Positions 1 to 64,000 of a DNA stretch of 64,000 nucleotides are shown here, in pieces (the first letter of the stretch is position 1; each line of letters opens with the position of its first letter). The translations under genes were made by a program, and so were the position numbers. Under the pieces are notes generated by a model. That model made no database searches, was not told the DNA's origin, and saw only the letters and a program-made list of their open reading frames with translations. The DNA lies in contig CAVPJI010000002.1 of the NCBI GenBank assembly GCA_963705215.1, positions 49,818 through 113,817 of the forward strand, written 5' to 3'. The stretch comes from an uncultured Chloroflexia bacterium. GTDB lineage: Bacteria; Chloroflexota; Limnocylindria; Limnocylindrales; CSP1-4.

Positions 1-1305
1 GCGCGGGCCAACCTGATCGCCGGCTTCGGGCTCTCCGAGATCCAGGCCCAGGCCATCCTCGACATGCGGCTCGCCCGCCTGGCCGCGCTCGAGCGCAAGA
101 AGATCGAGGACGAGTACCTCGCGGTCATTCAGCTCATCGCGGAGCTGGAGGACATCCTCGCCAACCCCTCGCGCGTCCTGGCCATCATCAAGGACGAGCT
201 CACCGAGCTGAAGCGGAAGTACGCCGGCGAGCGCCGGACGCGCGTGGTCGACGACTCCAGCCGCGAGCTGACGGACGAGGACCTCATCGCGGACGAGGAC
301 GTCGTCGTCACGATCAGCCGGCGCGGCTACATCAAGCGCCAGCCGGTCGCCACCTACCGCCGCCAGGGCCGCGGGGGCAAGGGGATCATCGGCCACGTCA
401 CGCGCGAGGAGGACGCGGTCGACAGCCTCCTCGTGGCCAACACCCACGACTGGGGCCTCTTCTTCACGAACCGCGGCCGGGTCTTCTCGGCCAAGGTCCA
501 CTCGGTCGTCGACGCGAGCCGCCAGGCAAAGGGAATCCCGATCATCAACCTGCCCGGCGTCCAGGTGGAGGCGGGCGAGGTTCCCACGGCGACGCTCGTC
601 GTCCCGGACTTCAAGGCCGGCCGCTACCTGGTGATGGCAACCCGCCGCGGTGTGATCAAGAAGACGCCCCTCGAGCAGTTCGAGAAGGTCCGCTCGTCCG
701 GGATCCGGGCGATCACGCTCGCGGACGACGATGAGCTGGCCTGGGTTGGCGTGGCGGCCGGCCACGACGACGTGATCATCGCGACCGCGCTCGGCAAGCT
801 CGCCCGCTTCGCCGAGACCGAGGTCCGGGCCATGGGACGCGACGCGGCGGGGGTCATCGGGATCCGCCTCGCCCGGGCCGGCGACGAGGTCGTCTCGATG
901 AGCGTCGTCCAGCCGGAGCGCGACCTCCTCGTCCTCACCGAGACCGGCTACGGCAAGCGCGTGGCGCTCTCCGAGTTCCGGCGCAAGCACCGCGGCGGGC
1001 AGGGCGTGATGCTGATCCCGCTCGAGGGGCGCAAGACGGGCCGCGTGGCGGCCGTCCAGCAGGTCACCGAGGCCGACGAGGAGCTCCTCCTCATCAGCGC
1101 CGGCGGCCAGGTGGTCCGGACGCAGACCAACTCGATCAACCGGTACTCGTCCGGCGCCCGGGGAGTCATCACGATGCGCCTCAACGAGGGGGATCGGGTC
1201 GTGGGAATCGCCGCGTTCAGCGAAGGGCTGGCGGAGCGCGGGGGCATGGGCGACAATGACGATCCCGACACGGGACCCGGCTCCGGGGGCGGCACGCTCG
1301 CGTGA
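1..1305 (+). CDS. gyrA: DNA gyrase subunit A, C-terminal part (5' truncated by window)
   Basis: Frame open from base 1 (ARANLIAGFGLSEIQAQAILDMRL); GyrA-box-like YRRQGRGGKG; repeated beta-pinwheel blades (GYGKRV, GVIKKTP, SGARGV). Confidence 0.95.
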   Translation, partial: ARANLIAGFGLSEIQAQAILDMRLARLAALERKKIEDEYLAVIQLIAELEDILANPSRVLAIIKDELTELKRKYAGERRTRVVDDSSRELTDEDLIADEDVVVTISRRGYIKRQPVATYRRQGRGGKGIIGHVTREEDAVDSLLVANTHDWGLFFTNRGRVFSAKVHSVVDASRQAKGIPIINLPGVQVEAGEVPTATLVVPDFKAGRYLVMATRRGVIKKTPLEQFEKVRSSGIRAITLADDDELAWVGVAAGHDDVIIATALGKLARFAETEVRAMGRDAAGVIGIRLARAGDEVVSMSVVQPERDLLVLTETGYGKRVALSEFRRKHRGGQGVMLIPLEGRKTGRVAAVQQVTEADEELLLISAGGQVVRTQTNSINRYSSGARGVITMRLNEGDRVVGIAAFSEGLAERGGMGDNDDPDTGPGSGGGTLA

Positions 1306-2444
1306 GGGGGTTCGGCGCGGAGGAGGCGCCCGTGTACTCCGACTCGTTCGACGTCTACACCGGGAACGCCAACGCGGGCTTGGCCCGCAAGATCTGCCGC
1401 TACCTCGGGATGAAGCTCGGAGAGGCGGAGGTCTTCTCGTTCGCCAACGAGAACATCTTCGTCAAGATCCTGGACAACGTCCGGGAGAAGGACGTCTTCC
1501 TCGTCCAGCCGACCTGCCACCCCGTCAACCAGTCGATCATGGAGCTCCTGATCATGATCGACGCGTTCAAGCGAGCGAGCGCGGGGCGGATCACGGCCGT
1601 CATTCCGTTCTACAGCTACGGCCGCTCGGACAAGAAGGACCAGCCCCGGGTCCCGATCACCGCCCGCCTGGTCGCCGACATGATCACCGTGGCCGGGGCT
1701 GATCGGGTCCTCTCGATGGACCTCCACCAGGGCCAGATCCAGGGCTTCTTCAACATCCCCGTCGACGAGCTTACGGCCGTTCACCTCCTCTCGAACTACT
1801 TCCGCCAGAAGAGGCTCGAGAACCTCGTGGTCGTGACCGACCTCGGGTATGCGAAGCGGGCGCGGACGTTCGCCGAGCTGCTGGACGCGCCCCTTGCGAT
1901 CATCGAGAAGCGGCGCGTCGGCAACCTGGACCGGGCCGAGGTGCTGAACGTCATCGGCGAGGTCCGCAACCGGCGGGCGATCATCGTCGACGACGAGATC
2001 GACACGGGCGGCACGCTCTTCGAGGTGGTCCGCGCGCTCCAGGGCGAAGGGGTCGAGGAGATCTACGCCTGCGCGACGCACGGCGTGCTGTCCGACCCCG
2101 CGGTCGACCGGATCGCCGCGTCCGGCCTGCGCGAGGTCGTCCTGACGGATTCCATTCCCCTGCCGCCCGAGAAGCGCCTGCCGGTGATCACCACCCTCTC
2201 CGTCGCGCCGCTCATCGGCGAGGCGATCCGGCGCATCCATCGCGGCGAGTCGGTCGGAGCGCTCTTCTCCTCGGAGGTGACGCTCACCCAGGAGATGATC
2301 CTCTGGGAGGACGGGGTGGAGCACCTCATCGATGCCCGCACCGGTGCCCACCACGACGCCGGCCACAGCAGCCCGGTCGATCCGACAGCCCAGACCGCCC
2401 CCATCGCCGGTGTCACACCGGCCAGCATCGCGGGGGACCGATGA
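1302..2444 (+). CDS. prs: ribose-phosphate pyrophosphokinase
   Basis: FANENIFVKI, YGRSDKKDQPRVPITA, DLHQGQIQGFF, VDDEIDTGGT motifs; GTGA overlap with gyrA stop. Confidence 0.96.
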   Translation: MRGFGAEEAPVYSDSFDVYTGNANAGLARKICRYLGMKLGEAEVFSFANENIFVKILDNVREKDVFLVQPTCHPVNQSIMELLIMIDAFKRASAGRITAVIPFYSYGRSDKKDQPRVPITARLVADMITVAGADRVLSMDLHQGQIQGFFNIPVDELTAVHLLSNYFRQKRLENLVVVTDLGYAKRARTFAELLDAPLAIIEKRRVGNLDRAEVLNVIGEVRNRRAIIVDDEIDTGGTLFEVVRALQGEGVEEIYACATHGVLSDPAVDRIAASGLREVVLTDSIPLPPEKRLPVITTLSVAPLIGEAIRRIHRGESVGALFSSEVTLTQEMILWEDGVEHLIDARTGAHHDAGHSSPVDPTAQTAPIAGVTPASIAGDR

Positions 2445-2671
2445 CCCTCCAGCTTCACCGGCCCGACGGCCAGGGCGGCCTCGAGCCGCAGACGGAGACC
2501 CCGAAGGACTGGCGCGACCAGCTCGAATCGCCCCGCTGGAACCCGCCGGCCCTGAAGAACCCGGAGATGAACCCGACCCGGACCTCGGTCGCGGCCCTCT
2601 TCTGGATCGGCCTCGCGGTGCTCACGTTCGTCCTCCTCCTCGGGGGCTACGGCTCCGGCTTCTGGAAGTAG
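2441..2671 (+). CDS. small hypothetical membrane protein (single C-terminal TM helix)
   Basis: ATGA overlap with prs stop; hydrophobic ALFWIGLAVLTFVLLLGGYG segment. Confidence 0.7.
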   Translation: MTLQLHRPDGQGGLEPQTETPKDWRDQLESPRWNPPALKNPEMNPTRTSVAALFWIGLAVLTFVLLLGGYGSGFWK

Positions 2672-2722
2672 GCCGAGCGCCGCCGAGGCCCTCGAGGGGA
2701 CCGCCCGTATACTGGCCCGACT

Positions 2723-5686
<2,964 letters not shown>

Positions 5687-5749
5687 ACCGCGCGGTCGTG
5701 GGCCGCGGGTGCGGCCGCGCGCCCCGATCTACGGGACGAAAACTCCCTC

Positions 5750-5778
5750 TTGGCCACTCCGCGTTCGCCGCATATACT
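5750..5778 (+). promoter_or_regulatory. sigma70-like promoter for Cys-rich ORF/prfB
   Basis: TTGGCC (5750-5755), 17-nt spacer, TATACT (5773-5778). Confidence 0.6.
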
Positions 5779-5878
5779 CCGGCTGATGCTGCGCACGCGC
5801 ACGGCGAGCGCACCCGGTGACCCCACACGTCGGGCCACCACCTTGCCATACGCCCCAGCCGGTCGGAGCGGAGGAGTG

Positions 5879-6103
5879 GTGAAGCAGGTCGAGGAAGCCA
5901 GCTTCGTGGATCTGATCGCGTGCGAGCGCGATTGCCGTTCCTGCAGCTACGCCGCCGCGCTCGACTGCGACGGCAACTGCGGCGTCTGCGCGCACAACGC
6001 GTACTGCCCCTGCGTGAACCCCGTCGTCGCCCGGAGCAAGACGGCCCTGCGGCTGATCGAGCTCCGGCCGATCCTGCTCCAGGACGTTCGAGGCCGGATC
6101 TAG
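5879..6103 (+). CDS. small Cys-rich protein (8 Cys, two CX3CX2C motifs); alternative leaderless start at 5786
   Basis: MKQVEEASFVDLIACERDCRSCSYAAALDCDGNCGVCAHNAYCPC...; GGAGG upstream; stop TAG overlaps prfB GTG. Confidence 0.7.
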   Translation: MKQVEEASFVDLIACERDCRSCSYAAALDCDGNCGVCAHNAYCPCVNPVVARSKTALRLIELRPILLQDVRGRI

Positions 6104-7228
6104 TGGAACGATCCGAGCTGCGCGACCTCGTCGAGCGGATCCGCGCGACCTCGGGGCGGCTTTGACCTTCCCGCCCGGGAAGCCCGCCTGGCCGAGCTCG
6201 AGGCGCTGACCGGCGCGCCCGGATTCTGGGACGACCAGCGGGCAGCACAGAGGATCCTGCGCGAGGCCGACGGCCTGCGGACCGAAGTCGAGCTCTGGCG
6301 CGACCTCGAGGCCCGGGCTGCCAGCCTGGATGAGCTCTTCGACCTGGCCTCCGAGGCCGATGACGCCGAGATGCTCGCCGAGATCCTGCGCGACGGCGAG
6401 GCGCTGCTGGCCACGTACGAGCTCGAGCGCACCGCGCTCCTCTTCTCGGGGGAGTACGACGGCGGCGGGGCGATCATCTCGATCAGTGCGGGCGCCGGCG
6501 GTACGGAGGCCACCGACTGGGCGGAGATGCTCCTGCGGATGTACCTCCGCTGGGCGGAGCGGCACCGCTTCAGGACCGAGATCGTGGACCAGACCGAGGG
6601 CGAGCAGACGGGCCTCAAGAGCGTGACGGTCGAGATCGGCGGGCGGCGAGTGTACGGCTGGCTGCGCGCCGAACGCGGGGTCCACCGCCTGGTCCGGATC
6701 AGCCCGTACGATGCCCAGAAGCGCCGGCAGACGACGTTCGCGCTCGTCGAGGTCCTGCCCGAGGTCGACGACGACGTCGTCGAGATCGAGCTCGACTGGG
6801 ATGAGATCCGGGTCGACACCTATCGCAGCCAGGGCGCGGGCGGCCAGCACGTCAACAAGACCGACTCAGCGGTGCGGCTGACCCACTTCCCGTCGGGGAT
6901 CGTCGTGCAGAGCCAGAACGAGCGCTCGCAGACCCAGAACAGGGAGACCGCGACCCGCGTCCTGAAGGCCCGCCTCCTCGAGCGGGCACTGGAGGAGAAG
7001 GAGGCGGAGCTCCGCCGCCTCAAGGGGGAGCACGTCGAGGCGGGCTGGGGCAACCAGATCCGGAGCTACGTCCTGCACCCCTACCAGATGGTGAAGGACC
7101 ACCGCACCGCGTACGAGACCTCCAACACGGCCGCGGTGCTCGACGGCGCGCTGGACGGCTTCATGCAGGCCGAGATGGAGCGGGAGGCCACCGGGGCGCC
7201 GCTGGCGGGCGCCGGCGAGGTGGCGTGA
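6103..7228 (+). CDS. prfB: peptide chain release factor 2, translated via +1 programmed frameshift
   Basis: 20-codon ORF from GTG 6103 ends CTT TGA C (6160-6166); +1 frame continues DLPAREARL...FWDD; [12 protein letters not shown] (ISPYDAQ), [23 protein letters not shown] motifs. Confidence 0.95.
6151..6166 (+). promoter_or_regulatory. prfB +1 frameshift site
   Basis: TCGGGG-CGG-CTT-TGA-C: slippery CTT-TGA-C preceded by G-rich internal SD-like element. Confidence 0.9.
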
Positions 7229-8184
7229 CGGAGCGCCGGGACGGCCTCGTCCTGCGCGCGGCCCGGGAGGACGAGCTGCCGGCCTGCGCCGACGTATGGC
7301 GCGCCGGCCTCGACGGCTACGGGGTGGGGGTGGGCCGGCCCGCGATGATCTCGGCCCCGGGGCCCCTGGTGGCGCTGCTCGCCCATCTGCGCCGGACCGA
7401 TCCCGAGCGCTTCCTCGTGGCCGTGAGGCCGGGGGCCGACGGCGCCGAGCGCGTCGTGGCGTTCGCGTCGGCGAGCCGTCGCGGCCACGTCTGGTTTCTG
7501 GGCATGCTCTTCGTCCACCCCGACGAGCAGGCCCGCGGGCTCGGCCGGGCGCTCCTCGAGGCCGTTCTTCCGGCCGAAGGCGACCCCGCGACCCTGGCGA
7601 CCTGCACCGACGCCGCACAGCCGATCTCCAACGCCCTCTATGCCCGCCGCGGCATCGTGCCCCGCGTTCCCGTGCTGGAGCTCGTCGGGCGGCCCGACCG
7701 GGCGGCCCCGCCGGCGCTGCCCGGGGACGTCCGTGCGGTTTCCTTCGAGCTCCTCGCGGCCGGCCCGACCGATGGGCCCGGGCCGCGGCGGCTGGCCGCG
7801 GCGATCGAGACGCTGGACCGCGCGACGCTCGGCTACGCCCATCCGGAGGACCACGCGTACCTGCGCGAGACCGGGCGCCTGGGCCACCTGTACGAAGCCG
7901 GGGACGGGCGAGTCGTGGGCTACGGGTACGCCTCGCAGGTCGGGCGGATCGGGCCGCTGAACGTCGAGGACGCGGCGCTCCTGCCCGGCGTCCTGGGGCA
8001 TCTCCTTCGGTCCGTCGAGCCCCGGGGTGCCTTCTCCGCCTGGGTGCCGGGCGCGGCCGGTGGGGCCGTGACCGCGCTGCTCGAGGCCGGCCTCCGGATC
8101 GAGGACTTCCCCGCCCTCATCTGCTGGGATCGCCCGTTCGCGGACTTCTCCCGCTACGTCCCGATCACCCTCGCGGTGCTGTGA
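7225..8184 (+). CDS. GNAT family N-acetyltransferase (tandem GNAT-fold)
   Basis: [17 protein letters not shown] acetyl-CoA motif; IGPLNV second-domain pattern; GTGA overlap with prfB. Confidence 0.85.
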
Positions 8185-8233
8185 GGCGGGCAACGGGACG
8201 GATCCCGGCCGCGGTGGTAGCCTCGGGCCGATC

Positions 8234-9004
8234 GTGACGAGCGCCGCCCTCCCCCCGCCGGCATCCGAGCCCGCCTGGAGTCCCGAGCCGGCTCCCGGTC
8301 CCGGGCCCGCCTCACGTCCCGTCCTGGCCCTGCGCGGCGTTGGCAAGACGTATTCCAACGGCAAGGTCGCCCTGCGCGACGTGGACCTCACCCTCGGCGA
8401 AGGGGAGTTCGTCTTCCTTGTCGGGCCGTCGGGCGCGGGCAAGTCGACCCTTCTCAAGCTCCTGATCCGCGACGAGCTGCCGACCGCCGGCGAGGTGATG
8501 GTCGATGGCCGCGATCTCGCCCGTGTCGCGCGGCGCAAGGTGCCGGACCTGCGGCGCCGGATCGGGATCGTCTTCCAGGACTTCAAGCTGCTGCCCACCC
8601 GGTCCGTGCGCGAGAACGTCGCGTTCGCCCTCGAGGTGACGGGGACGCCGCGGCGGCGGATCCGCCCGGCCGTCGAGCAGGCGCTCGCGGTCGTCGGCCT
8701 GAGCGCCCAGGCCGACCAGCTCCCGACCACCCTCTCCGGCGGCGAGCAGCAGCGGACGGCGATCGCTCGAGCCCTCGTCCACGAGCCGCGCCTGATCATC
8801 GCCGACGAGCCGACGGGCAATCTCGACCCGCTCATCTCGTGGGAGATCATCCAGCTCCTCCTCCGGATCAACGAGCTGGGTGTCACGGTCCTCATGGCCA
8901 CCCACAACGCAGAGGTCGTCACCTCGCTCCGGCGACGGGTCGTCGCGTTGGAGGAGGGGCGCATCGTGCGCGACGGGGTCGGTGGCTACCATCGCGAGGA
9001 TTGA
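8234..9004 (+). CDS. ftsE: cell division ATP-binding protein FtsE
   Basis: GPSGAGKSTLLKL, IGIVFQDFKLL, LSGGEQQRTAIARA, IADEPTGNLDP; upstream of ftsX. Confidence 0.93.
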   Translation: MTSAALPPPASEPAWSPEPAPGPGPASRPVLALRGVGKTYSNGKVALRDVDLTLGEGEFVFLVGPSGAGKSTLLKLLIRDELPTAGEVMVDGRDLARVARRKVPDLRRRIGIVFQDFKLLPTRSVRENVAFALEVTGTPRRRIRPAVEQALAVVGLSAQADQLPTTLSGGEQQRTAIARALVHEPRLIIADEPTGNLDPLISWEIIQLLLRINELGVTVLMATHNAEVVTSLRRRVVALEEGRIVRDGVGGYHRED

Positions 9005-9013
9005 GGGGGTGAC

Positions 9014-9934
9014 ATGAGCGCCCTCATGGGCTTCCCCCGCTTCCTTGCCTTCAGCATCGGGCGCGCCCTCCAGGGGATTCGCCGCAACGCCCTGATGAGC
9101 CTCGCGGCGATCGCGACGATGGCCCTGATGCTCCTCCTGCTGGCCGGTTTCTGGCTGCTGCAGGCGGGGCTCACCGCGGGCGTGGCCTACGTCGAGGAGA
9201 AGGTGGAGATCGTGGCCGACCTCCGCGACGTGCCCGGCTCCGAGGCCGTCCTGGTGGTCCAGGCCCAGGCGCTCGCCGTCGAGGTCGCGACCATGCCCGA
9301 GGTCAGCGCCGTCCGGTACGTCTCGAAGGACGAGGCACTCGCCCGGTTCCAGGCCCGGCTGCGGGAGCGCGGGCAGGTCGACCTGACCGGATACCTGGAC
9401 CGCAACCCGCTCCCGGCGAGCCTCGAGGTGAGCCTCGTCGATCCCCGCGACTACCAGGCGGTGGTCGACCTCCTGTCGTCGCACGACGAGGTCGTCGAGG
9501 AGGTCGTGGAGGTCCAGCAGCTCGTCGACCGCCTCACCTCCGTCACGGACGTGCTGCGCACCGGCGGATTCGTGGTGCTCGTCGTCGTCGGATTCGTCGT
9601 CCTGTTCATCATCGTCAACACGATCCGGCTGGCCGTCGTCGCCCGGCGCGAGGAGATCGAGATCATGCGGCTCGTGGGCGCGTCGGACGCGTTCATCCGC
9701 TGGCCGTTCATCTTCGAGGGCGCCTTCGTCGGGCTGCTGGGGGCCGGGGTGACCATCCTGATCCTCGCGCTGGCCGCCGGACCGGTCGGCGAGATGATGT
9801 TCGGCTTCTTCCGCGTCCTGCCGCTCGAGCTCGGGACCCTGGCCCGCGACATCGTCCTCCTCGTCGTGGGAACGGGCCTCGGCGTGGGCGTCGTAGGCTC
9901 CTGGCTCTCGGTCCGGAGCTACCTCGCGCGCTGA
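9014..9934 (+). CDS. ftsX: cell division permease FtsX
   Basis: YVSKDEALARF, NPLPASLEV, IVNTIRLAVVARREEIEIMRLVGASDAFIRWPFIFEG. Confidence 0.93.
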   Translation: MSALMGFPRFLAFSIGRALQGIRRNALMSLAAIATMALMLLLLAGFWLLQAGLTAGVAYVEEKVEIVADLRDVPGSEAVLVVQAQALAVEVATMPEVSAVRYVSKDEALARFQARLRERGQVDLTGYLDRNPLPASLEVSLVDPRDYQAVVDLLSSHDEVVEEVVEVQQLVDRLTSVTDVLRTGGFVVLVVVGFVVLFIIVNTIRLAVVARREEIEIMRLVGASDAFIRWPFIFEGAFVGLLGAGVTILILALAAGPVGEMMFGFFRVLPLELGTLARDIVLLVVGTGLGVGVVGSWLSVRSYLAR

Positions 9935-10010
9935 GCCCGTGCGCTTGGCGGTCGATTCCGGCCTCCCGATGTACGCTTCCTCACGCCAGCGGCGCCCCGC
10001 AGACCCCCGG

Positions 10011-11372
10011 ATGGACCCACCGATGACCGACCCTGTCCCCCCCTCGCTCGAGCCCACGCTCGCCGCGCCGGAGCCCTCGATCGCCGCGCCGGAGCCGGCC
10101 CGCCGCCGGCGCCTCGGCTCCCTCCAGCTGGCGCTCACCGCCGTCGCGATCCTTGCCGGCGCGGCCCTCTTCCTGTCCGGCTTCTCGCTCGGCGCCCGAA
10201 CCGCGACGACACCGGGAACGCCCGCCGAGGACGCCGCGCGGTTCGCCCCGTTCTGGGACGTCTACGAGTCGATCACGAAGAGCTACGTCGGCGACGTCGA
10301 CCGCGAGAAGCTCATCCAGGGCGCCATCGACGGGATGGTCGGGGCCCTCGACGACCCGTATTCCGCGTACATGAGCCCCGACGAGCTCCGCAGGGCCCGC
10401 GAGTCGATCGGCGGCGAGTTCTCGGGTGTCGGGGCCGAGGTCACCACGCGCCCCACGGATTCGGCGGCCGACGCGTGCGCAACGATCGGCCCGTCCTGCC
10501 GGCTCGTCGTCGTCGCCCCGATCGACGGCTCGCCCGCGGAGCGGGCGGGGATCCGGGCGGGCGACGTCATCACGGCGGTCGACGGGCGCACCGTAGACGG
10601 CGAGACGCTCGACGAAGCCATCGCGCGCATCCGCGGCCCACGTGGCTCGACGGTCACGCTCACCCTGGTGCGCGACGGCAGGGCGCCGTTCGATGTGCCG
10701 ATCGTCCGCGACACGATCGTCTCCCGGCAGGTCGAGACGCGCGACCTCGCCGGCGGTACGGCCACGTACATCCGGGTCTCCGGGTTCTCGGACAACGCGG
10801 CGCGCCAGTTCGCGGCGGCGGTCCGGGCCGCCCGCGGGCAGGGTGTCACGAAGCTGGTCGTGGACCTGCGCGACAACCCCGGCGGCTACGTGACCGCCGC
10901 GCGTGCCATCGCCAGCCAGTTCATCGCGGAAGGCCCCATCTTCTGGGAGGAGGCGGCCGACGGCACCCAGGTGGCCACGAACGCTGAGCCCGGCGGCGCG
11001 GCGACGGGTGCCGACGTCCGGGTCGCCGTCCTCGTGAACGGCGGCAGCGCGTCGGCGAGCGAGATCGTCGCCGGCGCCCTGCAGGACACGGGGCGCGCCA
11101 CGCTGGTCGGCGAGACGACGTTCGGCAAGGGCACGATCCAGCAATGGGTGGACCTGACGGCGGAGTCGGGTGGATTCCGCCTCACGATCGCGAAATGGCT
11201 CACCCCCGACAAGCGCTGGATCCACAAGCAGGGGCTCGAGCCGGATGTCGTGGTTCCCGCGGACGGCGCGGGGGCCGGCGAACCCGGGCCGACAGGCGAC
11301 CCGTACATCGATGCCGCCCTCGACGCCCTCGGTGTGACGGCTTGGCTCCCGGGCCTCTCGCGCGCCGCCTGA
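10011..11372 (+). CDS. S41 family carboxy-terminal processing protease with PDZ domain (start 10011 or 10023)
   Basis: LDDPYSAYM, PIDGSPAERAGI, DLRDNPGG, NGGSASASEIVAGALQD, GETTFGKG. Confidence 0.92.
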   Translation: MDPPMTDPVPPSLEPTLAAPEPSIAAPEPARRRRLGSLQLALTAVAILAGAALFLSGFSLGARTATTPGTPAEDAARFAPFWDVYESITKSYVGDVDREKLIQGAIDGMVGALDDPYSAYMSPDELRRARESIGGEFSGVGAEVTTRPTDSAADACATIGPSCRLVVVAPIDGSPAERAGIRAGDVITAVDGRTVDGETLDEAIARIRGPRGSTVTLTLVRDGRAPFDVPIVRDTIVSRQVETRDLAGGTATYIRVSGFSDNAARQFAAAVRAARGQGVTKLVVDLRDNPGGYVTAARAIASQFIAEGPIFWEEAADGTQVATNAEPGGAATGADVRVAVLVNGGSASASEIVAGALQDTGRATLVGETTFGKGTIQQWVDLTAESGGFRLTIAKWLTPDKRWIHKQGLEPDVVVPADGAGAGEPGPTGDPYIDAALDALGVTAWLPGLSRAA

Positions 11373-11442
11373 CCACCGCTCCGGCGCCGGCCGGCCGCGC
11401 CCGCGTGGCGCGCGCCCACTTCACCTGGGCGCGTCCGGGGTC

Positions 11443-11471
11443 TTGCCAGATCGAACGACGTCTTGTACGGT
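11443..11471 (+). promoter_or_regulatory. sigma70-like promoter of small intergenic transcription unit
   Basis: TTGCCA (11443-11448), 17 nt, TACGGT (11466-11471). Confidence 0.55.
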
Positions 11472-11499
11472 TCGCCCGACCGAAAGGAGGTGATGTGCA

Positions 11500-11553
11500 G
11501 TGACAGACAGTAGTCCGCGTCGTTGCACCACCTCGCCGGAGGCGGCCGCCTGA
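11500..11553 (+). CDS. candidate 17-aa small ORF MTDSSPRRCTTSPEAAA within a structured RNA
   Basis: Extended SD AAAGGAGGTGAT (11483-11494) then GTG; SD pairs with 11524-11534. Confidence 0.4.
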   Translation: MTDSSPRRCTTSPEAAA

Positions 11554-11589
11554 CGGACGCCCCAGCGGGTGGGCAACCCGAAACGCGTT

Positions 11590-11620
11590 CGAACGCCGGT
11601 CCCGATGGGGCCGGCGTTCG
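11590..11620 (+). terminator. strong GC hairpin (terminator-like, no U-tract)
   Basis: CGAACGCCGGTCCC-GAT-GGGGCCGGCGTTCG, 14-bp stem including one G-U pair. Confidence 0.6.
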
Positions 11621-11731
11621 TGCGTCCGGAGCGCACCTGCGCGATGATCTCGAGAGCAGTCGTGGCCGTTCGCGCCGCCACCGCCCGCGCCGCGGCCGCG
11701 CCCGCCCCACCACGAAGGAGCAGTCGACCCC

Positions 11732-12196
11732 ATGGGCGAGAAGACCATCGCCCTCAACCGCAAGGCGCGCCACGAGTTCCACGTCGAGGAGACGTTCGAG
11801 GCGGGCATCGTCCTGACCGGGACCGAGATCAAATCGATCCGCGCCGGCCACGTCAGCCTCCAGGAGGCCTTTGCCCGGATCGATCGCGGCGAGGCCTGGC
11901 TCGTCGGCGCCCACATCGCCCCGTATGCGACGGGCAACCGCTACAACCACGAGGCGAAGCGGACCAGAAAGCTGCTCCTCCACAAGGACGAGATCCACGA
12001 GCTGCTCGGGACGACGAAGTCGAAGGGCCTGACGCTCGTGCCCCTGCGCCTGTACATCGACAGCCGCAGCCACGCCAAGCTCGAGATCGGGCTCGCGCGC
12101 GGCAAGCAGCTCCACGACCGGCGCCGCGACATCGCCGAGCGCGACGCGAAGCGCGACATCGCCCGCGAGATGGCCGACTCCCGCCGGGGGCGCTAG
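11732..12196 (+). CDS. smpB: SsrA-binding protein SmpB
   Basis: NRKARHEFHVEETFEAGIVLTGTEIKSIR, RTRKLLLHK, GKQLHDRR; SD AAGGAG. Confidence 0.97.
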   Translation: MGEKTIALNRKARHEFHVEETFEAGIVLTGTEIKSIRAGHVSLQEAFARIDRGEAWLVGAHIAPYATGNRYNHEAKRTRKLLLHKDEIHELLGTTKSKGLTLVPLRLYIDSRSHAKLEIGLARGKQLHDRRRDIAERDAKRDIAREMADSRRGR

Positions 12197-12456
12197 AGCC
12201 CGCCCGGGCGCCGAGAGCCGGCCAGCGGACGGGACCGCCGATCCAGGGATCCCCGACGGCGCGCCAGCACGACTCGGTGGTCACCGGGGTGGCGGCCCGG
12301 GGTCAAGACGCCCGCGCGAGCACACCAGCGCAGGCCCGCAGGCGCCAACCGCTTGCACGTGCTCCACGAGCACGCGTCGTCACCGCGCGGCCGGCAGCGC
12401 CCTCGCCCTCACCGCGCGGATGGGCGGCCTGCGGGGATCGCGGCGCCGGGCCGTGC

Positions 12457-12673
12457 TCAGCGAGGCAGCGAGAGGATGAGCAGGACCAGGACACACCCCG
12501 ACAAGGATCGCCAGGAGCGGGAGCCACGACCGGAGGCTGCGCGCGTCGGCGGCCGATCCCCCACCCGTCGCGTGGCGGCTCTCCACGTCCCGAACCTTCT
12601 GCTCGGCCTCGGCCTGGGACTGCATGGCCCAGGGGTCCAGGCCGGTGCGACCGCTCGTGTCGTCCCAGGGCAT
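12457..12673 (-). pseudogene. small single-TM membrane protein gene with apparent 1-nt frameshift
   Basis: SD AAGGAG 7 nt before ATG 12673; WLPLLAILVGV in one frame continues as VLVLLILSLPR* in another; span 217 nt = 3n+1. Confidence 0.55.
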
Positions 12674-12876
12674 CTTCCAACTCCTTCACGAGGTCTGGCT
12701 CGACCCGTGCATCTCGCCCGAGCATCGGGACAGACCCGGCGACGGTCAAGTGCCGAAGGGGACTCGTCGAAAGGGAAATCCACGCCCGCCGATGGTGGCG
12801 ACTGCCGGCGAGGGCGCCGACGGTCGACCCGACAGTGAGGCCCGACACAGTGAGGGCCCGCGCTCCCCGCCGGGGG

Positions 12877-12882
12877 TAGAAT
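12877..12882 (+). promoter_or_regulatory. -10 element probably driving tmRNA
   Basis: TAGAAT about 57 nt upstream of mature tmRNA 5' end. Confidence 0.5.
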
Positions 12883-12939
12883 GGTGGCTCGCCGGCGCGA
12901 GTGCCGGCGCGGAACGGCCAGCGTGCCGCTCCGATCGGT

Positions 12940-13313
12940 GGGGATGCGTGGTCTCGACGGGGCCCCGCAGCCCGGGAACGCGAGCCGAGGATGCCGCTCT
13001 GGCCTCGTTAAAAGGCGGCAAAACGAAGTAACTGCCAACAAGCAGCCTGCTCTCGCTTACGCCGCTTAGGCGGTAGAGTGAGCGTGGAAGCGGCCTCCCC
13101 TCCGTGGGCCGTGGAAGCGTCAATCAGCGGAGGTGCAGCCCCGGCAAGCGCCGCGTAGCCGGGAGTCAAGCCCGATCTAGGGACACGCAGCTGGGCCGGT
13201 CATCGCCCCTGCCGATGGGGGTGGGCCGGCCGAGATCAAGCATCGGACACGCTCGTAGTGGGCCCGGGTCACGGGTTTCGGACGGGGAGTTCGACTCTCC
13301 CCCATCTCCACCA
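12940..13313 (+). ncRNA. ssrA: tmRNA; tag (A)ANKQPALAYAA encoded at 13034-13069
   Basis: Acceptor stem GGGGATG/CATCTCC with G3-U pair, T-loop TTCGACT, 3' ACCA; GTAACT-GCC resume context; near smpB. Confidence 0.96.
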
Positions 13314-13365
13314 ACCTCCCCCGGCGTGGCGTCTCGCGCCAGTTGAGCTCTGCCTGAGAGATCCC

Positions 13366-14622
13366 ATGGTGATCGTCTCTCGACGCGCTCGCGCCCGGAG
13401 CCTGTGCGGGGTCGCGCTCGCGCTGGTGCTCGCTGCATGCTCGGCGGGCGAGGCCCGCGTGACCGACGCACCTGCGACGCCCGCGGTGGCGGAGTCCACC
13501 CCCCCGGCGATCCCGTGTCCCAGCCCCGCCATCTCGGCCGCAGGCCTGGGCATGCTCGCGCGCAGCGGGCCTGTGGACGGCGTGTGGGTCGGGATGAACA
13601 TCGACTGGGGCGCCGAGACGGTCGCGGACGTGGCGAGCCGCCTCGGCGACCCGCCGGCCGCCGTCGTGAGCTTCGTCAGCTTCCCGCTCGCCGCAGCGGA
13701 CGTGGAGAACCTCGACGCGGCGGCGCTCCAGGCCCGGGACGCGGGGGCCGTCCTCGTCACGACGCTCGAGCCGTGGGGCGGGCTCTCGACGGTGGATGTC
13801 CGGGCGGCCACGGACCTCGCCGGCCGGCTGGCCGGATACGGCGCGGACGGCGTGCCCACGATCGTCCGGTTCGCGCACGAGATGAACGGCTCGTGGTACC
13901 CGTGGGGCCAGGACCCGGCGACCTACGTCGCGACGTTCCGCCTCGTGGCCGACGTGATTCATGCCACCGCCGCGACCGCGGGGATGCTCTGGGCGCCCAA
14001 CCAGGGCGCGGGCTATCCGTACACCGGCGGCCGATACGAGGCGAAGCCCGGCGGCCCGGCCGCCCGGCTGCTCGATACCGACGGCGATGGCGTCCTGGAC
14101 GCCGGCGATGATCCGTATGCCCCGTACTGGCCGGGCGACGCCTACGTGGATTGGGTCGGGATGAGCCTCTATCACTGGGGAACCGCCTATCCCTGGGGCG
14201 AGAACGAGGTTCCGGCCGCCGGCACGTTCGCCGGGATGATCACGGGCTCGCCCCCGGGCGGCGGCGACCCGGCGCCGGACTTCTACGCTGGCTACGCCGA
14301 GCGGTACGACAAGCCCCTTGCCATCGTCGAATCGGCGGCGTTCTACCGTCCCGGTGGTGGAGGAGCGCCCGAGTCGACGATCAAGTCGGCCTGGCTGGCC
14401 GAGGCCTTCTCCGTCGAGGGGCGCTCGCGCTTCCCTCTTCTTCGGCTGGTCAACTGGTTCGAATGGCGGAAGTACGAGGCCGAGGTGGACGCCGTCGTCG
14501 ACTGGCGGATCACGGCCGACGCCGGGCTTCGCGCCCAATTCCTCGCCACGATGACCGGCGGATACAGGCTCGGCCCGGCGGTCCCGGAAGCAGCCCAGGC
14601 ATCGGCCTGCCCGGCGCCGTAG
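13366..14622 (+). CDS. glycoside hydrolase family 26 lipoprotein
   Basis: Lipobox LAAC; IVRFAHEMNGSWYPWG (acid/base Glu), YWPGDAYVDWVGMS, LAIVESAA (nucleophile Glu). Confidence 0.85.
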   Translation: MVIVSRRARARSLCGVALALVLAACSAGEARVTDAPATPAVAESTPPAIPCPSPAISAAGLGMLARSGPVDGVWVGMNIDWGAETVADVASRLGDPPAAVVSFVSFPLAAADVENLDAAALQARDAGAVLVTTLEPWGGLSTVDVRAATDLAGRLAGYGADGVPTIVRFAHEMNGSWYPWGQDPATYVATFRLVADVIHATAATAGMLWAPNQGAGYPYTGGRYEAKPGGPAARLLDTDGDGVLDAGDDPYAPYWPGDAYVDWVGMSLYHWGTAYPWGENEVPAAGTFAGMITGSPPGGGDPAPDFYAGYAERYDKPLAIVESAAFYRPGGGGAPESTIKSAWLAEAFSVEGRSRFPLLRLVNWFEWRKYEAEVDAVVDWRITADAGLRAQFLATMTGGYRLGPAVPEAAQASACPAP

Positions 14623-14664
14623 AACGCTTCGAAGGCGGCGTCCGCCGAGGGCGCCCGCCCGCCG

Positions 14665-16575
14665 TTACGGCGCTGGTGTGAGCTCGGGCGTGGGCTCCGG
14701 CGTGGGCGCAGGTGTCGGGACCGGCCCGGGGGTGGGCGTGGGTGCCGGCGTCGTCGCCTTCACGCCGACGAGCACGATCCCGTTGACCCGCTTGTAGTTC
14801 GAGTACCAGGTGTTGCTGTGGATGACCGTGCCGGTGGCGTCGCGCACGGTTCGGCTCACCCAGACCTGCATCCCCTTGACGGGATACTCGATCCGCTTCC
14901 GGGTGCCCGCGGGAATGGTGGTGGTCTCCTGGACCGAATCGGTCGCGGGCACGACGTTCTTGATGGTCGGCGCGCTGAACGTCACCGTGCGGCCGGTCGG
15001 CGGCCCCCAGATCTCGAAGCGGACGAAGTCGACGCCGGTGATCCCCCGGATCAGGAGCGGGTACGCGGTGTCGTTGCGGAACCGCATGCTCCGCGTCGCG
15101 CCGCCCGTCTTCCAGACGGTGGCATCGAGGCCCGTCGGGTAGCGGTCGATGTAGTAGTAGTGGTTGGCCCGCTCGAGAATCTCGAGCCCGGCTCGGGCGG
15201 CCGCGTTGAAGAGCGTCGTGGAGCAGGAGCAGATCCCGCCGGCCAGGGCTCCGGTCGGCTCGGTCCGCCCGTTGAGGATCGCGCCGCCGTCGCGGTAGCC
15301 GCGAGCGTAGGTCACAGGGCCGAGCGCAGCCCAGAAGTCGAAGATGGCGCCGGGCTGAACCACGTACCCGTTGATGTCGCTCGTCGGGATCGAGATGTTG
15401 TTGCCGAACCCGTTCGCCTCGTAGCGGTGGAACTTCGTGGTCCAGGACGACAGCCGTTGCATGAGCGGCGCGGCTTCCTTCGCCTCCTCGGTCGTCAGGT
15501 CCGGCGGCACGACCGCCATCGTGAGGGCGACCGGCTCAGGCGTCTCCATGGGGGCTGCCGTGCCGCGATCCATGACCGCCTGGGCCACGAGCGCCGCGGA
15601 CGCCGCGACATCCACCGCGCGGCCGTTCTTCGCGGCGACGACGCCAACCACGGCCGAGCCGCGTCCCACCAGGAACGACGCGTCCTTCGGGGCGCGGTCG
15701 ATCTTCTTCGCGAGACCGGCGAGCGCCGCTGTCGGCGCCGTCGGCGCGACCGCCGGACGGACGTCGCCTTCGGCGGTCGGGCTGAAGGTGATCCATGATC
15801 GAACAGTGGCCGCCGGGATGGTCCAGGTCTCCTTGTTGTAGGTGAGCGCGACATCCCGGGCCATCTGCTCGGCGACGGCGGCGGCGGCGGCGGCCTCCGC
15901 ATCGGTCACGAACGGCTCGATCGGGATGGCGTCAAACGAGAGCTCGAGCGTGTCGGGCGCGGCGGGGTCGACGAGGCGCTCGAGGAGAGCCTGGGCGAGC
16001 TCCTCCCGGGGGAGCCCGCGGCCCGCCCGGGCGGGGGTGATGGCAACGGATGTCTCAGTGACGGTCGCGGTCGCGCTCACCGGGGTCTCGGTGACCTCGC
16101 CCGCCGCCGCGGCCGCGGCGGCGCCGACCGCGGCGGGATCCAGCACGACCAGGGGATCGATCTGCGTCTCGTCGAAGAGGCCCCGCACTCCGGTCGCCGC
16201 TCGCCCGATCGGGTCGGGCTCGCCGCGCCCAACTGACCACGCGAGGTCGACGAGCGTGGCCACGTCGGCGCGCCGCCCCAGCGACGCGTAAGGGATGCGA
16301 AGGCGTGTCCCGGAGACGTCGACCACGGCCGCTCCCGCGGCGTAGCCGGCGAGCTCGCGCTCCAGGCGGGCCGTGGCCGCATCGCGCGACAGGCCGGCGA
16401 CGTCGACGCCGGCGACAGTCACGCCCGGGTAGATTCGCTCGGCGTACTGGCCCTGGTAGGCGAGCAGCGCTCCGGCCCCGAAGCCGAGGGCGAGGACGAA
16501 CCCGGCGACGACGCCGAGCACGAGCTTCCCGATCGGGAAGCCCCGGGAGGGCGGGGGTGTGGATGGATTCATCAT
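14665..16575 (-). CDS. VanW family protein with N-terminal anchor, PG-binding repeats and Pro/Thr tail
   Basis: GGICSCSTTLFNAA, ERANHYYYIDRYPTGLDATV, MRFRNDT; TM segment near N-terminus. Confidence 0.85.
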   Translation of the reverse strand: MMNPSTPPPSRGFPIGKLVLGVVAGFVLALGFGAGALLAYQGQYAERIYPGVTVAGVDVAGLSRDAATARLERELAGYAAGAAVVDVSGTRLRIPYASLGRRADVATLVDLAWSVGRGEPDPIGRAATGVRGLFDETQIDPLVVLDPAAVGAAAAAAAGEVTETPVSATATVTETSVAITPARAGRGLPREELAQALLERLVDPAAPDTLELSFDAIPIEPFVTDAEAAAAAAVAEQMARDVALTYNKETWTIPAATVRSWITFSPTAEGDVRPAVAPTAPTAALAGLAKKIDRAPKDASFLVGRGSAVVGVVAAKNGRAVDVAASAALVAQAVMDRGTAAPMETPEPVALTMAVVPPDLTTEEAKEAAPLMQRLSSWTTKFHRYEANGFGNNISIPTSDINGYVVQPGAIFDFWAALGPVTYARGYRDGGAILNGRTEPTGALAGGICSCSTTLFNAAARAGLEILERANHYYYIDRYPTGLDATVWKTGGATRSMRFRNDTAYPLLIRGITGVDFVRFEIWGPPTGRTVTFSAPTIKNVVPATDSVQETTTIPAGTRKRIEYPVKGMQVWVSRTVRDATGTVIHSNTWYSNYKRVNGIVLVGVKATTPAPTPTPGPVPTPAPTPEPTPELTPAP

Positions 16576-16670
16576 GGGGGCGCCGAATCTAACAGCATCG
16601 CGCGCATGGGACGCCGCACGCGATCTCCGCGTTACGCCCGGTCAGGCGGGCGCGCGCTCGGACAGCGGGC

Positions 16671-17660
16671 TCAGCCCGCGCGCGGGATGACAACGATCCG
16701 CCAATTCGGCTCCTCGCCGATCGACTGCGTTCCCACCAAGGCGTGCCCGCGAAGGGCGAGGTGGACCCAGCGTCGCTCGAGGGCCGGCATCGGCTCGAGC
16801 TGGAGCATCTTGCCGGACTCGATCACCTTGTCGGCCGCCCGGAGCGCGATCTCGCGAAGCTGCTGCTCGCGCCGCCCGCGGTAGCCCTCGACATCGACGA
16901 GGACGCGGGTCCACTCGCCCATCTGGCGCGAGAGCATCAGGTTCACGATGTGCTGGAGCGCGGAGAGCCGCTCGCCCTTGCGCCCGATGAGCGCGCCCAG
17001 GGCCTCGTGCTCTTCGTCATCCGTTCCTACGACGTTGAGGCGGTTCGTCTCGCCAGTCTCGACGACGACGTCCACGTCGAAGCCGAGGTGCTCCATGAGC
17101 TGGGTCAGGATCGCCTCCCCCGCAGCCAGCGCCGCCGGCGAGGCCTCTGCGGCCTGGAGCTCCTCACGCTCCCGGATGAGCGAGCGGGCGACCTGGACCA
17201 TCTCTTCCTCGAGGGTTGAGACGGGCGTGGCGGGGCGGCGATCGGGGGACCCGGTCGGGCGGGGGGCCTGGTCGTCGCGGGGCGGTCGTCGCGGCGGCCG
17301 GTCGTCGCGCGGCCGGTCGTCGCGGCGCGGGCCGCGGTCGTCGCGGCGTGGCGGCCGGTCGTCGCGGGGCCGGTCGTCGCGGCGTGGCGGCCGGTCGTCG
17401 CGGGGGCCTCGGTCCTCGCGCGGGGGGCGGGCGGGGAGGGGCGCGGCCTCCGCCGCCGAGCGCTTGGGAGCCTCGCCCCCGAGGGCGCTGCGTGGCGCGG
17501 CGACGATGCGGGCGGGCTCGGCGCCCATTCCCAGGACGCCCCGGCTGCCGGGCGTCAGGATCTCGAAGTCGAGCTCGTCGAGGCCCACGCCGAACGCTTC
17601 CCGGGCGTTGCGCAGGGCCTCCTCGACCGACTTGCCGGTGAAATCGCGGTATTCGCTCAT
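16671..17660 (-). CDS. khpB: RNA-binding Jag/EloR/KhpB protein
   Basis: FTGKSVEEAL Jag-N; LIGRKGERLSALQ KH domain; LEPMPALERRWVH R3H domain; last gene of yidC operon. Confidence 0.93.
   Translation of the reverse strand: MSEYRDFTGKSVEEALRNAREAFGVGLDELDFEILTPGSRGVLGMGAEPARIVAAPRSALGGEAPKRSAAEAAPLPARPPREDRGPRDDRPPRRDDRPRDDRPPRRDDRGPRRDDRPRDDRPPRRPPRDDQAPRPTGSPDRRPATPVSTLEEEMVQVARSLIREREELQAAEASPAALAAGEAILTQLMEHLGFDVDVVVETGETNRLNVVGTDDEEHEALGALIGRKGERLSALQHIVNLMLSRQMGEWTRVLVDVEGYRGRREQQLREIALRAADKVIESGKMLQLEPMPALERRWVHLALRGHALVGTQSIGEEPNWRIVVIPRAG
17262..17420 (-). repeat. low-complexity coding repeat (RDDRP/PPRR) in KhpB linker
   Basis: Recurrent GGTCGTCGCG(C/G) units on + strand encoding REDRGPRDDRPPRRDDRPRDDRPPRR... 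Confidence 0.85.
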
Positions 17661-17664
17661 GGTC

Positions 17665-18855
17665 TCAGCGCTTTCTCCCTCGGCGGCCCTGGCGGCCTCG
17701 CTCGCGCGGGCGCACGGTGGCCGCCGCGGATGCGGAGCGGTCGGCCTCGGTGCGCGCAGTGGGTCGTGGTTGGGTGGACGATCCCGGCTGCCCGTCGGGC
17801 GGGGCGGACCGGAGGGTGGGCGGCTGGACGGGGAACCGCGGAGTGTGGTCCTTCGCAAAACCGGGAGTCCACTTGAGGATCGGGAACATGGAGCCCCAGC
17901 CGACGATCAGGTACTGCTGGGCGATCCCGAAGATGGTGGTGACGATCCAGTAGATGAAGAGGCCGGCGGGCAGGAAGCCGCCGTACAGGATCGAGATGAG
18001 GGGGAGGAACAGGACCAGCTGGCGCTGCATCTTGCTGTTCTGGTCCTGGAAGGCCTGGTTCGCGGGCGGCATCGTCATCCGGCTCTGGACGAGCTGCAGG
18101 ACCGCTGCGACGAGGGCGAGAATGCTGAGCCCGCCGATCAGGGGGAGCTCGAAGAGCACCTGCGGCTTCGAGACGTCCATGTTCCCAAGCCAGGCCACGG
18201 TGGTATCGATGCACGGTAGGTACGGGTCGTAGGCGGGCGTCCCGAGCCCGTTGACGCACTGGACGTCGACGACCTGCACCCCAAAAACGGTGAGCATGGC
18301 CGTCGGGTCCGGGTTGGTCAGGCCCTGGCTGATCACCTGGTAGATGATCAGAAGCAGCGGCAACTGGAGCACCATCGGCAGGCAGCCCGAGGCGGGGTTG
18401 ACGCCGCGCTCCTTGTAGAGCTCCATCTGGGCCTGGCTGAACTTGGCCCGGTCGCCCTTGTAGCGCTTCTGCAGCTCCTTGAGCTCGGGTTGGATCAGCT
18501 GCGTCCGCTTCATCGAGACGATCTGGCGGCGGAAGAGCGGGATCAGGGCTGCGCGCACGATCAGGGTCATGATGATGATCGCGATCCCGATGTCGCCCGT
18601 GGTCTGCTCGAGCCAGACGAGGAGGATGAAGAGCGCCTGGAAGATGGGGTTGAAGATCCAGGCGAGAAGCGACATCGGGTCGCCGCCCGGCTCGGCGGGG
18701 GTGAGGGGCGGATGTGGCGTCGCCGTGGTGGATGGGGCGGCGGACCCGCCCGGCACGACGGCCGGCGCCTGCGCGCACGCGGCGACGACCAGGACGATCA
18801 GTGTCAGCAGCGCCAGGAGGAGGAGCTGGTCGCGCCGGATGCGGGGGAGGGTCAC
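17665..18855 (-). CDS. yidC: membrane protein insertase YidC
   Basis: QPELKELQKRYK, MELYKERGVNPASGCLP, LPAGLFIYW; lipobox-like VAAC. Confidence 0.95.
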   Translation of the reverse strand: MTLPRIRRDQLLLLALLTLIVLVVAACAQAPAVVPGGSAAPSTTATPHPPLTPAEPGGDPMSLLAWIFNPIFQALFILLVWLEQTTGDIGIAIIIMTLIVRAALIPLFRRQIVSMKRTQLIQPELKELQKRYKGDRAKFSQAQMELYKERGVNPASGCLPMVLQLPLLLIIYQVISQGLTNPDPTAMLTVFGVQVVDVQCVNGLGTPAYDPYLPCIDTTVAWLGNMDVSKPQVLFELPLIGGLSILALVAAVLQLVQSRMTMPPANQAFQDQNSKMQRQLVLFLPLISILYGGFLPAGLFIYWIVTTIFGIAQQYLIVGWGSMFPILKWTPGFAKDHTPRFPVQPPTLRSAPPDGQPGSSTQPRPTARTEADRSASAAATVRPRERGRQGRRGRKR

Positions 18856-18868
18856 GAGGTCCTCGGCT

Positions 18869-19075
18869 TCATCGCACGGGGTCGTAGCCGCCAGGGTGCC
18901 ACGGGTGACACCGGGCGATGCGCTTGGCGCCCATCCAGCTGCCGCGCGCGAGCCCGTACTTCTCGATTGCCTGCTCGGTGTAGTGAGAGCAGGTGGGGTA
19001 GTAGCGGCAGCTCGAGGGCAGCCACATGAAGACCGTCCGGTACAGGTGAATGAGCCCGATCCCGATCCGCTTCAC
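18869..19075 (-). CDS. yidD: membrane protein insertion efficiency factor YidD
   Basis: [10 protein letters not shown]...[16 protein letters not shown]; GTGA overlap with rnpA stop. Confidence 0.93.
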
Positions 19076-19410
19076 GCGTTCGCCGGTCCTCCGAGCACCC
19101 CTCCCCGCCGGAGGAGCCGCTCCAGCGCCTCGACGAGCGCTTCGTGGTCCGCGTCCACGAGCGCCGGCCGGGCGATGATCAGAACGTCCCAGCCGGGCTG
19201 GAACGAGGGCGCCATCACCCTGAGAGTCTCCCGGAGCCGACGTCGGACCCGGTTCCTGACGACCGCGCCCCCGAGGGCGCGGCTGGTGGCGAGGCCGAAT
19301 CGGACGCCGTCTGTGCCCGTCCGCAGGCATCGGATGGTCATCAGCGGGTGGGACCGCGAGGTCCCGCTGGCCTGGACCGCCGCGAAGTCCGCGGGCCGGG
19401 TGAGCGTCAC
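19072..19410 (-). CDS. rnpA: RNase P protein component (start approximate)
   Basis: LTRPADF...[25 protein letters not shown] (RNR motif). Confidence 0.92.
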
Positions 19411-19442
19411 GAGCCGTCCGCGGGGACGGCCCGGGGCCGGTA

Positions 19443-19577
19443 TCAGACTGCCAGCCGCTTGCGGCCCCGAGCTCGGCGAGCGGCCAGTATGCGCCGGCCG
19501 CCGGGGCTCTTCATCCGGGCGCGGAAGCCATGCTCCTTTGCGCGATGGCGCTTCTTCGGCTGGTAGGTCTGCTTCAT
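19443..19577 (-). CDS. rpmH: 50S ribosomal protein L34 (not called in ORF track)
   Basis: [44 protein letters not shown]. Confidence 0.96.
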
Positions 19578-19690
19578 CGGGCGTCGTGTCTTCCTCTTTG
19601 TGTCGAGCCTCCGGATCAAGCCGCCGCGCGACTCGAAGAGGCACGTAGACGCGCCGGGCGCACGAACGCCGGGCGCGTCACCGCCGGCCG

Positions 19691-19719
19691 ATTATGGAAC
19701 GCCGTCGCCGGGGTGTCAA
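19691..19719 (-). promoter_or_regulatory. sigma70 promoter of rpmH operon
   Basis: On minus strand TTGACA, 17 nt, CATAAT. Confidence 0.8.
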
Positions 19720-19785
19720 AGGACGCCCGAGCACGGCCGCGCACGATACCCCCTGGGAGTATAGTGGTTTGGGGTCCGAATCGCC

Positions 19786-19815
19786 TTGCGGGGCCCTCCG
19801 GGGCGGTGCTACCAT
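19786..19815 (+). promoter_or_regulatory. candidate dnaA promoter
   Basis: TTGCGG, 18 nt, TACCAT with TGn extension. Confidence 0.5.
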
Positions 19816-20001
19816 GCGGCGGCCCACGGTGCCGGAACGCCCCGGCGGAGACCTCGGGGGACGTCCTGTTGGATGGCCGGGGGCGGCTCCGGCGGCCCGG
19901 GGCCGTAGATACGCACACCCCGCGAATGCGGCTGTCCTCCCGGTTTCGTTCCCGTTTCCAGCCTCCCATCCGGCGCTTCGGCGCCGGGCCGACAGGGTCC
20001 C

Positions 20002-21357
20002 ATGGACGCGAAGCACATCTGGCGAGCGGCGCTCGGCGAGCTCCAGGTCGCCCTGTCTCCGGCCAACTTCGAGACGTGGCTGCGCCACACCTCGCTGGTC
20101 GACGTGGACGACACGCGCTTCCGGATCGCCGTGCCGAACGGCTTCGCGAAGGACTGGCTGGAGACGCGCTACCGCCCGCTCATCTCACAGACGCTGGCCC
20201 GGATTGTCGGCTACAGCGTCCAGGTGGAGTTCGTCGTTCGCGAGGACGCAGGGCAGCCGGCAGCCGCGCCCTCCGAGGCGCCCGCGCAGCAGGTCCGCGT
20301 CGAACCGACGCGGGTCGGCGCGGAGGGCGGCTCGACGAGCCTGAACCCGCGGTATGGGTTCGGGAACTTCATCGTCGGCTCGGCCAACCGGCTCGCCCAT
20401 GCGGCGGCCCTCTCGGTCGCCGAGCGCCCGGGCCACGCCTACAACCCGCTCTTCCTCTACGGCGGTGTGGGCCTGGGCAAGACACACCTGATGCACGCGA
20501 TCGGCAACGCCGTCATCGCCCGCTTCCCGCGCAAGAAGGTCGTCTACGCCACCAGCGAGAAGTTCACGAACGAGTTCATCACGAGCATCCAGCAGGGCCG
20601 CATCGACGACTTCCGGGCCCGCTACCGGCGGATCGACCTGCTCCTCATCGACGACATCCAGTTCATCGCCGACAAGGAGCGGACCCAGGAGGAGTTCTTC
20701 CACACCTTCAACACCATCCACGAGGACGGGAAGCAGATCGTCCTTTCCTCGGACCGGCCGCCCAAGCAGATCACCACGCTCGAGGAGCGGCTGCGCAGCC
20801 GATTCGAGTGGGGCCTCATCGCCGACCTCACGGCCCCCGACCTCGAGACGCGGATCGCCATCCTCCGGGCCAAGGCCGAGGAATCATCCGTGCCGATCGG
20901 GTCGGACGTGGTGGAGTTCATCGCTCGCAAGGTGGTGAGCAACATCCGTGAGCTCGAGGGGGCCCTGAACCGCGTCGTCGCCTACGCCAACATGGGGGCG
21001 ATGCCGATCACGATCGAGCTGGCCCAGGCGGTCCTCTCGAACGTCCTCTACAACCCCAAGAAGCGCCAGGTCACTCCGGAGAAGATCGCCAAGGCGGTGT
21101 CCGAGTATTACGGCGTGGGGATGGAGCAGCTGCGCGGCCAGAAGCGCGACCGGGCGATCGTCACGCCGCGCCAGATCGCGATGTTCCTGATGCGCGAGGA
21201 GACGGACGTCTCCCTCCTCCGGATCGGGGCGGAGCTCGGCGGCCGGGACCACTCGACGGTCCTGCACGCCTGCGACAAGATCAACCGCGAGGCCTCGGTC
21301 AACGACGAGCTGCGCCGCGACATCGCGGCGGTGCGCGAGCTGATCTACGCCGACTGA
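20002..21357 (+). CDS. dnaA: chromosomal replication initiator DnaA
   Basis: YNPLFLYGGVGLGKTHLMHA, LLIDDIQF, RLRSRFEWGL, NIRELEGAL, GGRDHSTVLHA. Confidence 0.98.
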   Translation: MDAKHIWRAALGELQVALSPANFETWLRHTSLVDVDDTRFRIAVPNGFAKDWLETRYRPLISQTLARIVGYSVQVEFVVREDAGQPAAAPSEAPAQQVRVEPTRVGAEGGSTSLNPRYGFGNFIVGSANRLAHAAALSVAERPGHAYNPLFLYGGVGLGKTHLMHAIGNAVIARFPRKKVVYATSEKFTNEFITSIQQGRIDDFRARYRRIDLLLIDDIQFIADKERTQEEFFHTFNTIHEDGKQIVLSSDRPPKQITTLEERLRSRFEWGLIADLTAPDLETRIAILRAKAEESSVPIGSDVVEFIARKVVSNIRELEGALNRVVAYANMGAMPITIELAQAVLSNVLYNPKKRQVTPEKIAKAVSEYYGVGMEQLRGQKRDRAIVTPRQIAMFLMREETDVSLLRIGAELGGRDHSTVLHACDKINREASVNDELRRDIAAVRELIYAD

Positions 21358-21777
21358 GCCTCCACCAGCCCGACAGGCGCGGGGGCACGGCGGGCCGCCG
21401 GCGTATGCGGTCGGCGCTTCAGCGGTGGACATCCTCGCCCGTCGTGGTGGGCTGCCGTGCGCGCAGTGAGGGCCGTGCTGTCGACAGCTCGGGCCTTCGG
21501 GGCTGTCGGCGCGCCCCCTCCCGCACTCGGCCGTCGCCCTGTCCACCGTTCGTCCCCAGCGTCACCCGGGCGCGGGCGGTTCGTGTCCACGGGCCGGGGT
21601 GGGCGCTCCACCGCCCTCGGCGTGGTCCCGCGAGCACGGCCGTCCACCGCGTCCACACCATGATGAATACGGTGATGATGTTCGTGCGAAGATGAGAGCA
21701 CCACGAATCCACCGGCGGCACCTGGCTCACACGCACCCGCCGATGCCTCCTTCCCGCCCATCCGGAGTGCCACGTCC
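21358..21777. other. putative oriC with degenerate DnaA boxes and trio-like array
   Basis: dnaA-dnaN intergenic region; NNGTCCACN-type 9-mers at 21424, 21539, 21583, 21640, 21649, CGCTCCACC at 21604; locally AT-richer ATG-periodic tract 21660-21683. Confidence 0.7.
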
Positions 21778-22893
21778 GTGAACCTGTCGGTCATCCAGGA
21801 GAACCTCGCCCGCGGCCTCTCGGTCGTCACCCACGCGGTGTCAGGTCGAAACACGCTGCCGGTACTCGCCAACGTCCTGCTCCGCACCGAGGATGCCGGA
21901 CTGAAGCTCACAGCCACGAACCTCGAGATCGGGATCACGTACTGGGTCCCGGGCAAGATCGAGACCGACGGGGCGATCACCGTCCCAGCACGGCTGCTCG
22001 CGGATGTCGTCAACTCCCTCCCGAACGAGCGGGTCGACCTCGAGCTCCGCGACGGCGATCGGCTCCACCTCCGGTGTGGACGCTTCGAGACGCATCTCCG
22101 CGGAATCAACGCCGACGAGTTCCCTGCGATCCCCGCCGCAGGCGAGCGGCCGACCACGCGGGTGAGCCAGAAGGTTCTCCGGCGCGCCCTGGCAGAGGTC
22201 ACGTTCGCCGCGGCGAGCGACGAGGCCCGCCCGATCCTGACCGGCGTGCTCACCCGCTTCGAGGGCGACCGGATCACGCTGGCCGCAGCCGACAACTACC
22301 GGATCGCGATCACCGTCGTCCCCGGCCTCGACGCGGTCGAGGAGACGAGCATCGTCGTCCCGGCCCGGTCGTACGCCGAGCTGGCACGCGTGCTCTCCGA
22401 CACCGACGACCCAGTCGAGATCATCCTGTCCGCCCAGAAGAACCAGGTCCTCTTCCACGTGGAGGGCGTCGACCTCGTCAGTCGCCTCATCGATGGCCAG
22501 TTCCCCAACTACCAGCAGGTCCTCCCGGCGACGTACGCGACGCGGGTCGAGCTCGACCGCGACGACCTGCTCAAGGCCGTTCGCCTGGCGGCCTACATCG
22601 CGAGCGCCTCGGCTAACATCGTCAAGGTGCAGGTGGCCCCAGATGGCGCGCCGCAGGTGACCGTGGGGGCTGTGGCGGACGTCGGCGACCACCAGGGCGT
22701 CGTCGACGCGACGATCGAGGGGGATGGCACAACGATCGCCTTCAACGCCCGGTACCTGGGCGACGTCCTCCAGAACGTGGACGCCGACCGCTTCATCATC
22801 GAGCTGAACGGGCCCCTTTCGCCGGGCGTCTTCCGGCCGGCCGACGGGCGTGACTACACGCACGTCGTGATGCCGGTCCGGACGACCTCCTAG
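21778..22893 (+). CDS. dnaN: DNA polymerase III beta sliding clamp
   Basis: LKLTATNLEIGI, DEARPILTGV, LAAADNYRIA, LIDGQFPNYQQV, IAFNARYL, VVMPVR. Confidence 0.97.
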   Translation: MNLSVIQENLARGLSVVTHAVSGRNTLPVLANVLLRTEDAGLKLTATNLEIGITYWVPGKIETDGAITVPARLLADVVNSLPNERVDLELRDGDRLHLRCGRFETHLRGINADEFPAIPAAGERPTTRVSQKVLRRALAEVTFAAASDEARPILTGVLTRFEGDRITLAAADNYRIAITVVPGLDAVEETSIVVPARSYAELARVLSDTDDPVEIILSAQKNQVLFHVEGVDLVSRLIDGQFPNYQQVLPATYATRVELDRDDLLKAVRLAAYIASASANIVKVQVAPDGAPQVTVGAVADVGDHQGVVDATIEGDGTTIAFNARYLGDVLQNVDADRFIIELNGPLSPGVFRPADGRDYTHVVMPVRTTS

Positions 22894-22932
22894 GCGGAGC
22901 CCCGGGAGGCCGGGCTCCCGCCCGGCACGACC

Positions 22933-24084
22933 CTGCTCACCACGCTGCGCCTCTCTGGCTTCCGTGCCTACGAGGCGCTCGAGGCGGCCTTCGGCCCTGG
23001 CCCCCACCTGGTCTGGGGCCAGAACGCCGCGGGCAAGACCAGCCTCCTCGAGGCGATCGTGCTCCTGTCCCGGGGCTCCTCGCATCGGACTGGCGCGGAC
23101 GTCGAGATGATCCGCTGGGCCGCGCCGTTCGCTCGCGTGGACGGGCGCCGCGCCGGTGCCGGCGGCGCGGCCGAGGTGGACGTGACGCTGGTGCGTGACG
23201 GCCCGTCGGGCGGCCGGAAGCGGATCCGCGTCAACGGCGTGCCACGGCGCGGCAGCGCGCTGGTTGGCGTCCTGCGCACGGTGGTCTTCGCGCCCGAGGA
23301 GATGCTTCTCGTCGTCGGTGCCCCCAGCCTGCGCCGGGCAGCCCTCGACGCACTGGCGTCCCAGCGCTTCCCGGCCTACGCCGCCGACCTCTCCGCGTAC
23401 GGGCGCGTGCTGACCCAGCGCAACCACCTGCTCCGGGCGATCCGCGAGGAGCAGGCGTCCCGCGACCAGCTCGCCTTCTGGGACGCGAAGCTGCTGGAGT
23501 CCGGGGCGGCAGTCCTGGCGGCCCGCCACCTTCTGCTGGGCGAGCTGGCCGCCCCCTTGGCATCAGCCCATGCGGAGATCGCCCCGGACGAGGGCCGCCT
23601 GGGGCTGTCGTACGTCACGAACGCCCCCGCCGGGGACGGCGAGACGCCCGCCGCCGCCCTCGCCCGGCGCCTGCGCGAGACGGCGGAGAAGGAGCTCTGG
23701 AACGGCACGACCCTGGTCGGCCCTCACCGCGACGACCTCGCCTTCGCACTCGACGGCCGGGAGCTCTCCTCGTTCGCCTCGCGCGGCCAGCAGCGGACCG
23801 CCATCCTCGCCCTCAAGCTCGCCGAGCTCGACCTCCTCACCACCCTCGACGGTGCGCCGCCCCTCCTGCTGCTGGACGACGTCTTCTCCGAGCTGGATCC
23901 CGCCCGTCGGGCGCACCTCGTCCGGCGGATCGCGGCCCTGCCCCAGGCGTTCGTGACGACCACGACGCTCGACGACCTCGATCCGGGTCTCCGCGCGGCC
24001 GGGACGGCATGGCGCGTGGACGGAGCGCCGCCAGGGCCCGGCGCTGCCGGCCCCGGCGCCCGGCTGGTCGAGGCGTCGGCGTGA
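22933..24084 (+). CDS. recF: DNA replication/repair protein RecF (start non-canonical; CTG 22933 tentative)
   Basis: LRLSGFRAY, GQNAAGKTSLLEAI Walker A, GPHRDDL, SRGQQRT, LLLDDVFSELD; Walker A lies upstream of first canonical start 23059. Confidence 0.9.
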   Translation: MLTTLRLSGFRAYEALEAAFGPGPHLVWGQNAAGKTSLLEAIVLLSRGSSHRTGADVEMIRWAAPFARVDGRRAGAGGAAEVDVTLVRDGPSGGRKRIRVNGVPRRGSALVGVLRTVVFAPEEMLLVVGAPSLRRAALDALASQRFPAYAADLSAYGRVLTQRNHLLRAIREEQASRDQLAFWDAKLLESGAAVLAARHLLLGELAAPLASAHAEIAPDEGRLGLSYVTNAPAGDGETPAAALARRLRETAEKELWNGTTLVGPHRDDLAFALDGRELSSFASRGQQRTAILALKLAELDLLTTLDGAPPLLLLDDVFSELDPARRAHLVRRIAALPQAFVTTTTLDDLDPGLRAAGTAWRVDGAPPGPGAAGPGARLVEASA

Positions 24085-24446
24085 GCCCGGCACGCCCCTT
24101 CGACGACCCGCGACGGCCGACCCGCCGTCCCGTACGCCGAATCGGCGAGCTTCTTCCCGACGCCGCCCGGGAGCTGGGAATCACGGAGCAGCTGCGCTGG
24201 GCGCTCGCGGGAGCCGCCTGGGAGGAGGTGGTCGGCGGGCTGGTTCCGGGCGCGGCCGGCGGGTCCCGCCCGGTGCGGATAGAGGGACACGGGACGCTGG
24301 TGGTCGAGGCGGCGTCGGCCGTCGTCGGGCAGGAGCTGCGAATCCGGGAGGAGGAGCTCCTCGAGGCGTTCGGCGGGCGACAGGGCGGCATCCGGGCCGA
24401 GCGGCTACGGGTCGTGGTGGGCCGGGGTATGATCCGGTCGCCCTAG
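24081..24446 (+). CDS. DUF721/DciA-like protein
   Basis: Position after recF with GTGA overlap; W-EEVVG...GTLVVEAASAVVGQEL pattern. Confidence 0.75.
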   Translation: MSPARPFDDPRRPTRRPVRRIGELLPDAARELGITEQLRWALAGAAWEEVVGGLVPGAAGGSRPVRIEGHGTLVVEAASAVVGQELRIREEELLEAFGGRQGGIRAERLRVVVGRGMIRSP

Positions 24447-24525
24447 GCCGGGCGAGCCGCCCGCACGCGGCTCGAACTGGCCGGCCGGCGTCACGCCGAC
24501 CACCTCTCCACCGTCGTGTGAGCCG

Positions 24526-26796
24526 ATGGCCGTCCGATTGCAGATGAAGCTCGGCGTGGTCGCCGAGGCCGAACGCCTGGAGGACTCCCCGGACACGATC
24601 GCCGTCGTCGAGCCGACGATCGGGGCGACGACGCGGTCCAAGGGGAGTCTCTATATCGTCGTCTCCGGAATCGGGCGCGCCCGGCGCCTCCAGGAGGCCA
24701 CCCGGCTCGTCGCGGACACGGTGCAGGGCGAGTACTACTACGACGAGTCGGCGGGGCTGATCGCCTGCCTGGAGAAGTCGATCCGGACCGCCAACCGGAA
24801 GCTCGCCGCGAGCAGCGATCGCCTGGGCCTCGGCGACGCTGCCGGCTCCGTCGGGCTGGGTGTCGCGGTGGTGCGCGGCAGCGAGCTCTACGTGACGACG
24901 GTAGGCCCCGTGGAGGCCTACCTCGTCCACCAGGCGCACCTCCTGACGCTCCCCGACCCCAGCGCCGACAGCGTGCTGCCCGCGGACGACCTCGCGCCGC
25001 ACATCTGGCGCGGCGAGGTGGCGGCGGGCGACACGCTCGTCCTGGTCTCGCGCAACATCATGGCGGTGCTCGGCGCCGACGAGCTGAAGGACGCGCTCAA
25101 CACGCTGCATCCCCAGGCGGCGATGGAGCGTGTCCACGCACGCTTCACGGCCGCCGGTGGCACCGGCAGCGACGGGGCCATCGCCATCGAGGCGGTGGAG
25201 GTCTCGTCGACAAGCCAGCGGGGCCGCCTGGTTCCCGTCCGGCCACCTGAGCCGCTGGCCGGCGCCCCCGACCGCTCGCCGATCCCACTCGCCGACTCGG
25301 TCGGGGGCGGCGTGGCGGCGGTCAGCTCAGGGGCCACCCGCGCCCGCTCAGCCGCCGGCCGTGCCGCCGGAGGCGCCGTCACCAGGTTCCAGGACCTCCT
25401 CCCGCGCCGTGGGCCCCGCTACCGGCGCGTCACGCCCGCGGCGACGCGCCGGGAGTCACAGCGGCGAGCCGCCGTCGCCGTGCTGGCCTTCATCGCGATC
25501 GCGGCGACCCTGGGCATGGTGCTCTGGATCGCCGGGGGACCCGGCAGTGGCGGCGTCATCGATGAGGTGACCGCCGGCGAGAAGGCGCTCGCGCTCGCCC
25601 GCGATGACCTTCGGCTCGTCTTCCGCAACGGCGCCGACCTCGTGGTCGATGATCCAGCCAAGGCAGAGGAGCTCCTGCGGGACGCCCACGCGCGGCTCGA
25701 CGAGGCCGCCGCCAACGGCGTCCCGGCCACGACGCTCCGCCCGCTCCGCGCCGAGGTCACCGGGGGCCTCGACGACCTGTATGGCGTTGTCGACGTGGCC
25801 CCGCGGACGGCCTTCTCGTTCGAGGGCCAGGAGCAACCCTTCGACCTCACGGCGATGGTGCTGGGGCCGGATGGCGTCCCCTACGTCCTCGATCAGGCGA
25901 CGAAGACCGTCTACCGGGTCGACCTGCGGGCCAAGAAGGCCACCGCGGTCGTGCGCTCCGGGGCGACCGTGGGGGGAGCGAAGGTCGGCGACCCGAAGCT
26001 TCTTGCGACGGGCGGCCCGGACGTCGTCGTGGTCGACGCCAAGAACGCGCTGTGGCGGTGGCGCCCAGCCGACCCCAAGGGCAAGGGGACGCTGGCCCGC
26101 ATCCGTGTCGCCGAATCGGCGACGTGGGGCGCCGACATCCTCGCGATCGGCACGTACGTCCGCAACGCCGACGACGGCCTCTACAACCTCTACGTGCTGG
26201 ACCCCTCGGAGCAGCAGATCCTGCGCTACTCGCCGGCCCAGGACGGTAGCGGCTACCCGGCCCCCGCCTCCGGGTACCTCACGACGCCCCAGGACGTGTC
26301 CGCCGTCACCTCGATGTACATCGACGGCGAGGTCTACCTTGCGGACGCCGGGGTCATCGAGCGGTTCGTCGCGGGACGGAGCGGCGACTGGAGCCCCCAG
26401 GCGCCGCCCGACGACCTCCTGAGGCCGGCGCCAGCCTACCGGGTGATCACGTCGCCGGGGACCCGTGGCGAAGGGGCCATGTACGGGTACGACCACATCA
26501 GCGACCGGATCATCGCCTTCGACAAGGCGAACGGGAAGTACCAGGCCCAGTTCCGGATCGCGGGGCAGGGCAAGGACTGGGCCGACCTGCGGGCGTTCTT
26601 CGTCGTGAACCGGGCGAGCGGGCAGGCCCCGATCCTCTACTGGATCGATGCGCAGCGCATCGGCGTGGCGACGCTCCAGGACATCTCCACGCCGCCGACG
26701 CCTCCACCGGCTGGCTCGGGGAGCCCCGTCGCGTCCCCGGCGGGCTCGGCCAAGCCGACCGCGAAGCCCAAGCCGAGCGCGACGCCCGCCCCGTAG
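24526..26796 (+). CDS. membrane protein: PP2C-like N-terminal domain lacking catalytic Asp residues, TM helix, extracellular beta-propeller-like domain
   Basis: VGPVEAYL, GDTLVLVSRNI and GGTGSDG at PP2C motif positions; TM AAVAVLAFIAIAATLGMVLWI; YVLD repeats. Confidence 0.6.
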   Translation: MAVRLQMKLGVVAEAERLEDSPDTIAVVEPTIGATTRSKGSLYIVVSGIGRARRLQEATRLVADTVQGEYYYDESAGLIACLEKSIRTANRKLAASSDRLGLGDAAGSVGLGVAVVRGSELYVTTVGPVEAYLVHQAHLLTLPDPSADSVLPADDLAPHIWRGEVAAGDTLVLVSRNIMAVLGADELKDALNTLHPQAAMERVHARFTAAGGTGSDGAIAIEAVEVSSTSQRGRLVPVRPPEPLAGAPDRSPIPLADSVGGGVAAVSSGATRARSAAGRAAGGAVTRFQDLLPRRGPRYRRVTPAATRRESQRRAAVAVLAFIAIAATLGMVLWIAGGPGSGGVIDEVTAGEKALALARDDLRLVFRNGADLVVDDPAKAEELLRDAHARLDEAAANGVPATTLRPLRAEVTGGLDDLYGVVDVAPRTAFSFEGQEQPFDLTAMVLGPDGVPYVLDQATKTVYRVDLRAKKATAVVRSGATVGGAKVGDPKLLATGGPDVVVVDAKNALWRWRPADPKGKGTLARIRVAESATWGADILAIGTYVRNADDGLYNLYVLDPSEQQILRYSPAQDGSGYPAPASGYLTTPQDVSAVTSMYIDGEVYLADAGVIERFVAGRSGDWSPQAPPDDLLRPAPAYRVITSPGTRGEGAMYGYDHISDRIIAFDKANGKYQAQFRIAGQGKDWADLRAFFVVNRASGQAPILYWIDAQRIGVATLQDISTPPTPPPAGSGSPVASPAGSAKPTAKPKPSATPAP

Positions 26797-26857
26797 CTGA
26801 CGCGGACCGGCGGTCGCCCGCCGGTCCGCGCGCGATGTCGCGTGGGATAATCGCCCC

Positions 26858-27388
26858 ATGAACGGGCGCCTGGTGGAGATGGCCGTCGAGAGCGTACGGG
26901 TGCACATGCTCTCGACCCAGCACGTCGTGATCCTCAGGGACCTGGCGCGCCCGCGCTTCCTGCCGATCTGGATCGGGCCGTGGGAGGCGAACGCGATCGC
27001 GATGAAGCTCCAGGGGCTCACCCCCGAGCGGCCGCTCACGCATGACCTGTTCGCGGGCGTCCTGGCGGAGCTGGGGGCGACGATCCGCGAGGTCGTCATC
27101 GCCGATCTGGCCGACGAGACGTTTCATGCCCGGATCCTCCTGGAGGCCGGCGGCCGGGTCCTCGAGGTCGACTCGCGGCCGTCCGACGCCCTGGCGCTCG
27201 CGGTGCGGATGGGCGTGCGCATCTTTGCGACGGAGGAGGTCCTCGATCGGGCCGCGGTGGAGGGCGACGGGGACGACGACGAGGAGGCTCCCGACGAAGA
27301 GCGCCTCTCGATCTTCCGCGACTTCGTGAACTCCCTCGACGCGGAGCCCGGGTCGAGCGGGCCCCGTGAAGGGCCCCCGCTCGAGTAG
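26858..27388 (+). CDS. bifunctional nuclease family protein (DUF151)
   Basis: FLPIWIGPWEANAI, PERPLTHDL, DETFHARI, VDSRPSDALALAVR. Confidence 0.93.
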   Translation: MNGRLVEMAVESVRVHMLSTQHVVILRDLARPRFLPIWIGPWEANAIAMKLQGLTPERPLTHDLFAGVLAELGATIREVVIADLADETFHARILLEAGGRVLEVDSRPSDALALAVRMGVRIFATEEVLDRAAVEGDGDDDEEAPDEERLSIFRDFVNSLDAEPGSSGPREGPPLE

Positions 27389-27414
27389 GAGGGCGGGGCT
27401 CGGCGCGGCGAGCG

Positions 27415-28197
27415 TCAGGCTCCGGGGGCGGCGATCACGATCGCCTCGCCGCGGCGCAGGGCGCGGGCCCGGTTCGACCACATGCGCAGCCGGAGCCCCC
27501 AGAAGTCCTTGACCGCGCGCCAGATGACCGAGGGGTGGGCGCCCGTCGGGGAGCCGGCTGTTCGCGGATAGTGGGGCACCCCCACCTCGACGACCTCCCG
27601 GCCGGCGGCGCGCATCTTGATGAGCAGCTCGGCCGAGAAGAAGGCACCGCCCAATTCGACCCGGACGCCTTCGAGCGCGGCACGCCGGAAGAGCTTGCAG
27701 GCGCAGTCCACGTCGCGGACCCGGAGACCGAACCAGACGCGATTCGCGAGCTTGTAGAGCCGGGCGTAGATCGTGCGGATCGGCGGATCGGCTCGCCTGA
27801 TGCGGTAGCCGACGACGGCGTCCGGGGCATCAGCCTCGTCGAGCCGAGCAACCAGCCGACCGAGGTCGGCAACTCGAAACTGGCGATCCCCGTCGGTGAA
27901 GCAGACGAGGTCGTAGCGGGCCGCCCGGAAGCCTGAACGGAGCGCCGCACCGTAGCCCAGGTTCACCGGGTGGTGGATCGCGCGGACGATGTCCGGATAG
28001 GCGCTCGCGAGGCGATCGGCGATGGCCGGGGTCGCGTCCTTCGAGCCGTCGTCGACGGCGATGATCTCGAAGCGGTCAGCGAGAGCCGGCAACGCGCCCA
28101 GGGCCTCCTCCACGAGCGCCTCGAGGTTGGCCTCCTCGTTGTGGGCCGGGAAGAAGTACGAGAGGGCGGCGACGCGGGCCGGAGTGTCGAGGCTCAT
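27415..28197 (-). CDS. GT2 polyprenol-phosphate mannose synthase-like glycosyltransferase
   Basis: FPAHNEE, AVDDGSKD, NLGYGAALRSG, FTDGDRQF, DVDCACKLFRR. Confidence 0.85.
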   Translation of the reverse strand: MSLDTPARVAALSYFFPAHNEEANLEALVEEALGALPALADRFEIIAVDDGSKDATPAIADRLASAYPDIVRAIHHPVNLGYGAALRSGFRAARYDLVCFTDGDRQFRVADLGRLVARLDEADAPDAVVGYRIRRADPPIRTIYARLYKLANRVWFGLRVRDVDCACKLFRRAALEGVRVELGGAFFSAELLIKMRAAGREVVEVGVPHYPRTAGSPTGAHPSVIWRAVKDFWGLRLRMWSNRARALRRGEAIVIAAPGA

Positions 28198-28247
28198 GGC
28201 GCCATCGTAGCGGCCCGAGCCCCGCGCGGTGGCGGAGCGCATGGCCG

Positions 28248-29795
28248 TCACGCCTCGGGCCGCGGGCCGATCACCCGATAGAGCGGCTGGATGCCACCTG
28301 GATCGGGAACGATCTCCAGGATCCACGTCTCCTCGAGCGCATTGATCTCGGCGGGGTGGCGCACGAGGAAGACTGGCCGCACCGCGACGTTCGCCCGGAT
28401 GACATCGTCCACGCTTCCCAGGCTCTCGTCGAGGCGGTCGCGGTCGTCGACGACCTGGACGTCGGGCCGCTCACCGAGGACGACGGTGCGGTACCAGAGC
28501 GGTGTGGAGAAGCTCCACCACGAGACGATCACCGCGTCCGTGCCCATGGCCGCGAGGGCCCAGCGGCTCCAGTCCGTCGCCCGCGCGTCGTTGGACATGT
28601 CGACCCGCGAGGCTGTGGCGGGGGCGGCCGCGGCCGCCGGGAGTATCAGCGCGACGGCCAGGACGCCCGCGAGGACGCGCGCCCCCAGGCGGCCCCGCCC
28701 TTCCACGGCGGGCAGGAGGGCATCCACGAGGAGTCCGGCGGCGACACCCAGCCAGGCGACCATGACGAGCACGGGCCCCAGGTAGTAGCGGTCGATCGAG
28801 GCATTCGTGTACGAGGACGCGAACCAGCAGGTGACGACCAGCCATGTGCCGGTGAGGAGGACGAACCGGGGGCGCCGCAGGGCGGCCAGCAGGAACGCCG
28901 CGGGCACGGCCACCGCGAGGGCGCCGAGCTGGTCGCCGACGATCCTCACGAGGTCGGCGACCTTGCGCCCGAGATCGCCGAAGGGGTCGACCAGGTCCCC
29001 GCGGAACTGCTCTCCCAGGACGACGTACCAGAAGCCGGCCCACGTGTCCGGATGCCCGTACACGAGGGGAGCGCCCATTGCTGCGCGGATCGGCAGCTCC
29101 AGGTAGACGGCAACCGTGGTGCCGATCAGCGCTCCCGCACAGAGGCCAACCAGGCGCGGGCTGCGGAGGATCCGGCGGTCGACGGCCAGCACGAAGAGGG
29201 CGATGCCGGGCGCCAGCAGGATCGTCAACGTGTGGTTCCCCAGCATTGCCCCGTAGAGGGCGGCGGCGGCCACGAGCCAGCGGTCGGCCCGGGGCGACCC
29301 TGCGTGCCCGCTCCGCTCCCAGCCCACGAGCAGCACCAGCAGCCCCGCCATGAGCGCGAGATGGAGGGTGTGCGGGTCGGCGAAGCCACCCATCCGCCAG
29401 GGGATGGGCGTGAGCACGAGGAGCAGCCCGGCACCCACGGCGACGCTTGTCCGGCCCGCCAGCTGGCGCACGAGGACGACCGTGAGGCCGGCGGCCACGG
29501 CAAGCAGGAGCGCCGAGAGCAGGTTCATCCGGAGGGCTGCTTCGCCGAGCGGTGTCAGCACGATGGTCGCGAGCCAGCCCAGGATGACGTAGCTGGGGTA
29601 GCCGGTCGGGTGGGCCGTGCCGAGGACCGGCGGCACGGACTGGAACTCACCGGTGTCCCAGAACCCCTGGCCGGGCAGGAGGATGCTGCGGGCGAGGCCG
29701 AGGGCAACGAACCCCACGAGGGCCGGCGCGGCCGCGGCCGCCAGCCAGGCCCCCGACGCGGCCGCGACCCAGGAGCGCGCAGCGGGTCCGGTCAC
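28248..29795 (-). CDS. DUF2723 (TMEM260-like) GT-C glycosyltransferase
   Basis: WDTGEFQ...LGTAHPTGYPSYVILG motif; multiple TM; GTGA overlap with upstream gene. Confidence 0.8.
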   Translation of the reverse strand: MTGPAARSWVAAASGAWLAAAAAPALVGFVALGLARSILLPGQGFWDTGEFQSVPPVLGTAHPTGYPSYVILGWLATIVLTPLGEAALRMNLLSALLLAVAAGLTVVLVRQLAGRTSVAVGAGLLLVLTPIPWRMGGFADPHTLHLALMAGLLVLLVGWERSGHAGSPRADRWLVAAAALYGAMLGNHTLTILLAPGIALFVLAVDRRILRSPRLVGLCAGALIGTTVAVYLELPIRAAMGAPLVYGHPDTWAGFWYVVLGEQFRGDLVDPFGDLGRKVADLVRIVGDQLGALAVAVPAAFLLAALRRPRFVLLTGTWLVVTCWFASSYTNASIDRYYLGPVLVMVAWLGVAAGLLVDALLPAVEGRGRLGARVLAGVLAVALILPAAAAAPATASRVDMSNDARATDWSRWALAAMGTDAVIVSWWSFSTPLWYRTVVLGERPDVQVVDDRDRLDESLGSVDDVIRANVAVRPVFLVRHPAEINALEETWILEIVPDPGGIQPLYRVIGPRPEA

Positions 29796-31231
29796 CAGCC
29801 GAGGGTCCGGGCCCAGGCGATACCCCAGGCCTGGATCGCGATGGAGGCCGCCACGAGGACGACCACGACCGCGAGGCGCCCGGGGCGACGCTCCTCCCGC
29901 GGGCCCAGGAACCGCTCCGCCCCCAGCGCCACCGCCACGAGGAGGAAGGGCGCGAAGTCCAGGCTGAACCGATACCCGAACTGGACCCAGCCCTGGCTGA
30001 AGTGCATCAGGTTCACCACCGCGATCGCCGCCGTCGCCACGAGGGCGCCGACGACGCGTCGATCGCGCAGATGCCCCAGGGCCGGGATGGCCAGCAGCCA
30101 GGCCGGGCTGGCCAGCACGAAGCTCATCCCGCGCTGCTCCGGCACGAGCCACGAGCAGCCGGCCGCGCTCCAGGGCGTACGGGCGACGCCGGGGTCGCAG
30201 GGCGGGAGGAGTGTGGGCAGGCCGGCGAGCATGATCCCGAGATTCTGGGGGATGTAGCGGAGATCCTGGAGGGACCACGAGGCCCGGTAGCCGAGATCAG
30301 GGTAGGCGCCGATCTCGTACCGGTAGAGCCCCTCGTAGACGGGGTTGAAGAGCGTTCCCGTCGCCGCCAGGTTGTAGGCGAGGAGCCCGAGGATGGGGAC
30401 GGCCATGCCGATCGCCGCGGACGACCCCCGCCGCCGCCACCCGCCCGCCCCGACGAGCAGCAGGAACGGGAACCCGAACGCGACCGTGAGCCGGCTCGTC
30501 GCGGCCAGCCCGAGCAGGAAGCCGGCGGCCAGCTGGTGGCCGTCGAGCCGTCGCCAGGGGGCTCGCCCTGCCCAGCGCTCCCGCGTTCCGCCGCCCATCC
30601 GCCCCCGCGCCTCCGCGTGCGCCTCGCCGTCGAGGGCGAGCCCGACGGCCGCCAGCGTGAGGCCGACGGCCACGACGTGGGCGAAGTACCAGGTGGAGCC
30701 GAGCGACGCCGCATACCAGAGCGCCGCGCCGGCTCCGATGAAGAGCGTCAGAAGGTTGCGGACCGCCGGACGCACGGCCAACCGGCCGAGGAGCCAGAAC
30801 GCAACCGCCACGTCGAAGGCGCCGATCACGATTGCGAGGAGGGTCTGGTCGGTCGCTAGGCCGAACAGGGCGACGAACGGGAGGAGGACGACCGCCGGAA
30901 GTGGCGGGAACGGGATCATCCCGCGCCCGGTCGGCGCCCCCCGCTCGTCGATGACGACGATCACGTCGTTGAAGTAGTCGTTGCCCGGGCCGGCGGCCGA
31001 TTCGACGACGGGGAACCGGATGGAGAACTGGCCGTCGAGCCAGCCCTCAGCCTGCCAGGCGAAGTGGTTGTAGACGGTCTGGTAGGCCGGCCGAGTGAGC
31101 TGGTAGAGCGCGAAGCAGGCCAGCACGAGACCGAGGCCGACGACCAGCGCGGTCCGGGCCCGGGGGGCGGCCGTCGTGGCAAGGACGCCGCCGGGATCGG
31201 GCGGCGGGCCCTGGGCTATACTCCGGTCCAC
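29792..31231 (-). CDS. GT-C-like polytopic membrane glycosyltransferase (start uncertain, 31231 or 31264)
   Basis: YNHFAWQA, FPPLPAVVLLP, GSTWYFAHV, FGYRFSLD; many TM helices. Confidence 0.65.
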   Translation of the reverse strand: MDRSIAQGPPPDPGGVLATTAAPRARTALVVGLGLVLACFALYQLTRPAYQTVYNHFAWQAEGWLDGQFSIRFPVVESAAGPGNDYFNDVIVVIDERGAPTGRGMIPFPPLPAVVLLPFVALFGLATDQTLLAIVIGAFDVAVAFWLLGRLAVRPAVRNLLTLFIGAGAALWYAASLGSTWYFAHVVAVGLTLAAVGLALDGEAHAEARGRMGGGTRERWAGRAPWRRLDGHQLAAGFLLGLAATSRLTVAFGFPFLLLVGAGGWRRRGSSAAIGMAVPILGLLAYNLAATGTLFNPVYEGLYRYEIGAYPDLGYRASWSLQDLRYIPQNLGIMLAGLPTLLPPCDPGVARTPWSAAGCSWLVPEQRGMSFVLASPAWLLAIPALGHLRDRRVVGALVATAAIAVVNLMHFSQGWVQFGYRFSLDFAPFLLVAVALGAERFLGPREERRPGRLAVVVVLVAASIAIQAWGIAWARTLGW

Positions 31232-31323
31232 CTCAGCGCTCGTTTCAGGAGGCCGTACCAACACCCGTGCCAGGCCCCGCTGCGGGCGAGAGCGCGCGGG
31301 CCGGCGAGCAGGCCCGGGTTCGC

Positions 31324-34300
31324 ATGCGGGACGCGATCATCCCGCTCGCGGTCCTTCTTGCGCTCGGCCTCGCCCTTCGACTCATCATCGCATACGTCCT
31401 GCTGCCCGGCTCCGGGTTCAAGGTCGACCTCGGCAGCTTCGCAGGCTGGGCGATGGAGCTGGCCAAGAACGGGCCGTGGGGCCTCTACGACCGCCCGATC
31501 TTCGTCGACTACACGCCGGGCTATCTCTACGTCCTGTGGGCGCTCGGTCTCGTCTCGCAGGCGTTCGCCATCCCGATCGGCGAGCTGCTCAAGCTGCCCG
31601 CGATCGTCGCCGACCTCGCCCTCGCACTGGCGATCTTCTCCCTCGCCGCCGAGCTCGGGGCGAGCCGCCGGGGCGCCATCGCCGCGGCCGGCATCTTCCT
31701 GCTCGTGCCCGTGACCTGGTTCGACAGCGCCGTGTGGGCCCAGGTCGACTCCGTGGGGACGCTCTTCCTCGTGCTCGCGGTGCGGGAGCTGTGGCGCGGC
31801 AGGTCGGAACGAGCCGCCATCCTGACCACGATCGCGGCGATCATCAAGCCACAATTCGGGATCCTCATCCCCCTCGCCGCCGTCGTCATCATCCGCCGCC
31901 ACTGGGTCGAGCGCCCGGACGACGGCAGCCGGCTGGGCGGCGGCCCCGTCCGGATCGTGACCACGACGCTCGCCGGCCTCGTGACGGCCACGCTGATCTG
32001 CCTGCCCTTCGGGATCACGATCGTGGGCCTGCTGCAGCAGATCGTCCAGACTGCCGGCGGCTACCCGTACCTCACGGTGAACGCCTACAACCCGTGGGCC
32101 CTCGTCACGATGGACGGAGCCGGGCTCGCCTCCTCGGGGACGTGGATCCGCGACGCGCCCAACCCGGAGAACGCGGCCGACCCGTTCTTCACGGTGCTCG
32201 GCATCCCCGCCGTCATGGTGGGAACCACGTTCATCGGGGCCGCGATCGTGGCCCTGATGGTGGTCCTGTGGCGGCGGCACGACGACCGCCGCGCGCTGCT
32301 GGTGGCGCTGGCCGTGATGGCGATCGCGTTCTTCGTCCTGCCCACGCGCGTCCACGAGCGCTACCTCTACCCGTTCTTCGCGCTGGGCGCGATCCTGCTG
32401 GCCCTCCAGCCGCGCTGGGCGGCCATCTACGCGGTGCTCGCGGCCGCCAACTTCGCGAACCTTTACGCGATCCTGACGCTGCCCTTCTATGACAGCCCCG
32501 GCCTGGGGCCGATACTCGACGCGCTGGGTGGCCTGGGGAGGCAGCTCGGGGAGTGGTTCCGCTCGACCGCGGGCGTCACCGCGGCCTCGCTCGCCCATGC
32601 CGGGGGGCTCGTGGCGGCGGCGGTCTTTCTGGCCCGGCCCGCGCGGGGCGAGACGGATCGGACGCTCGACGACGAAGCGGCCGACGACGAAGCGGCCGAC
32701 GACGAAGCGGCTCCGGCGGCGGTCATCGAGACCGCGCCCCGGGCGCCTGCGCCCTTGGCCGTCGCGCCCGCGGCCGTGGCGGCGGCGGCCACCCCGCACG
32801 AGGCCGGCACTGCCCCGCCCCCCGCCTCTCCGGCACTTGACCCACCCGACCTGGCCTACCCGGAGGAGCGCGCCCCCTTCGACCGGTCCCGCGCGCTCGC
32901 CCGCGAGGGCGGCGGACGTCTCGGCCGCATCGACCTGTGGCTTCTCATCGTCCTCGTCGTCGCGGCGCTCTTCCTGCGGACGTTCCGCCTCGGCGAGCCC
33001 ATGCGGATGCACTTCGACGAGGTCTACCACGCGCGAACGGCGATCGAGTTTCTCCAGCACTGGGAGTACGGCGAGCCGCACGGGATCTACGAGTACACCC
33101 ATCCCCATCTCGCGAAGTACGCGATGGCCGTGGGAATCGAGCTCTTCGGGAACAACCAGGTCGTCGCGCAGGCCGACCTCGGGACGGCGGTCGACGACGC
33201 GGCGGTGGAGCCGCGCTGGGACGAACCCGGCGGGACCGGCCCGGGCGCGATGACCCGCGGGGGCGAGCGCCTGTACCTGGCGACGTCGGATGGGCTGGAG
33301 GTGCACGACCTGCGCACGCGCGCCCTGATCGTCCGCTACGCCGTGCCGGGCGCCCTGTCGGTCGCCATCGACACGGACTCGCACGTGGCATACGTGGGAA
33401 CGGCCGGAGGCGAGATCCTCGCCTTCGCCACGGACGTCCCCGCGGACGAGCTGAAGACTGCCCCTCCCGCCCGCGGGCCGGCTCTCCTCGCCGTCGCGGG
33501 CGCACCGGTCCAGCGGCTCTGGGCCGCGGGCGACGGCGACTACCTCGTGGCGGGGACGCCGGACGGGGGCCTCGTCACGATCGACGCGGCAAGCGGGATC
33601 GAGCTCTCACGGACGACGCTGGATGGGCGTGCCGAGGTCGTCGACGCCGGGCGTGTCACCGCCCTGGTCGCCACGCCCGCGGAGGTCCCCGACCCCGCCG
33701 CCGCGGCCGCCGAGGTCGTCCTCCTCGTCGGTGGCGACGAGGCCGCCCATCGCGCCCGACTGGAGCAGGACCTGCCGCGCGTGGTCGTGACCACGGACGT
33801 CGCGGCCAACCGCGAGGCGATCGATGCCGCGATCGCGGACGGCTCCCTGGCCGGGTTCTCCGTCGAGGACGTGCCGCGGGTCGCTGTCGCCGACGCGGCC
33901 GGCGTCACGTTCCTCGAGCCGGCCACGGGGAGCATCACGGGCGCCGTGCCCCTCGCCGATCCCGCGACGGGGCTCGTGGCCGTGACGGGCCTGGATGCGC
34001 CCACCCTCTACGCGGCAAGCGGAAGCACGCTCTCAGTCGTGGAGATCCCCACGGGCGACTCGGCCGCCTCGCTCAAGCAGAGCGTCTGGATGCCGGGCGC
34101 TGTCGAGCGGATCGCCTTCAACGACGCGACCCAGCTCGTCCACGTCCTGGGCCGGACCCCGGACGGCGCCGCCAGCACCGTCTACGTGGTCGAGCCGCGC
34201 GGCAACTCCGTCTTCGCCGACGCGGCCATCCCCTTCGCGCCGGCCGCCTGGGCCATGGATACGGCTGCCGCATACCCGAGCGACGACCGCCAGCAGCTCT

Positions 34301-36471
34301 TGCTGTTCGCCGCGGACGGCCCGAGCGCGTCGGTGGGCCTGGGCCAGAACGCCTTCGCGTGGCGCGTGCCGGGCATGGCCGCCGGCGCCCTGATGGCTGG
34401 TCTGCTCTTCCTGCTGGCCCGCGTCCTCTTCCGGCGTCGCTCGATCGCGGTGATCGCCGGCCTGCTGGTCCTCGCCGACGGGATGCTCTTTGCGCAGTCC
34501 CGGATCGCGATGAACGACGCCTACGTGGCCCTCTTCATCGTGGCCGCGCTGGCGGTCTTCGCCCCGATCTGGACGGGAGCCTGGCGCTGGCGCGGCGCCT
34601 TCTGGGTGGGGCTGCCGGTGGTCGGCCTCCTCCTGGGGCTCGCCCTGGCCTCGAAGTGGGTGGGCCTCTATGCGATCGGCGGGATCGCGCTCCTGGTCCT
34701 GCTCCGCTCCGCCCTCGGCCGGGCGCTCATCGTGGTGGGCCTCGCGGCCATTGCGGCCAGCCTGGGCTACATCGGCATCTCCACGGGCCCCGAGGCGACG
34801 AGTGGCGGCAACGTGGCCTTCCTGCTGCTCATGATCGCCCTGACGATGATCGCCTCGGCGGTGGCGGTCCTCCATCCTGTGGCCTGGACGGTGGAGGAGG
34901 TCCGGATCGCCGTGGGCGGCCCGGCCGTGGTGGGTGCCCTCATCGGACTGGCATCCATCCCGCTCGGCCTCGGCTCGACCGCACAGGCCCTGGCCGTCGG
35001 CCTGATGGCGATCGGCGGCGCCGCGGCCGGGGCGTTCTGGCTGGCCGCGCGCCTCGGCCTCGGGCCGCTCGCCCTGCCGCCGGCGCCCGACGACCCGGCC
35101 GCCCTGCTGGAGCCGGCGGAGCCGGCGCCGGCCGGATGGCTGCGGCCGGGCTGGCTGGCGGGCCTGCCGATCGTGTGGGCGGGCCTCTGCCTGCTCGGGA
35201 TCCCCGCGCTCGTCTACGTCGTCTCCTATCTCCCGTGGGCCGCCCTGGGGAACCAGATCGTGACCGGGTGGCCGGCCGGGCACGACGGGCAGACGCTCGC
35301 TGACCTCATCCGCGGGATGTACGACTACCACAACAACCTGCGGGCGACCCACGCCGCGGCGTCGCCGTGGTGGGCCTGGCCGGCCAACCTGAAGCCCGTC
35401 TGGTTCTACCAGGAGTCCTTCGCCGGCAACACGGTCGCTGCGATCTACGACAGCGGCAACCTTGCGGCGTGGTGGCTCTCGATCCCGGCCTTCGCCTTTG
35501 CCGCGTGGCAGGCCTTCCGAAGACGCAGCCTCGCCCTGGCGTTCATCACGATCATGTTCGCGTCGCTCTGGCTGCCCTGGGCGCGCATCGACCGGGCGAC
35601 GTTCCAGTACCACTACTACACCGCGCTGCCCTTCGTTCTCCTGGCCCTGGCCTATCTCGCGGCCGAGGTCTGGCACGGGCCGAGCCGCCGGACATGGCGC
35701 CTGGCCCGGGCAGCCGCCGCGGGCGCCCTCCTGGCCCCGGTCGTGATGTGGCTCTTCCGGGGCCCCCTCTGTGCCCTCATCGACGTGGAGAAGGCGAACC
35801 CGGGGTCCCAGGCCTGCACGATGGCCGCCGCCCTGCCCATCACCCTCACCCAGCAGGCCGTCGGCCTCATGCTCATCATCGCCGTCGCCGGCACTGCCCT
35901 CGTCTGGCAGCTCCTCCGGACGGACCGGGCCGTGCGCCGCGGGGCCGGGTCGGATGAGACCCGCCCCGGGGTCGTCCGGATCTGGCTCACCGCCGCGGTC
36001 GCCCTTGGGGCCCTCGTCGTCGCGGCCGTGCTCCTTCCCCCGACGCCGCTGGTCGAGACCGCGAGCATCCCGGGCGAGCTCCTCGCCCTGCTCCTGCTCG
36101 GGGTCCTCGGCCCGCTCGCCTGGGTCACCTGGCGAGCGACCTCGCCGCGCCGCTACGCCGTGGGCGTCGTCCTCGCGGCCGGCTTCATGTTCGTGCTGTT
36201 CTACCCGAACATCGCGGGCCTGCCGCTTCCGAGCGCCGTCTACAACTGGTACCAGGGCCTGCTTCCAACCTGGCTCTACCCGTTCCAGTTCCCGGTCAAC
36301 ACCGACCCGGCCGTGAGCGTCCCGCTCCTGAGCCCGTGGCCGTTCATCCTCTTCGCGGCCGTGCTGATCGCCGCGGCTGTCGTGGCCTACTCCGCGTGGG
36401 TCTGGCGGCTGGCGCTGGCGGAGCGGACGGCGGAGGGCGACGGCACCGAGAACGGGGCCCCCTCGGCCTGA
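31324..36471 (+). CDS. giant double GT-C protein: GT87/PIG-M-like N-domain fused to PMT-type (GT39) mannosyltransferase with large soluble insertion
   Basis: N-part DYTPGY, WAQVDS, IKPQ, RVHERY; C-part FDEVYH, THPHLAK, SRIAMND, ASKWVG, HAAASPWWAWP, FQYHY. Confidence 0.8.
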   Translation: MRDAIIPLAVLLALGLALRLIIAYVLLPGSGFKVDLGSFAGWAMELAKNGPWGLYDRPIFVDYTPGYLYVLWALGLVSQAFAIPIGELLKLPAIVADLALALAIFSLAAELGASRRGAIAAAGIFLLVPVTWFDSAVWAQVDSVGTLFLVLAVRELWRGRSERAAILTTIAAIIKPQFGILIPLAAVVIIRRHWVERPDDGSRLGGGPVRIVTTTLAGLVTATLICLPFGITIVGLLQQIVQTAGGYPYLTVNAYNPWALVTMDGAGLASSGTWIRDAPNPENAADPFFTVLGIPAVMVGTTFIGAAIVALMVVLWRRHDDRRALLVALAVMAIAFFVLPTRVHERYLYPFFALGAILLALQPRWAAIYAVLAAANFANLYAILTLPFYDSPGLGPILDALGGLGRQLGEWFRSTAGVTAASLAHAGGLVAAAVFLARPARGETDRTLDDEAADDEAADDEAAPAAVIETAPRAPAPLAVAPAAVAAAATPHEAGTAPPPASPALDPPDLAYPEERAPFDRSRALAREGGGRLGRIDLWLLIVLVVAALFLRTFRLGEPMRMHFDEVYHARTAIEFLQHWEYGEPHGIYEYTHPHLAKYAMAVGIELFGNNQVVAQADLGTAVDDAAVEPRWDEPGGTGPGAMTRGGERLYLATSDGLEVHDLRTRALIVRYAVPGALSVAIDTDSHVAYVGTAGGEILAFATDVPADELKTAPPARGPALLAVAGAPVQRLWAAGDGDYLVAGTPDGGLVTIDAASGIELSRTTLDGRAEVVDAGRVTALVATPAEVPDPAAAAAEVVLLVGGDEAAHRARLEQDLPRVVVTTDVAANREAIDAAIADGSLAGFSVEDVPRVAVADAAGVTFLEPATGSITGAVPLADPATGLVAVTGLDAPTLYAASGSTLSVVEIPTGDSAASLKQSVWMPGAVERIAFNDATQLVHVLGRTPDGAASTVYVVEPRGNSVFADAAIPFAPAAWAMDTAAAYPSDDRQQLLLFAADGPSASVGLGQNAFAWRVPGMAAGALMAGLLFLLARVLFRRRSIAVIAGLLVLADGMLFAQSRIAMNDAYVALFIVAALAVFAPIWTGAWRWRGAFWVGLPVVGLLLGLALASKWVGLYAIGGIALLVLLRSALGRALIVVGLAAIAASLGYIGISTGPEATSGGNVAFLLLMIALTMIASAVAVLHPVAWTVEEVRIAVGGPAVVGALIGLASIPLGLGSTAQALAVGLMAIGGAAAGAFWLAARLGLGPLALPPAPDDPAALLEPAEPAPAGWLRPGWLAGLPIVWAGLCLLGIPALVYVVSYLPWAALGNQIVTGWPAGHDGQTLADLIRGMYDYHNNLRATHAAASPWWAWPANLKPVWFYQESFAGNTVAAIYDSGNLAAWWLSIPAFAFAAWQAFRRRSLALAFITIMFASLWLPWARIDRATFQYHYYTALPFVLLALAYLAAEVWHGPSRRTWRLARAAAAGALLAPVVMWLFRGPLCALIDVEKANPGSQACTMAAALPITLTQQAVGLMLIIAVAGTALVWQLLRTDRAVRRGAGSDETRPGVVRIWLTAAVALGALVVAAVLLPPTPLVETASIPGELLALLLLGVLGPLAWVTWRATSPRRYAVGVVLAAGFMFVLFYPNIAGLPLPSAVYNWYQGLLPTWLYPFQFPVNTDPAVSVPLLSPWPFILFAAVLIAAAVVAYSAWVWRLALAERTAEGDGTENGAPSA
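32668..32712 (+). repeat. 15-bp coding tandem repeat x3 (DDEAA) in interdomain linker
   Basis: GACGACGAAGCGGCC repeated three times (last ends ...GCT). Confidence 0.85.
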
Positions 36472-36474
36472 CGA

Positions 36475-37653
36475 TCAGCCGAGAAGGCGCCGGTCCGGGG
36501 GCACGTCGGCCGTGAAGTGGGCCGGCAGCCCCCCCTGCGCCGCGAGACGGCGGACGACGAACCCGTAGTAGGACTCGACGCGAGCAGCGATCCGGTCCCA
36601 GCCGAACTCCTGGACGCGGACGAGGCCGCTTTCCCGCATGCGTTCGCGGAGCACGGCATCCGCGAGCAGGCGAAGGATCGCCTTGGCGAGCAGCCGGTGG
36701 TCGCCCGGCGGCACGAGGAGGGCCTGCTCGTCGCGCTTCACGACGCCCTTGTAGCCGTGGATGTCACTGCAGACGATCGCGGTGCCGGCCGCCATCGCCT
36801 CGAGCAGGACGATCCCGAAGCTCTCCCGTCCGGTCGCCGGCGAGACGTAGACGTCGGCCGTCTTGTAGAGCTGGATCTTCTCCTGGTCCGAGACGCGCCC
36901 CAGGAACTCGACGCCCGCGAGACGCCGGGTCATCACGTACCGCCGGGCCTCGCGCTCGAGCGGCCCGGAGCCGACGACCAGGAGGCGGGCGTCGCTGCCG
37001 GTCCGGCGGACCAGCCGGAACGCCTTGAGGAGGTGCAGGAGGCCCTTGCGCGGCTCCAGGCGCCCCACGAAGAGGATGTTCGGCCGGCCATCCTGCCAGC
37101 GGGCCAGCGGGACCGCGTGGGCGAAGAGGCGGAGGTCCACGCCGTTCGGGATCACCTTGTAGTCGCCCGGCAGGTAGCGGTCCGCGAAGTGGCGGGCGGC
37201 GGCGCTGACGGCAATGCGCCCGTGGAGCCGGCTTGCGGCGACCGGGCCGAGCATCCGACCGCCGATCTGGTAGCCCGGGGCGTAGCCGGCGAAGGCGTGG
37301 AACGTGGCGACGTTCACGCTCCTGGATTCACGCAGGGTCATCAGGGTCAGGAACGGGACGAAGGGCTCGTGGAAGTGGAGCAGGTCGAACTGCTCGTGCT
37401 CCAGCACGTCCCGGATCTGGGACCGGTAGCGCGGGGAGACCGTCAGGGTGCCGACTGAGCCGTTGGCCGGCACGGAGAAGCCCTTGCCGATCCGGATCAC
37501 ATCGCCCTCCGACCTGCGCTGCAGGCCGTGGCTGGCGGTCAGGATCCGGACGTCGTGGCCCCGGACGCGCAGGCTCTCGTAGAGGTGGCCGACGTGGTCG
37601 TTGACGCCGCCCGGGAGCGGGTAGACGTACGGCGTCACCAGGCCGATCTTCAC
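36475..37653 (-). CDS. pimA: GT4 phosphatidylinositol alpha-mannosyltransferase PimA-like
   Basis: MKIGLVTPY...PGGVNDH, VPANGSV, LHFHEP, FVGRLEPRKG, GRESFGIVLLEAMAAG; operon with pgsA/ino1/acyltransferases. Confidence 0.82.
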   Translation of the reverse strand: MKIGLVTPYVYPLPGGVNDHVGHLYESLRVRGHDVRILTASHGLQRRSEGDVIRIGKGFSVPANGSVGTLTVSPRYRSQIRDVLEHEQFDLLHFHEPFVPFLTLMTLRESRSVNVATFHAFAGYAPGYQIGGRMLGPVAASRLHGRIAVSAAARHFADRYLPGDYKVIPNGVDLRLFAHAVPLARWQDGRPNILFVGRLEPRKGLLHLLKAFRLVRRTGSDARLLVVGSGPLEREARRYVMTRRLAGVEFLGRVSDQEKIQLYKTADVYVSPATGRESFGIVLLEAMAAGTAIVCSDIHGYKGVVKRDEQALLVPPGDHRLLAKAILRLLADAVLRERMRESGLVRVQEFGWDRIAARVESYYGFVVRRLAAQGGLPAHFTADVPPDRRLLG

Positions 37654-38516
37654 GGAGGCCCCCCTCCTCGGGTGGGGAGGATCGCCGACCCATCCAGCCT
37701 CGGTGGCCGCCGGTCGCCGCCCGGGTAGCCGTGATCGCGCCCCGTGCCGTCGCGCCGGACCCGACCCCCGACCTCGGCCCGGATGTCCCGCCCGTACTTG
37801 CGGAGCTGGCGGCCGAAGGTCGGGAGCTGGGACGCCGTGCCGTGGAAGCTCCCATGCCAGCCGGTCCGATGCTCCAGGATGGCGTTCCGGACGTCCTCCG
37901 CGGTGTGCCCGGGGAACGTCGTCCAGCCGATCCCGACGCTGGCCGCCTCGTGGGCGTCGCTGTTCCCCACGACCGCCAGGCCGAGCTCCTCGGCGAAGGC
38001 GACCACGCGGCGGTGCACGGGCCGCCCGAATGTCGTCGGGTTGAAGGCCTCGACGCCGTCCGGCCGGACGCGCGGGTCGGGGGAGGCGAGGAGCGCCCGC
38101 AGCGTCCAGGCCTGGGCGCACAGGGGATAGGGGAAGAGCGGGTGGGCCGGGATGGCCAGGCCACCCTGCTCGTGGACGAGGCCGATCGATTCGCGCAGCG
38201 AGCGGAGCGGGGGCACGGCCTCCTCGATGAAGAGGGCCAGGAGGTGGCCGCCGCGGGTCGACACCTCCTCGCCGATCACGACCTCCACGGGCAGGTCGCG
38301 CGCCCGGGCGATGGTCCGGGCGGCGTGGGCGGCGTCGACGCGCTCATGGTCGGCGATGCCGATGACGTCGAGCTGGGTGTGCTCGAGGACGTACGCCAGG
38401 ATCTCCTCGACCCCGCTCACGCCGTCGGAGGCGAGCGTGTGCACGTGGAGGTCGGCGCGGCCATGGGCGACATCGAGGTCGGGGCCGGTCGCTGAATGGA
38501 GGATGGCCGCGGTCAT
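37650..38516 (-). CDS. PHP domain phosphoesterase
   Basis: ADLHVHTLASDG, ADHE, GEEVSTRGGHLL, IPAHP, GNSDAH. Confidence 0.88.
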   Translation of the reverse strand: MTAAILHSATGPDLDVAHGRADLHVHTLASDGVSGVEEILAYVLEHTQLDVIGIADHERVDAAHAARTIARARDLPVEVVIGEEVSTRGGHLLALFIEEAVPPLRSLRESIGLVHEQGGLAIPAHPLFPYPLCAQAWTLRALLASPDPRVRPDGVEAFNPTTFGRPVHRRVVAFAEELGLAVVGNSDAHEAASVGIGWTTFPGHTAEDVRNAILEHRTGWHGSFHGTASQLPTFGRQLRKYGRDIRAEVGGRVRRDGTGRDHGYPGGDRRPPRLDGSAILPTRGGGPP

Positions 38517-39541
38517 CGCGCCGGCCCGCCGGCTGTCGGTGATCCCGCCGTCGTGGTGCCGCTCCGACGCGCGCGCGGCCCGACCTCCTCCCAGATCGGG
38601 AAGAAGACGGTCCACCACTGTTCCGGAGCGAGCGCGATGAACGCCTCGAACGCCTCTGCCTCGGCTTGGAGCAGAGCCTCGATCCGGGCGCGGCGGGGCA
38701 GGTCGGCGGGCGGGTGCGGCACCGTGATGAGCCCGCCCCGGAACGCCTCACCGTTCGCGCGCCAGACGGCGGCGACGTGGAGCGGCACCCCGTGCTCGAG
38801 GGCGAGGTAGGCTGGCCCCATCGGGAGCCTCGTCGGCCGGCCGAAGAGCGTGACCGGCACGCCGCCACCGGCGATGTCGCGGTCGGCCACGATCCCGACG
38901 CCCTCCCCCCGCGCGAGGGCGTCGCCGAGCGCGCGCCGGGCCTGGTCGAGGCCCACGATCCGCGCCCCGCCGCTCTCACGCGCCCGCCGCAGGAGCCGCT
39001 GGAGCTCCGGATCGTCGATGGTCTCCATCGGCCCGGTGATGGGGACCCGGCAGCGATCGCCGAGCACGGTGGCGGCGCCGGCCATCGACCCGAAGTGGGC
39101 CGTCACGAAGACCACTGGGCCCGGCGTCGCGAACGCTGCGTCGACCGGGGCGGGAACCTCGATCAGCAGGCGGCGGCGGAGGTCACGGGCGCTCGCCGCG
39201 CCGCGCAGCGTCTCCGCGTACATCCGCACGCTGTGCCGGAAGGCCGCTCGCACGAGGTGCTCCAGGGCCGCCTGATCCGTGGCAGCCGAACGCGCCCGGG
39301 CGCTGCCGCGGCCGGTCGCCGCCAGCCGGGCCGCCACGTGGGCGAGGTTGCCACGGGCGCGAGCCGCACGACCGGGGGCGGCCCGGTACCAGAGCTCGCC
39401 GGCCGCGTCGCACAGCCCGCCGACCACGGTCGCAGGGAGGTGCGCGAGAACGGTTCCCAGGGCGCCGACGAGGCTCGCCCGGGCACGCTGCATGGTCGTG
39501 CCGCGCGTCTCTGCCGGCCGGCCCACGCCCGCCCCGGTCAT
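38513..39541 (-). CDS. PatA-like lysophospholipid/PIM acyltransferase, paralog 2
   Basis: TAHFGSM, IVADRD, FGRPTRLPMGPAYLAL, APEQWWTVFFPIW. Confidence 0.78.
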   Translation of the reverse strand: MTGAGVGRPAETRGTTMQRARASLVGALGTVLAHLPATVVGGLCDAAGELWYRAAPGRAARARGNLAHVAARLAATGRGSARARSAATDQAALEHLVRAAFRHSVRMYAETLRGAASARDLRRRLLIEVPAPVDAAFATPGPVVFVTAHFGSMAGAATVLGDRCRVPITGPMETIDDPELQRLLRRARESGGARIVGLDQARRALGDALARGEGVGIVADRDIAGGGVPVTLFGRPTRLPMGPAYLALEHGVPLHVAAVWRANGEAFRGGLITVPHPPADLPRRARIEALLQAEAEAFEAFIALAPEQWWTVFFPIWEEVGPRARRSGTTTAGSPTAGGPAR

Positions 39542-40596
39542 CCGGCGGCTCCCTGCGTGGCCGAGCCCAGGTCTCGCAGCGCGCGCTCGGCGAGAAGCGC
39601 TTCTTCGGTCGGGTCTTGGGGCCACATCGGCTTGAAGACGCACCACTGCTCGGGCGCCTCGCGGACGGCCACCTCGAGGGCATCGGCGATGGCCTGCGTC
39701 GCGCGCGCGATCTCGGCCGGCTCGGCGGAGGCCACGAGGATGGGCGTGCCGATCTCGCCGAGGAAGGTGCCGTCCGGGCGGCGGATGGTCCAGAAGGGGA
39801 CGATGGTCGCACCGGTGCGCGCGGCCAGGATGGCCGGGCCGGACGGCAGCGTGGTCCACGACCCCAGGAAGCGGACCGGCTGTCCATCCGGGCGGTAGCC
39901 CCAGTCGACCAGGAGCCCGAGGATCTTGCCGTTGCGCAGGACGCGGTAGACCTCGCGCAGGTTGCGCCAGCGGATGACCTCGATGCCCCAGGCTCGTCGC
40001 TGGGCGACGAAGCGCTCGAAGAGGTCGTCGTACGCCGTGTCGTCGGCGAGGTAGTGAACCGGCCAGCCACGGCCCGCGAGCGCGGCGGCCGCGACCTCCC
40101 CGTTCCCGATGTGAAGCCCGGCCAGGATCACGCTGCTCGAGGCCAGCCACGCTTCGTGGAGGCGATCAGGCCCTTCGCCCGTGAACATGGCGACGTGCTC
40201 CGCGTTCGTCATCCGGACGAGGTGCATGCCCTCGAGGACCCAGCGGACCTGGCTGCGGAAGACGGCCCTGCCCAGGGTGTCGACCCGCGGGTCGGTCGGC
40301 GGCAGGGCCAGGATGCGCGCGGCGTTGGCGCGCACGTAGCGGCGCTTCTCCGGCCAGAGCCGGTAGACAACGTCGGAGATCCAGCCGCCGATGCGGACGC
40401 TCGGCTCGAGCGGGAGCCGACCCAGGACCCACGACCCGCCGCGATAGGCCGCGACCACGAGCTTCTCGCGGAGTCGCGGCCCGCTCTTCTCCCGACGATG
40501 GGGCGCCCGAAAGCGCCCCTCGTCGTCGTTCGTCGCCTCGGAGCCCGGCGCCGCGGCGGGTGCCGCGCCGGCCGGGGATCCAGGGGCGGATGTCAC
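39538..40596 (-). CDS. PatA-like lysophospholipid/PIM acyltransferase, paralog 1
   Basis: [42 protein letters not shown]. Confidence 0.8.
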
Positions 40597-41849
40597 GTGG
40601 CGGCGACCTTGGCGGGCGCCTTGGCGAGAGTCCGGAGCTTGCGCTCGACCGTCTTCTCGGTTCCGATGAGGGTCTCGTTGTCATCGCCGCGGATGAACGC
40701 CTCGACCCGGTTGAAGGCGATGTCGTCGTGGAGCTGCGCCGGGGGGCTCTTCATGAAGTAGCTCGACGGAGCGACGAGGGTGCCCTTGAGGCCGCGGTCC
40801 AGGCCCAGCTTCATGCAGCGGATGGCGTCGGTGATGACGCCGGCGCTGTTCGGGCTGTCCCAGACCTCGAGCTTGAGCTCGGCGCGGAGCGGCACGTCAC
40901 CGTAGGTCGTGCCCTCCATCTGGATGTAGCAGAACTTGCGGTCGGTCAGCCACGGAACGTGGTCGCTGGGGCCGACGTGGACGTCGCCGGGCTCGAGCTC
41001 GTAGTCGAGCATCGAGGTGACCGCGTTCGTCTTGCTGATCTTCTTGCTCTCGAGGCGCTCGCGCTCGAGCATGTTCAGGAAGTCGGTGTTGCCGCCGAAG
41101 TTCAGCTGGTAGGTCCGGTCGAGGCGGACGCCGCGATCCATGAAGAGGCGGGTCATGACGCGGTGGGTGATCGTCGCGCCGACCTGGCTCTTGATGTCAT
41201 CGCCGATGATCGGGAGGCCCTCCTCAGCGAAGCGGCGCTGCCAGTAGGGCTCACGGCCGATGAAGACCGGGATCGCGTTGACGAAGCCGACCCCGGCCTT
41301 GAGGGCCTGCTCGGCGTACCACTTCGTCGCCTCCTCGCTCCCGACCGGGAGGTAGGAGACCATCACGTCGACCTCGCGCTCCTTGAGGATCCCGACGATG
41401 TCGGCCGTGGGGCCGGGGGCCTTCTCGATGACCTGGCTGAGGTACTTGCCCAGGCCGTCGTGGGTCATCCCGCGATCGACCTTGACGCCCATGTGCGGGA
41501 CCTGCTGGAAGACGATCGTGTTGTTCGGGTGCGCGTAGATCGCCTCGGAGAGATCCTTGCCCACCTTCGTCTTGTTGATGTCGAAGGCGGCCACGAACTC
41601 GATGTCGCGGACGTGGTAGCCACCGAGGCTCACGTGCATGAGGCCGGGGACGAAGTCCGTCTCCTTGGCGTTCTCGTAGTAGTAGCGGCCCTGGACGAGG
41701 CTGCTCGCGCAGTTCCCGACGCCCACGATGGCGACGCGGACCTTGCCGTCCTTGCGGTTCGCGCCGGCCCAGGCCTTGCCCGTTCCGCTGGCGGCCTTCG
41801 CGCCGTTGCCGTTGCCGCTCACGCTGGTGCTTCCATTCTTCTTCGCCAT
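40593..41849 (-). CDS. ino1: myo-inositol-3-phosphate synthase
   Basis: [62 protein letters not shown]. Confidence 0.96.
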
Positions 41850-41902
41850 GATGTGGTTCCTGGTGCCTCCTGCGATGGGTGGGTGGGTGTGGGTTAGTAA
41901 GG

Positions 41903-42622
41903 TCAGCTCGCCCGGGTCTCGCCCTCCGTCGCTGATGCGGCCGCGTCGAGCGCGGCCGAGCGGGCCTGGGCGCGCGTGTGGAGCACGCGCTGGATGACCG
42001 TGATGGTGGCGCCGAGGGCGATGATCGCGAGGGCGCCCTCGATGACCAGGATCCCGATCGGGGTCGCCGCGCCACCCGCCCCGTCGCCGGACGAGACGGC
42101 CTCGGTGCCGAGCAGGCCGCCCAGGACCAGGCCGCCGCACAGGATCACGAGGCGGATCTCGCGGGGCATCACCCCGACGGCCGCCATGCCGGTCCCGGCG
42201 GAGAAGCCGAGCCCCTCCGACTTGGCCCGGGCGTAGCTGACGAGGAAGGCGGAGGCCATCGCGGCGGCGGCGAGGATCGGGGCGTTTGCCCAGCCGCTGG
42301 CCGACAGGCCGGCCACGAGGCCGACGTAGACCAGGGCCTCGCCCCAGCGATCGAAGACCGAGTCCATGAAGGCCCCGAGCTTGCTGACCTTGCCCGTCGC
42401 GCGGGCCAGGGTCCCGTCGAACATGTCGAAGACGCCGCCGGCGAAGACGACGAGGCCGCCGGCCACCCACAGCTGGAGGCCGAGGAGAATGGCGCCGATC
42501 GTCGTGATCCCGAACCCGATGAGCGTCAGCCCGTCGGGGGTCAGGCCGAGCCGCCCGAAGAAGAGGGCGATCGGCTCGCCGATCTTCTTGACGCGGCCGC
42601 GCGTGTCGTTCGAGATCGTCAT
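41903..42622 (-). CDS. pgsA: CDP-alcohol phosphatidyltransferase (phosphatidylinositol phosphate synthase)
   Basis: [43 protein letters not shown]. Confidence 0.9.
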
Positions 42623-42624
42623 GC

Positions 42625-42957
42625 TCAGCTCATTCCAAGGATGGCCCGCTCGCGCGCCGCGACCTCGCCGAATGCCTCGGGGCGCAGGGAGCAGATCGTC
42701 TCGCGGCCGGCCCGGCGGGAGACGACCAGGCCTGCCTCGCGAAGACGGCGCAGGTGATGGCTGACAAGCGGCTGGCTGAGGCCGACGTGGTCGATGAGAT
42801 CGCCGACGCTGGCCGGGCCGTCGGCAAGGCGACGGACGATCCGCAGCCGGTTCACGTCGGCCAGGGCCTTGTGGAAGGTGCGGATCTCGCGGAGGTCATC
42901 CGGCTGGTCGACGATCGAGGCGATCGTGGAGCGGAAGCGCGCGGGCGAGGGGCTCAG
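42625..42957 (-). CDS. ArsR/SmtB family transcriptional regulator (probable CTG start at 42957)
   Basis: [43 protein letters not shown]; SD GGAG 7 nt before in-frame CTG. Confidence 0.85.
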
Positions 42958-43004
42958 GGGTTCGCTCCGATCGGGTCGGGGTCTCGCCGGCGACGGCGAG
43001 CAGC

Positions 43005-43062
43005 AACGCTCGTTTATATAAAGCGTCGTTGATGGTAGGCGCGTGCCGCGCGACGTGTCAAG
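43005..43062 (-). promoter_or_regulatory. promoter and palindromic operator of arsR-pgsA-ino1-patA-patA-PHP-pimA operon
   Basis: Minus strand TTGACA, 18 nt, TACCAT, immediately followed by CAACGacgcTTTATATAAAcgagCGTTG (20/28 symmetric). Confidence 0.7.
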
Positions 43063-43130
43063 AACCTGAACCTGACCCGGTGGCGGCGAGCCCGCCCGAA
43101 GAGCCGGCTCCGGCCTCCCGCCCTCGCCAA

Positions 43131-43333
43131 TGCCCGCGTGGGCGTCACCAACGAGAATCCTCGCCGACGCCGGGCGCCTGAGCAGGGCCGGGATCGCCGG
43201 TGGCGGCCGCACTCCTTCGCTTCTGCATCTCCTCGAGGACAGTGACGAGGAATTGCAGCCACCCCGGGCCTCGCTGCCCGCGCCGGATCTCCTGATTGGG
43301 GCGAGTCGTCCGACGGTGACGCCCACAGCGGCA
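43131..43333. ncRNA. candidate ~200-nt rod-shaped structured RNA (strand unknown)
   Basis: Nested in-register helices: 43138-49/43315-26 (perfect 12 bp), 43160-65/43300-05, 43199-204/43258-63, 43223-27/43254-58, 43230-35/43246-51. Confidence 0.4.
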
Positions 43334-43373
43334 TATGCGAGGAAGTTGGCGGCGCGCGCGGCAAGCACGACCG

Positions 43374-43676
43374 TCACGGGCGCTTCGAGTCGCCACCGTG
43401 CTTCCGGCGCCGCGGGACAGACTCCCCTTTGGGGGGTGGCAGATCATCGTCGGCTCCCGCCGCACCGGCGGCACCGGCTGCATCGGCGGACCCCGCCGCC
43501 CCGGCGGCCCGGCCGCGCTTCACCTGGGCATCGAGAACCTGCTTGAACTGCTTGGCCAGGCCGGTCCGCATCCCGGCGCGCCGGGCCGCCGCCGCGTCGT
43601 GGTCGCGCCGGCGGGCGCGCGCGGCCTCGGCCGGCGGCAGCTCGTCGGATTGGTCGTCGGGCTGCTTGGGCGTCAT
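43374..43676 (-). CDS. small hypothetical protein
   Basis: 100-aa ORF downstream of CYTH gene; helical core GMRTGLAKQFKQVLDAQVK. Confidence 0.55.
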   Translation of the reverse strand: MTPKQPDDQSDELPPAEAARARRRDHDAAAARRAGMRTGLAKQFKQVLDAQVKRGRAAGAAGSADAAGAAGAAGADDDLPPPKGESVPRRRKHGGDSKRP

Positions 43677-43707
43677 CGGGACGAGGGGCTGCAGGAGGCC
43701 GCGGGCG

Positions 43708-44226
43708 TCAGCCCGGCTCGGCGGGGGGCCGGAGCGCCAGCACGTGGTTGGTGTAGGCAGCCTCCGTGCTCACCTCGCGCACGATGAGGGCCGCGATCGG
43801 AGGCGGCATCTCGGGTGTGTCCGCGGCGTCGTCGAGCTCGACCTCGAGCAGGACGAGCCCCGGCGGCTCTTCGAAGACATCGAGCTCGAGGGTCCAGCGG
43901 CCGCTGGTGAACACGTGCCGGGTCTTGCGGATCACCCGCCGGGCCGGGTCGGCCTCGGCCATGAGGCGCGCGTACTCTTCGGCCGTCAGGTCGCTCTCGA
44001 GCTCCTCGCGCACGATCCCCGCGACGTCGCGCTTGCGCGTGAACACGTGCCGGACCGTTCCTCCGCGATCGCTCCGCCGGACCCGACGAACCCAGTCGTC
44101 CTCGACGCGCAGGTAGGCCTGCTCGATCCGGACCTGGCGCGCGCCGAGCGCCGCGAGGTCGGACGCGGCCGGCGCGCCCGCCAGGAGGTACTTGCGCTCG
44201 ATCTCGAGGCCGGTGTCGTTGCCCAC
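43708..44226 (-). CDS. CYTH (triphosphate tunnel metalloenzyme) protein
   Basis: EIERKYLL (ExExK), IEQAYL, VRRVR, IRKTRH, LELDVF, LLEVEL. Confidence 0.9.
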   Translation of the reverse strand: MGNDTGLEIERKYLLAGAPAASDLAALGARQVRIEQAYLRVEDDWVRRVRRSDRGGTVRHVFTRKRDVAGIVREELESDLTAEEYARLMAEADPARRVIRKTRHVFTSGRWTLELDVFEEPPGLVLLEVELDDAADTPEMPPPIAALIVREVSTEAAYTNHVLALRPPAEPG

Positions 44227-44478
44227 GAAGCTGAGTATGCATCGACCGGTCCCGCGGGTCGACGGGCCGGACGCGGCCGGACCCGTCCTCGACCCTCAGC
44301 ATCAGCAGCCTTGCCGCTGAGAAGTCGCGAGTGGACGCTCGGGCGTCCCGGGGAGCGGGCGGTTCGGCGGAACCTCTGAGCGTACCCCGGTCGAATCCCA
44401 GCAGGCCGACTGCTGGGACTCCCGCCGCGCGGCCGCCGAGCGGGTGGCCCGCGCGGGCAGCGGCCCTACACTCCACGC

Positions 44479-46146
44479 ATGAATCGCCGGGTCGCGCTCG
44501 TGCTGCTCGCCGTCCTGGGCACCGGCGTCTTCCTGGCCGGGCTCGAGCTGATGATCACCGCGGTGGCGCTCCCGGCGATCATCGCCGACCTGGGCAGCTG
44601 GACCGAGCTGCGCCATGCCAGCTGGATCATCAATGCCTATCTCCTCGTCTACGTCGGGACGATGCCCCTCGCGGGCCGCCTGGCCGACACCTGGGGTGTG
44701 CGGCGCCTCTTCCTTGCCGCTCTCGTCTTCTTCACCCTGGGCTCGTTGCTGGCCGGTATGGCCCAGTCCCTCGACCAGCTGATCGCTGCCCGCGCGGTCC
44801 AGGCGCTGGGGGGAGGCGCGCTGGTCCCGGTCGCAACGGCGGCCGCGTCGCACCTCTTCGAGGGTCACGATCGGCCGCGCGCGCTCGGCGTGATCGGCGC
44901 GCTGACCTTCCTGGGGATGGCCGCCGGGCCGTTTCTCGGGGCGGCGATCCTCGACTTGGTCCAGCCGGCGGCGGCCCTCGCCAGGCTGGGCCTGCTCAAC
45001 GAGCCCGTGGCGGACTTCCTGGCGCCCGCCTGGCGGTACGTCTTCTACATCAACGTTCCCATCGGGCTGGCCGCGCTGGCCATCGGCTGGGCGGCAACCG
45101 CCGGCTGGGACACCCCGCGCTCGAAGGCGCGGGTGGACGTGCTGGGCGCCCTCCTCTTCACGGTCGCCCTCGGGGCGCTCCTGCTCGGCGTCACGCTCCT
45201 CGGCGAGGGGGGCGGAGCGCAGGCGGGTGGTCCGGACCCCGCTGCCATCTCCACCATCCTCATCGCCGTCGGGCTGGCCGCCGGGGCCGCGGCCGTCGTC
45301 CTGGGTCTGCGCCGCCGGGATCCCTTCCTCGACCCGCGACTCTTCGCGGACCGGGTCTTCGCGTCAGCCGCGCTCGTGAGCCTCCTGACCGGCTATGCGT
45401 TCGCCACCGCGATCGTCGGGTCGGCCGTCTTCGTCGACCGCGTGCTGTACGGGGGGCCGGACGACCAGCGCCTGGCCCTGGGCGCCCTCGCCGGCGCCAC
45501 GGCCGCGGGCACCCTGGCCTCCGGGTGGCTCGTCCGGCGCTGGTCGCTGCGCACCGTGACGGCCGTCGGCCTGTCCGCCTCGACCGCCGGCCTCCTCTGG
45601 ATGGGCACCTGGGACGCGCAGGTGTCCTACCCGGTCGTCGCCGGCGCAGCCGCCCTCTTCGGCCTCGGCTTCGGCCTGACCGTGACGCCGCGCAGCACGG
45701 CCGCCGTGGAGGCCGTGGGCCGGGCCCGGTTCGGGACGGCCTCGGCGACGGTGACGGTGGCCCGCATGATCGGGATGGCCGTCGGCCTCGCGATCCTGAC
45801 GGCCTACGGTTCGACGACCATCGCCCGCCTCTCGGACCAGGTCTTCGGGTCACCGGATGCCTACCGCGACATCGTGCCGCCGGCGCTCGCGGACCGGCCG
45901 TTGCGCGACCCACTGGTCGTCGACGCCCTCGAGGCGTGGGCGGCGGCCCGCGCCGCCGAGACGATGGTCGCCCTCTTCCTCGTGGCCGCCGGAGTCACCG
46001 TGGCTGCGTTCCCGGCCGGCGTCGCGCTCGGCGCGCGGCCGCGTATGCTCCGCGACGAGGCCGCCAGCGCCGCGGTCGCAGCGGGAGGTCCCGATGACGG
46101 AGGAGCCGGGCCCGACGGGGAATCTGAGCCAACCCTCGCCCTCTGA
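44479..46146 (+). CDS. MFS transporter (DHA2-like, about 14 TM)
   Basis: WIINAYLL, PLAGRLADTWGVRRLF, ARAVQALGGG, GPFLGA, FYINVPIG. Confidence 0.9.
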   Translation: MNRRVALVLLAVLGTGVFLAGLELMITAVALPAIIADLGSWTELRHASWIINAYLLVYVGTMPLAGRLADTWGVRRLFLAALVFFTLGSLLAGMAQSLDQLIAARAVQALGGGALVPVATAAASHLFEGHDRPRALGVIGALTFLGMAAGPFLGAAILDLVQPAAALARLGLLNEPVADFLAPAWRYVFYINVPIGLAALAIGWAATAGWDTPRSKARVDVLGALLFTVALGALLLGVTLLGEGGGAQAGGPDPAAISTILIAVGLAAGAAAVVLGLRRRDPFLDPRLFADRVFASAALVSLLTGYAFATAIVGSAVFVDRVLYGGPDDQRLALGALAGATAAGTLASGWLVRRWSLRTVTAVGLSASTAGLLWMGTWDAQVSYPVVAGAAALFGLGFGLTVTPRSTAAVEAVGRARFGTASATVTVARMIGMAVGLAILTAYGSTTIARLSDQVFGSPDAYRDIVPPALADRPLRDPLVVDALEAWAAARAAETMVALFLVAAGVTVAAFPAGVALGARPRMLRDEAASAAVAAGGPDDGGAGPDGESEPTLAL

Positions 46147-47128
46147 CGCGCTCCGCCTCGAGGCCGAGGCGTCGCTCCGGATCGAGCACTGGCGTGACGG
46201 CGAGCACCGGACGCTGACCGGGCTGGAGGCCCTGCACCACGCCGTCGGTGAATCGAGCGCGCGCCACTGGGTAGACCTGACGGACCCGTCCCCGGCTCTC
46301 GTCGAGGCAGTCTCGGACGAGCTCGGTCTGCACCCCCTGATCGCGGAGGACATCCTCGAGCGCAACCAGCGCCCCAAGCTGGAGCTGACCGACGGCTTCG
46401 CCCACCTCGTGGTCTTCGCCGTCGCCTGGGAGCGCGAGCTCCTCGTCGACGAGATCGACCTGGTCCTGGGCCGCTCGTTCCTGCTGTCCGTCCACACGGC
46501 GTTCTGGGATCCGCGCGCGGCGGAGCACCTGCGGGACGGCGTGGAGCCGGTCATCGCTCGCGGGACGGACTACCTGCTGTGGGCGCTCCTCGATCACGTG
46601 GTCGACCAGTACTACCCGGTCTTCGACCGGATCGAGGACGTGGTCGACGATCTCGAGGACCGGATCGTCAGCCGGCCGGACAACGACACGCTCGAGCAGC
46701 TCTTCGGCCTCAAGCGCCAGCTCGTGGAGCTGCGCCACGTCAGCTCGCCCCAGCGCGAGGTCTTCAACCAGCTGACGAACCGGACGCTCCCGTTCATCGA
46801 CCCGGAGCACGTCATCTACTTCCGGGACATCTACGACCACGCCGTCCACCTCTCCGACGAGTACGACTCGTTCCGGGAGCTCGTCTCGGCGGCCCTCGAC
46901 GTCTACCTCTCCACGATCAACAACAACCTGTCGCTGATCATGAAGCGGCTGACCGGGATCACCGTCATCCTGGCCGGGATCGGCGCCTTCGCCGGGATCT
47001 TCGGCATGAGCGAGGCAGGCGCGGCGTTCAAGCTCGGCGAGGCGCCCGGATTCTGGATCGTCACCTTCGGGATCATCGCGCTCGCGCTGGGGCTCGCAGT
47101 GGTGCTGCGCCGGATCCGCTGGATCTGA
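46094..47128 (+). CDS. corA: CorA family Mg2+/Co2+ transporter
   Basis: LGLHPLIAEDI, QRPKLE, YFRDIYDH, NNLSLIMKRLT, GIFGMS; SD GGAGGT before ATG 46094. Confidence 0.9.
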   Translation: MTEEPGPTGNLSQPSPSDALRLEAEASLRIEHWRDGEHRTLTGLEALHHAVGESSARHWVDLTDPSPALVEAVSDELGLHPLIAEDILERNQRPKLELTDGFAHLVVFAVAWERELLVDEIDLVLGRSFLLSVHTAFWDPRAAEHLRDGVEPVIARGTDYLLWALLDHVVDQYYPVFDRIEDVVDDLEDRIVSRPDNDTLEQLFGLKRQLVELRHVSSPQREVFNQLTNRTLPFIDPEHVIYFRDIYDHAVHLSDEYDSFRELVSAALDVYLSTINNNLSLIMKRLTGITVILAGIGAFAGIFGMSEAGAAFKLGEAPGFWIVTFGIIALALGLAVVLRRIRWI

Positions 47129-47196
47129 CGGGCGCTGCGCAGGATCGCGAAGGGCCGTCGCCCGCCGGCCAGCGACCGAGCGGGGCCGGATCGCGC

Positions 47197-47922
47197 TTAC
47201 TCGCAGACGAGCGGCTTTGCGATCGGGTTGGCGGCCTTCGGGTCGGCCGGCCCGACGCTCAGCGGTCGAGCCACGACCATCATCACCAGGCCGGTGTAGC
47301 CGGGCAGGCCCTCCTTCGGCCCTTCCGACGTCTGGAGGACGAGCTGCTCCGCGGTCGCCCGGAAGGCGAAGTCGAGGCTGTCCTGGTTGCGCATGACCCG
47401 GGTGATCTCGTAGAGGAAGAGCTGGTTGTCGTTCGTGTACACCTGGACCAGCATCCCCACCATCTTCGTGTCCGCGGTCCGGAGCAGGGGCAGGAACATC
47501 CCCTCGCGGGCGTGGGCGGAGAGGTAGGTCGTGCCCGGGGAGCCCGGCTGCTTGAGCTGAGGGAGGTACTCGGCGACGTTGCAGTACGGGAAGTGGTCCG
47601 GATCCCCGGGGGGCCGCACCACGGGGAGGTCAATTCGCAGAGCCGGGACGACCACCCGGCTCGCCACGCGGGCCGCCGAGGCGCTCGCCGACGGCGCGGC
47701 CGACGCGGAGGGTGCCCCGGTGGGGAGCGGCGGGAGGCTCGGCCGGGGCGTCCGGGCGACAGGGCCGGAGGGCTCCGCGGATGGGGCTGCCGACGGTGCA
47801 AGCGCCACGGCCTGCGGGGCGTCCTGGTAGCTGAGCAGCCCGACCGTGAGCAGCACGACACCGGCCGCCGTCACGAGGGCGGGCAGCAGGCGGCGGGCGA
47901 TCCAGTCGAGGAGCGAGCGCAT
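47197..47922 (-). CDS. sortase-fold membrane protein with Cys-to-Ser change at catalytic position
   Basis: N-terminal TM, Pro/Ala linker, RVVVPALRIDLPV, TTYLSAH, LFLYEIT, LVLQTSEG (TLxTC equivalent). Confidence 0.7.
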   Translation of the reverse strand: MRSLLDWIARRLLPALVTAAGVVLLTVGLLSYQDAPQAVALAPSAAPSAEPSGPVARTPRPSLPPLPTGAPSASAAPSASASAARVASRVVVPALRIDLPVVRPPGDPDHFPYCNVAEYLPQLKQPGSPGTTYLSAHAREGMFLPLLRTADTKMVGMLVQVYTNDNQLFLYEITRVMRNQDSLDFAFRATAEQLVLQTSEGPKEGLPGYTGLVMMVVARPLSVGPADPKAANPIAKPLVCE

Positions 47923-48109
47923 CGGTGAAGGCATCCTAGCAAGGAGATCGGGTGAGGCCACCCGGCGGTTTGTCCGGTGCTGGGACGCCGGAGGTCCCGG
48001 ACCTGTTGCGGGGCTGGAGCACGGCCGGTGACGCGCCGCACAATCGGTCCGGGCGCCTCTACCGTGCCGCGCGCGCAGCGCCGGCGCGAGTGGGCTACGC
48101 TCCCCGCCG

Positions 48110-48775
48110 ATGCGCTCCTTCGTCGCGATCGCGCTCGGGCTGGTCGTCGGCGCCGCGGCCGCCCTCGGGCTGGCCGTCGCCGTCTACTCGATCGTGCCCC
48201 GCACGCCCGCGCCAACGCCGGCGCCCTCGCCGACGCCTGTCGCCCTGCTGCCCTCGCCGACGCCCGCCGTCACGCCGGTGCCGCCGACGCCCGTCGCCAC
48301 GCCCGCGTCGAGCGCGAGCCGCAGCCCGTCTCCCTTCCCGCTTGTCGGGAAGCCGGCCCCGCCCCTCGTCGCGCCCGGCCTGGACGGCTCCACGATCGAC
48401 CTCGCCGCCTACCGCGGAAAGCCGGTCTGGATGGTCTTCACCGGCACCTACTGCCCGCCCTGTCGCGACGAATACCCGCTCATGAACGGGTTTGCCGTCC
48501 GCTACGCCGAGACGGGCCTGGTCGTCCTCGCGATCCACGTGAAGGAGGACGCGGCGACCGTCAAGCCGTTCGTCGACGAGCTCAATGTGACCTTCCCGGT
48601 CGGCCTGGACGAGGACGGGAGTCGTGCGGCTGCCTGGGACGCGCTCGCACTGCCGTTCCACTACTGGATCGACGAGGCGGGCATCGTGCAGGAAGCGGCG
48701 CTCGGCGGGCTGGGGCCGGACCAGATGGCTGCGGGCCTCTCGACGATCCTGCCCGGCGTCACGATCGGCGAGTAG
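48110..48775 (+). CDS. TlpA/ResA-like membrane-anchored thiol:disulfide oxidoreductase
   Basis: GKPVWMVFTGTYCPPCRDEYP (CxxC), ALPFHYWIDEAG. Confidence 0.88.
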   Translation: MRSFVAIALGLVVGAAAALGLAVAVYSIVPRTPAPTPAPSPTPVALLPSPTPAVTPVPPTPVATPASSASRSPSPFPLVGKPAPPLVAPGLDGSTIDLAAYRGKPVWMVFTGTYCPPCRDEYPLMNGFAVRYAETGLVVLAIHVKEDAATVKPFVDELNVTFPVGLDEDGSRAAAWDALALPFHYWIDEAGIVQEAALGGLGPDQMAAGLSTILPGVTIGE

Positions 48776-48787
48776 ACCGCCGCGCGG

Positions 48788-50263
48788 CTACGGCAGCGCC
48801 GCGCCCACCGCAGCGGCGGCCGAGCCGACCGCCTCGAGGAGCGGGCCCGGAAAGAGGCCCAGGAGAATCGTGCCCACGCCGGTGATCGTCAGCCCAACGC
48901 GGAGCAGCATCCCGTGGGCGACGGGCGTCGCGTCGCCCTGCGGCTCGCGCATGTACATGTAGACGATGACGCGCAGGTAGTAGAAGGCGGCCGCCGCGGC
49001 GTTGAGGACCGCGATCACCGCGAGCAGGGTCAGCCAGCCGCCGCCCTGGACCGCTGCCAGGATCACGTACGCCTTGCCGAAGAAGCCAGCCGTCGGCGGG
49101 ATCCCTGTCAGGGACAGCAGGAAGAGGACCATCAGGACCCCGAGGATCGGCTCGCGGCGGCCCAGGCCAGCGAACGTCTCGAGCCTGCTCGTCACGCCGG
49201 GGCGCTTCTGGAGCGCCGTGATGACGGCAAAGGCACCAAGGTTCATGAAGGTATAGGCGGCGGCGTAGAACAGGAGCCCTTCGAGGCCCTCGATCTGGCC
49301 CGCGGCGTACGCCGTGAGGCCCACCATCATGTAGCCGGTGTGGGCGATCGAGGAGTAGGCGAGCATTCGCTTCACGTTGTCCTGGGTGAGCGCGACGAGG
49401 TTGCCCAGGGTCATCGTGAAGGCCGCCAGGACGAAGAAGACGATGGCCCACTCGTCCTTCAGCGGTCCGAGCGCCTCGGCGAAGACCCGCAGGATCACCG
49501 CGAAGGCGCCGACCTTCGGCAGCACCGAGAGATAGCCCGTGATCGGCGTCGGCGAGCCCTGGTAGGCGTCGGGCGTCCAGTAGTGGAACGGGACGGCCGC
49601 AATCTTGAAGGCGACGCCGGTGGTCAGGAAGGCGAGGCCCAGGGCAAGGCCCGGCGAGAGGGCCGCCTGGCCTTCGACGATGGCCTCCAGCGCGGCAGCC
49701 ACGTCGCCGACCCGGGTGGAGCCGGTGAGCCCCCAGACGAAGGCCAGCCCGAAGAGAAAGATCGCGCTCGAGAACGAGCCGAGGAGGAAGTACTTGACCG
49801 CACCCTCCGTGGAGAGCGCGTCGCGCTTGTGGTAGCCGGCCAGCATGTAGCCGGGGATCACCATCAGCTCCAGGCCCAGGAAGAGCACCAGGAGATCGGC
49901 CGACGCCGCGATGAGCATCGCTCCCGCGAGGGCGAAGACCAGGATGACGGCGAACTCCGGCACGGGCAGCCCGCGCGCGGCGAGATACTCCGGCCCGAAG
50001 AGGATCGTGAGGGCCACGATCGCCACGAAGACGAGGTCGAGGAAGGTCGTCAGGTCGTCCACGCGGTAGGAGCCGCCGAAGGCGGTTCCGGGCGTTGCCC
50101 CGGCCCATGCGACGAGGGCTGCGACGACCGCCAGGCCCACCAGGCTCACCCCGATGGCGGCCCGTGCACTCGCCGGGGCGACGATGTCGGCCACGATGAT
50201 GAGCGCGGCGAGCAGGACGACCGCGACGAGCGGCGCGATGACGGCGAGGTCGGCAGTGGACAT
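48788..50263 (-). CDS. nuoN: NADH-quinone oxidoreductase subunit N
   Basis: LFLGLELM, EGAVKYFLLGS, FKIAAVPFHYWTPDAYQGSP, KRMLAYSSIAHTG, GIPPTAGFFGK. Confidence 0.95.
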   Translation of the reverse strand: MSTADLAVIAPLVAVVLLAALIIVADIVAPASARAAIGVSLVGLAVVAALVAWAGATPGTAFGGSYRVDDLTTFLDLVFVAIVALTILFGPEYLAARGLPVPEFAVILVFALAGAMLIAASADLLVLFLGLELMVIPGYMLAGYHKRDALSTEGAVKYFLLGSFSSAIFLFGLAFVWGLTGSTRVGDVAAALEAIVEGQAALSPGLALGLAFLTTGVAFKIAAVPFHYWTPDAYQGSPTPITGYLSVLPKVGAFAVILRVFAEALGPLKDEWAIVFFVLAAFTMTLGNLVALTQDNVKRMLAYSSIAHTGYMMVGLTAYAAGQIEGLEGLLFYAAAYTFMNLGAFAVITALQKRPGVTSRLETFAGLGRREPILGVLMVLFLLSLTGIPPTAGFFGKAYVILAAVQGGGWLTLLAVIAVLNAAAAAFYYLRVIVYMYMREPQGDATPVAHGMLLRVGLTITGVGTILLGLFPGPLLEAVGSAAAAVGAALP

Positions 50264-50277
50264 CGGCGGGGCTCCCG

Positions 50278-51822
50278 TCAGTTCCCGAGCGCCGTCGCGA
50301 GCGACGGGTCGACGGCGGCGAGCGCGGCCTTCACGGAGCCGGCGATGAGATCGAGCACCAGGCCGGGGAAGAGGCCGAAGATCACCGTGAGCGCGCCGAG
50401 CGGTGCCAGGGTCAGGATCTCCACCGGCCGCATGTCGGTCAGATGGTGCCCAAGCCCCTTCAGGAAGTCCGAGAGCGGCCCGAAGAGGACCCGCTGCTGC
50501 ATCCAGAGGAGGTAGGCGGCGGCGAGGATCATCACGAAGGTGATCATGACCGCCGTCCACGGGCTGAACGCGAACGTGCCCTGGAAGACGAGGAACTCCC
50601 CGACGAAGCCGGCCAGGCCGGGCAGGCCGACCGAGGCCAAGACGAAGAAGCCGAGCGCGGCCGAGAAGACCGGGACCGGAGCCCCGAGGCCGCCCATGTT
50701 CGCGATCGTCCGGTCGTGCGTCCGCTCGTAGATGACGCCGACGAGGATGAAGAGGGCCCCTGTGATCAGGCCGTGGTTGACCATCTGGAGGATCGCGCCC
50801 TGCATCCCCTGCTCCTGGAAGATGAAGATCCCCAGGGTCACGAAGCCCATGTGGCTGACCGAGCTGTAGGCCACCAGCTTCTTGAGGTCGGGCTGGACGA
50901 GGGCCACGATCGCGCCGTAGATGATGGCGATGACCGAGAGCACGATGATCAGGGGGGCGAAGGCCTGTGCCCCCTCCGGGAAGATCGGCAGGGCGAAGCG
51001 GATGAACCCGTAGGCGCCCAGCTTGAGGAGGACGCCGGCCAGGATCACCGATCCCGCCGTGGGTGCCTCCACGTGGGCATCGGGCAGCCAGGTGTGGAAC
51101 GGGAACATCGGGACCTTGATCGCGAACGCGAGCGCGAAGGCGGCGAACGCGAACAGCTGGAAGGTGCGGTCGAAGCCGTGGCCGGCCAGGTTCTGCAGGT
51201 CGAACGCCCCGTCCCAGCTGCCGGTCGCTGCCTGGTAGGTGAACGCCGTGGCCAGGATCGCCACGAGCATCAGGAGCGACCCCACCAGGGTGTAGAGGAC
51301 GAACTTGATCGTGGCGTAGATCCGGTTGACCCCGCCCCAGATCCCGATGATCAGGTACATCGGGACTAGGACGACTTCCCAGAAGATGTAGAAGAGGAAA
51401 AGGTCGAGCGACACGAAGACGCCCAGCATCCCGACCTCGAGGATCAGGAAGGCGATCATGTACTCCTTCACCCGCTCCTTGATCGGGGAGAAGCTGGCCA
51501 GGATGGAGATCCAGGTGAGGGTCGTGGTGAGGACGACCATCGCCACGGAGAGCCCGTCCACGCCGAGCTTGTACTGGATCCCGAAGAGGGGGATCCAGTC
51601 GAGCTGCTCCACGTACTGGAAGGCCAGCCCGGGGCCTGTCTCGCGCCCCGGCAGGTAGCCCAGGAGGAGCCACAGGCTGACGACCCATGCTGCCAGCGAG
51701 AAGACGAGCGCCGCGCCCCTGATCGCGCCCACGTTGCGGCGCGGGATGAGCGCCACGACGAGCGCGCCGACCAGCGGCAGGAAGGTGATGACGCTCAGGA
51801 TCGGGAAGTCGCCGATGTTCAT
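50278..51822 (-). CDS. nuoM: NADH-quinone oxidoreductase subunit M
   Basis: GVDGLS, FYIFWEVVLVPMY, AIKVPMFPFHTWLPDAHVEAPTAGS, KKLVAYSSVSHMG. Confidence 0.96.
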   Translation of the reverse strand: MNIGDFPILSVITFLPLVGALVVALIPRRNVGAIRGAALVFSLAAWVVSLWLLLGYLPGRETGPGLAFQYVEQLDWIPLFGIQYKLGVDGLSVAMVVLTTTLTWISILASFSPIKERVKEYMIAFLILEVGMLGVFVSLDLFLFYIFWEVVLVPMYLIIGIWGGVNRIYATIKFVLYTLVGSLLMLVAILATAFTYQAATGSWDGAFDLQNLAGHGFDRTFQLFAFAAFALAFAIKVPMFPFHTWLPDAHVEAPTAGSVILAGVLLKLGAYGFIRFALPIFPEGAQAFAPLIIVLSVIAIIYGAIVALVQPDLKKLVAYSSVSHMGFVTLGIFIFQEQGMQGAILQMVNHGLITGALFILVGVIYERTHDRTIANMGGLGAPVPVFSAALGFFVLASVGLPGLAGFVGEFLVFQGTFAFSPWTAVMITFVMILAAAYLLWMQQRVLFGPLSDFLKGLGHHLTDMRPVEILTLAPLGALTVIFGLFPGLVLDLIAGSVKAALAAVDPSLATALGN

Positions 51823-51833
51823 CGTCGTCCTCC

Positions 51834-53849
51834 CTACCTGGCCGCGATCGCGAGGTACGCGCCGGCCATGACGATCAGCCCGATCGCGATGCCCAGCGCG
51901 TAGTTCTGGACGCGCCCGGTCTGCACCCGGCGCAGGCCGCGGCCGGCATCAACCGTGAGGCGGCCCACCCCGTTCACCGTTCCGTCGACGACCGTCCGAT
52001 CGAACCACCACGTCACCGCCGCGACGCGGCCGCCGACGACGATGAACAGGAGGTGGTTCAGGTCATCGAACCACCACTTGTTGAGGCTGGCCCGGTAGAG
52101 GAAGCGGGTGGCGCCGTTGGCGTTCGTGATGGCCTGGACGCGCTCCGGGTGGCCGGCCCGGCGGAAGGCGCCGAAGAGCCAGATCCCGACGACGAGACCC
52201 ACCGTGGCGATGGCGACGCTGACGAGGATGAGGACGCCGTCGATGCCGAACAGCTCGTAGGCCGGCTTGTCCGGGTGGAGCATCTCCTCCGACTCGGCGA
52301 AGACCGGCTCCAGCCAGTGGGTGATCCGCGAATCGCCCAGCGGCGTGCCCAGGAAGGCGCCGAGGAGCGCCGACGGGATGGCCAGCAGGACCAGCGACAG
52401 GGTCATCGTCCACGCTGACTCGTGGATCTGATCCCAGATGCGGCGCACGTACGCCGACGGCTGCCCGTAGAACGTCTTGGCCATCAGGCGCCACATGTAG
52501 AAGGCGGTCATCCCGGCCACGACGAAGCCGATCGCCCAGACCCAGTAGAAGCCGAACTTGAAGCTCTCGGCGAGGATCTCGTCCTTGCTGAAGAAGCCCG
52601 CCAGCGGCGGGATCCCGGCAATCGCCAGCGTGCCAATGAGCATGGTCCAGTGGGTGACGGGGATCTTCCGGCGCAGCCCCCCCATGTTGTTCATGTCCTG
52701 CTCCTCGTGGACGGCGTGGATCACGCTGCCCGAGCCGAGGAAGAGGAGGCCCTTGAAGAACCCGTGGGCCATCAGGTGGAAGATCGCGGCCACGAAGGCG
52801 CCCACGCCGAGCGCGGCGAACATCAGGCCCAGCTGGGACAGGGTCGAGTAGGCCAGGACGCGTTTGATGTCGGTCTGGGTGAAGGCGATCGACGCCGCCA
52901 GGATCGAGGTGAAGATGCCGATCGCGGCCACCACGACCATGACACCCGGGGCCTCGGCGAAGATCGGGTTGGCCCGGGCGATGAGGTAGACGCCCGCGTT
53001 GACCATCGTCGCGGCATGGATGAGAGCCGAGACCGGGGTCGGGCCTTCCATCGCGTCGGGCAGCCAGACGTGGAGCGGGAACTGGGCGCTCTTGCCCACT
53101 GCGCCGCAGAAGACGAGAAACGCGATCGCGGCGATCGTCGCCTGGTCGAGCTCCGCGATCAGCTCGAACGACTCGCGGATGTCGAGCGTCCCGGTGCTGA
53201 CCCAGATGAGCATGATTCCCAGGGCGAACCCGACGTCGCCGACGCGGTTCACGATGAACGCCTTCTTGGCCGCGAGGGCGGCCGAGCGCCTCTGGTACCA
53301 GAACCCGATGAGGAGGTACGAGCTGAGGCCCACCAGCTCCCAGGCGGCGAAGACGGTCAGCCAGCTGTCGCCCAGGACGAGCAGGAGCATGCTGAACATG
53401 AAGAGGTTGAGGTAGGCGAAGAAGCGCCAGCGCCCCGGGTCGTGGGCCATGTAGCCCACCGAGTAGAGGTGGACGATCATGCCGATCGTCGTCACGACGA
53501 TGAGGAGGCAGGCCGTCAGCTGGTCCACGTAGAGACCCATCTCCACCTGGAAGGCCCCGGCCGGGATCCAGGTCCAGAGGGTGATCCCGGCCCCGTGCTC
53601 GCCGAGGCCGCCGCTGAGCGCCTCGTAGACGACCACCATCGCGATCGCCCAGGTGGCGACGATCAGGAGGAGCGGGACCAGGAAGGCGAAGCGCCCGATC
53701 CGGCGCCCGAAGAGCGCCGTGAAGACGAAGCCGGCAAGGGGCAGGACCAGCAGCAGCGGCACGAGGTTGATCACGCCCGCGGCGGCGCTCGACTCGGCCT
53801 CGGCGGCGGCGAGCAGGGGGGCGGCGTGCAGGGCCACGGATTCGAACAC
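51834..53849 (-). CDS. nuoL: NADH-quinone oxidoreductase subunit L
   Basis: YSVGYMAHD, KAFIVNRVGD, GKSAQFPLHVWLPDAMEGPTPVSALIHAATMV, IKRVLAYST. Confidence 0.96.
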   Translation of the reverse strand: MFESVALHAAPLLAAAEAESSAAAGVINLVPLLLVLPLAGFVFTALFGRRIGRFAFLVPLLLIVATWAIAMVVVYEALSGGLGEHGAGITLWTWIPAGAFQVEMGLYVDQLTACLLIVVTTIGMIVHLYSVGYMAHDPGRWRFFAYLNLFMFSMLLLVLGDSWLTVFAAWELVGLSSYLLIGFWYQRRSAALAAKKAFIVNRVGDVGFALGIMLIWVSTGTLDIRESFELIAELDQATIAAIAFLVFCGAVGKSAQFPLHVWLPDAMEGPTPVSALIHAATMVNAGVYLIARANPIFAEAPGVMVVVAAIGIFTSILAASIAFTQTDIKRVLAYSTLSQLGLMFAALGVGAFVAAIFHLMAHGFFKGLLFLGSGSVIHAVHEEQDMNNMGGLRRKIPVTHWTMLIGTLAIAGIPPLAGFFSKDEILAESFKFGFYWVWAIGFVVAGMTAFYMWRLMAKTFYGQPSAYVRRIWDQIHESAWTMTLSLVLLAIPSALLGAFLGTPLGDSRITHWLEPVFAESEEMLHPDKPAYELFGIDGVLILVSVAIATVGLVVGIWLFGAFRRAGHPERVQAITNANGATRFLYRASLNKWWFDDLNHLLFIVVGGRVAAVTWWFDRTVVDGTVNGVGRLTVDAGRGLRRVQTGRVQNYALGIAIGLIVMAGAYLAIAAR

Positions 53850-53874
53850 GCGGGTCTCTCGGGCTCCTCGCGGG

Positions 53875-54186
53875 CTACTGGCGCATGGCGTCGTACTCGT
53901 CGACGAGCGGCGTCCGCCGGTTGCGGTAGATCGCCAAGACGATGGCGAGGCCGACGGTCGCCTCGGCCGCGGCCACCGCCATCACCATGAGGGCGATCAC
54001 CGAGGCGTCGACGTTGAGCTCCGGCACGAAGGCGCCGAAGGCGACGATGGCGAGGTTGACGGCGTTGAGCATCAGCTCGATCGACATGAGCATGCTGATC
54101 GCGTTGCGCCGGGCCAGGAAGCCGAAGCTCCCCACGGCGAAGAGGATGCCGGCAAGGATGAGATAGGCGTCGAGCGACTGGCTCAC
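53875..54186 (-). CDS. nuoK: NADH-quinone oxidoreductase subunit K
   Basis: [26 protein letters not shown]; GTGA overlap with nuoJ. Confidence 0.95.
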
Positions 54187-54716
54187 GCGTCCCGGTCCTC
54201 CCGCTTCGCGAGGAAGACGCTGCCGATGACGGCCGCCAGCAGGAGCACGCTCACGACCTCGAACGGCAGGATGTACTCGTTGAAGAGGAGGCGCGCCAGG
54301 GCGTCGGTGGCGGTCGCGAGCCGGGTGCTTACGTCGCCCCAGTCGGTGGATACGACCGCCAGGGCCACGATGACCGCGATCACGACCGCTGCGATCGCCG
54401 CGGGGACCGCCTGGGTCTGGAAGACGAGGCGAGCCGGCGCGCTCTTGGCCTGGGTCAGCATGACCGCGAAGAGGATGAGGACGGCGATCGCCCCGATATA
54501 GATGAGGACCTGGGCAGCGGCCACGAGCGGCGCACCGAGCATGACGTAGATGCCGGCCAGGGCGCCGAACGCGACGATCATCGCGATCCCGCAACGGATG
54601 ATGTCGCGCAGGGTGACGACCAGCAGGGCACTGCCCAGGAGGATGCCCGCGAGGACGACGAAGAGGACGTCGTTCCAGCTGATCCCCAGGAGCGGCACGG
54701 TGTCCGGGATTGCCAC
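54183..54716 (-). CDS. nuoJ: NADH-quinone oxidoreductase subunit J
   Basis: [37 protein letters not shown]. Confidence 0.95.
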
Positions 54717-54728
54717 CTCTCGCCTCGC

Positions 54729-57377
54729 TCAGTCGGTGCCGTGGGAGGATGGCGCGTGCGTGGTGTCGTGCGCCGTGTCGTGCGCCCCGCCGCCTTGGCC
54801 ATGGCCGTGGTGCCCGGAGCCGTTCCCGTTCCCGCTGCCGCCCGCGATCGACGCCGGGAGGACGGGCAGCATGCGCGGCCCGATGTCACGCCCCGCGGCG
54901 AGCGCCCGCTCGGCCCAGTCGGGCTCGCGCCGGATGTAGGTCATCTCCGTCTCGCGGTCCACGGCCGCGATCGCGATGAGGTCGATCATCGGCTCTTCGC
55001 GGCTCGTGTGGGCCAGCTCGAAGTCCGGGCCGCAGCGGAGCGCGTCGTAGGGGCAGGCGTCCACGCAGATGCCGCACAGGATGCAGCGGCTCTCGTCCAC
55101 CTCGTACTTCTCGAGGATCCGCGGCTTGGGCATGAGGGCGCCCGTTGGGCATGTCTCGGCGCACCGGCCGCACGAGACGCAGGGCGTGTCGTTGAGGCTC
55201 ATGTCGAGTGGCGTCGTGACCAGCGTGTCGAAGCCGATCCGCATGAAGTCGTAGCACGCCGCGCCCACCACCTCCGCGCACACGTTCGCGCAGCGGCCAC
55301 AGTCGATGCAGCGCGAAGGCTCGCGCAGGATGAAGGCGTGGCTGTCGTCGCGGAGGTAGTCGTGGTTGGTGCCGGTGAAGCGGTTCTCGGTGACGCTGCG
55401 GAAGCCGGCCCCGCGGTTGTTCTGCGGCTCCAGCGTGCGCAGGGTCGTCCCATACTCGATGCCCAGGCGGCGCAGGTCGCAGAACCCGATCGCCTCGCAG
55501 GTGCACTGGAGGCAGCGCGTGCTCTCCGCGACCGCCGCCTCGCGGCTGTACGGGATCTCGTACTCGATGTACGAGTCGCGCCGCGCCTCGCCGGGCATGC
55601 TGGAGAGGCGGTGCCGGGATTCCTTGACCTCGGAGGTGAAGGGGACGATGGAGAGGAATTCCGGCTGCGGCTCGGCCAGCGTCTGGCGGGTTCGGATCGC
55701 CGCCAGGTCCAGGCCCTGCAGGAAGGCGTCGACGGCGTACGCGGCACGCCGGCCGTCGGCGATCGCCTGGACGACCGTGGCGGCGCCGGTGCGGACGTCG
55801 CCCGTCCCGAAGATGCCGGGCCGGCCCGTCTCGAACGTAACCGGATCCACCTTGAGGCGCCACTGCTTCGTCTTCTCCAGCCCCGCGTTGCCGCCCCCGA
55901 GCCAGGTCAGGTCCGGCCCCTGGCCGATGGCGAGGAGGACGCGGTCGCACTCGATGACGAACTCGGTCCCGGCCGCCGGTTCGGGGCGCCGGCGGCCCGA
56001 GGCGTCGGGAGCGCCGAGCTGCATCCGGATGAACTCCACGCCGGAGACCTTGCCGGTCGCCTCGTCCACCAGGACGCGGGTCGGGCCGGCCTGGAAGATC
56101 ATGGTGACGCCTTCCTCGATCGCCTCGTGGACCTCGCTGGACGCCGGCATGTCCTTCATGTCACGGCGGTAGACGAGCGTCACCTCGTCGGCGTGCTGGC
56201 GGACCGACGTCCGCGAGCAGTCCATCGCGGTGAAGCCGCCGCCGATCACGACGACGCGGGTGCCGGCGTGGCCCGGGTAGGTCAGGCCGAGGGTGGCGAT
56301 CTTGAGGTACTCGAGCCCGTCGATGACGCCGTCGGCGTCCTCGCTGGGGATTCCCAGCTTGTTCGTGTCGTAGCAGCCGATGGCGACCACGACCGCGTCG
56401 AACCCCTGGTTCTGCAGGTCATCGAGGCTGAAGTCGCGCCCCAGCGCCTGGCCGCACACGAAGCGCCCGCCCAGGCGGGTGACGCTCTCGTACTCGGGGT
56501 CGAGGACGCGTTCCTTCGGCAGGCGGTACTCGGGGATGCCGTAGCGGAGCATGCCGCCGGGGGCCTCGTCGCGCTCGAGGATCGTGACGTCGTGACCCGC
56601 GATCAGGAGGTAGTAGGCAGCCGACGCGCCGGCCGGCCCGGAGCCGATCACTGCCACACGCTTGCCCGTCTTCGGCTGCAGCTCGAAGGGGAGCGGCGGG
56701 TCGATGTCCTGCTCGCGCATCTCCCGCAGGACCTGGTCGCCGGCGTAGCGGTGGCTGTCGCGGATCGCGATCGCCTCGTCCACCTCGTCGCGGCGGCAGT
56801 GCTCCTCGCAGGGCGCCGGGCAGACGCGGCCCAGGATCGAGGGGAAGGGGATCGTCCGCTTGAAGATGCGGGCCGACTCGCGGAACTCGCCCTCGGCGTT
56901 CGCCTTGAGGAAGCCCGGAATGTCGATGTGGCTGGGGCACTTGTTCTGGCAGGGCGGGAGGCAGTACGCGTTGTGGTCGGAGAAGATCAGCTCCAGGTTC
57001 GTCCGCCGGATCCGCCGGATCTCCTCGGTCTGGGTCCGCACCACCATCCCGGCCTCGGCCGCGCGCGAGCACGAGATGGGCGGATGCTCCTCGCCTTCCA
57101 CCTCCACCACGCACATCCGGCAGGCGCCGAAGCCGGGCAGCTTGGGCTCGTAGCAGAGGGTCGGGATCTCGATCCCGTTGTCGCGGCAGACTTCCAGGAT
57201 CGTCTGTCCCTCGCGGCCCTCGACGAGCCGCCCGTCGACCTCGAGCCGGATTGCGGGAGTCGACTGCGGCCGCTGGGGCGCCTGCGTCCGGAAGAGGCGC
57301 TCGGCGAGGCTGTCGACGGCCGGCTCGGGGCTGGTCGGCGGGGCGATGTCGGCGGGGCGCGAGATCAGGTCGGCCAT
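54729..57377 (-). CDS. fusion: NuoG-type 2Fe-2S + GltD-like flavin/NAD(P)H domain + NuoG-type 4Fe-4S clusters + C-terminal half of NuoI
   Basis: PTLCYEP...GACRMCVVE...ISC; [18 protein letters not shown]; GSGPAG; [11 protein letters not shown]; RCLQCTC..CDL; [11 protein letters not shown]; [12 protein letters not shown]; [30 protein letters not shown]. Confidence 0.85.
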
Positions 57378-57391
57378 CGTTCGGTCGTCGC

Positions 57392-58771
57392 CTACCTTCC
57401 GGCGGCGGCGGCTGGCAGCCGGATCGGGCTGCAGACGCCGGCGGGGCAGACGCCCCGGAGGATGTGGTCGTCGATCTCGGGACCGAAGTATCGCATCGCG
57501 GTCCGGAGGGGACCGGACGCCAGCCGCTCGTGGTCGCACAGGGCGCTCGCGGCGCAGTCGTCGGCAAGCTCCGCGAGCAGCTTCGGGTCGCCGGGGAGGG
57601 CCGTGCCCTCGACGTAGCGCTGGCCGATCTCGGCGAGGCGGCGCAGGCCGATCCGGCAGGGGATCGTCTTGCCGCAGGCCTCGTCAGCCCCGAAGCGGAC
57701 CAGCAGCCGCGCCAGGTCCACGACGCAGGCGCGCTCGTCGGCGATCACGACGGCGCCCGACCCGACGTGGGCGCCGGTCGCGCGGAGCGCGTCGAACGAG
57801 TAGGGCGTGTCGAGCAGCTCTTCCGGCAGGAGGCCGCCGGTCGGGCCGCCGACGAGGGCCGCCTTGAACGTGTGCCCGGCGGCCACGCCACCGGCCAGGT
57901 CCACGAGATCGCGGAGCGTGGTCCCGGTCGCGACCTCGACGATCCCGGGGTTCGCGACCGCGCCGGATACTCCCACGAGGACGGTGCCCGGGGCGTCGGG
58001 GTCGCCGATGGCTCGGAACGCGTCAGCACCGTTGGTGACGATCCAGGGCAGCGACGCGAGGGTGGCCACGTTGTGGACGAGGGTGGGGCGGCCCCACAGG
58101 CCGCGCTCGGCGGGATACGGCGGGCGCTGCTCGGGCTGCCCTCGGCGCCCTTCGAGGGCGGCGATGAGGACCGTCTCCTCGCCCAGCATGTACGCGCCCT
58201 GCACCGTGCGGACCGTGACGGCGACGTCGCGGCCGGAGCGCAGGATGTCCCGGCCAAGGAACCCGGCCTCTTCGGCGGCGAAGACGGCCGCCTCCAGGGC
58301 CGCCACCGCGTCGGCGTACTCGGCCCGGACCGCGATGATCGCCTGGCGCGCGCCGACCGCGAGGGCCGCGATCGCGATCCCTTCCACCACGGCAAAGGGG
58401 CGTGCCTGCATGAGGACCCGGTTAGTGGCCTGGGCCGGGTCCGCCTCGTACCCGTTGCCCACGACGTACCGGACCGGGTCGGCGGCACCTGCGACGGCCC
58501 GCCACTTGGCGCCCGCCGGGTAGCCGGCCCCGCCCCGGCCGCGCAGGCCGGACGCGACGATCGTGAGCAGGGTGCCGGTGGGCCCCAGGTTGCCGACCAC
58601 GGAGCGAAGCGCGGCGAACGCGCCGCCCGCAACCGCGGCCGCGAGGTCCGGCGCGCGGTCGGGCGCGCCGTCGGGCGCGCCGTCGGGCGCGCGGTCGGGC
58701 GCGATCGTCGCCACGGCGTCGCCCAGGATCGGGCGGGGCTGGCCGGCCGGACTCGTGAGGATCGTCGTCAT
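57392..58771 (-). CDS. nuoF: NuoF/HydB-like FMN flavoprotein with degenerate Fe-S motif
   Basis: SGLRGRGGAGYP, GAYMLGEETVL, GLWGRPTLVHNVATL, VGGPTGG, EACGKTIPCRIG, HILRGVCPAGVC. Confidence 0.85.
   Translation of the reverse strand: MTTILTSPAGQPRPILGDAVATIAPDRAPDGAPDGAPDRAPDLAAAVAGGAFAALRSVVGNLGPTGTLLTIVASGLRGRGGAGYPAGAKWRAVAGAADPVRYVVGNGYEADPAQATNRVLMQARPFAVVEGIAIAALAVGARQAIIAVRAEYADAVAALEAAVFAAEEAGFLGRDILRSGRDVAVTVRTVQGAYMLGEETVLIAALEGRRGQPEQRPPYPAERGLWGRPTLVHNVATLASLPWIVTNGADAFRAIGDPDAPGTVLVGVSGAVANPGIVEVATGTTLRDLVDLAGGVAAGHTFKAALVGGPTGGLLPEELLDTPYSFDALRATGAHVGSGAVVIADERACVVDLARLLVRFGADEACGKTIPCRIGLRRLAEIGQRYVEGTALPGDPKLLAELADDCAASALCDHERLASGPLRTAMRYFGPEIDDHILRGVCPAGVCSPIRLPAAAAGR
58648..58703 (-). 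repeat. 12-bp coding tandem repeat (PDRA/PDGA) near NuoF N-terminus
   Basis: GTCGGGCGCGC(C/G) units on + strand encoding PDRAPDGAPDGAPDRAPD. Confidence 0.8.
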
Positions 58772-58775
58772 CGGT

Positions 58776-59609
58776 TCAGTGGACCGTGCGGGTGGCCGGG
58801 TGCTCCCCGGCAAGCGCCTGGGCCCAGGCGGTGGCATTCGCGGTCGTCACTTCCGGCTGGACCTCGCCGTCGAGGGCCACGAGCGGGGCGGCCGCGCCGG
58901 GCGGGTGCGTCGGCAGCCACGCGTAGCGGATCCGGCCGTCGGGCGTGGGCCGGCCAAGCTCCGTCCGGAGGCCTGCGCCGATCGCGTCCGCAAGCCGACC
59001 ACCGCCGGCCATGAGGCAGGCCGTGCAGCGGCAGACGGCAACCTCCTCCACGGCCCGCTCGAGCCGGAGGTGGCGGTAGTAGCTGGCGGTGCCGTAGATC
59101 ATCGCGTACCAGGCGCCCGTCCGGTGGCTGATCCGCTTGAGCGCCGCGATCGGCAGGTGCCCGCACTCGGCCTGGACCGCCTCGAGGATCGAGAGCATCT
59201 GGTGGGGGTCGTGGTCGTGCGCCTCGAGGATCGCGTCGATCACCGCCAGGTCGACGGATTCGAAGTGCGCGTACAGCTCATCCGGAACCTCGCGCCCGGC
59301 GCGGCGGAGCGCCGATTCAGTGCGCCGCTCGCCGTACGTCTCGGCTGCGCCCCAGTGGACCGCATAGCGGCCCTTCGTGTCCCGGCCGCCCATGTCGATG
59401 CACTCGATCGGGCAGGCCTGGGCGCACTGGAAGCAGGTCTCGCACTTGAGCGTGCCGTGCTCGTCGTACAGGAGCTGGAGCCGCCCGCGGTACTTCACCG
59501 CGATGTCCGGGTCCACCTCGGGGTACTTGATCGTGAGCGGGGGCTGGAAGAAGCGGCGCATGGTGAGGGCCATCCCCTTGACCAGCCCGAGACCAGGGAT
59601 GCTGCTCAT
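58776..59609 (-). CDS. fusion: N-terminal half of NuoI + NuoE-like domain with degenerate 2Fe-2S site
   Basis: GMALTMRRFF..TIKYPE..YRGRLQL..KCETCFQCAQACPIECI (single motif), then ILEAVQAECGHLP, YGTASYY, VCRCTACLMAG, TPDGRI. Confidence 0.85.
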   Translation of the reverse strand: MSSIPGLGLVKGMALTMRRFFQPPLTIKYPEVDPDIAVKYRGRLQLLYDEHGTLKCETCFQCAQACPIECIDMGGRDTKGRYAVHWGAAETYGERRTESALRRAGREVPDELYAHFESVDLAVIDAILEAHDHDPHQMLSILEAVQAECGHLPIAALKRISHRTGAWYAMIYGTASYYRHLRLERAVEEVAVCRCTACLMAGGGRLADAIGAGLRTELGRPTPDGRIRYAWLPTHPPGAAAPLVALDGEVQPEVTTANATAWAQALAGEHPATRTVH

Positions 59610-59619
59610 CGCCGCCTCC

Positions 59620-60963
59620 TCACCCGTTGGCCAGGATCGAGACCGCCATGGCGGTCGCGAAGATGTTGAGGAGGGCGGCCGGCAGGAGCCACTTCCAGGC
59701 GAAGCCCATGAGCTGGTCCACCCGGACCCGCGGGAACGTTGCCCGCATCTGGACGAAGACGATGACGAAGAGGTAGCTCTTGGCCATCATCCAGAAGAGC
59801 CCGGCGACCCAGTCGAGGCTGATGAACGCCCAGCCCAGGAGGGCGCCGACCGCCAGGACGTTGAAGAGGATGAAGCCGATAGCGAGCGCCTGGAGGGTCG
59901 AGACGCGCGAGGAGCCGAGCCAGAAGGGCAGGGCAAGAAGGAGGGTTCCCAGCAACGGGACCAGTGCCACGTAGAAGAGGAGGCCCAGCCCCAGGCTCCC
60001 CGGGTCGAGGTTCAGCTCGATCGCGAAGGGCCAGTCGAACGGAGCGTTCCAGCCGCCGAAGAAGAGGACGGCGATCATCGCCGACATCACGAACACGTTG
60101 ACGTACTCGGCGAAGAAGAAGAAGCCGAAGCGCATCCCGGAGTACTCGGTGGCGAAGCCGGCCACGATCTCCTGGTCGGCCTCGGTCATGTCGAGCGGGG
60201 TCCGGTTCGTCTCGGCGATGCCGGCGATGAAGAAGATGAGCAGGCCCAGCGGCTGCTTGAAGACGTTCCAATCCAGGACCGAGCCGGCCTGCTGCTCCAC
60301 GATGGAATTCAGGCTCAGCGTGCCGGCCAGGATGATGATGCCCACCACCGAGAGGGTGAGCGGGATCTCGTAGCTGATCGCCTGGGCCGCCGCGCGCAGC
60401 GCCCCGAGGAGGCTGTACTTGTTGAAGCTGGCCCAGCCGGCCATCATCAGGCCGACGACGTTCAGGCCGCCGATCGCGAAGAAGTAGAGCAGGGCGATAT
60501 TGAAGTCCTGCGCCACGAGGCCGGGCGCGAACGGGATCACGAGGAAGCTCATGATCGTCGCGAGGAAGACGGCGACCGGGGCGACCGTGAAGATCGGGAC
60601 GTCCACGCCGCGCGGGGTGTAGTCCTCCTTCGCGAGCACCTTCAGGCCGTGGACCACGCTCATCGCGAGCCCGAAGGGCCCCACCCGGTCCGGCCCCACC
60701 CGGAGGTTCATCCGCGCGATCACCTTGAGCTCGAGCAGGATGATCAGGAAGGCCGTGGGGATCGTCATCACGATCACGACCGTCGCGGCGACGATGAAGC
60801 GCACCAGGTCCGGGTTCGCGGCCAGGAAGTCGAGGAGCGGGGGCACGAGCAGGGCGATGGCGACCGTGGCCACGCCTCCCAGCACGAGGAGCGTCGGCAG
60901 GCCGACCAGGACGACTCGCGACGGGATAGAGAGCCGGTTCCAGTAGGACGTCACGGCGGTCAT
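59620..60963 (-). CDS. nuoH: NADH-quinone oxidoreductase subunit H (with extra hydrophobic insertion)
   Basis: RVGPDRVGPFG, LAKED, KYSLLGALRAAAQAISYE, AETNRTPLDMTEADQEIVAGFATEYSG, ATFPRVRVDQLM. Confidence 0.95.
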   Translation of the reverse strand: MTAVTSYWNRLSIPSRVVLVGLPTLLVLGGVATVAIALLVPPLLDFLAANPDLVRFIVAATVVIVMTIPTAFLIILLELKVIARMNLRVGPDRVGPFGLAMSVVHGLKVLAKEDYTPRGVDVPIFTVAPVAVFLATIMSFLVIPFAPGLVAQDFNIALLYFFAIGGLNVVGLMMAGWASFNKYSLLGALRAAAQAISYEIPLTLSVVGIIILAGTLSLNSIVEQQAGSVLDWNVFKQPLGLLIFFIAGIAETNRTPLDMTEADQEIVAGFATEYSGMRFGFFFFAEYVNVFVMSAMIAVLFFGGWNAPFDWPFAIELNLDPGSLGLGLLFYVALVPLLGTLLLALPFWLGSSRVSTLQALAIGFILFNVLAVGALLGWAFISLDWVAGLFWMMAKSYLFVIVFVQMRATFPRVRVDQLMGFAWKWLLPAALLNIFATAMAVSILANG

Positions 60964-60976
60964 CGGCGGACGGCCT

Positions 60977-62191
60977 TCACTTGTCCACCCCGCCCATGAC
61001 CGGGTCGAGCGAGGCCATGATCGCCATCGTGTCCGGGATGAGGTTGCCCGGCATGAGCAGGCTCATCAGCTGGAGGTGGAGGAAGCTGGGGTCGTGGATC
61101 CGCATCCGGAAGGGCTGGTCCGTGCCGTCGCTGATCACGTAGGTGGAGTACTGTCCGCGCGGCGCCTCCACCGCGGCAAAGGCGCGGCCGGGACGCGGCC
61201 GCAAGAGCCGCGGCAGCCGCGCCGAGACGGGCCCGTCGGGCATCTGGTGGAGGCACTGGTCGATGATCCGCAGGCTCTGGCGCACCTCGTCCATCCGGAG
61301 CAGGTAGCGGGCCAGCGAATCGCCCTCGCTCCGCGTCGGGATGTCGAAGTCGAGCTCCGGGTAGACGCTGTACGGGTGGGCCCGGCGGAGGTCGAAGGGG
61401 ACGCCCGACGCCCGCAGGTTCGGGCCGCTCACGCACATCCGGAGGGCCGTCTCGCGATCGATCACGCCCATGCCCCGGGCGCGCCGGACGAAGATCTCGT
61501 TCTCGTTGAGGAGGCCCATGCCGGCCTCGACCTGCCCGCCGGCGCGGCTCATCCAGTCGCCCAGGCGGCTCATGAACTCGTGGTTCAGGTCGCCGTTGAC
61601 GCCGCCGATCCGGAAGTAGTTGAAAAGGAGCTTCTGGCCGGTCAGGGCGGCCAGCATCTCCATGATCTCGTCGCGCTCGGCAAAGCTCCACAGGATCGGG
61701 GTGATCCCGCCAAGGTCCAGGGCGAACCAGCCCATGTAGAGCATGTGGCTCGCCACCCGGTTGAGCTCGGCGGAGAGGACCCGGATGTACTCGGCGCGCC
61801 GCGGCACCTCGAGGTCCAGGAGCTTCTCGAAGGAGAGGACCGCCCCCCACTCGTTGAAGAGCGAGCTGATGTACTCGAGGGGGTCCACCTGGCTGATGAC
61901 CTGGTGGTAGTCGGCGTTCTCGCAGAGCTTCTCGACGCCGCGATGGAGATAGCCCAGCACGGGGTCCAGGTCGGTGACCTGCTCGCCGTTGATCTTGAGG
62001 ATCACCCGCAGCACGCCGTGGGTGGACGGATGCTGCGGCCCCATGTTGAGGAGCATCTCGCCGTCCTTGAGGGCGAGGAACTCCCGCTGGCGCTCGGTCC
62101 GGGCGAGCGGGATCGGGTCGAAGATGCCGGCGTGGTCGACCGGGATCGTGAGCGCCGGGTCGTCGAGGCTGGGCCGCGTCGGGGTCGTCAT
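60977..62191 (-). CDS. nuoD: NADH-quinone oxidoreductase subunit D
   Basis: NMGPQHPSTHGVLR, GYLHRGVEK, YFRIGGV, VEAPRG, RMRIHDPSF. Confidence 0.96.
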   Translation of the reverse strand: MTTPTRPSLDDPALTIPVDHAGIFDPIPLARTERQREFLALKDGEMLLNMGPQHPSTHGVLRVILKINGEQVTDLDPVLGYLHRGVEKLCENADYHQVISQVDPLEYISSLFNEWGAVLSFEKLLDLEVPRRAEYIRVLSAELNRVASHMLYMGWFALDLGGITPILWSFAERDEIMEMLAALTGQKLLFNYFRIGGVNGDLNHEFMSRLGDWMSRAGGQVEAGMGLLNENEIFVRRARGMGVIDRETALRMCVSGPNLRASGVPFDLRRAHPYSVYPELDFDIPTRSEGDSLARYLLRMDEVRQSLRIIDQCLHQMPDGPVSARLPRLLRPRPGRAFAAVEAPRGQYSTYVISDGTDQPFRMRIHDPSFLHLQLMSLLMPGNLIPDTMAIMASLDPVMGGVDK

Positions 62192-62201
62192 GTCCTCTCG
62201 C

Positions 62202-62753
62202 CTACGCCCCGGGCGTCGTGCGGCGCAGGGTGGTCTCGTCGGCGTCCTTCGGAGCGACCGCCCGCTCCATCGGCCGGATGCCGCCGCCCGGCGAGCGCGC
62301 GGCGTCGTCGGCGAGGTGGAAGTCCTTGCGCAGCGGGAAGCTCACGAAGTCGTCCGGCAGGTAGATGCGCCGGAGGTCGCGGTTCCCCTCGAAGACGAGG
62401 CCGAACATGTCGTAGGCCTCGCGCTCCATCCACTCGGCTCCCTTCCACAGGAAGGTGAGCGAGGGAACGCGCGGCTCCTCGCGGGGGATCTCGTCCACGA
62501 CGACCCGCAGCCAGTCGGGGGTCACGTCGCTCCACAGGTGGTAGACCACCTGGAACGTCGTCCCGGTGTCAACGCCGCACAGGTCGGCGAGATATTCGAA
62601 GCGCAGGTCCGGCTCGTCGTGCAGGGTCCGCATGACCTGGGGCAGGTCGCCCGGCCGGATCCGGATCTCGGTCTGGTCCTGGCGCTGGCGGACGGGGCCC
62701 TCCATCGAGGATCCCAGCTTCCGCTCCAGGAGCGCCTTGAGCGCACGGTCCAC
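62202..62753 (-). CDS. nuoC: NADH-quinone oxidoreductase subunit C
   Basis: FEYLADLCGVD, AEWMEREAYDMFG, DLRRI, FPLRKDF. Confidence 0.94.
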   Translation of the reverse strand: MDRALKALLERKLGSSMEGPVRQRQDQTEIRIRPGDLPQVMRTLHDEPDLRFEYLADLCGVDTGTTFQVVYHLWSDVTPDWLRVVVDEIPREEPRVPSLTFLWKGAEWMEREAYDMFGLVFEGNRDLRRIYLPDDFVSFPLRKDFHLADDAARSPGGGIRPMERAVAPKDADETTLRRTTPGA

Positions 62754-62755
62754 GG

Positions 62756-63508
62756 TCAGATCCCCTCCGGAACCGTGGGGCCGATGTTGCGCTCGGGCCA
62801 GTGTCCGCGGCGGTCGCGGACGAGGTGCTGGAGCTTCATCATCCCGTAGATGAGGCCCTCGGGGCGGGGCGGGCAGCCGGGGATGTAGACGTCCACGGGG
62901 AGGACCCGATCGATCCCCTGGATCGTGCTGTAGCTCCGCTTGTAACGGCCCCCGGAGCAGGTGCAGTCGCCCATCGCGACCACCCACTTCGGCTCCGGCA
63001 TCTCCTCCCAGAGCCGGATGAGCGGCTCGGCCATCTTCGTCGTCAGGGTGCCGGCCACGATCAGCACGTCGGCCTGGCGGGGCGAGGCCCGGAACGGGAA
63101 CATGCCCCAGCGATCGATGTCGTTGCGGCTCGTCGCGGTCGACATCATCTCGATCGCACAGCAGGCCAGCCCGGAGAGGAGCGGCCAGAGACTGTTGAGA
63201 CGGATCAGATCCAGGACGTAGTCGGCCTTCGTGGGGACCACGTCGAGGGCGCCCCAGCGGCCGTCATTCCTGCGCCCCTCGCCGGTCTCGTCGTAGCGCT
63301 TGAGGGCGAGCGTCGGCGCCTCGTCGAGAGGAACGCCGTCGTAGGCCTCGCTGTCGGCCGGCGTCCAGAGCATGTTCGGGACGACGACCGGCTCGGCGAC
63401 CGCGTCGGCCGCAGTCGTGGCCGGGATGGGAAGGCGGCTGCCGGGCGTGCCGGGCGGCGGGCCGCCGGCGGGCGGGGTGCTGTCGGCTGGCGGCGGGGTC
63501 AGCGCCAC
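62756..63508 (-). CDS. nuoB: NADH-quinone oxidoreductase subunit B (Pro-rich N-terminal extension)
   Basis: [38 protein letters not shown]. Confidence 0.95.
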
Positions 63509-63855
63509 GTCAGCACTCCCTTGCGCCACGCGTAGGCCAGCCCCAGGAGCAGGATGCCGACGAAGATCATCATCGAGGCCATCAGGCCCGGGATCGGGTC
63601 GCGCACGACGAGCGCCCACAGGAAGATGAAGACGACCTCGATGTCGAAGGCGACGAAGAGCAGCGCGTAGATGTAGTACGAAACGCCGAACCGCCCATGG
63701 GTGTCGCCGTAGGTCGGAATGCCGCTCTCGTACGGGAGCCCCTTGAGCGGGCTCCCCTTCGTGCGGTGGCTGATCAGCCACGAAGCGCCGATCGTCAGGA
63801 AGACGAACGTGACGCCCGCGAAGGCGAAGCCGACGACGTACCAGATGCCTTCCAT
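63499..63855 (-). CDS. nuoA: NADH-quinone oxidoreductase subunit A
   Basis: [34 protein letters not shown]; SD GAGGTG. Confidence 0.95.
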
Positions 63856-64000
63856 CGCACCTCTCTGCGACCGGCGGGTTCACGAATCCGTGGCGGGTCC
63901 GCCGGTCCGGCGGGAAGCTCGGGTGAGACGCGCGCACGAACGCGCCCCGGGGGCCCGGACGTGCGTCGGCATGGTAGCAGGGGCGGCCCGAAGGTTGCGC

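Follow-up and report, generated by a model that had tools for sequence, protein, structure and literature searches.

The window, the whole 64-kb stretch of DNA analysed here, carries on its reverse strand a tight operon in the order nuoABCDH-X-F-Y-JKLMN, in which X lies two genes upstream of Y with F between them (Table 1). NCBIfam and Pfam matches place eleven core subunits of complex I (A, B, C, D, H, I, J, K, L, M and N) in this one operon, NuoI being present only as halves on X and Y. A canonical NuoE (N1a, four Cys), NuoF (N3, four Cys, NADE loop) or NuoG (with its C-terminal domain) was not found in the operon. The D-H-X-F-Y order recurs in all 30 loci fetched from the class Candidatus Limnocylindria (hereafter, the class), and the same fusions and gene order in these 30 and in about 60 Thermoleophilia loci rule out an assembly or frameshift artefact.

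Table 1. Genes, domains and motifs of the X-F-Y complex I locus, in positions of the window
Feature	Position	Strand	Basis or content
nuoABCDH	59620-63855	-	Q-module and start of membrane arm, upstream of X
nuoA	63499-63855	-	NCBIfam match
nuoB	62756-63415	-	NCBIfam match; N2 Cys motifs read directly from sequence
nuoC	62202-62714	-	NCBIfam match
nuoD	60977-62191	-	NCBIfam match; HPSTHG and GYLHRG read directly from sequence
nuoH	59620-60963	-	NCBIfam match
Gene X (277 aa)	58776-59609	-	NuoI N-terminal half and NuoE/BfuC-like thioredoxin domain
X residues 9-81, N-terminal half of NuoI with first CxxCxxCxxxCP	59367-59585	-	TIGR01971
X residues 121-260, NuoE/BfuC-like thioredoxin domain	58830-59249	-	PF01257; alignment to NfnC and StnA
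Gene F (459 aa)	57392-58771	-	NuoF/BfuB-type flavoprotein core
Gene Y (882 aa; ATG at 57377)	54729-57377	-	StnC/NfnA-type subunit and C-terminal half of NuoI
Y residues 42-117, NuoG/HydA-type [2Fe-2S] domain	57027-57254	-	Pfam Fer2_4, E 4e-20
Y residues 140-593	55600-56960	-	Stretch named in the preliminary description; complete GltD/NfnL-type unit
Y residues 131-217, GltD/DPD-type Fe-S domain (clusters A6 and A7)	56727-56987	-	Pfam Fer4_20 at 139-217, E 2e-17
Y residues 218-556, FAD and NADPH Rossmann folds	55710-56726	-	Pfam Pyr_redox_2 at 240-542, E 1e-29
Y GSGPAG	56628-56645	-	Landmark of FAD/NADPH folds
Y GGMLRYGIP	56532-56558	-	Landmark of FAD/NADPH folds
Y GGGFTAMD	56220-56243	-	Landmark of FAD/NADPH folds
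Y YRR (in LVYRRD)	56163-56171	-	Landmark at NADPH fold
Y residues 622-633, Cys4 site (C622-x2-C-x-C-x5-C633)	55479-55514	-	Aligned to same motif in NfnA and StnC
Y residues 690-744, HydA-type 2x[4Fe-4S] domain	55146-55310	-	Pfam Fer4_7 and Fer4_Nqo3
Y residues 753-798, C-terminal half of NuoI with second CxxCxxCxxxCP	54984-55121	-	TIGR01971 positions 71-116 of 121
nuoJKLMN	48788-54716	-	Membrane arm
nuoJ	54183-54716	-	NCBIfam NuoJ
nuoK	53875-54177	-	NCBIfam NuoK
nuoL	51834-53849	-	NCBIfam NuoL, full-length, above curated subfamily cut-off
nuoM	50278-51822	-	NCBIfam NuoM, full-length, above curated subfamily cut-off
nuoN	48788-50281	-	NCBIfam NuoN, full-length, above curated subfamily cut-off

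Y runs from a 2Fe-2S domain through a GltD/NfnL flavin unit, a Cys4 cluster and a 2x[4Fe-4S] ferredoxin domain to the C-terminal half of NuoI and a Gly/His-rich tail. A preliminary description had proposed a full GltD-like unit here, and all six of the motifs it quoted, LVYRR included, are present: a Fer4_20 domain with two [4Fe-4S] sites is followed by two Pyr_redox_2 Rossmann folds, one for FAD (GSGPAG) and one for NADPH (GGGFTA). Its reading of YRR as an NADPH-type signature also holds up, as the GxGxxA...YRR stretch lines up position by position with that of five NADPH-dependent enzymes of known structure (Thermococcus sibiricus NfnA, StnC, Thermotoga maritima NfnB, Azospirillum brasilense GltD and Caldicellulosiruptor saccharolyticus NfnA), and the YRR is found in 31/31 class sequences. 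R285, the equivalent of R239 of StnC, an essential residue (PMC10482914), is likewise conserved across the class. In an AlphaFold (AF2) model of Y, residues 220-560 have pLDDT values of 80-95, and this stretch can be superposed on NfnL, NfnB and GltD, giving target-normalised TM scores of 0.78-0.79. Kinship and predicted fold thus match the GltD/NfnL family far above chance. Y carries a complete unit of this type: two Fe-S sites are followed by the FAD fold and then by a fold that closes on YRR and is predicted to prefer NADPH.

The cluster motifs of Y are equally well kept. The [2Fe-2S] ligands (C75, C86, C89 and C103), retained in all 30 complete class sequences, would hold cluster A1, the N1b equivalent, and the GltD/DPD Fe-S motifs (H135-x3-C139-x3-C143-x3-C147-P and C186-x3-C190-x3-C194) are invariant in 30/30. 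The Cys4 site, conserved in 31/31, probably binds the cluster at the N5 position (A3 of NfnA). The 2x[4Fe-4S] domain keeps all eight of its Cys, which are conserved in 29-31 of 31 sequences, and Pfam dicluster 4Fe-4S domains match at residues 729-781; in the soluble relatives A2 is the junction cluster and A4 the second cluster of the 2x[4Fe-4S] domain (PMC12018979, PMC11829005). The preliminary description was right that cluster motifs flank the flavin unit and wrong about their arrangement, with the Cys4 site (C622...C633) following the unit and the His/Cys3 motif (H135...) standing at its entrance. One ligand has changed. The Lys that coordinates A7, K170 in StnC and K165 in T. sibiricus NfnA, is reported to be conserved in all NfnABC enzymes (PMC10482914, PMC12018979); by alignment to NfnA and StnC it corresponds to H209 of Y, and His occupies this position in 30/30 Limnocylindria and 50/50 Thermoleophilia sequences.

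The likeness to the A subunit of NfnABC-type fusions noted in the preliminary description is borne out over nearly the whole chain. C. saccharolyticus NfnA (9bov_A, E 1e-157) can be aligned over Y residues 43-774 and StnC (8oh5_C, E 1e-139) over residues 43-776, and Y is collinear with these and with 9n5u_A, its GltD unit coming in after the N-terminal 2Fe-2S domain and ahead of the NuoG-like cluster domains. Taken alone, the GltD part is nearest to NfnA/StnC (T. sibiricus NfnA 366 bits, C. saccharolyticus NfnA 346, StnC 298), next to NfnB/NfnL (T. maritima NfnB 269) and then to GltD (A. brasilense GltD 222), with DPD at 131. By similarity, Y is thus a StnC/NfnA-type subunit of Nfn-Bfu transhydrogenases and not an altered NuoG. 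As proposed earlier, it has no molybdopterin domain among the best 25 of 28 Pfam families; the C-terminal Fdh/NuoG-like domain, complete in StnC and C. saccharolyticus NfnA and partial in T. sibiricus NfnA, was not found in Y, which ends after the ferredoxin domain with the NuoI half. The idea that the GltD unit replaces that domain is anatomically inexact, since the unit sits after the 2Fe-2S domain, as in StnC/NfnA, and it is the C-terminal half of NuoI that takes the place of the missing domain.

NuoI is divided between X and Y. X residues 12-76 match positions 1-64 of the 121-position NuoI model (NCBIfam TIGR01971), and Y carries the remainder, beginning 13 residues past the A4 motif, with cysteines C765, C768, C771 and C775 (conserved in 29/30). 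All eight NuoI cysteines of the two halves are conserved across class sequences, and we predict that the X and Y chains must jointly form clusters N6a and N6b. The earlier proposal of a subunit fused to NuoI therefore stands as regards covalent joining within a complete nuo operon and needs correction in that Y holds half of NuoI only (TIGR01971 positions 71-116). In effect, a three-gene module of the Nfn-Bfu (Stn/NfnABC) type, judged by its domains (NuoE-like, NuoF-like and NuoG-N-terminus plus GltD), sits inside nuoI.

F is also of Bfu type: in the PDB it matches B subunits of Bfu enzymes best (E 1e-105), as against 2e-82 for the best complex I NuoF. It aligns only to residues ~117-525 of HydB/NfnB, being without the N-terminal thioredoxin domain and the C-terminal ferredoxin domain and terminating at CPAGVC. 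The GLRGRGGAGYP, GEET and PPYP motifs and K89 are retained, as are the residues to which NADH contact has been ascribed in C. saccharolyticus NfnB (K164 and E274, with F159 and F294 both being Tyr here) and the Glu that selects NADH. NADE has become NGYE, and across the class this position reads N-G/L/A-Y/M/I-G/E/Q. The AFM motif is gone (QAT), GGPSG reads GGPTG, and the N3/B1 site (C366-x2-T369-x2-C372...C412) has three Cys, the second position being T in 16, A in 13, S in one and C in one of 31 class sequences. The NuoE-like domain of X retains CxCxxC, and the second Cys pair of its [2Fe-2S] (C1) site was found in 0/31. Set against the published hallmarks of bifurcation (PMC10482914, PMC11829005, PMC12018979), F and X do not present a B1-FMN-C1 flavobicluster with four Cys each and the AFM and GGPSG motifs. 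The bifurcation apparatus is lost or eroded in both X and F, which are still under purifying selection; dN/dS values of 0.11-0.24 rule out that F and the NuoE domain are simply decaying. Given that F retains these contacts and that selection on it is purifying, NADH may still be a donor through F, possibly the main one.

Conservation is uneven along the module. Cofactor motifs of Y are conserved in 29-31 of 31 class sequences. Identity of the window proteins to a distant family (f3) is 73% for the GltD Fe-S domain, 65% for the NuoI C-terminal half, 63% for the A3/A2/A4 region and 56% for the FAD/NADPH folds of Y, falling to 43-46% for F and 31% for the NuoE-like domain. Values of dN/dS are 0-0.16 in Y and ~0.14 in F. 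On these comparisons the stretch from FAD to NuoI is, class-wide, the best-conserved portion of the input module, and the flavin-to-NuoI path is invariant.

Every class genome sampled yielded X or Y: the X fusion in 33/33 class genomes and in 0/268 other Chloroflexota, and Y in 41/41. A canonical NuoG reached the TIGR01973 cut-off in one of 41, the source genome not among them. The source genome has a single NuoH, and the operon described here is its only complex I, as it is in most of the class. A canonical NuoEFG encoded elsewhere in that genome was considered and rejected, as its two other NuoF homologues belong to other loci, one a NuoE-NuoF-GltD fusion beside a NiFe hydrogenase and the other a NuoE-NuoF fusion in an Fdh-like locus. 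MenD scores above cut-off in the source genome but in only 9/41 class genomes, and the futalosine pathway for menaquinone was absent in 41/41; given MenD, the quinone of the source genome is predicted to be menaquinone. PntB occurs in 40/41 class genomes, which shows that these cells spend proton-motive force to make NADPH, so that its respiratory use looks wasteful unless regulated.

The Thermoleophilia sister form shares the split NuoI and has complete BfuB and BfuC; its F' has both the N-terminal and the C-terminal Fe-S domains that F lacks, and the full bifurcating module is kept. Y proteins of the two lineages form one clade (SH-aLRT 100). Recent transfer of the whole operon between them is unsupported, as NuoD identity is 44-46%, equal to that with other Chloroflexota. 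Losses run in opposite directions: the NADPH fold is missing from 7/50 Thermoleophilia sequences, in which F' is canonical, whereas in Limnocylindria the NADPH fold is always present and F is the part that has eroded.

We consider it reasonably probable that this region provides the NADPH/FAD inlet to a remodelled complex I that carries out NAD(P)H:quinone oxidoreduction with proton pumping and without electron bifurcation. NADPH would pass a hydride to FAD in Y, and electrons would move one at a time through A7, A6 and A3 to A2, the junction cluster, as they do in NfnA/StnC. There they would turn off by way of A4, the NuoI clusters and N2 to quinone; in the soluble enzymes A4 leads no further (PMC12018979, PMC11829005). 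We propose this A4-to-NuoI wiring from chain continuity and the retention of A4, and the electrons may instead exit by A3, at the N5 position through which canonical complex I is wired; in the AF2 model pLDDT is below 50 for residues 624-820, so that the Fe-S region is unreliable and the NuoI half is not placed relative to A4 by the single-chain model. With N2 and Q-site motifs intact and NuoL, NuoM and NuoN full-length, we infer that quinone reduction is coupled to proton translocation and would drive the intact NuoH/J/K/L/M/N pump. The A2-A1-B1-FMN arm into F would persist with every ferredoxin-branch and bifurcation hallmark lost, F most likely forming a second, NADH-specific inlet or a partly decayed one. 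The whole would be a proton-pumping NADPH:quinone oxidoreductase, with NADH possibly also accepted.

How much of the electron flow begins at the GltD unit can be argued. The complex may be fed by NADH alone, with F/FMN as the working inlet and the GltD unit an inherited structural passenger or a regulatory NADP(H) sensor that delivers no electrons in vivo. F does keep a GRGGAGFP-type motif, GEET, PPYP and K89 under purifying selection, heterotrophs must reoxidize NADH and most of the class has only this complex I with which to do so, and the seven Thermoleophilia relatives that dispense with the NADPH fold are evidently still functional. We nonetheless regard this as unlikely: a 420-residue passenger would not hold its catalytic motifs at dN/dS ~0.15, the FAD, NADPH and A6/A7 motifs are invariant in 30-31/31 class sequences and better kept than F, and it is F that is altered at otherwise invariant positions (the NADE loop and one lost B1/N3 Cys).

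The retention of both nucleotide sites and of the A2-A1-B1 arm would also suit a respiration-linked transhydrogenase, in which a three-way junction at A2 swaps electrons among NADPH (FAD), NAD(H) (FMN) and quinone, chiefly to balance the pools, with quinone as overflow. Such a role would follow from descent from an NADPH:NAD+/ferredoxin transhydrogenase, and the chain FAD-A7-A6-A3-A2-A1-B1-FMN is a proven path in StnABC and NfnABC (PMC10482914, PMC11829005). Without a ferredoxin branch, though, NADH-to-NADP+ transfer would have no energetic coupling, an uncoupled short circuit beside a quinone sink would mostly drain to quinone, and these cells already carry PntAB; we judge this role improbable. 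Complex I is a reversible enzyme, and proton-motive force and quinol might drive NADP+ reduction at the FAD site to supply biosynthetic NADPH. The FAD site of NfnA/StnC is indeed bidirectional in vitro (PMC10482914), but the step from menaquinol to NADP+ is steeply uphill, near-universal PntB already supplies NADPH and the 64-kb window holds no sign of a lithotrophy needing reverse electron flow, making this a very remote prospect. The preliminary description also named this reverse route, and no observation here favours it.

Textbooks define complex I as an NADH dehydrogenase whose NuoEFG inlet is invariant and whose NuoI is intact. Here, an entire class of bacteria abundant in soil and fresh water, together with its Thermoleophilia sister clade, has an inlet of transhydrogenase ancestry stitched into a split core subunit, with an intact predicted NADPH/FAD site. 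Should the pump be fed by NADPH directly, these organisms would be using their NADPH pool as respiratory fuel, and as that pool is usually held more reduced than the NADH pool, it would probably offer more driving force for pumping with low-potential menaquinone. More tentatively, and at odds we would put well short of even, complex I may have gained a nicotinamide-oxidizing module a second time, independently of NuoEFG, when an nfn/stn-type cassette inserted into nuoI and became wired to N6a/N6b by way of A4, on the 'dead-end' hydrogenase/Fdh branch, rather than at the N5 position; the Limnocylindria enzyme would then be three-terminal (NADPH/FAD, NAD(H)/FMN and quinone), and the Thermoleophilia enzyme, with its ferredoxin branch, four-terminal and able to couple quinone reduction to bifurcation. 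The pair of lineages, one having shed and the other kept the bifurcation parts, constitutes a natural experiment that could reveal which Bfu parts bifurcation needs and how modules dock onto the complex I chassis.

Among known systems, NfnABC/StnABC (C. saccharolyticus 9BOV, Sporomusa ovata 8OH5, T. sibiricus 9N5U) has the gene order C-B-A in common with X-F-Y, and F and the NuoE part of X are nearer to BfuB and BfuC than to NuoF and NuoE. Like NfnA/StnC, Y has a 2Fe-2S domain, a His/Cys entrance motif, a GltD/NfnL unit with YRR, a Cys4 A3 site and a 2x[4Fe-4S] domain; unlike them, it lacks the Fdh/molybdopterin-like domain and the A5 cluster and has His, not Lys, as A7 ligand. F differs from its BfuB counterpart in having no thioredoxin and ferredoxin domains, no AFM and only three B1 Cys, and the BfuC part of X is missing two of four cluster Cys. 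X and Y are, moreover, fused to NuoI halves within a nuo operon, and their enzyme is predicted to be membrane-bound, quinone-linked and probably not bifurcating.

Our search of the full-text literature found no description of the X-F-Y layout, the nearest being PMC9304861 and PMC4758237. The former (Schut et al. 2022) predicts a Nuo-Bfu complex I of 14 subunits (A-N) in Deferribacteres, Proteobacteria, Planctomycetes and Nitrospirae that would feed menaquinone and pump protons. There, too, a BfuABC-type module in the middle of the nuo operon replaces canonical NuoEFG; its description mentions neither a GltD/NADPH domain nor a split NuoI. With a complete bifurcating BfuB, NADH plus ferredoxin is the proposed donor pair for Nuo-Bfu, and the BfuB homologues were collected with a ferredoxin-type 4Fe-4S domain (IPR017896) required (PMC9304861), a domain that F lacks.

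With canonical complex I (Nuo/Nqo; Thermus thermophilus 4HEA, Mycobacterium smegmatis 8E9G) the operon shares its tight arrangement, all of A, B, C, D, H, J, K, L, M and N, intact Q-site and N2 motifs, and clusters at the N1b, N4 and N5 positions. It differs in having NuoI spread over two chains, a NuoG part without the C-terminal domain, an extra FAD/NADPH unit and cluster A4, no N1a, and an N3 site with three Cys. Degli Esposti (2015, PMC4758237) described a GltD-related flavoprotein from the mbx-like operons of Thermotoga and certain proteobacteria; in both cases a GltD-type NAD(P)-binding flavoprotein meets a complex-I-family membrane module at the NuoI position. In those operons, however, the flavoprotein substitutes for NuoI in a ferredoxin-oxidizing, NAD(P)+-reducing enzyme of the Mbx type, whereas here NuoI has been kept, split and joined to a NuoEFG-like module in a true Nuo operon.

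The interval holding the GltD-like unit corresponds exactly to an internal segment of Y, an 882-residue StnC/NfnA-type protein encoded in the minus-strand nuo operon of a window with about 72% G+C; its reading frame starts with ATG and is separated from the preceding gene by a 14-nt gap. All of the motifs quoted for this unit in the preliminary description were found, and both the Pfam domains and the fold agree with it. The AlphaFold model of Y is reliable only in the 2Fe-2S domain and across the flavin unit, with pLDDT of 80-95 at residues 220-560; TM scores of 0.78-0.79 were obtained when this part was superposed on NfnL of P. furiosus, NfnB of T. maritima and GltD of A. brasilense. The noted lack of a molybdopterin-like C-terminal domain was also borne out, as a Pfam search of Y gave no such domain among the best 25 of 28 families. 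The tail of Y is weakly conserved and includes a Gly/Asn/His-rich stretch that one family of the class Limnocylindria (f1) has and the family most distant from the window (f3) lacks.

Coordinates of the features discussed (window positions unless a locus is named)
Feature	Nucleotides	Residues	Strand	Basis or remark
Y	54729-57377	1-882	-	ORF
Interval under study	55600-56960	Y 140-593	-	
Fer2_4		Y 42-117	-	Pfam
Fer4_20		Y 139-217	-	Pfam
Pyr_redox_2		Y 240-542	-	Pfam
4Fe-4S dicluster domains		Y 729-781	-	Pfam
NuoI C-terminal half		Y 753-798	-	TIGR01971 positions 71-116
Y tail	54732-54977	Y 801-882	-	
F	57392-58771		-	between X and Y
X	58776-59609		-	two genes upstream of Y
NuoI N-terminal half		X 12-76	-	TIGR01971 positions 1-64
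NuoH insertion	59809-60009	NuoH 319-385	-	~67 residues
Hydrogenase-linked fusion	L001, G000:C6:28085-31255		-	1057-residue frame
Its neighbours	C6:25292-28081			
Fdh-like locus	L002, G000:C17:16790-21706		-	
Y-nuoJ gap, family f3	L017, 9297-10543			same place in L018, L019, L024
Y' with degenerate fold	L047, 8001-10448			

Residues 43-774 of Y are collinear with the first ~700 residues of three solved NfnA/StnC proteins, namely 9bov_A (E 1e-157), identified as C. saccharolyticus NfnA (PMC11829005), S. ovata StnC (8oh5_C, E 1e-139) and T. sibiricus NfnA (9n5u_A). By this alignment Y belongs with the A subunits of the Nfn-Bfu transhydrogenases, NuoG/HydA-like proteins whose 2Fe-2S domain is followed by an inserted GltD/NfnL unit (PMC10482914), so the placement of GltD before the later clusters is already known, as the likening of Y to the A subunit of NfnABC had anticipated. 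The GltD unit alone scores 366 and 346 bits against NfnA, 298 against StnC and 269 against NfnB, with lower values for NfnL (251), GltD (222) and DPD (131). Its NADPH fold aligns without gaps to four NADPH enzymes, which read GGGNTAMD...YRR...MPA in T. sibiricus NfnA, T. maritima NfnB and StnC and GGGDTAMD...YRR...MPG in A. brasilense GltD, in line with the earlier use of YRR after the second Rossmann fold as an NADPH mark. Y departs from NfnA and StnC in three respects. The non-Cys ligand of cluster A7 is a Lys in those proteins, reported as conserved across all NfnABC enzymes (PMC10482914, PMC12018979), whereas Y has His209; their Fdh/molybdopterin-like C-terminal domain is missing; and the chain of Y instead runs on as the back half of NuoI.

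The NCBIfam NuoI model (TIGR01971, 121 positions) is split between Y and X, a 277-residue protein that continues after its NuoI half as a NuoE/BfuC-type thioredoxin-like domain with top matches to NfnC (9bov_C) and StnA (8oh5_A). F, the NuoF-type flavoprotein between them, best matches the Bfu B subunits HydB, NfnB and StnB (E ~1e-105, against 2e-82 for the best true complex I NuoF), and the gene order X-F-Y is that of stnA-B-C and nfnC-B-A. The simplest reading of these sequences is that a whole nfn/stn cassette lies inside nuoI, fused in frame at either end. As each NuoI half carries one CxxCxxCxxxCP motif, ferredoxin-fold chemistry implies that clusters N6a and N6b must form at the X/Y interface. 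NuoA, B, C, D, H, J, K, L, M and N were all found full-length, and the translations retain the N2 Cys motifs of NuoB and HPSTHG and GYLHRG of NuoD. NuoH has a hydrophobic insertion, probably two extra transmembrane helices, that the NuoH of family f3 lacks: the tblastn alignment to it is interrupted between residues 318 and 386.

All 33 sampled class genomes encode the X fusion at full length, and 268 genomes from the rest of the phylum yielded none; close Y homologues are publicly named Chloroflexota or Candidatus Limnocylindrales. The order nuoD-H-X-F-Y recurs in all 30 fetched loci. In another sample, 41 genomes spread over five families of the class, Y is present throughout, and canonical NuoG exceeds the curated cut-off in one genome, where it lies beside the only second strong NuoH of the sample; 30 genomes have one NuoH match, in one case in two pieces. 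Family f3 has ~1.4-1.9 kb between Y and nuoJ, and in one such locus this gap holds two extra genes, for a 134-residue protein and a 281-residue protein with an HxHxDH motif, which is typical of the MBL fold.

The genome of the window, 81% complete, contains one NuoH and two further NuoF homologues, so the window operon is the only complex I seen there. One homologue is a NuoE-NuoF-GltD fusion adjoining a NiFe hydrogenase. Its NuoE-like part, its canonical NuoF (CNADEGDPGAYMNR, ESCGKCVPCRVG) and its GltD unit, which carries YRR, share one frame, and genes for a HoxU-like protein and a NiFe-hydrogenase large subunit lie alongside; the locus resembles one for a soluble hydrogenase equipped to bind NAD as well as NADP. 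The second homologue, in an Fdh-like locus, joins NuoE to NuoF and lies between two formate-dehydrogenase alpha pieces, and the in-frame TGA of the molybdopterin piece possibly encodes selenocysteine; several GltD-fused FdhA library representatives stop at ...HCARL, right before the expected Sec.

Conservation across the class is uneven along the cassette. Each Cys/His motif of Y is kept in 29-31 of 31 sequences, as are R285, GGGFTAMD and YRR, the gaps being truncated or frameshifted draft contigs. Identity between the window and the most distant family is 73% for the GltD Fe-S part, 65% for NuoI-C, 63% for the A3/A2/A4 clusters, 56% for the FAD/NADPH folds, 55% for the 2Fe-2S domain, 52% for NuoI-N, 43-46% for F and 31% for the NuoE-like domain. 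F retains its glycine loop, GEET, PPYP and K89, among which are the NADH contacts of C. saccharolyticus NfnB (PMC11829005) and the Glu that sets the preference for NADH rather than NADPH (PMC12018979). However, the invariant NADE has become N-(G/L/A)-(Y/M/I)-(G/E/Q), the Bfu 'AFM' motif is missing, and the B1/N3 site reads C-x2-(T16/A13/S1/C1)-x2-C...C with the remaining three Cys in 31/31, a pattern that general Fe-S motif knowledge would associate with [3Fe-4S] sites. X lacks the second pair of Cys at its [2Fe-2S] site in 31/31, and in six genomes (L025, L033, L034, L036, L037 and L038) X is only ~220 residues long and has lost the thioredoxin-like part of the NuoE domain, Cys triad included, which shows further erosion of this arm. 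All segments, eroded ones too, are under purifying selection (dN/dS 0.11-0.15 for F, 0.20-0.24 for the NuoE-like domain, 0.14-0.16 for the GltD folds and 0-0.08 for the Fe-S parts of Y; 0.18-0.31 for NuoH and NuoJ). Measured against the hallmarks set out in the papers on the Stn and Nfn structures, the bifurcating core is dismantled. The chain from NADPH to the clusters is intact.

A representative library of 1.8 billion proteins yielded one protein with a NuoI half from outside Limnocylindria: P0143 (816 residues, 45% identity to Y), whose contig reads nuoABCDH-X'-F'-Y'-JKLMN, with X', F' and Y' the counterparts of X, F and Y. MAGs supplied 76 related loci; all but two bear the label Thermoleophilia, Actinomycetes or Actinomycetota, and gene order is unchanged wherever the contig was long enough. 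X' has all four NuoE Cys (52/52), and F' is a complete BfuB with thioredoxin and C-terminal ferredoxin domains, CNADEGDPGAFMDR in 49/49 and four B1 Cys in 49/49. YRR is present in 41-43 of 50 Y' sequences; a subclade of seven has a degenerate second Rossmann fold (GDGFAAAE...WLSPCAR in place of GGGFTAMD...YRR) and keeps the FAD fold and all clusters. In a maximum-likelihood tree (76 sequences, 794 columns, the fused NuoI columns being removed by the fill filter), Y and Y' form one clade (SH-aLRT 100), each monophyletic (100), with NfnA/StnC-like proteins that lack a NuoI half outside it. The NuoD proteins of the two groups are 44-46% identical, on a par with Limnocylindria against other Chloroflexota (at most 46%), so no recent operon transfer is seen. 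Erosion is complementary: loss of the NADPH fold occurs with a canonical F and never with an eroded one. Among the comparative arguments for the FAD/NADPH site as a working inlet in the lineage of the window, we regard this as the strongest.

How electrons might leave this inlet can be considered from homologous structures, in which NADPH lies beside FAD, electrons run from FAD along A7-A6-A3 to A2, the hub of a Y-shaped junction that continues through A1 and B1 to FMN, and A4 (and A5) form an unused 'overflow' branch (PMC10482914, PMC11829005, PMC12018979). We propose that A4 would be the outlet, feeding N6a/N6b, N2 and then quinone, because Y retains the full set of eight Cys in the A2/A4 domain and the NuoI half starts 13 residues past the A4 motif. 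An exit through A3, at the N5 position used by canonical complex I, is a possible alternative route. Docking, for which canonical complex I uses the NuoG C-terminal domain absent here, would fall to the covalent tethers at either end. Bifurcation would be unnecessary, given how much more positive quinone is than NADPH. The genome of the window has MenD (432 bits, above cut-off), which makes menaquinone its likely acceptor. Across the class, only nine of the 41 genomes, this one included, have MenD above cut-off, and the futalosine-pathway MqnA is absent from all 41. Reverse flow, from the membrane arm to NADP+, is harder to motivate: PntB, present in 40 of 41 class genomes, already links the NADH and NADPH pools through the proton-motive force, which argues against a need for it; this link would also call for some means of preventing a futile cycle.

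Of the NADPH-fed, proton-pumping complex I put forward in the preliminary description, the inlet stands as intact, conserved and physically joined to the pump, and the rest is a prediction. On the sequences, we lean towards NADPH as the physiological donor to quinone through the GltD-type domain of Y, with somewhat better than even confidence. Our full-text literature search turned up no account of a complex I with a GltD domain and a split NuoI. The nearest relatives in print are a predicted 'Nuo-Bfu' enzyme of other phyla, as described with neither a GltD domain nor a NuoI split (PMC9304861), and mbx-like operons in which a GltD-type flavoprotein stands in the place of NuoI (PMC4758237).

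Follow-up and report, generated by a model that had tools for sequence, protein, structure and literature searches.

Two clusters adjoin the flavin of complex I, N3 and N1a, which in the Bfu enzymes are known as B1 and C1; the role of N1a in complex I has been disputed for decades. In the canonical N-module (A. aeolicus 6HL2, T. thermophilus Nqo2/Nqo1), the electron chain starts with the transfer from FMN to N3, N1a lies beside the flavin, and NuoF carries no extra cluster domains. In one passage of PMC5562879, N1a is called "strictly conserved" in complex I. In A. aeolicus NuoEF a peptide flip in the NADE loop is sensed via the Cys3 ligand of N1a. The Nfn-Bfu enzymes NfnABC/StnABC (C. saccharolyticus 9BOV/9BP5, S. 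ovata 8OH5, T. sibiricus 9N5U) have three parts: C is NuoE-like; B is NuoF-like, with FMN, B1 and the B2 site; and A includes an N-terminal 2Fe-2S domain, an inserted GltD FAD/NADPH domain, 4Fe-4S clusters and a formate-dehydrogenase-like C-terminus. B2 is a Zn site formed by 3Cys1His (PMC9499530, PMC11829005) that is missing from Nqo1 (PMC9499530). Bifurcation is proposed to take place at B1-FMN-C1, and B3/B4 constitute the ferredoxin site (PMC11829005; PMC9499530). In the C. saccharolyticus (Csac) enzyme, Glu274 of NfnB binds the adenine ribose of NADH, Lys170 of NfnA is the Lys ligand of cluster A7, and B5 of NfnB is a thioredoxin-like [2Fe-2S] site turned into a Zn site with three Cys and one non-Cys ligand (PMC11829005). 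A third related system is Nuo-Bfu, a complex I predicted to confurcate in Geobacter, Planctomycetes and Nitrospirae; it has the full BfuBC core with all its clusters, its NuoI is intact, a GltD domain is absent, and the use of ferredoxin has been proposed (Schut et al. 2022, PMC9304861). A literature search for Limnocylindria together with complex I gave no relevant papers.

In the 64,000-nucleotide window (the whole stretch of DNA that was analyzed) the same three-part module of the Nfn-Bfu enzymes is encoded inside a nuo operon (Table 1). The order D-H-IE-F-G-J is conserved class-wide, and NuoI is split, with the E/F pair encoded between its halves: residues 9-81 of the IE protein are matched by NCBIfam NuoI models and contain the first CxxCxxCxxxCP, a conserved linker joins this half to the E domain, and the second half lies in G, in place of the formate-dehydrogenase-like C-terminus of the Nfn-Bfu A subunit. 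Elsewhere in G there are a 2Fe-2S N-domain, an inserted GltD FAD/NADPH domain that carries two 4Fe-4S clusters, and additional 4Fe-4S clusters; no cysteine is missing. The F open reading frame spans positions 57392-58837, and its start was placed using the orthologs, which begin with MTT. Nfn-Bfu chains are the best PDB matches for F, E and the NfnA-like protein (1e-105, 1e-13 and 1e-157, respectively). With canonical NuoE and NuoF, this pair shares the folds and the operon logic; with Nuo-Bfu (PMC9304861), the replacement of NuoEFG by a Bfu-type module in the middle of the nuo operon. The source genome, a metagenome-type assembly with a completeness of 81%, contains a single NuoH-containing operon, the one carrying IE-F-G; this operon is the bacterium's only respiratory complex I.

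Table 1. Features of the IE-F-G region; coordinates refer to the window.
Feature	Coordinates	Strand	Remarks
IE fusion gene	58776..59609	(-)	277 aa; NuoI N-terminal half, linker and E domain
NuoI first 4Fe-4S motif, CETCFQCAQACP	59409..59444	(-)	translation; invariant in 120/121 sequences
CRCTAC	59016..59033	(-)	Cys193 and Cys198 are the canonical Cx4C of N1a/C1; Cys195 is extra
THPPG loop	58896..58910	(-)	Thr234 at Cys3, His235 conserved, Gly238 at Cys4
F (NuoF/BfuB-like flavoprotein) gene	57392..58771	(-)	459 aa from ATG 58771
GLRGRGGAGYP	58517..58549	(-)	Gly-rich FMN/NADH loop 1; Tyr106 corresponds to Phe159 of Csac NfnB; Lys111 next
NGYEADP	58436..58456	(-)	variant of NADE(G/S)(D/E)P; aligns to NADEGDP
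GEET	58172..58183	(-)	Glu221 corresponds to Glu274 of Csac NfnB
CGKTIPC	57656..57676	(-)	B1/N3 motif, Thr391 at the second Cys; aligns to CGKCxxC of HydB and NfnB
CDHE	57527..57538	(-)	fourth B1 Cys (Cys434) and Glu437, proposed replacement ligand
Zn site, HILRGVCPAGVC	57431..57466	(-)	His458, Cys464, Cys469; with Cys371 (57725-57727) equivalent to Bfu B2 (3Cys+1His)
G (NfnA-like, NuoG/GltD) gene	54729..57377	(-)	2Fe-2S, GltD FAD/NADPH, 4Fe-4S and NuoI C-terminal half
His at A7 Lys-ligand position	56751..56753	(-)	alignment to 9BOV_A; equivalent to Lys170 of Csac NfnA
NuoI C-terminal half motif (12 aa)	55050-55085	(-)	within the NfnA-like gene 54729..57377

In F, the Pfam domains PF01512 (FMN, 133.5 bits), PF10531 (SLBB, 39.8) and PF10589 (N3 region, 59.6) all score over their cut-offs. 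In the NuoF equivalog TIGR01959, F reaches 358.5 bits, under the cut-off of 558.65; F also differs from canonical NuoF in having the Zn site of the Bfu enzymes, not found in Nqo1 (PMC9499530), and in the replacement of an N3 cysteine by Glu. In the PDB, F matches NfnB and HydB best, and the alignment stops at CPAGVC, 12 residues before the end of the protein; the orthologs are equal in length. Accordingly, F is without the C-terminal ferredoxin domain that carries B3/B4 in true Bfu enzymes, and without the N-terminal B5 domain, given that the match begins at residues ~117-140 of the BfuB chains with only ~40 residues ahead of it here. The absence of B3/B4 argues against electron bifurcation to ferredoxin by F. 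As in the canonical N-module, no extra cluster domains are present.

The residues of Csac NfnB that contact NADH (F159, K164, E274 and F294) map to Y106, K111, E221 and Y241 of F, and loops 1 and 3 are conserved. The FMN/NADH contacts, that is, the Gly loop, the Lys, the Glu of GEET, the two adenine-side aromatics and loop 3, are invariant across the clade down to 37% identity. In the NADE loop, the Asp position is occupied by Y, F, I or M throughout the complex-I-linked clade, including the members with a four-Cys B1. Residues C371, H458, C464 and C469 align with those of HydB and NfnB; they are invariant in f1 and lost in f2. We read F as still being an NADH flavoprotein, with a putative 3Cys+Glu cluster.

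The second N3 cysteine is missing from every NuoF ortholog, the motif being CGK[T/S/A]xPC in 120/120, and the three remaining B1 cysteines together with Glu437 are invariant over the whole class. The Glu, three residues after the fourth Cys, is found in 146/146 sequences without Cys2 and in 0/132 four-Cys relatives, in which Gly is nearly universal at this position. In the tree of F, L006 and P0241, a pair with four Cys, branch between two Glu lineages (support 100/100); a single Glu clade was rejected by the AU test (p = 0.0016), for a group that was named after the tree had been seen. The tree requires at least two coupled Cys2/Glu changes, and this coupling rests on only two independent contrasts, for which a sign test is not significant. 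Other candidate ligands were discarded: Thr391, because its position tolerates T, S and A; and His436 or Asp435, since His also occurs in four-Cys relatives (CGHG, CAHG), other residues occupy both positions in f4, and G-L is found in L005 and P0247. A canonical NuoF paralog with CGKCVPC and LCALG is encoded on another contig of the same genome. A third NuoF paralog is located on contig 17.

The classic way for a [3Fe-4S] cluster to arise is for CxxCxxC to lose its middle Cys, examples being succinate dehydrogenase, fumarate reductase and 7Fe ferredoxins. B1 could be such a cluster, with Glu437 just filling the space of the fourth iron, and both the three invariant cysteines and a replaced position that varies among T, S and A, hence not a ligand itself, agree with this idea. 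However, a Glu that is strictly invariant, and that arose or reverted with the Cys at least twice, is more than a space filler predicts, and the four-Cys relatives nearly all have Gly in its place; we regard a [3Fe-4S] cluster at B1 as unlikely.

The E domain of the IE protein is helical and thioredoxin-like, similar to NuoE and BfuC. It is matched by PF01257 at residues 124-261 with 63.9 bits (cut-off 24.8; profile positions 1-139 of 145), and in the AF2 model of the IE protein it shows a confident fold (pLDDT 75-95); the NuoI half was modelled poorly alone, as expected of half a ferredoxin fold. The best Foldseek matches of the E domain are BfuC, FdsG and NuoE, with a probability of 1.0 to BfuC and NuoE. 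THPPG occupies the position of the second Cys pair of the solved BfuC chains (HMMER alignments to 9BOV_C and 8OH5_A), so that only the first pair of the Cx4C...Cx3C set remains. There are 120 full-length IE orthologs; Cys193, Cys195 and Cys198 are each kept in 120 of 121 sequences and His235 in 116 of 121. The CxCxxC motif is invariant wherever the domain exists, i.e. f1, f2, f4 (24/24), L005 and L006; at the THPPG position L005 and L006 have C-H, and f4 has neither Cys nor His. Within the same family, the match stops short of the E domain in 25 of 44 genomes, and in the nine such loci that were read the domain is gone in all (9/9); thus, the whole domain appears to be absent in about 25/44 of these genomes. 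Family f3 is also without it. The E site is clearly dispensable, and its cluster is not essential, because the domain has been deleted in sister genera. In the E domain encoded here, the putative 3Cys+His site would suit a [2Fe-2S] cluster as well as a structural Zn.

A different explanation is that E and F are degenerate scaffolds that do not oxidize NADH and serve only structure or regulation, all the electrons entering as NADPH via the GltD flavin. In every genome pair, conservation is lower in E and F than in G (50-80% vs 75-90% amino-acid identity), and their omega is 3-6 times that of the G Fe-S domains. The GC content climbs to 75-77% over E/F, the NADE loop has changed and differs among clade members, and the deletion of the E domain in many genera points in the same direction. 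Some decay is real: the Zn site has disappeared from f2, and the E domain of f4 is without the His. On the other hand, within-genus dN/dS is 0.16-0.19 for the thioredoxin-like domain of E and 0.18-0.36 for F, well under 1 and similar to NuoD, NuoH and NuoJ (0.11-0.29); these ratios were used within genus only, since beyond it NG86 dS stays at 0.4-0.9 at such GC and is not trusted, and a GC content of about 75% probably makes the dS estimates too low. Moreover, the flavin and NADH contacts, the three cysteines and the Glu are invariant class-wide, even in genomes of 1.0-1.4 Mb, and a scaffold has no need of GRGGAG, KW, GEET or the Gly residues of loop 3. A purely structural or regulatory role for E and F therefore seems to us quite improbable.

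The original prediction, which described the Fe-S ligands of NuoE and NuoF as eroded and those of NuoG/GltD as intact, read the motifs correctly: translation of the minus strand and the alignment with BfuC confirm the CX4C with an extra Cys and THPPG at the second pair in E, and CGKTIPC, NGYEADP, GRGGAGYP and GEET in F. Its term "eroded" does not suit F, considering the invariant contacts, the three Cys and the Glu, and a dN/dS like that of NuoH and NuoJ; free erosion of either protein is likewise at odds with values of 0.16-0.36, and a degenerate NADH entry finds no support in a clade that keeps the FMN/NADH contact residues of NfnB. With respect to G, the Fe-S cysteines are indeed invariant in 23/23 class members (22/22 where one locus is cut short), but the position of the A7 Lys ligand is His in all 23, being Lys in the Elusimicrobial Bfu relative. 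The suggestion of alternative ligands holds for the Glu that covaries with the loss of Cys in F and for the Cys195 and His235 kept in E, and fails for Thr. Sequencing or assembly error, or recent pseudogenisation in one genome, has nothing in its favor other than the metagenome-type, incomplete assembly and can be dismissed, for the orthologs do not carry the canonical Cys (Cys2 missing in 120/120, with C195 present in 120/121 and H235 in 116/121), identical substitutions occur in more than 100 independent assemblies, the reading frames are intact and the paralog of the same genome is canonical. The missing cysteines are a fixed and apparently selected re-wiring, in which Glu would stand in for one of them and a Cys and a His for two others, and not decay or a sequencing error.

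The explanation that we favor, and consider probable, is that an NfnABC-type bifurcating transhydrogenase supplied its BfuC/BfuB core, now E and F, as the input module of a complex I inside the split NuoI, and that this core then lost bifurcation and was re-ligated around B1-FMN-C1. Both the B5 domain and the B3/B4 domain that makes up the ferredoxin branch are gone. Glu437 would be the fourth ligand of a [4Fe-4S] cluster at B1, and F would oxidize NADH, or exchange hydride with NAD+; the electrons would then pass via B1 and the A1/A2 clusters to a junction where the NADPH electrons of the GltD flavin also arrive, before moving on through the NuoI clusters and N2 to the quinone. The E site, now a 3Cys-1His [2Fe-2S] or a structural Zn, would have an accessory role, since no low-potential electron remains for it to gate towards ferredoxin, which was its former task. 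For such a fate of C1, the B5 site of C. saccharolyticus NfnB is a precedent, although in another domain and with Glu, not His, as the ligand. Compared with the four-Cys sites of the Nfn-Bfu enzymes, B1 would be 3Cys+Glu, C1 either 3Cys+His or absent, and the A7 Lys position is His. In contrast to the N1a called "strictly conserved" in that passage of PMC5562879, its equivalent here is deleted or apparently re-ligated; and unlike Nuo-Bfu, the module is seated in a split NuoI and would have lost bifurcation.

The clade offers graded natural variants of both flavin-side sites in an otherwise conserved and apparently essential enzyme. For B1 there are four-Cys forms and forms with the Cys replaced by Glu; for C1, an extra Cys for Cys4 with Cys3 kept, 3Cys+His, 3Cys only, and no domain. 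A comparison of orthologs can therefore test the purpose of N1a/C1 and how the ligation of a cluster sets a flavin to bifurcating or to non-bifurcating chemistry. Annotators should be aware that "NuoE" and "NuoF" calls in this clade are non-canonical. More tentatively, Limnocylindria-type Chloroflexota, which are abundant in soil and freshwater, may possess a proton-pumping complex I derived from an ex-bifurcating enzyme, whose first post-FMN cluster is 3Cys+Glu and whose N1a equivalent is His-ligated or Zn, or deleted in half of the family. If true, this would demonstrate from nature that an NAD(P)H:quinone pump can do without the "strictly conserved" N1a cluster, and would show how a bifurcation site is retuned after bifurcation has been abandoned.

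The genes of the E, F and G proteins lie on the minus strand in the order nuoA-B-C-D-H, three genes, nuoJ-K, and this is the only operon with nuoH in the assembly, which is 81% complete. Given that the IE fusion and the G/GltD protein each carry one half of NuoI, this subunit is split and the E-F-G/GltD module is placed between its halves. Few stretches of the IE fusion are as conserved as the linker that joins the NuoI half to the E domain, for which neither NuoI nor NuoE has an equivalent. The GC content is 0.74-0.77 across the E and F genes vs 0.66-0.71 in the flanking nuo genes, in keeping with a faster evolution of E and F in a GC-rich genome. The tandem repeat at the N-terminus of F corresponds to a 16-aa insertion seen in no ortholog, an expansion probably due to recent slippage in a disordered tail. 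In L133, a locus of the family of relatives f3, the order is nuoB, nuoD, a NuoI half with only the helical domain of E, F, and G/GltD/NuoI half, followed by a methyltransferase; here F has a four-Cys B1, and neither nuoH nor nuoJ is adjacent.

Genes and features of the module, with their positions in the window
Feature	Position	Strand	Size	Content
IE fusion	58776-59609	minus	277 aa	N-terminal half of NuoI and NuoE-like protein (E)
IE linker	59300-59390	minus	residues 73-110	MGGxDTKGRYxxHWGxAETYGERRxESALRRxGRxVPD
NuoF-like protein (F)	ORF 57392-58837; start ATG 58771 from orthologs	minus	459 aa	
Tandem repeat in F	58636-58721	minus	12 bp, 5.7 copies	APDG/APDR repeats
G/GltD protein (G)	54729-57377	minus	~880 aa	NuoG-type 2Fe-2S, GltD FAD/NADPH, further 4Fe-4S clusters, C-terminal half of NuoI
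Invariant His of G	56751-56753	minus		Lys-ligand position of cluster A7
Region of raised GC	57000-59500			E and F genes

The best solved relatives of E, F and G belong to the Bfu family, above all NfnABC of C. saccharolyticus (9BOV), StnABC (8OH5) and NfnABC of T. sibiricus (9N5U). [quoted passage not shown] Compared with these proteins, F retains the four B2 residues C371, H458, C464 and C469, invariant in the family, but it ends directly after CPAGVC and hence is devoid of B3/B4; the B5 domain is absent as well. F is a Bfu core minus its low-potential branch, and the three items that the original prediction had flagged (N3, N1a and the NADE loop) are precisely the parts that made up the former bifurcation site. 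The module falls outside the bifurcating Bfu family, given the absence of B3/B4/B5, and outside canonical NuoEF, as judged by the N3 and N1a ligands and the NuoF equivalog score; its sequences indicate a variant derived from the Nfn-Bfu type. The "Nuo-Bfu" predicted by Schut et al. has a complete core, unlike the present module, and no description of the ligand changes of E and F was found in the literature searched.

Translation recovered every motif quoted in the original prediction, each at the position given. In HMMER alignments with solved chains, CGKTIPC of F was matched to CGKCxxC of HydB and NfnB, and NGYEADP to NADEGDP; with the BfuC chains, CRCTAC of E represents the canonical Cx4C with an additional Cys, and THPPG falls on the second Cys pair, where Thr234 replaces Cys3 and Gly238 replaces Cys4. 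Among 278 aligned F sequences, all 146 without Cys2 (131 Thr, 9 Ser, 6 Ala) have a Glu at Cys4+3 (Glu437; CDHE, CAHE, CxLE), vs none of the 132 four-Cys sequences (128 Gly, 2 Ala, 1 Pro, 1 Met). In the maximum-likelihood tree, a single clade (100/100) unites the F proteins linked to complex I; family f4 (Ala+Glu) is the first to branch in it, and a four-Cys/Gly pair (L006/P0241) is nested beside Thr+Glu lineages (support 100/100). It follows that coupled changes at both positions took place on two or more occasions, as two gains or as one gain and a reversal of both positions. Placing every Glu sequence in one clade, a group named after seeing the tree, was rejected by the AU test (p = 0.0016). 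The two independent contrasts agree in direction (2/2), a number that alone cannot reach significance. Because the Cys2 position tolerates Thr, Ser and Ala while the Glu never varies, we infer that the fourth ligand of a [4Fe-4S] cluster at B1 is now Glu437 and not the Thr. The main alternative is that B1 holds a [3Fe-4S] cluster instead of the Glu-ligated one. A substitute ligand at Thr391 is rejected, since the three residues occur there. The proposal of alternative ligands in F is therefore upheld by this covariation, with Glu as the residue concerned.

The NADH and FMN contacts of NfnB are loop 1 with Phe159, Lys164, Glu274, Phe294 and loop 3 (PMC11829005); they correspond to Y106, K111, E221, Y241 and conserved loops of F, are invariant down to 37% identity, and are also present in the f2 genomes of 1.0-1.4 Mb. 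This conservation speaks against the idea that the NADH route is degenerate or F merely structural, and retention of the Glu at the adenine ribose suggests NADH, not NADPH, as the substrate. In three loci of these f2 genomes (L126-L128), F has lost the four B2 zinc ligands and the C-terminal tail; the FMN motifs and the 3Cys+Glu site remain. The Asp of the NADE loop is replaced by Tyr, Phe, Ile or Met throughout the clade, four-Cys B1 members included. In A. aeolicus NuoEF a peptide flip of this loop is sensed via the water molecule that Cys3, an N1a ligand, binds (PMC6560083), so the changed motifs of F and E lie opposite one another at the E-F interface.

CxCxxC of E is invariant where the thioredoxin-like domain exists (part of f1, f2, f4 (24/24), L005 and L006), and there the predicted fold is confident (pLDDT 80-95).

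State of the C1 site in E and its relatives
Lineage	C1 site
Elusimicrobial Bfu relative	canonical four Cys
L005 and L006 (relatives' loci)	extra Cys present, Cys3 kept (then His), Cys4 lost
Window's lineage and f2	Cys3 lost, His kept
f4	without Cys3, without His
Window's own family	match stops before thioredoxin-like domain in 25/44 genomes; domain gone in 9/9 such loci read
f3	gene ends after helical domain in all

The states listed form a series. [quoted passage not shown] The site appears to be dispensable. It would be an accessory, because the task of C1, delivery of the low-potential electron to B3/B4, has disappeared. The proposal of alternative ligands is thus supported for E as well, with Cys and His as the residues concerned; the reading of E as degenerate or merely structural is supported only in part.

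Within the genus, dN/dS (NG86) is 0.16-0.19 for the thioredoxin-like domain of E and 0.18-0.36 for F, as compared with 0.11-0.29 for NuoD/H/J and 0.03-0.10 for the Fe-S domains of G, values for which dS is probably underestimated at a GC content this high; amino-acid identity gives the same ranking of E/F vs G in 25/25 loci. Therefore, purifying selection acts on E and F as it does on other core subunits, though clearly less strongly than on G. CGK[T/S/A]xPC is found in 120/120 F orthologs (60-93% identity), C193, C195 and C198 each in 120 and H235 in 116 of 121 E sequences; these fixed ligands and the low dN/dS contradict neutral decay. Sequencing error is ruled out, since the orthologs are fixed for the same substitutions and a NuoF paralog encoded on a different contig of this genome shows canonical CGKCVPC, LCALG and NADEGDP. 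A single reading frame of >860 aa on contig 6 of this genome (L001) encodes a paralog in which a canonical NuoF/BfuB core is fused with a thioredoxin-like domain and a GltD domain; this protein may serve the organism as a soluble NADH/NADPH enzyme.

The ligands of G are intact, as had been claimed, its Fe-S Cys being invariant in 23/23 class members (22/22 where one locus is incomplete). Lys170, an unusual ligand of A7 in C. saccharolyticus NfnA, is described as common to all Bfu members (PMC11829005); its position is occupied by His in this protein and in 23/23 class members, and by Lys in the Elusimicrobial Bfu relative, so that A7 appears to be a third re-ligated cluster of the module. In the proposed path, NADH would reduce the FMN of F, and electrons would pass via B1 (3Cys+Glu), A1 and A2 to a junction cluster, also fed with NADPH electrons from the GltD FAD via A7/A6, and onward over the clusters of the reunited NuoI to N2 and quinone. 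As the two flavin branches would be wired to each other, we speculate that the retuning of these sites (B1, C1 and A7) may curb either short-circuiting from NADPH to NAD+ or reactivity with oxygen.
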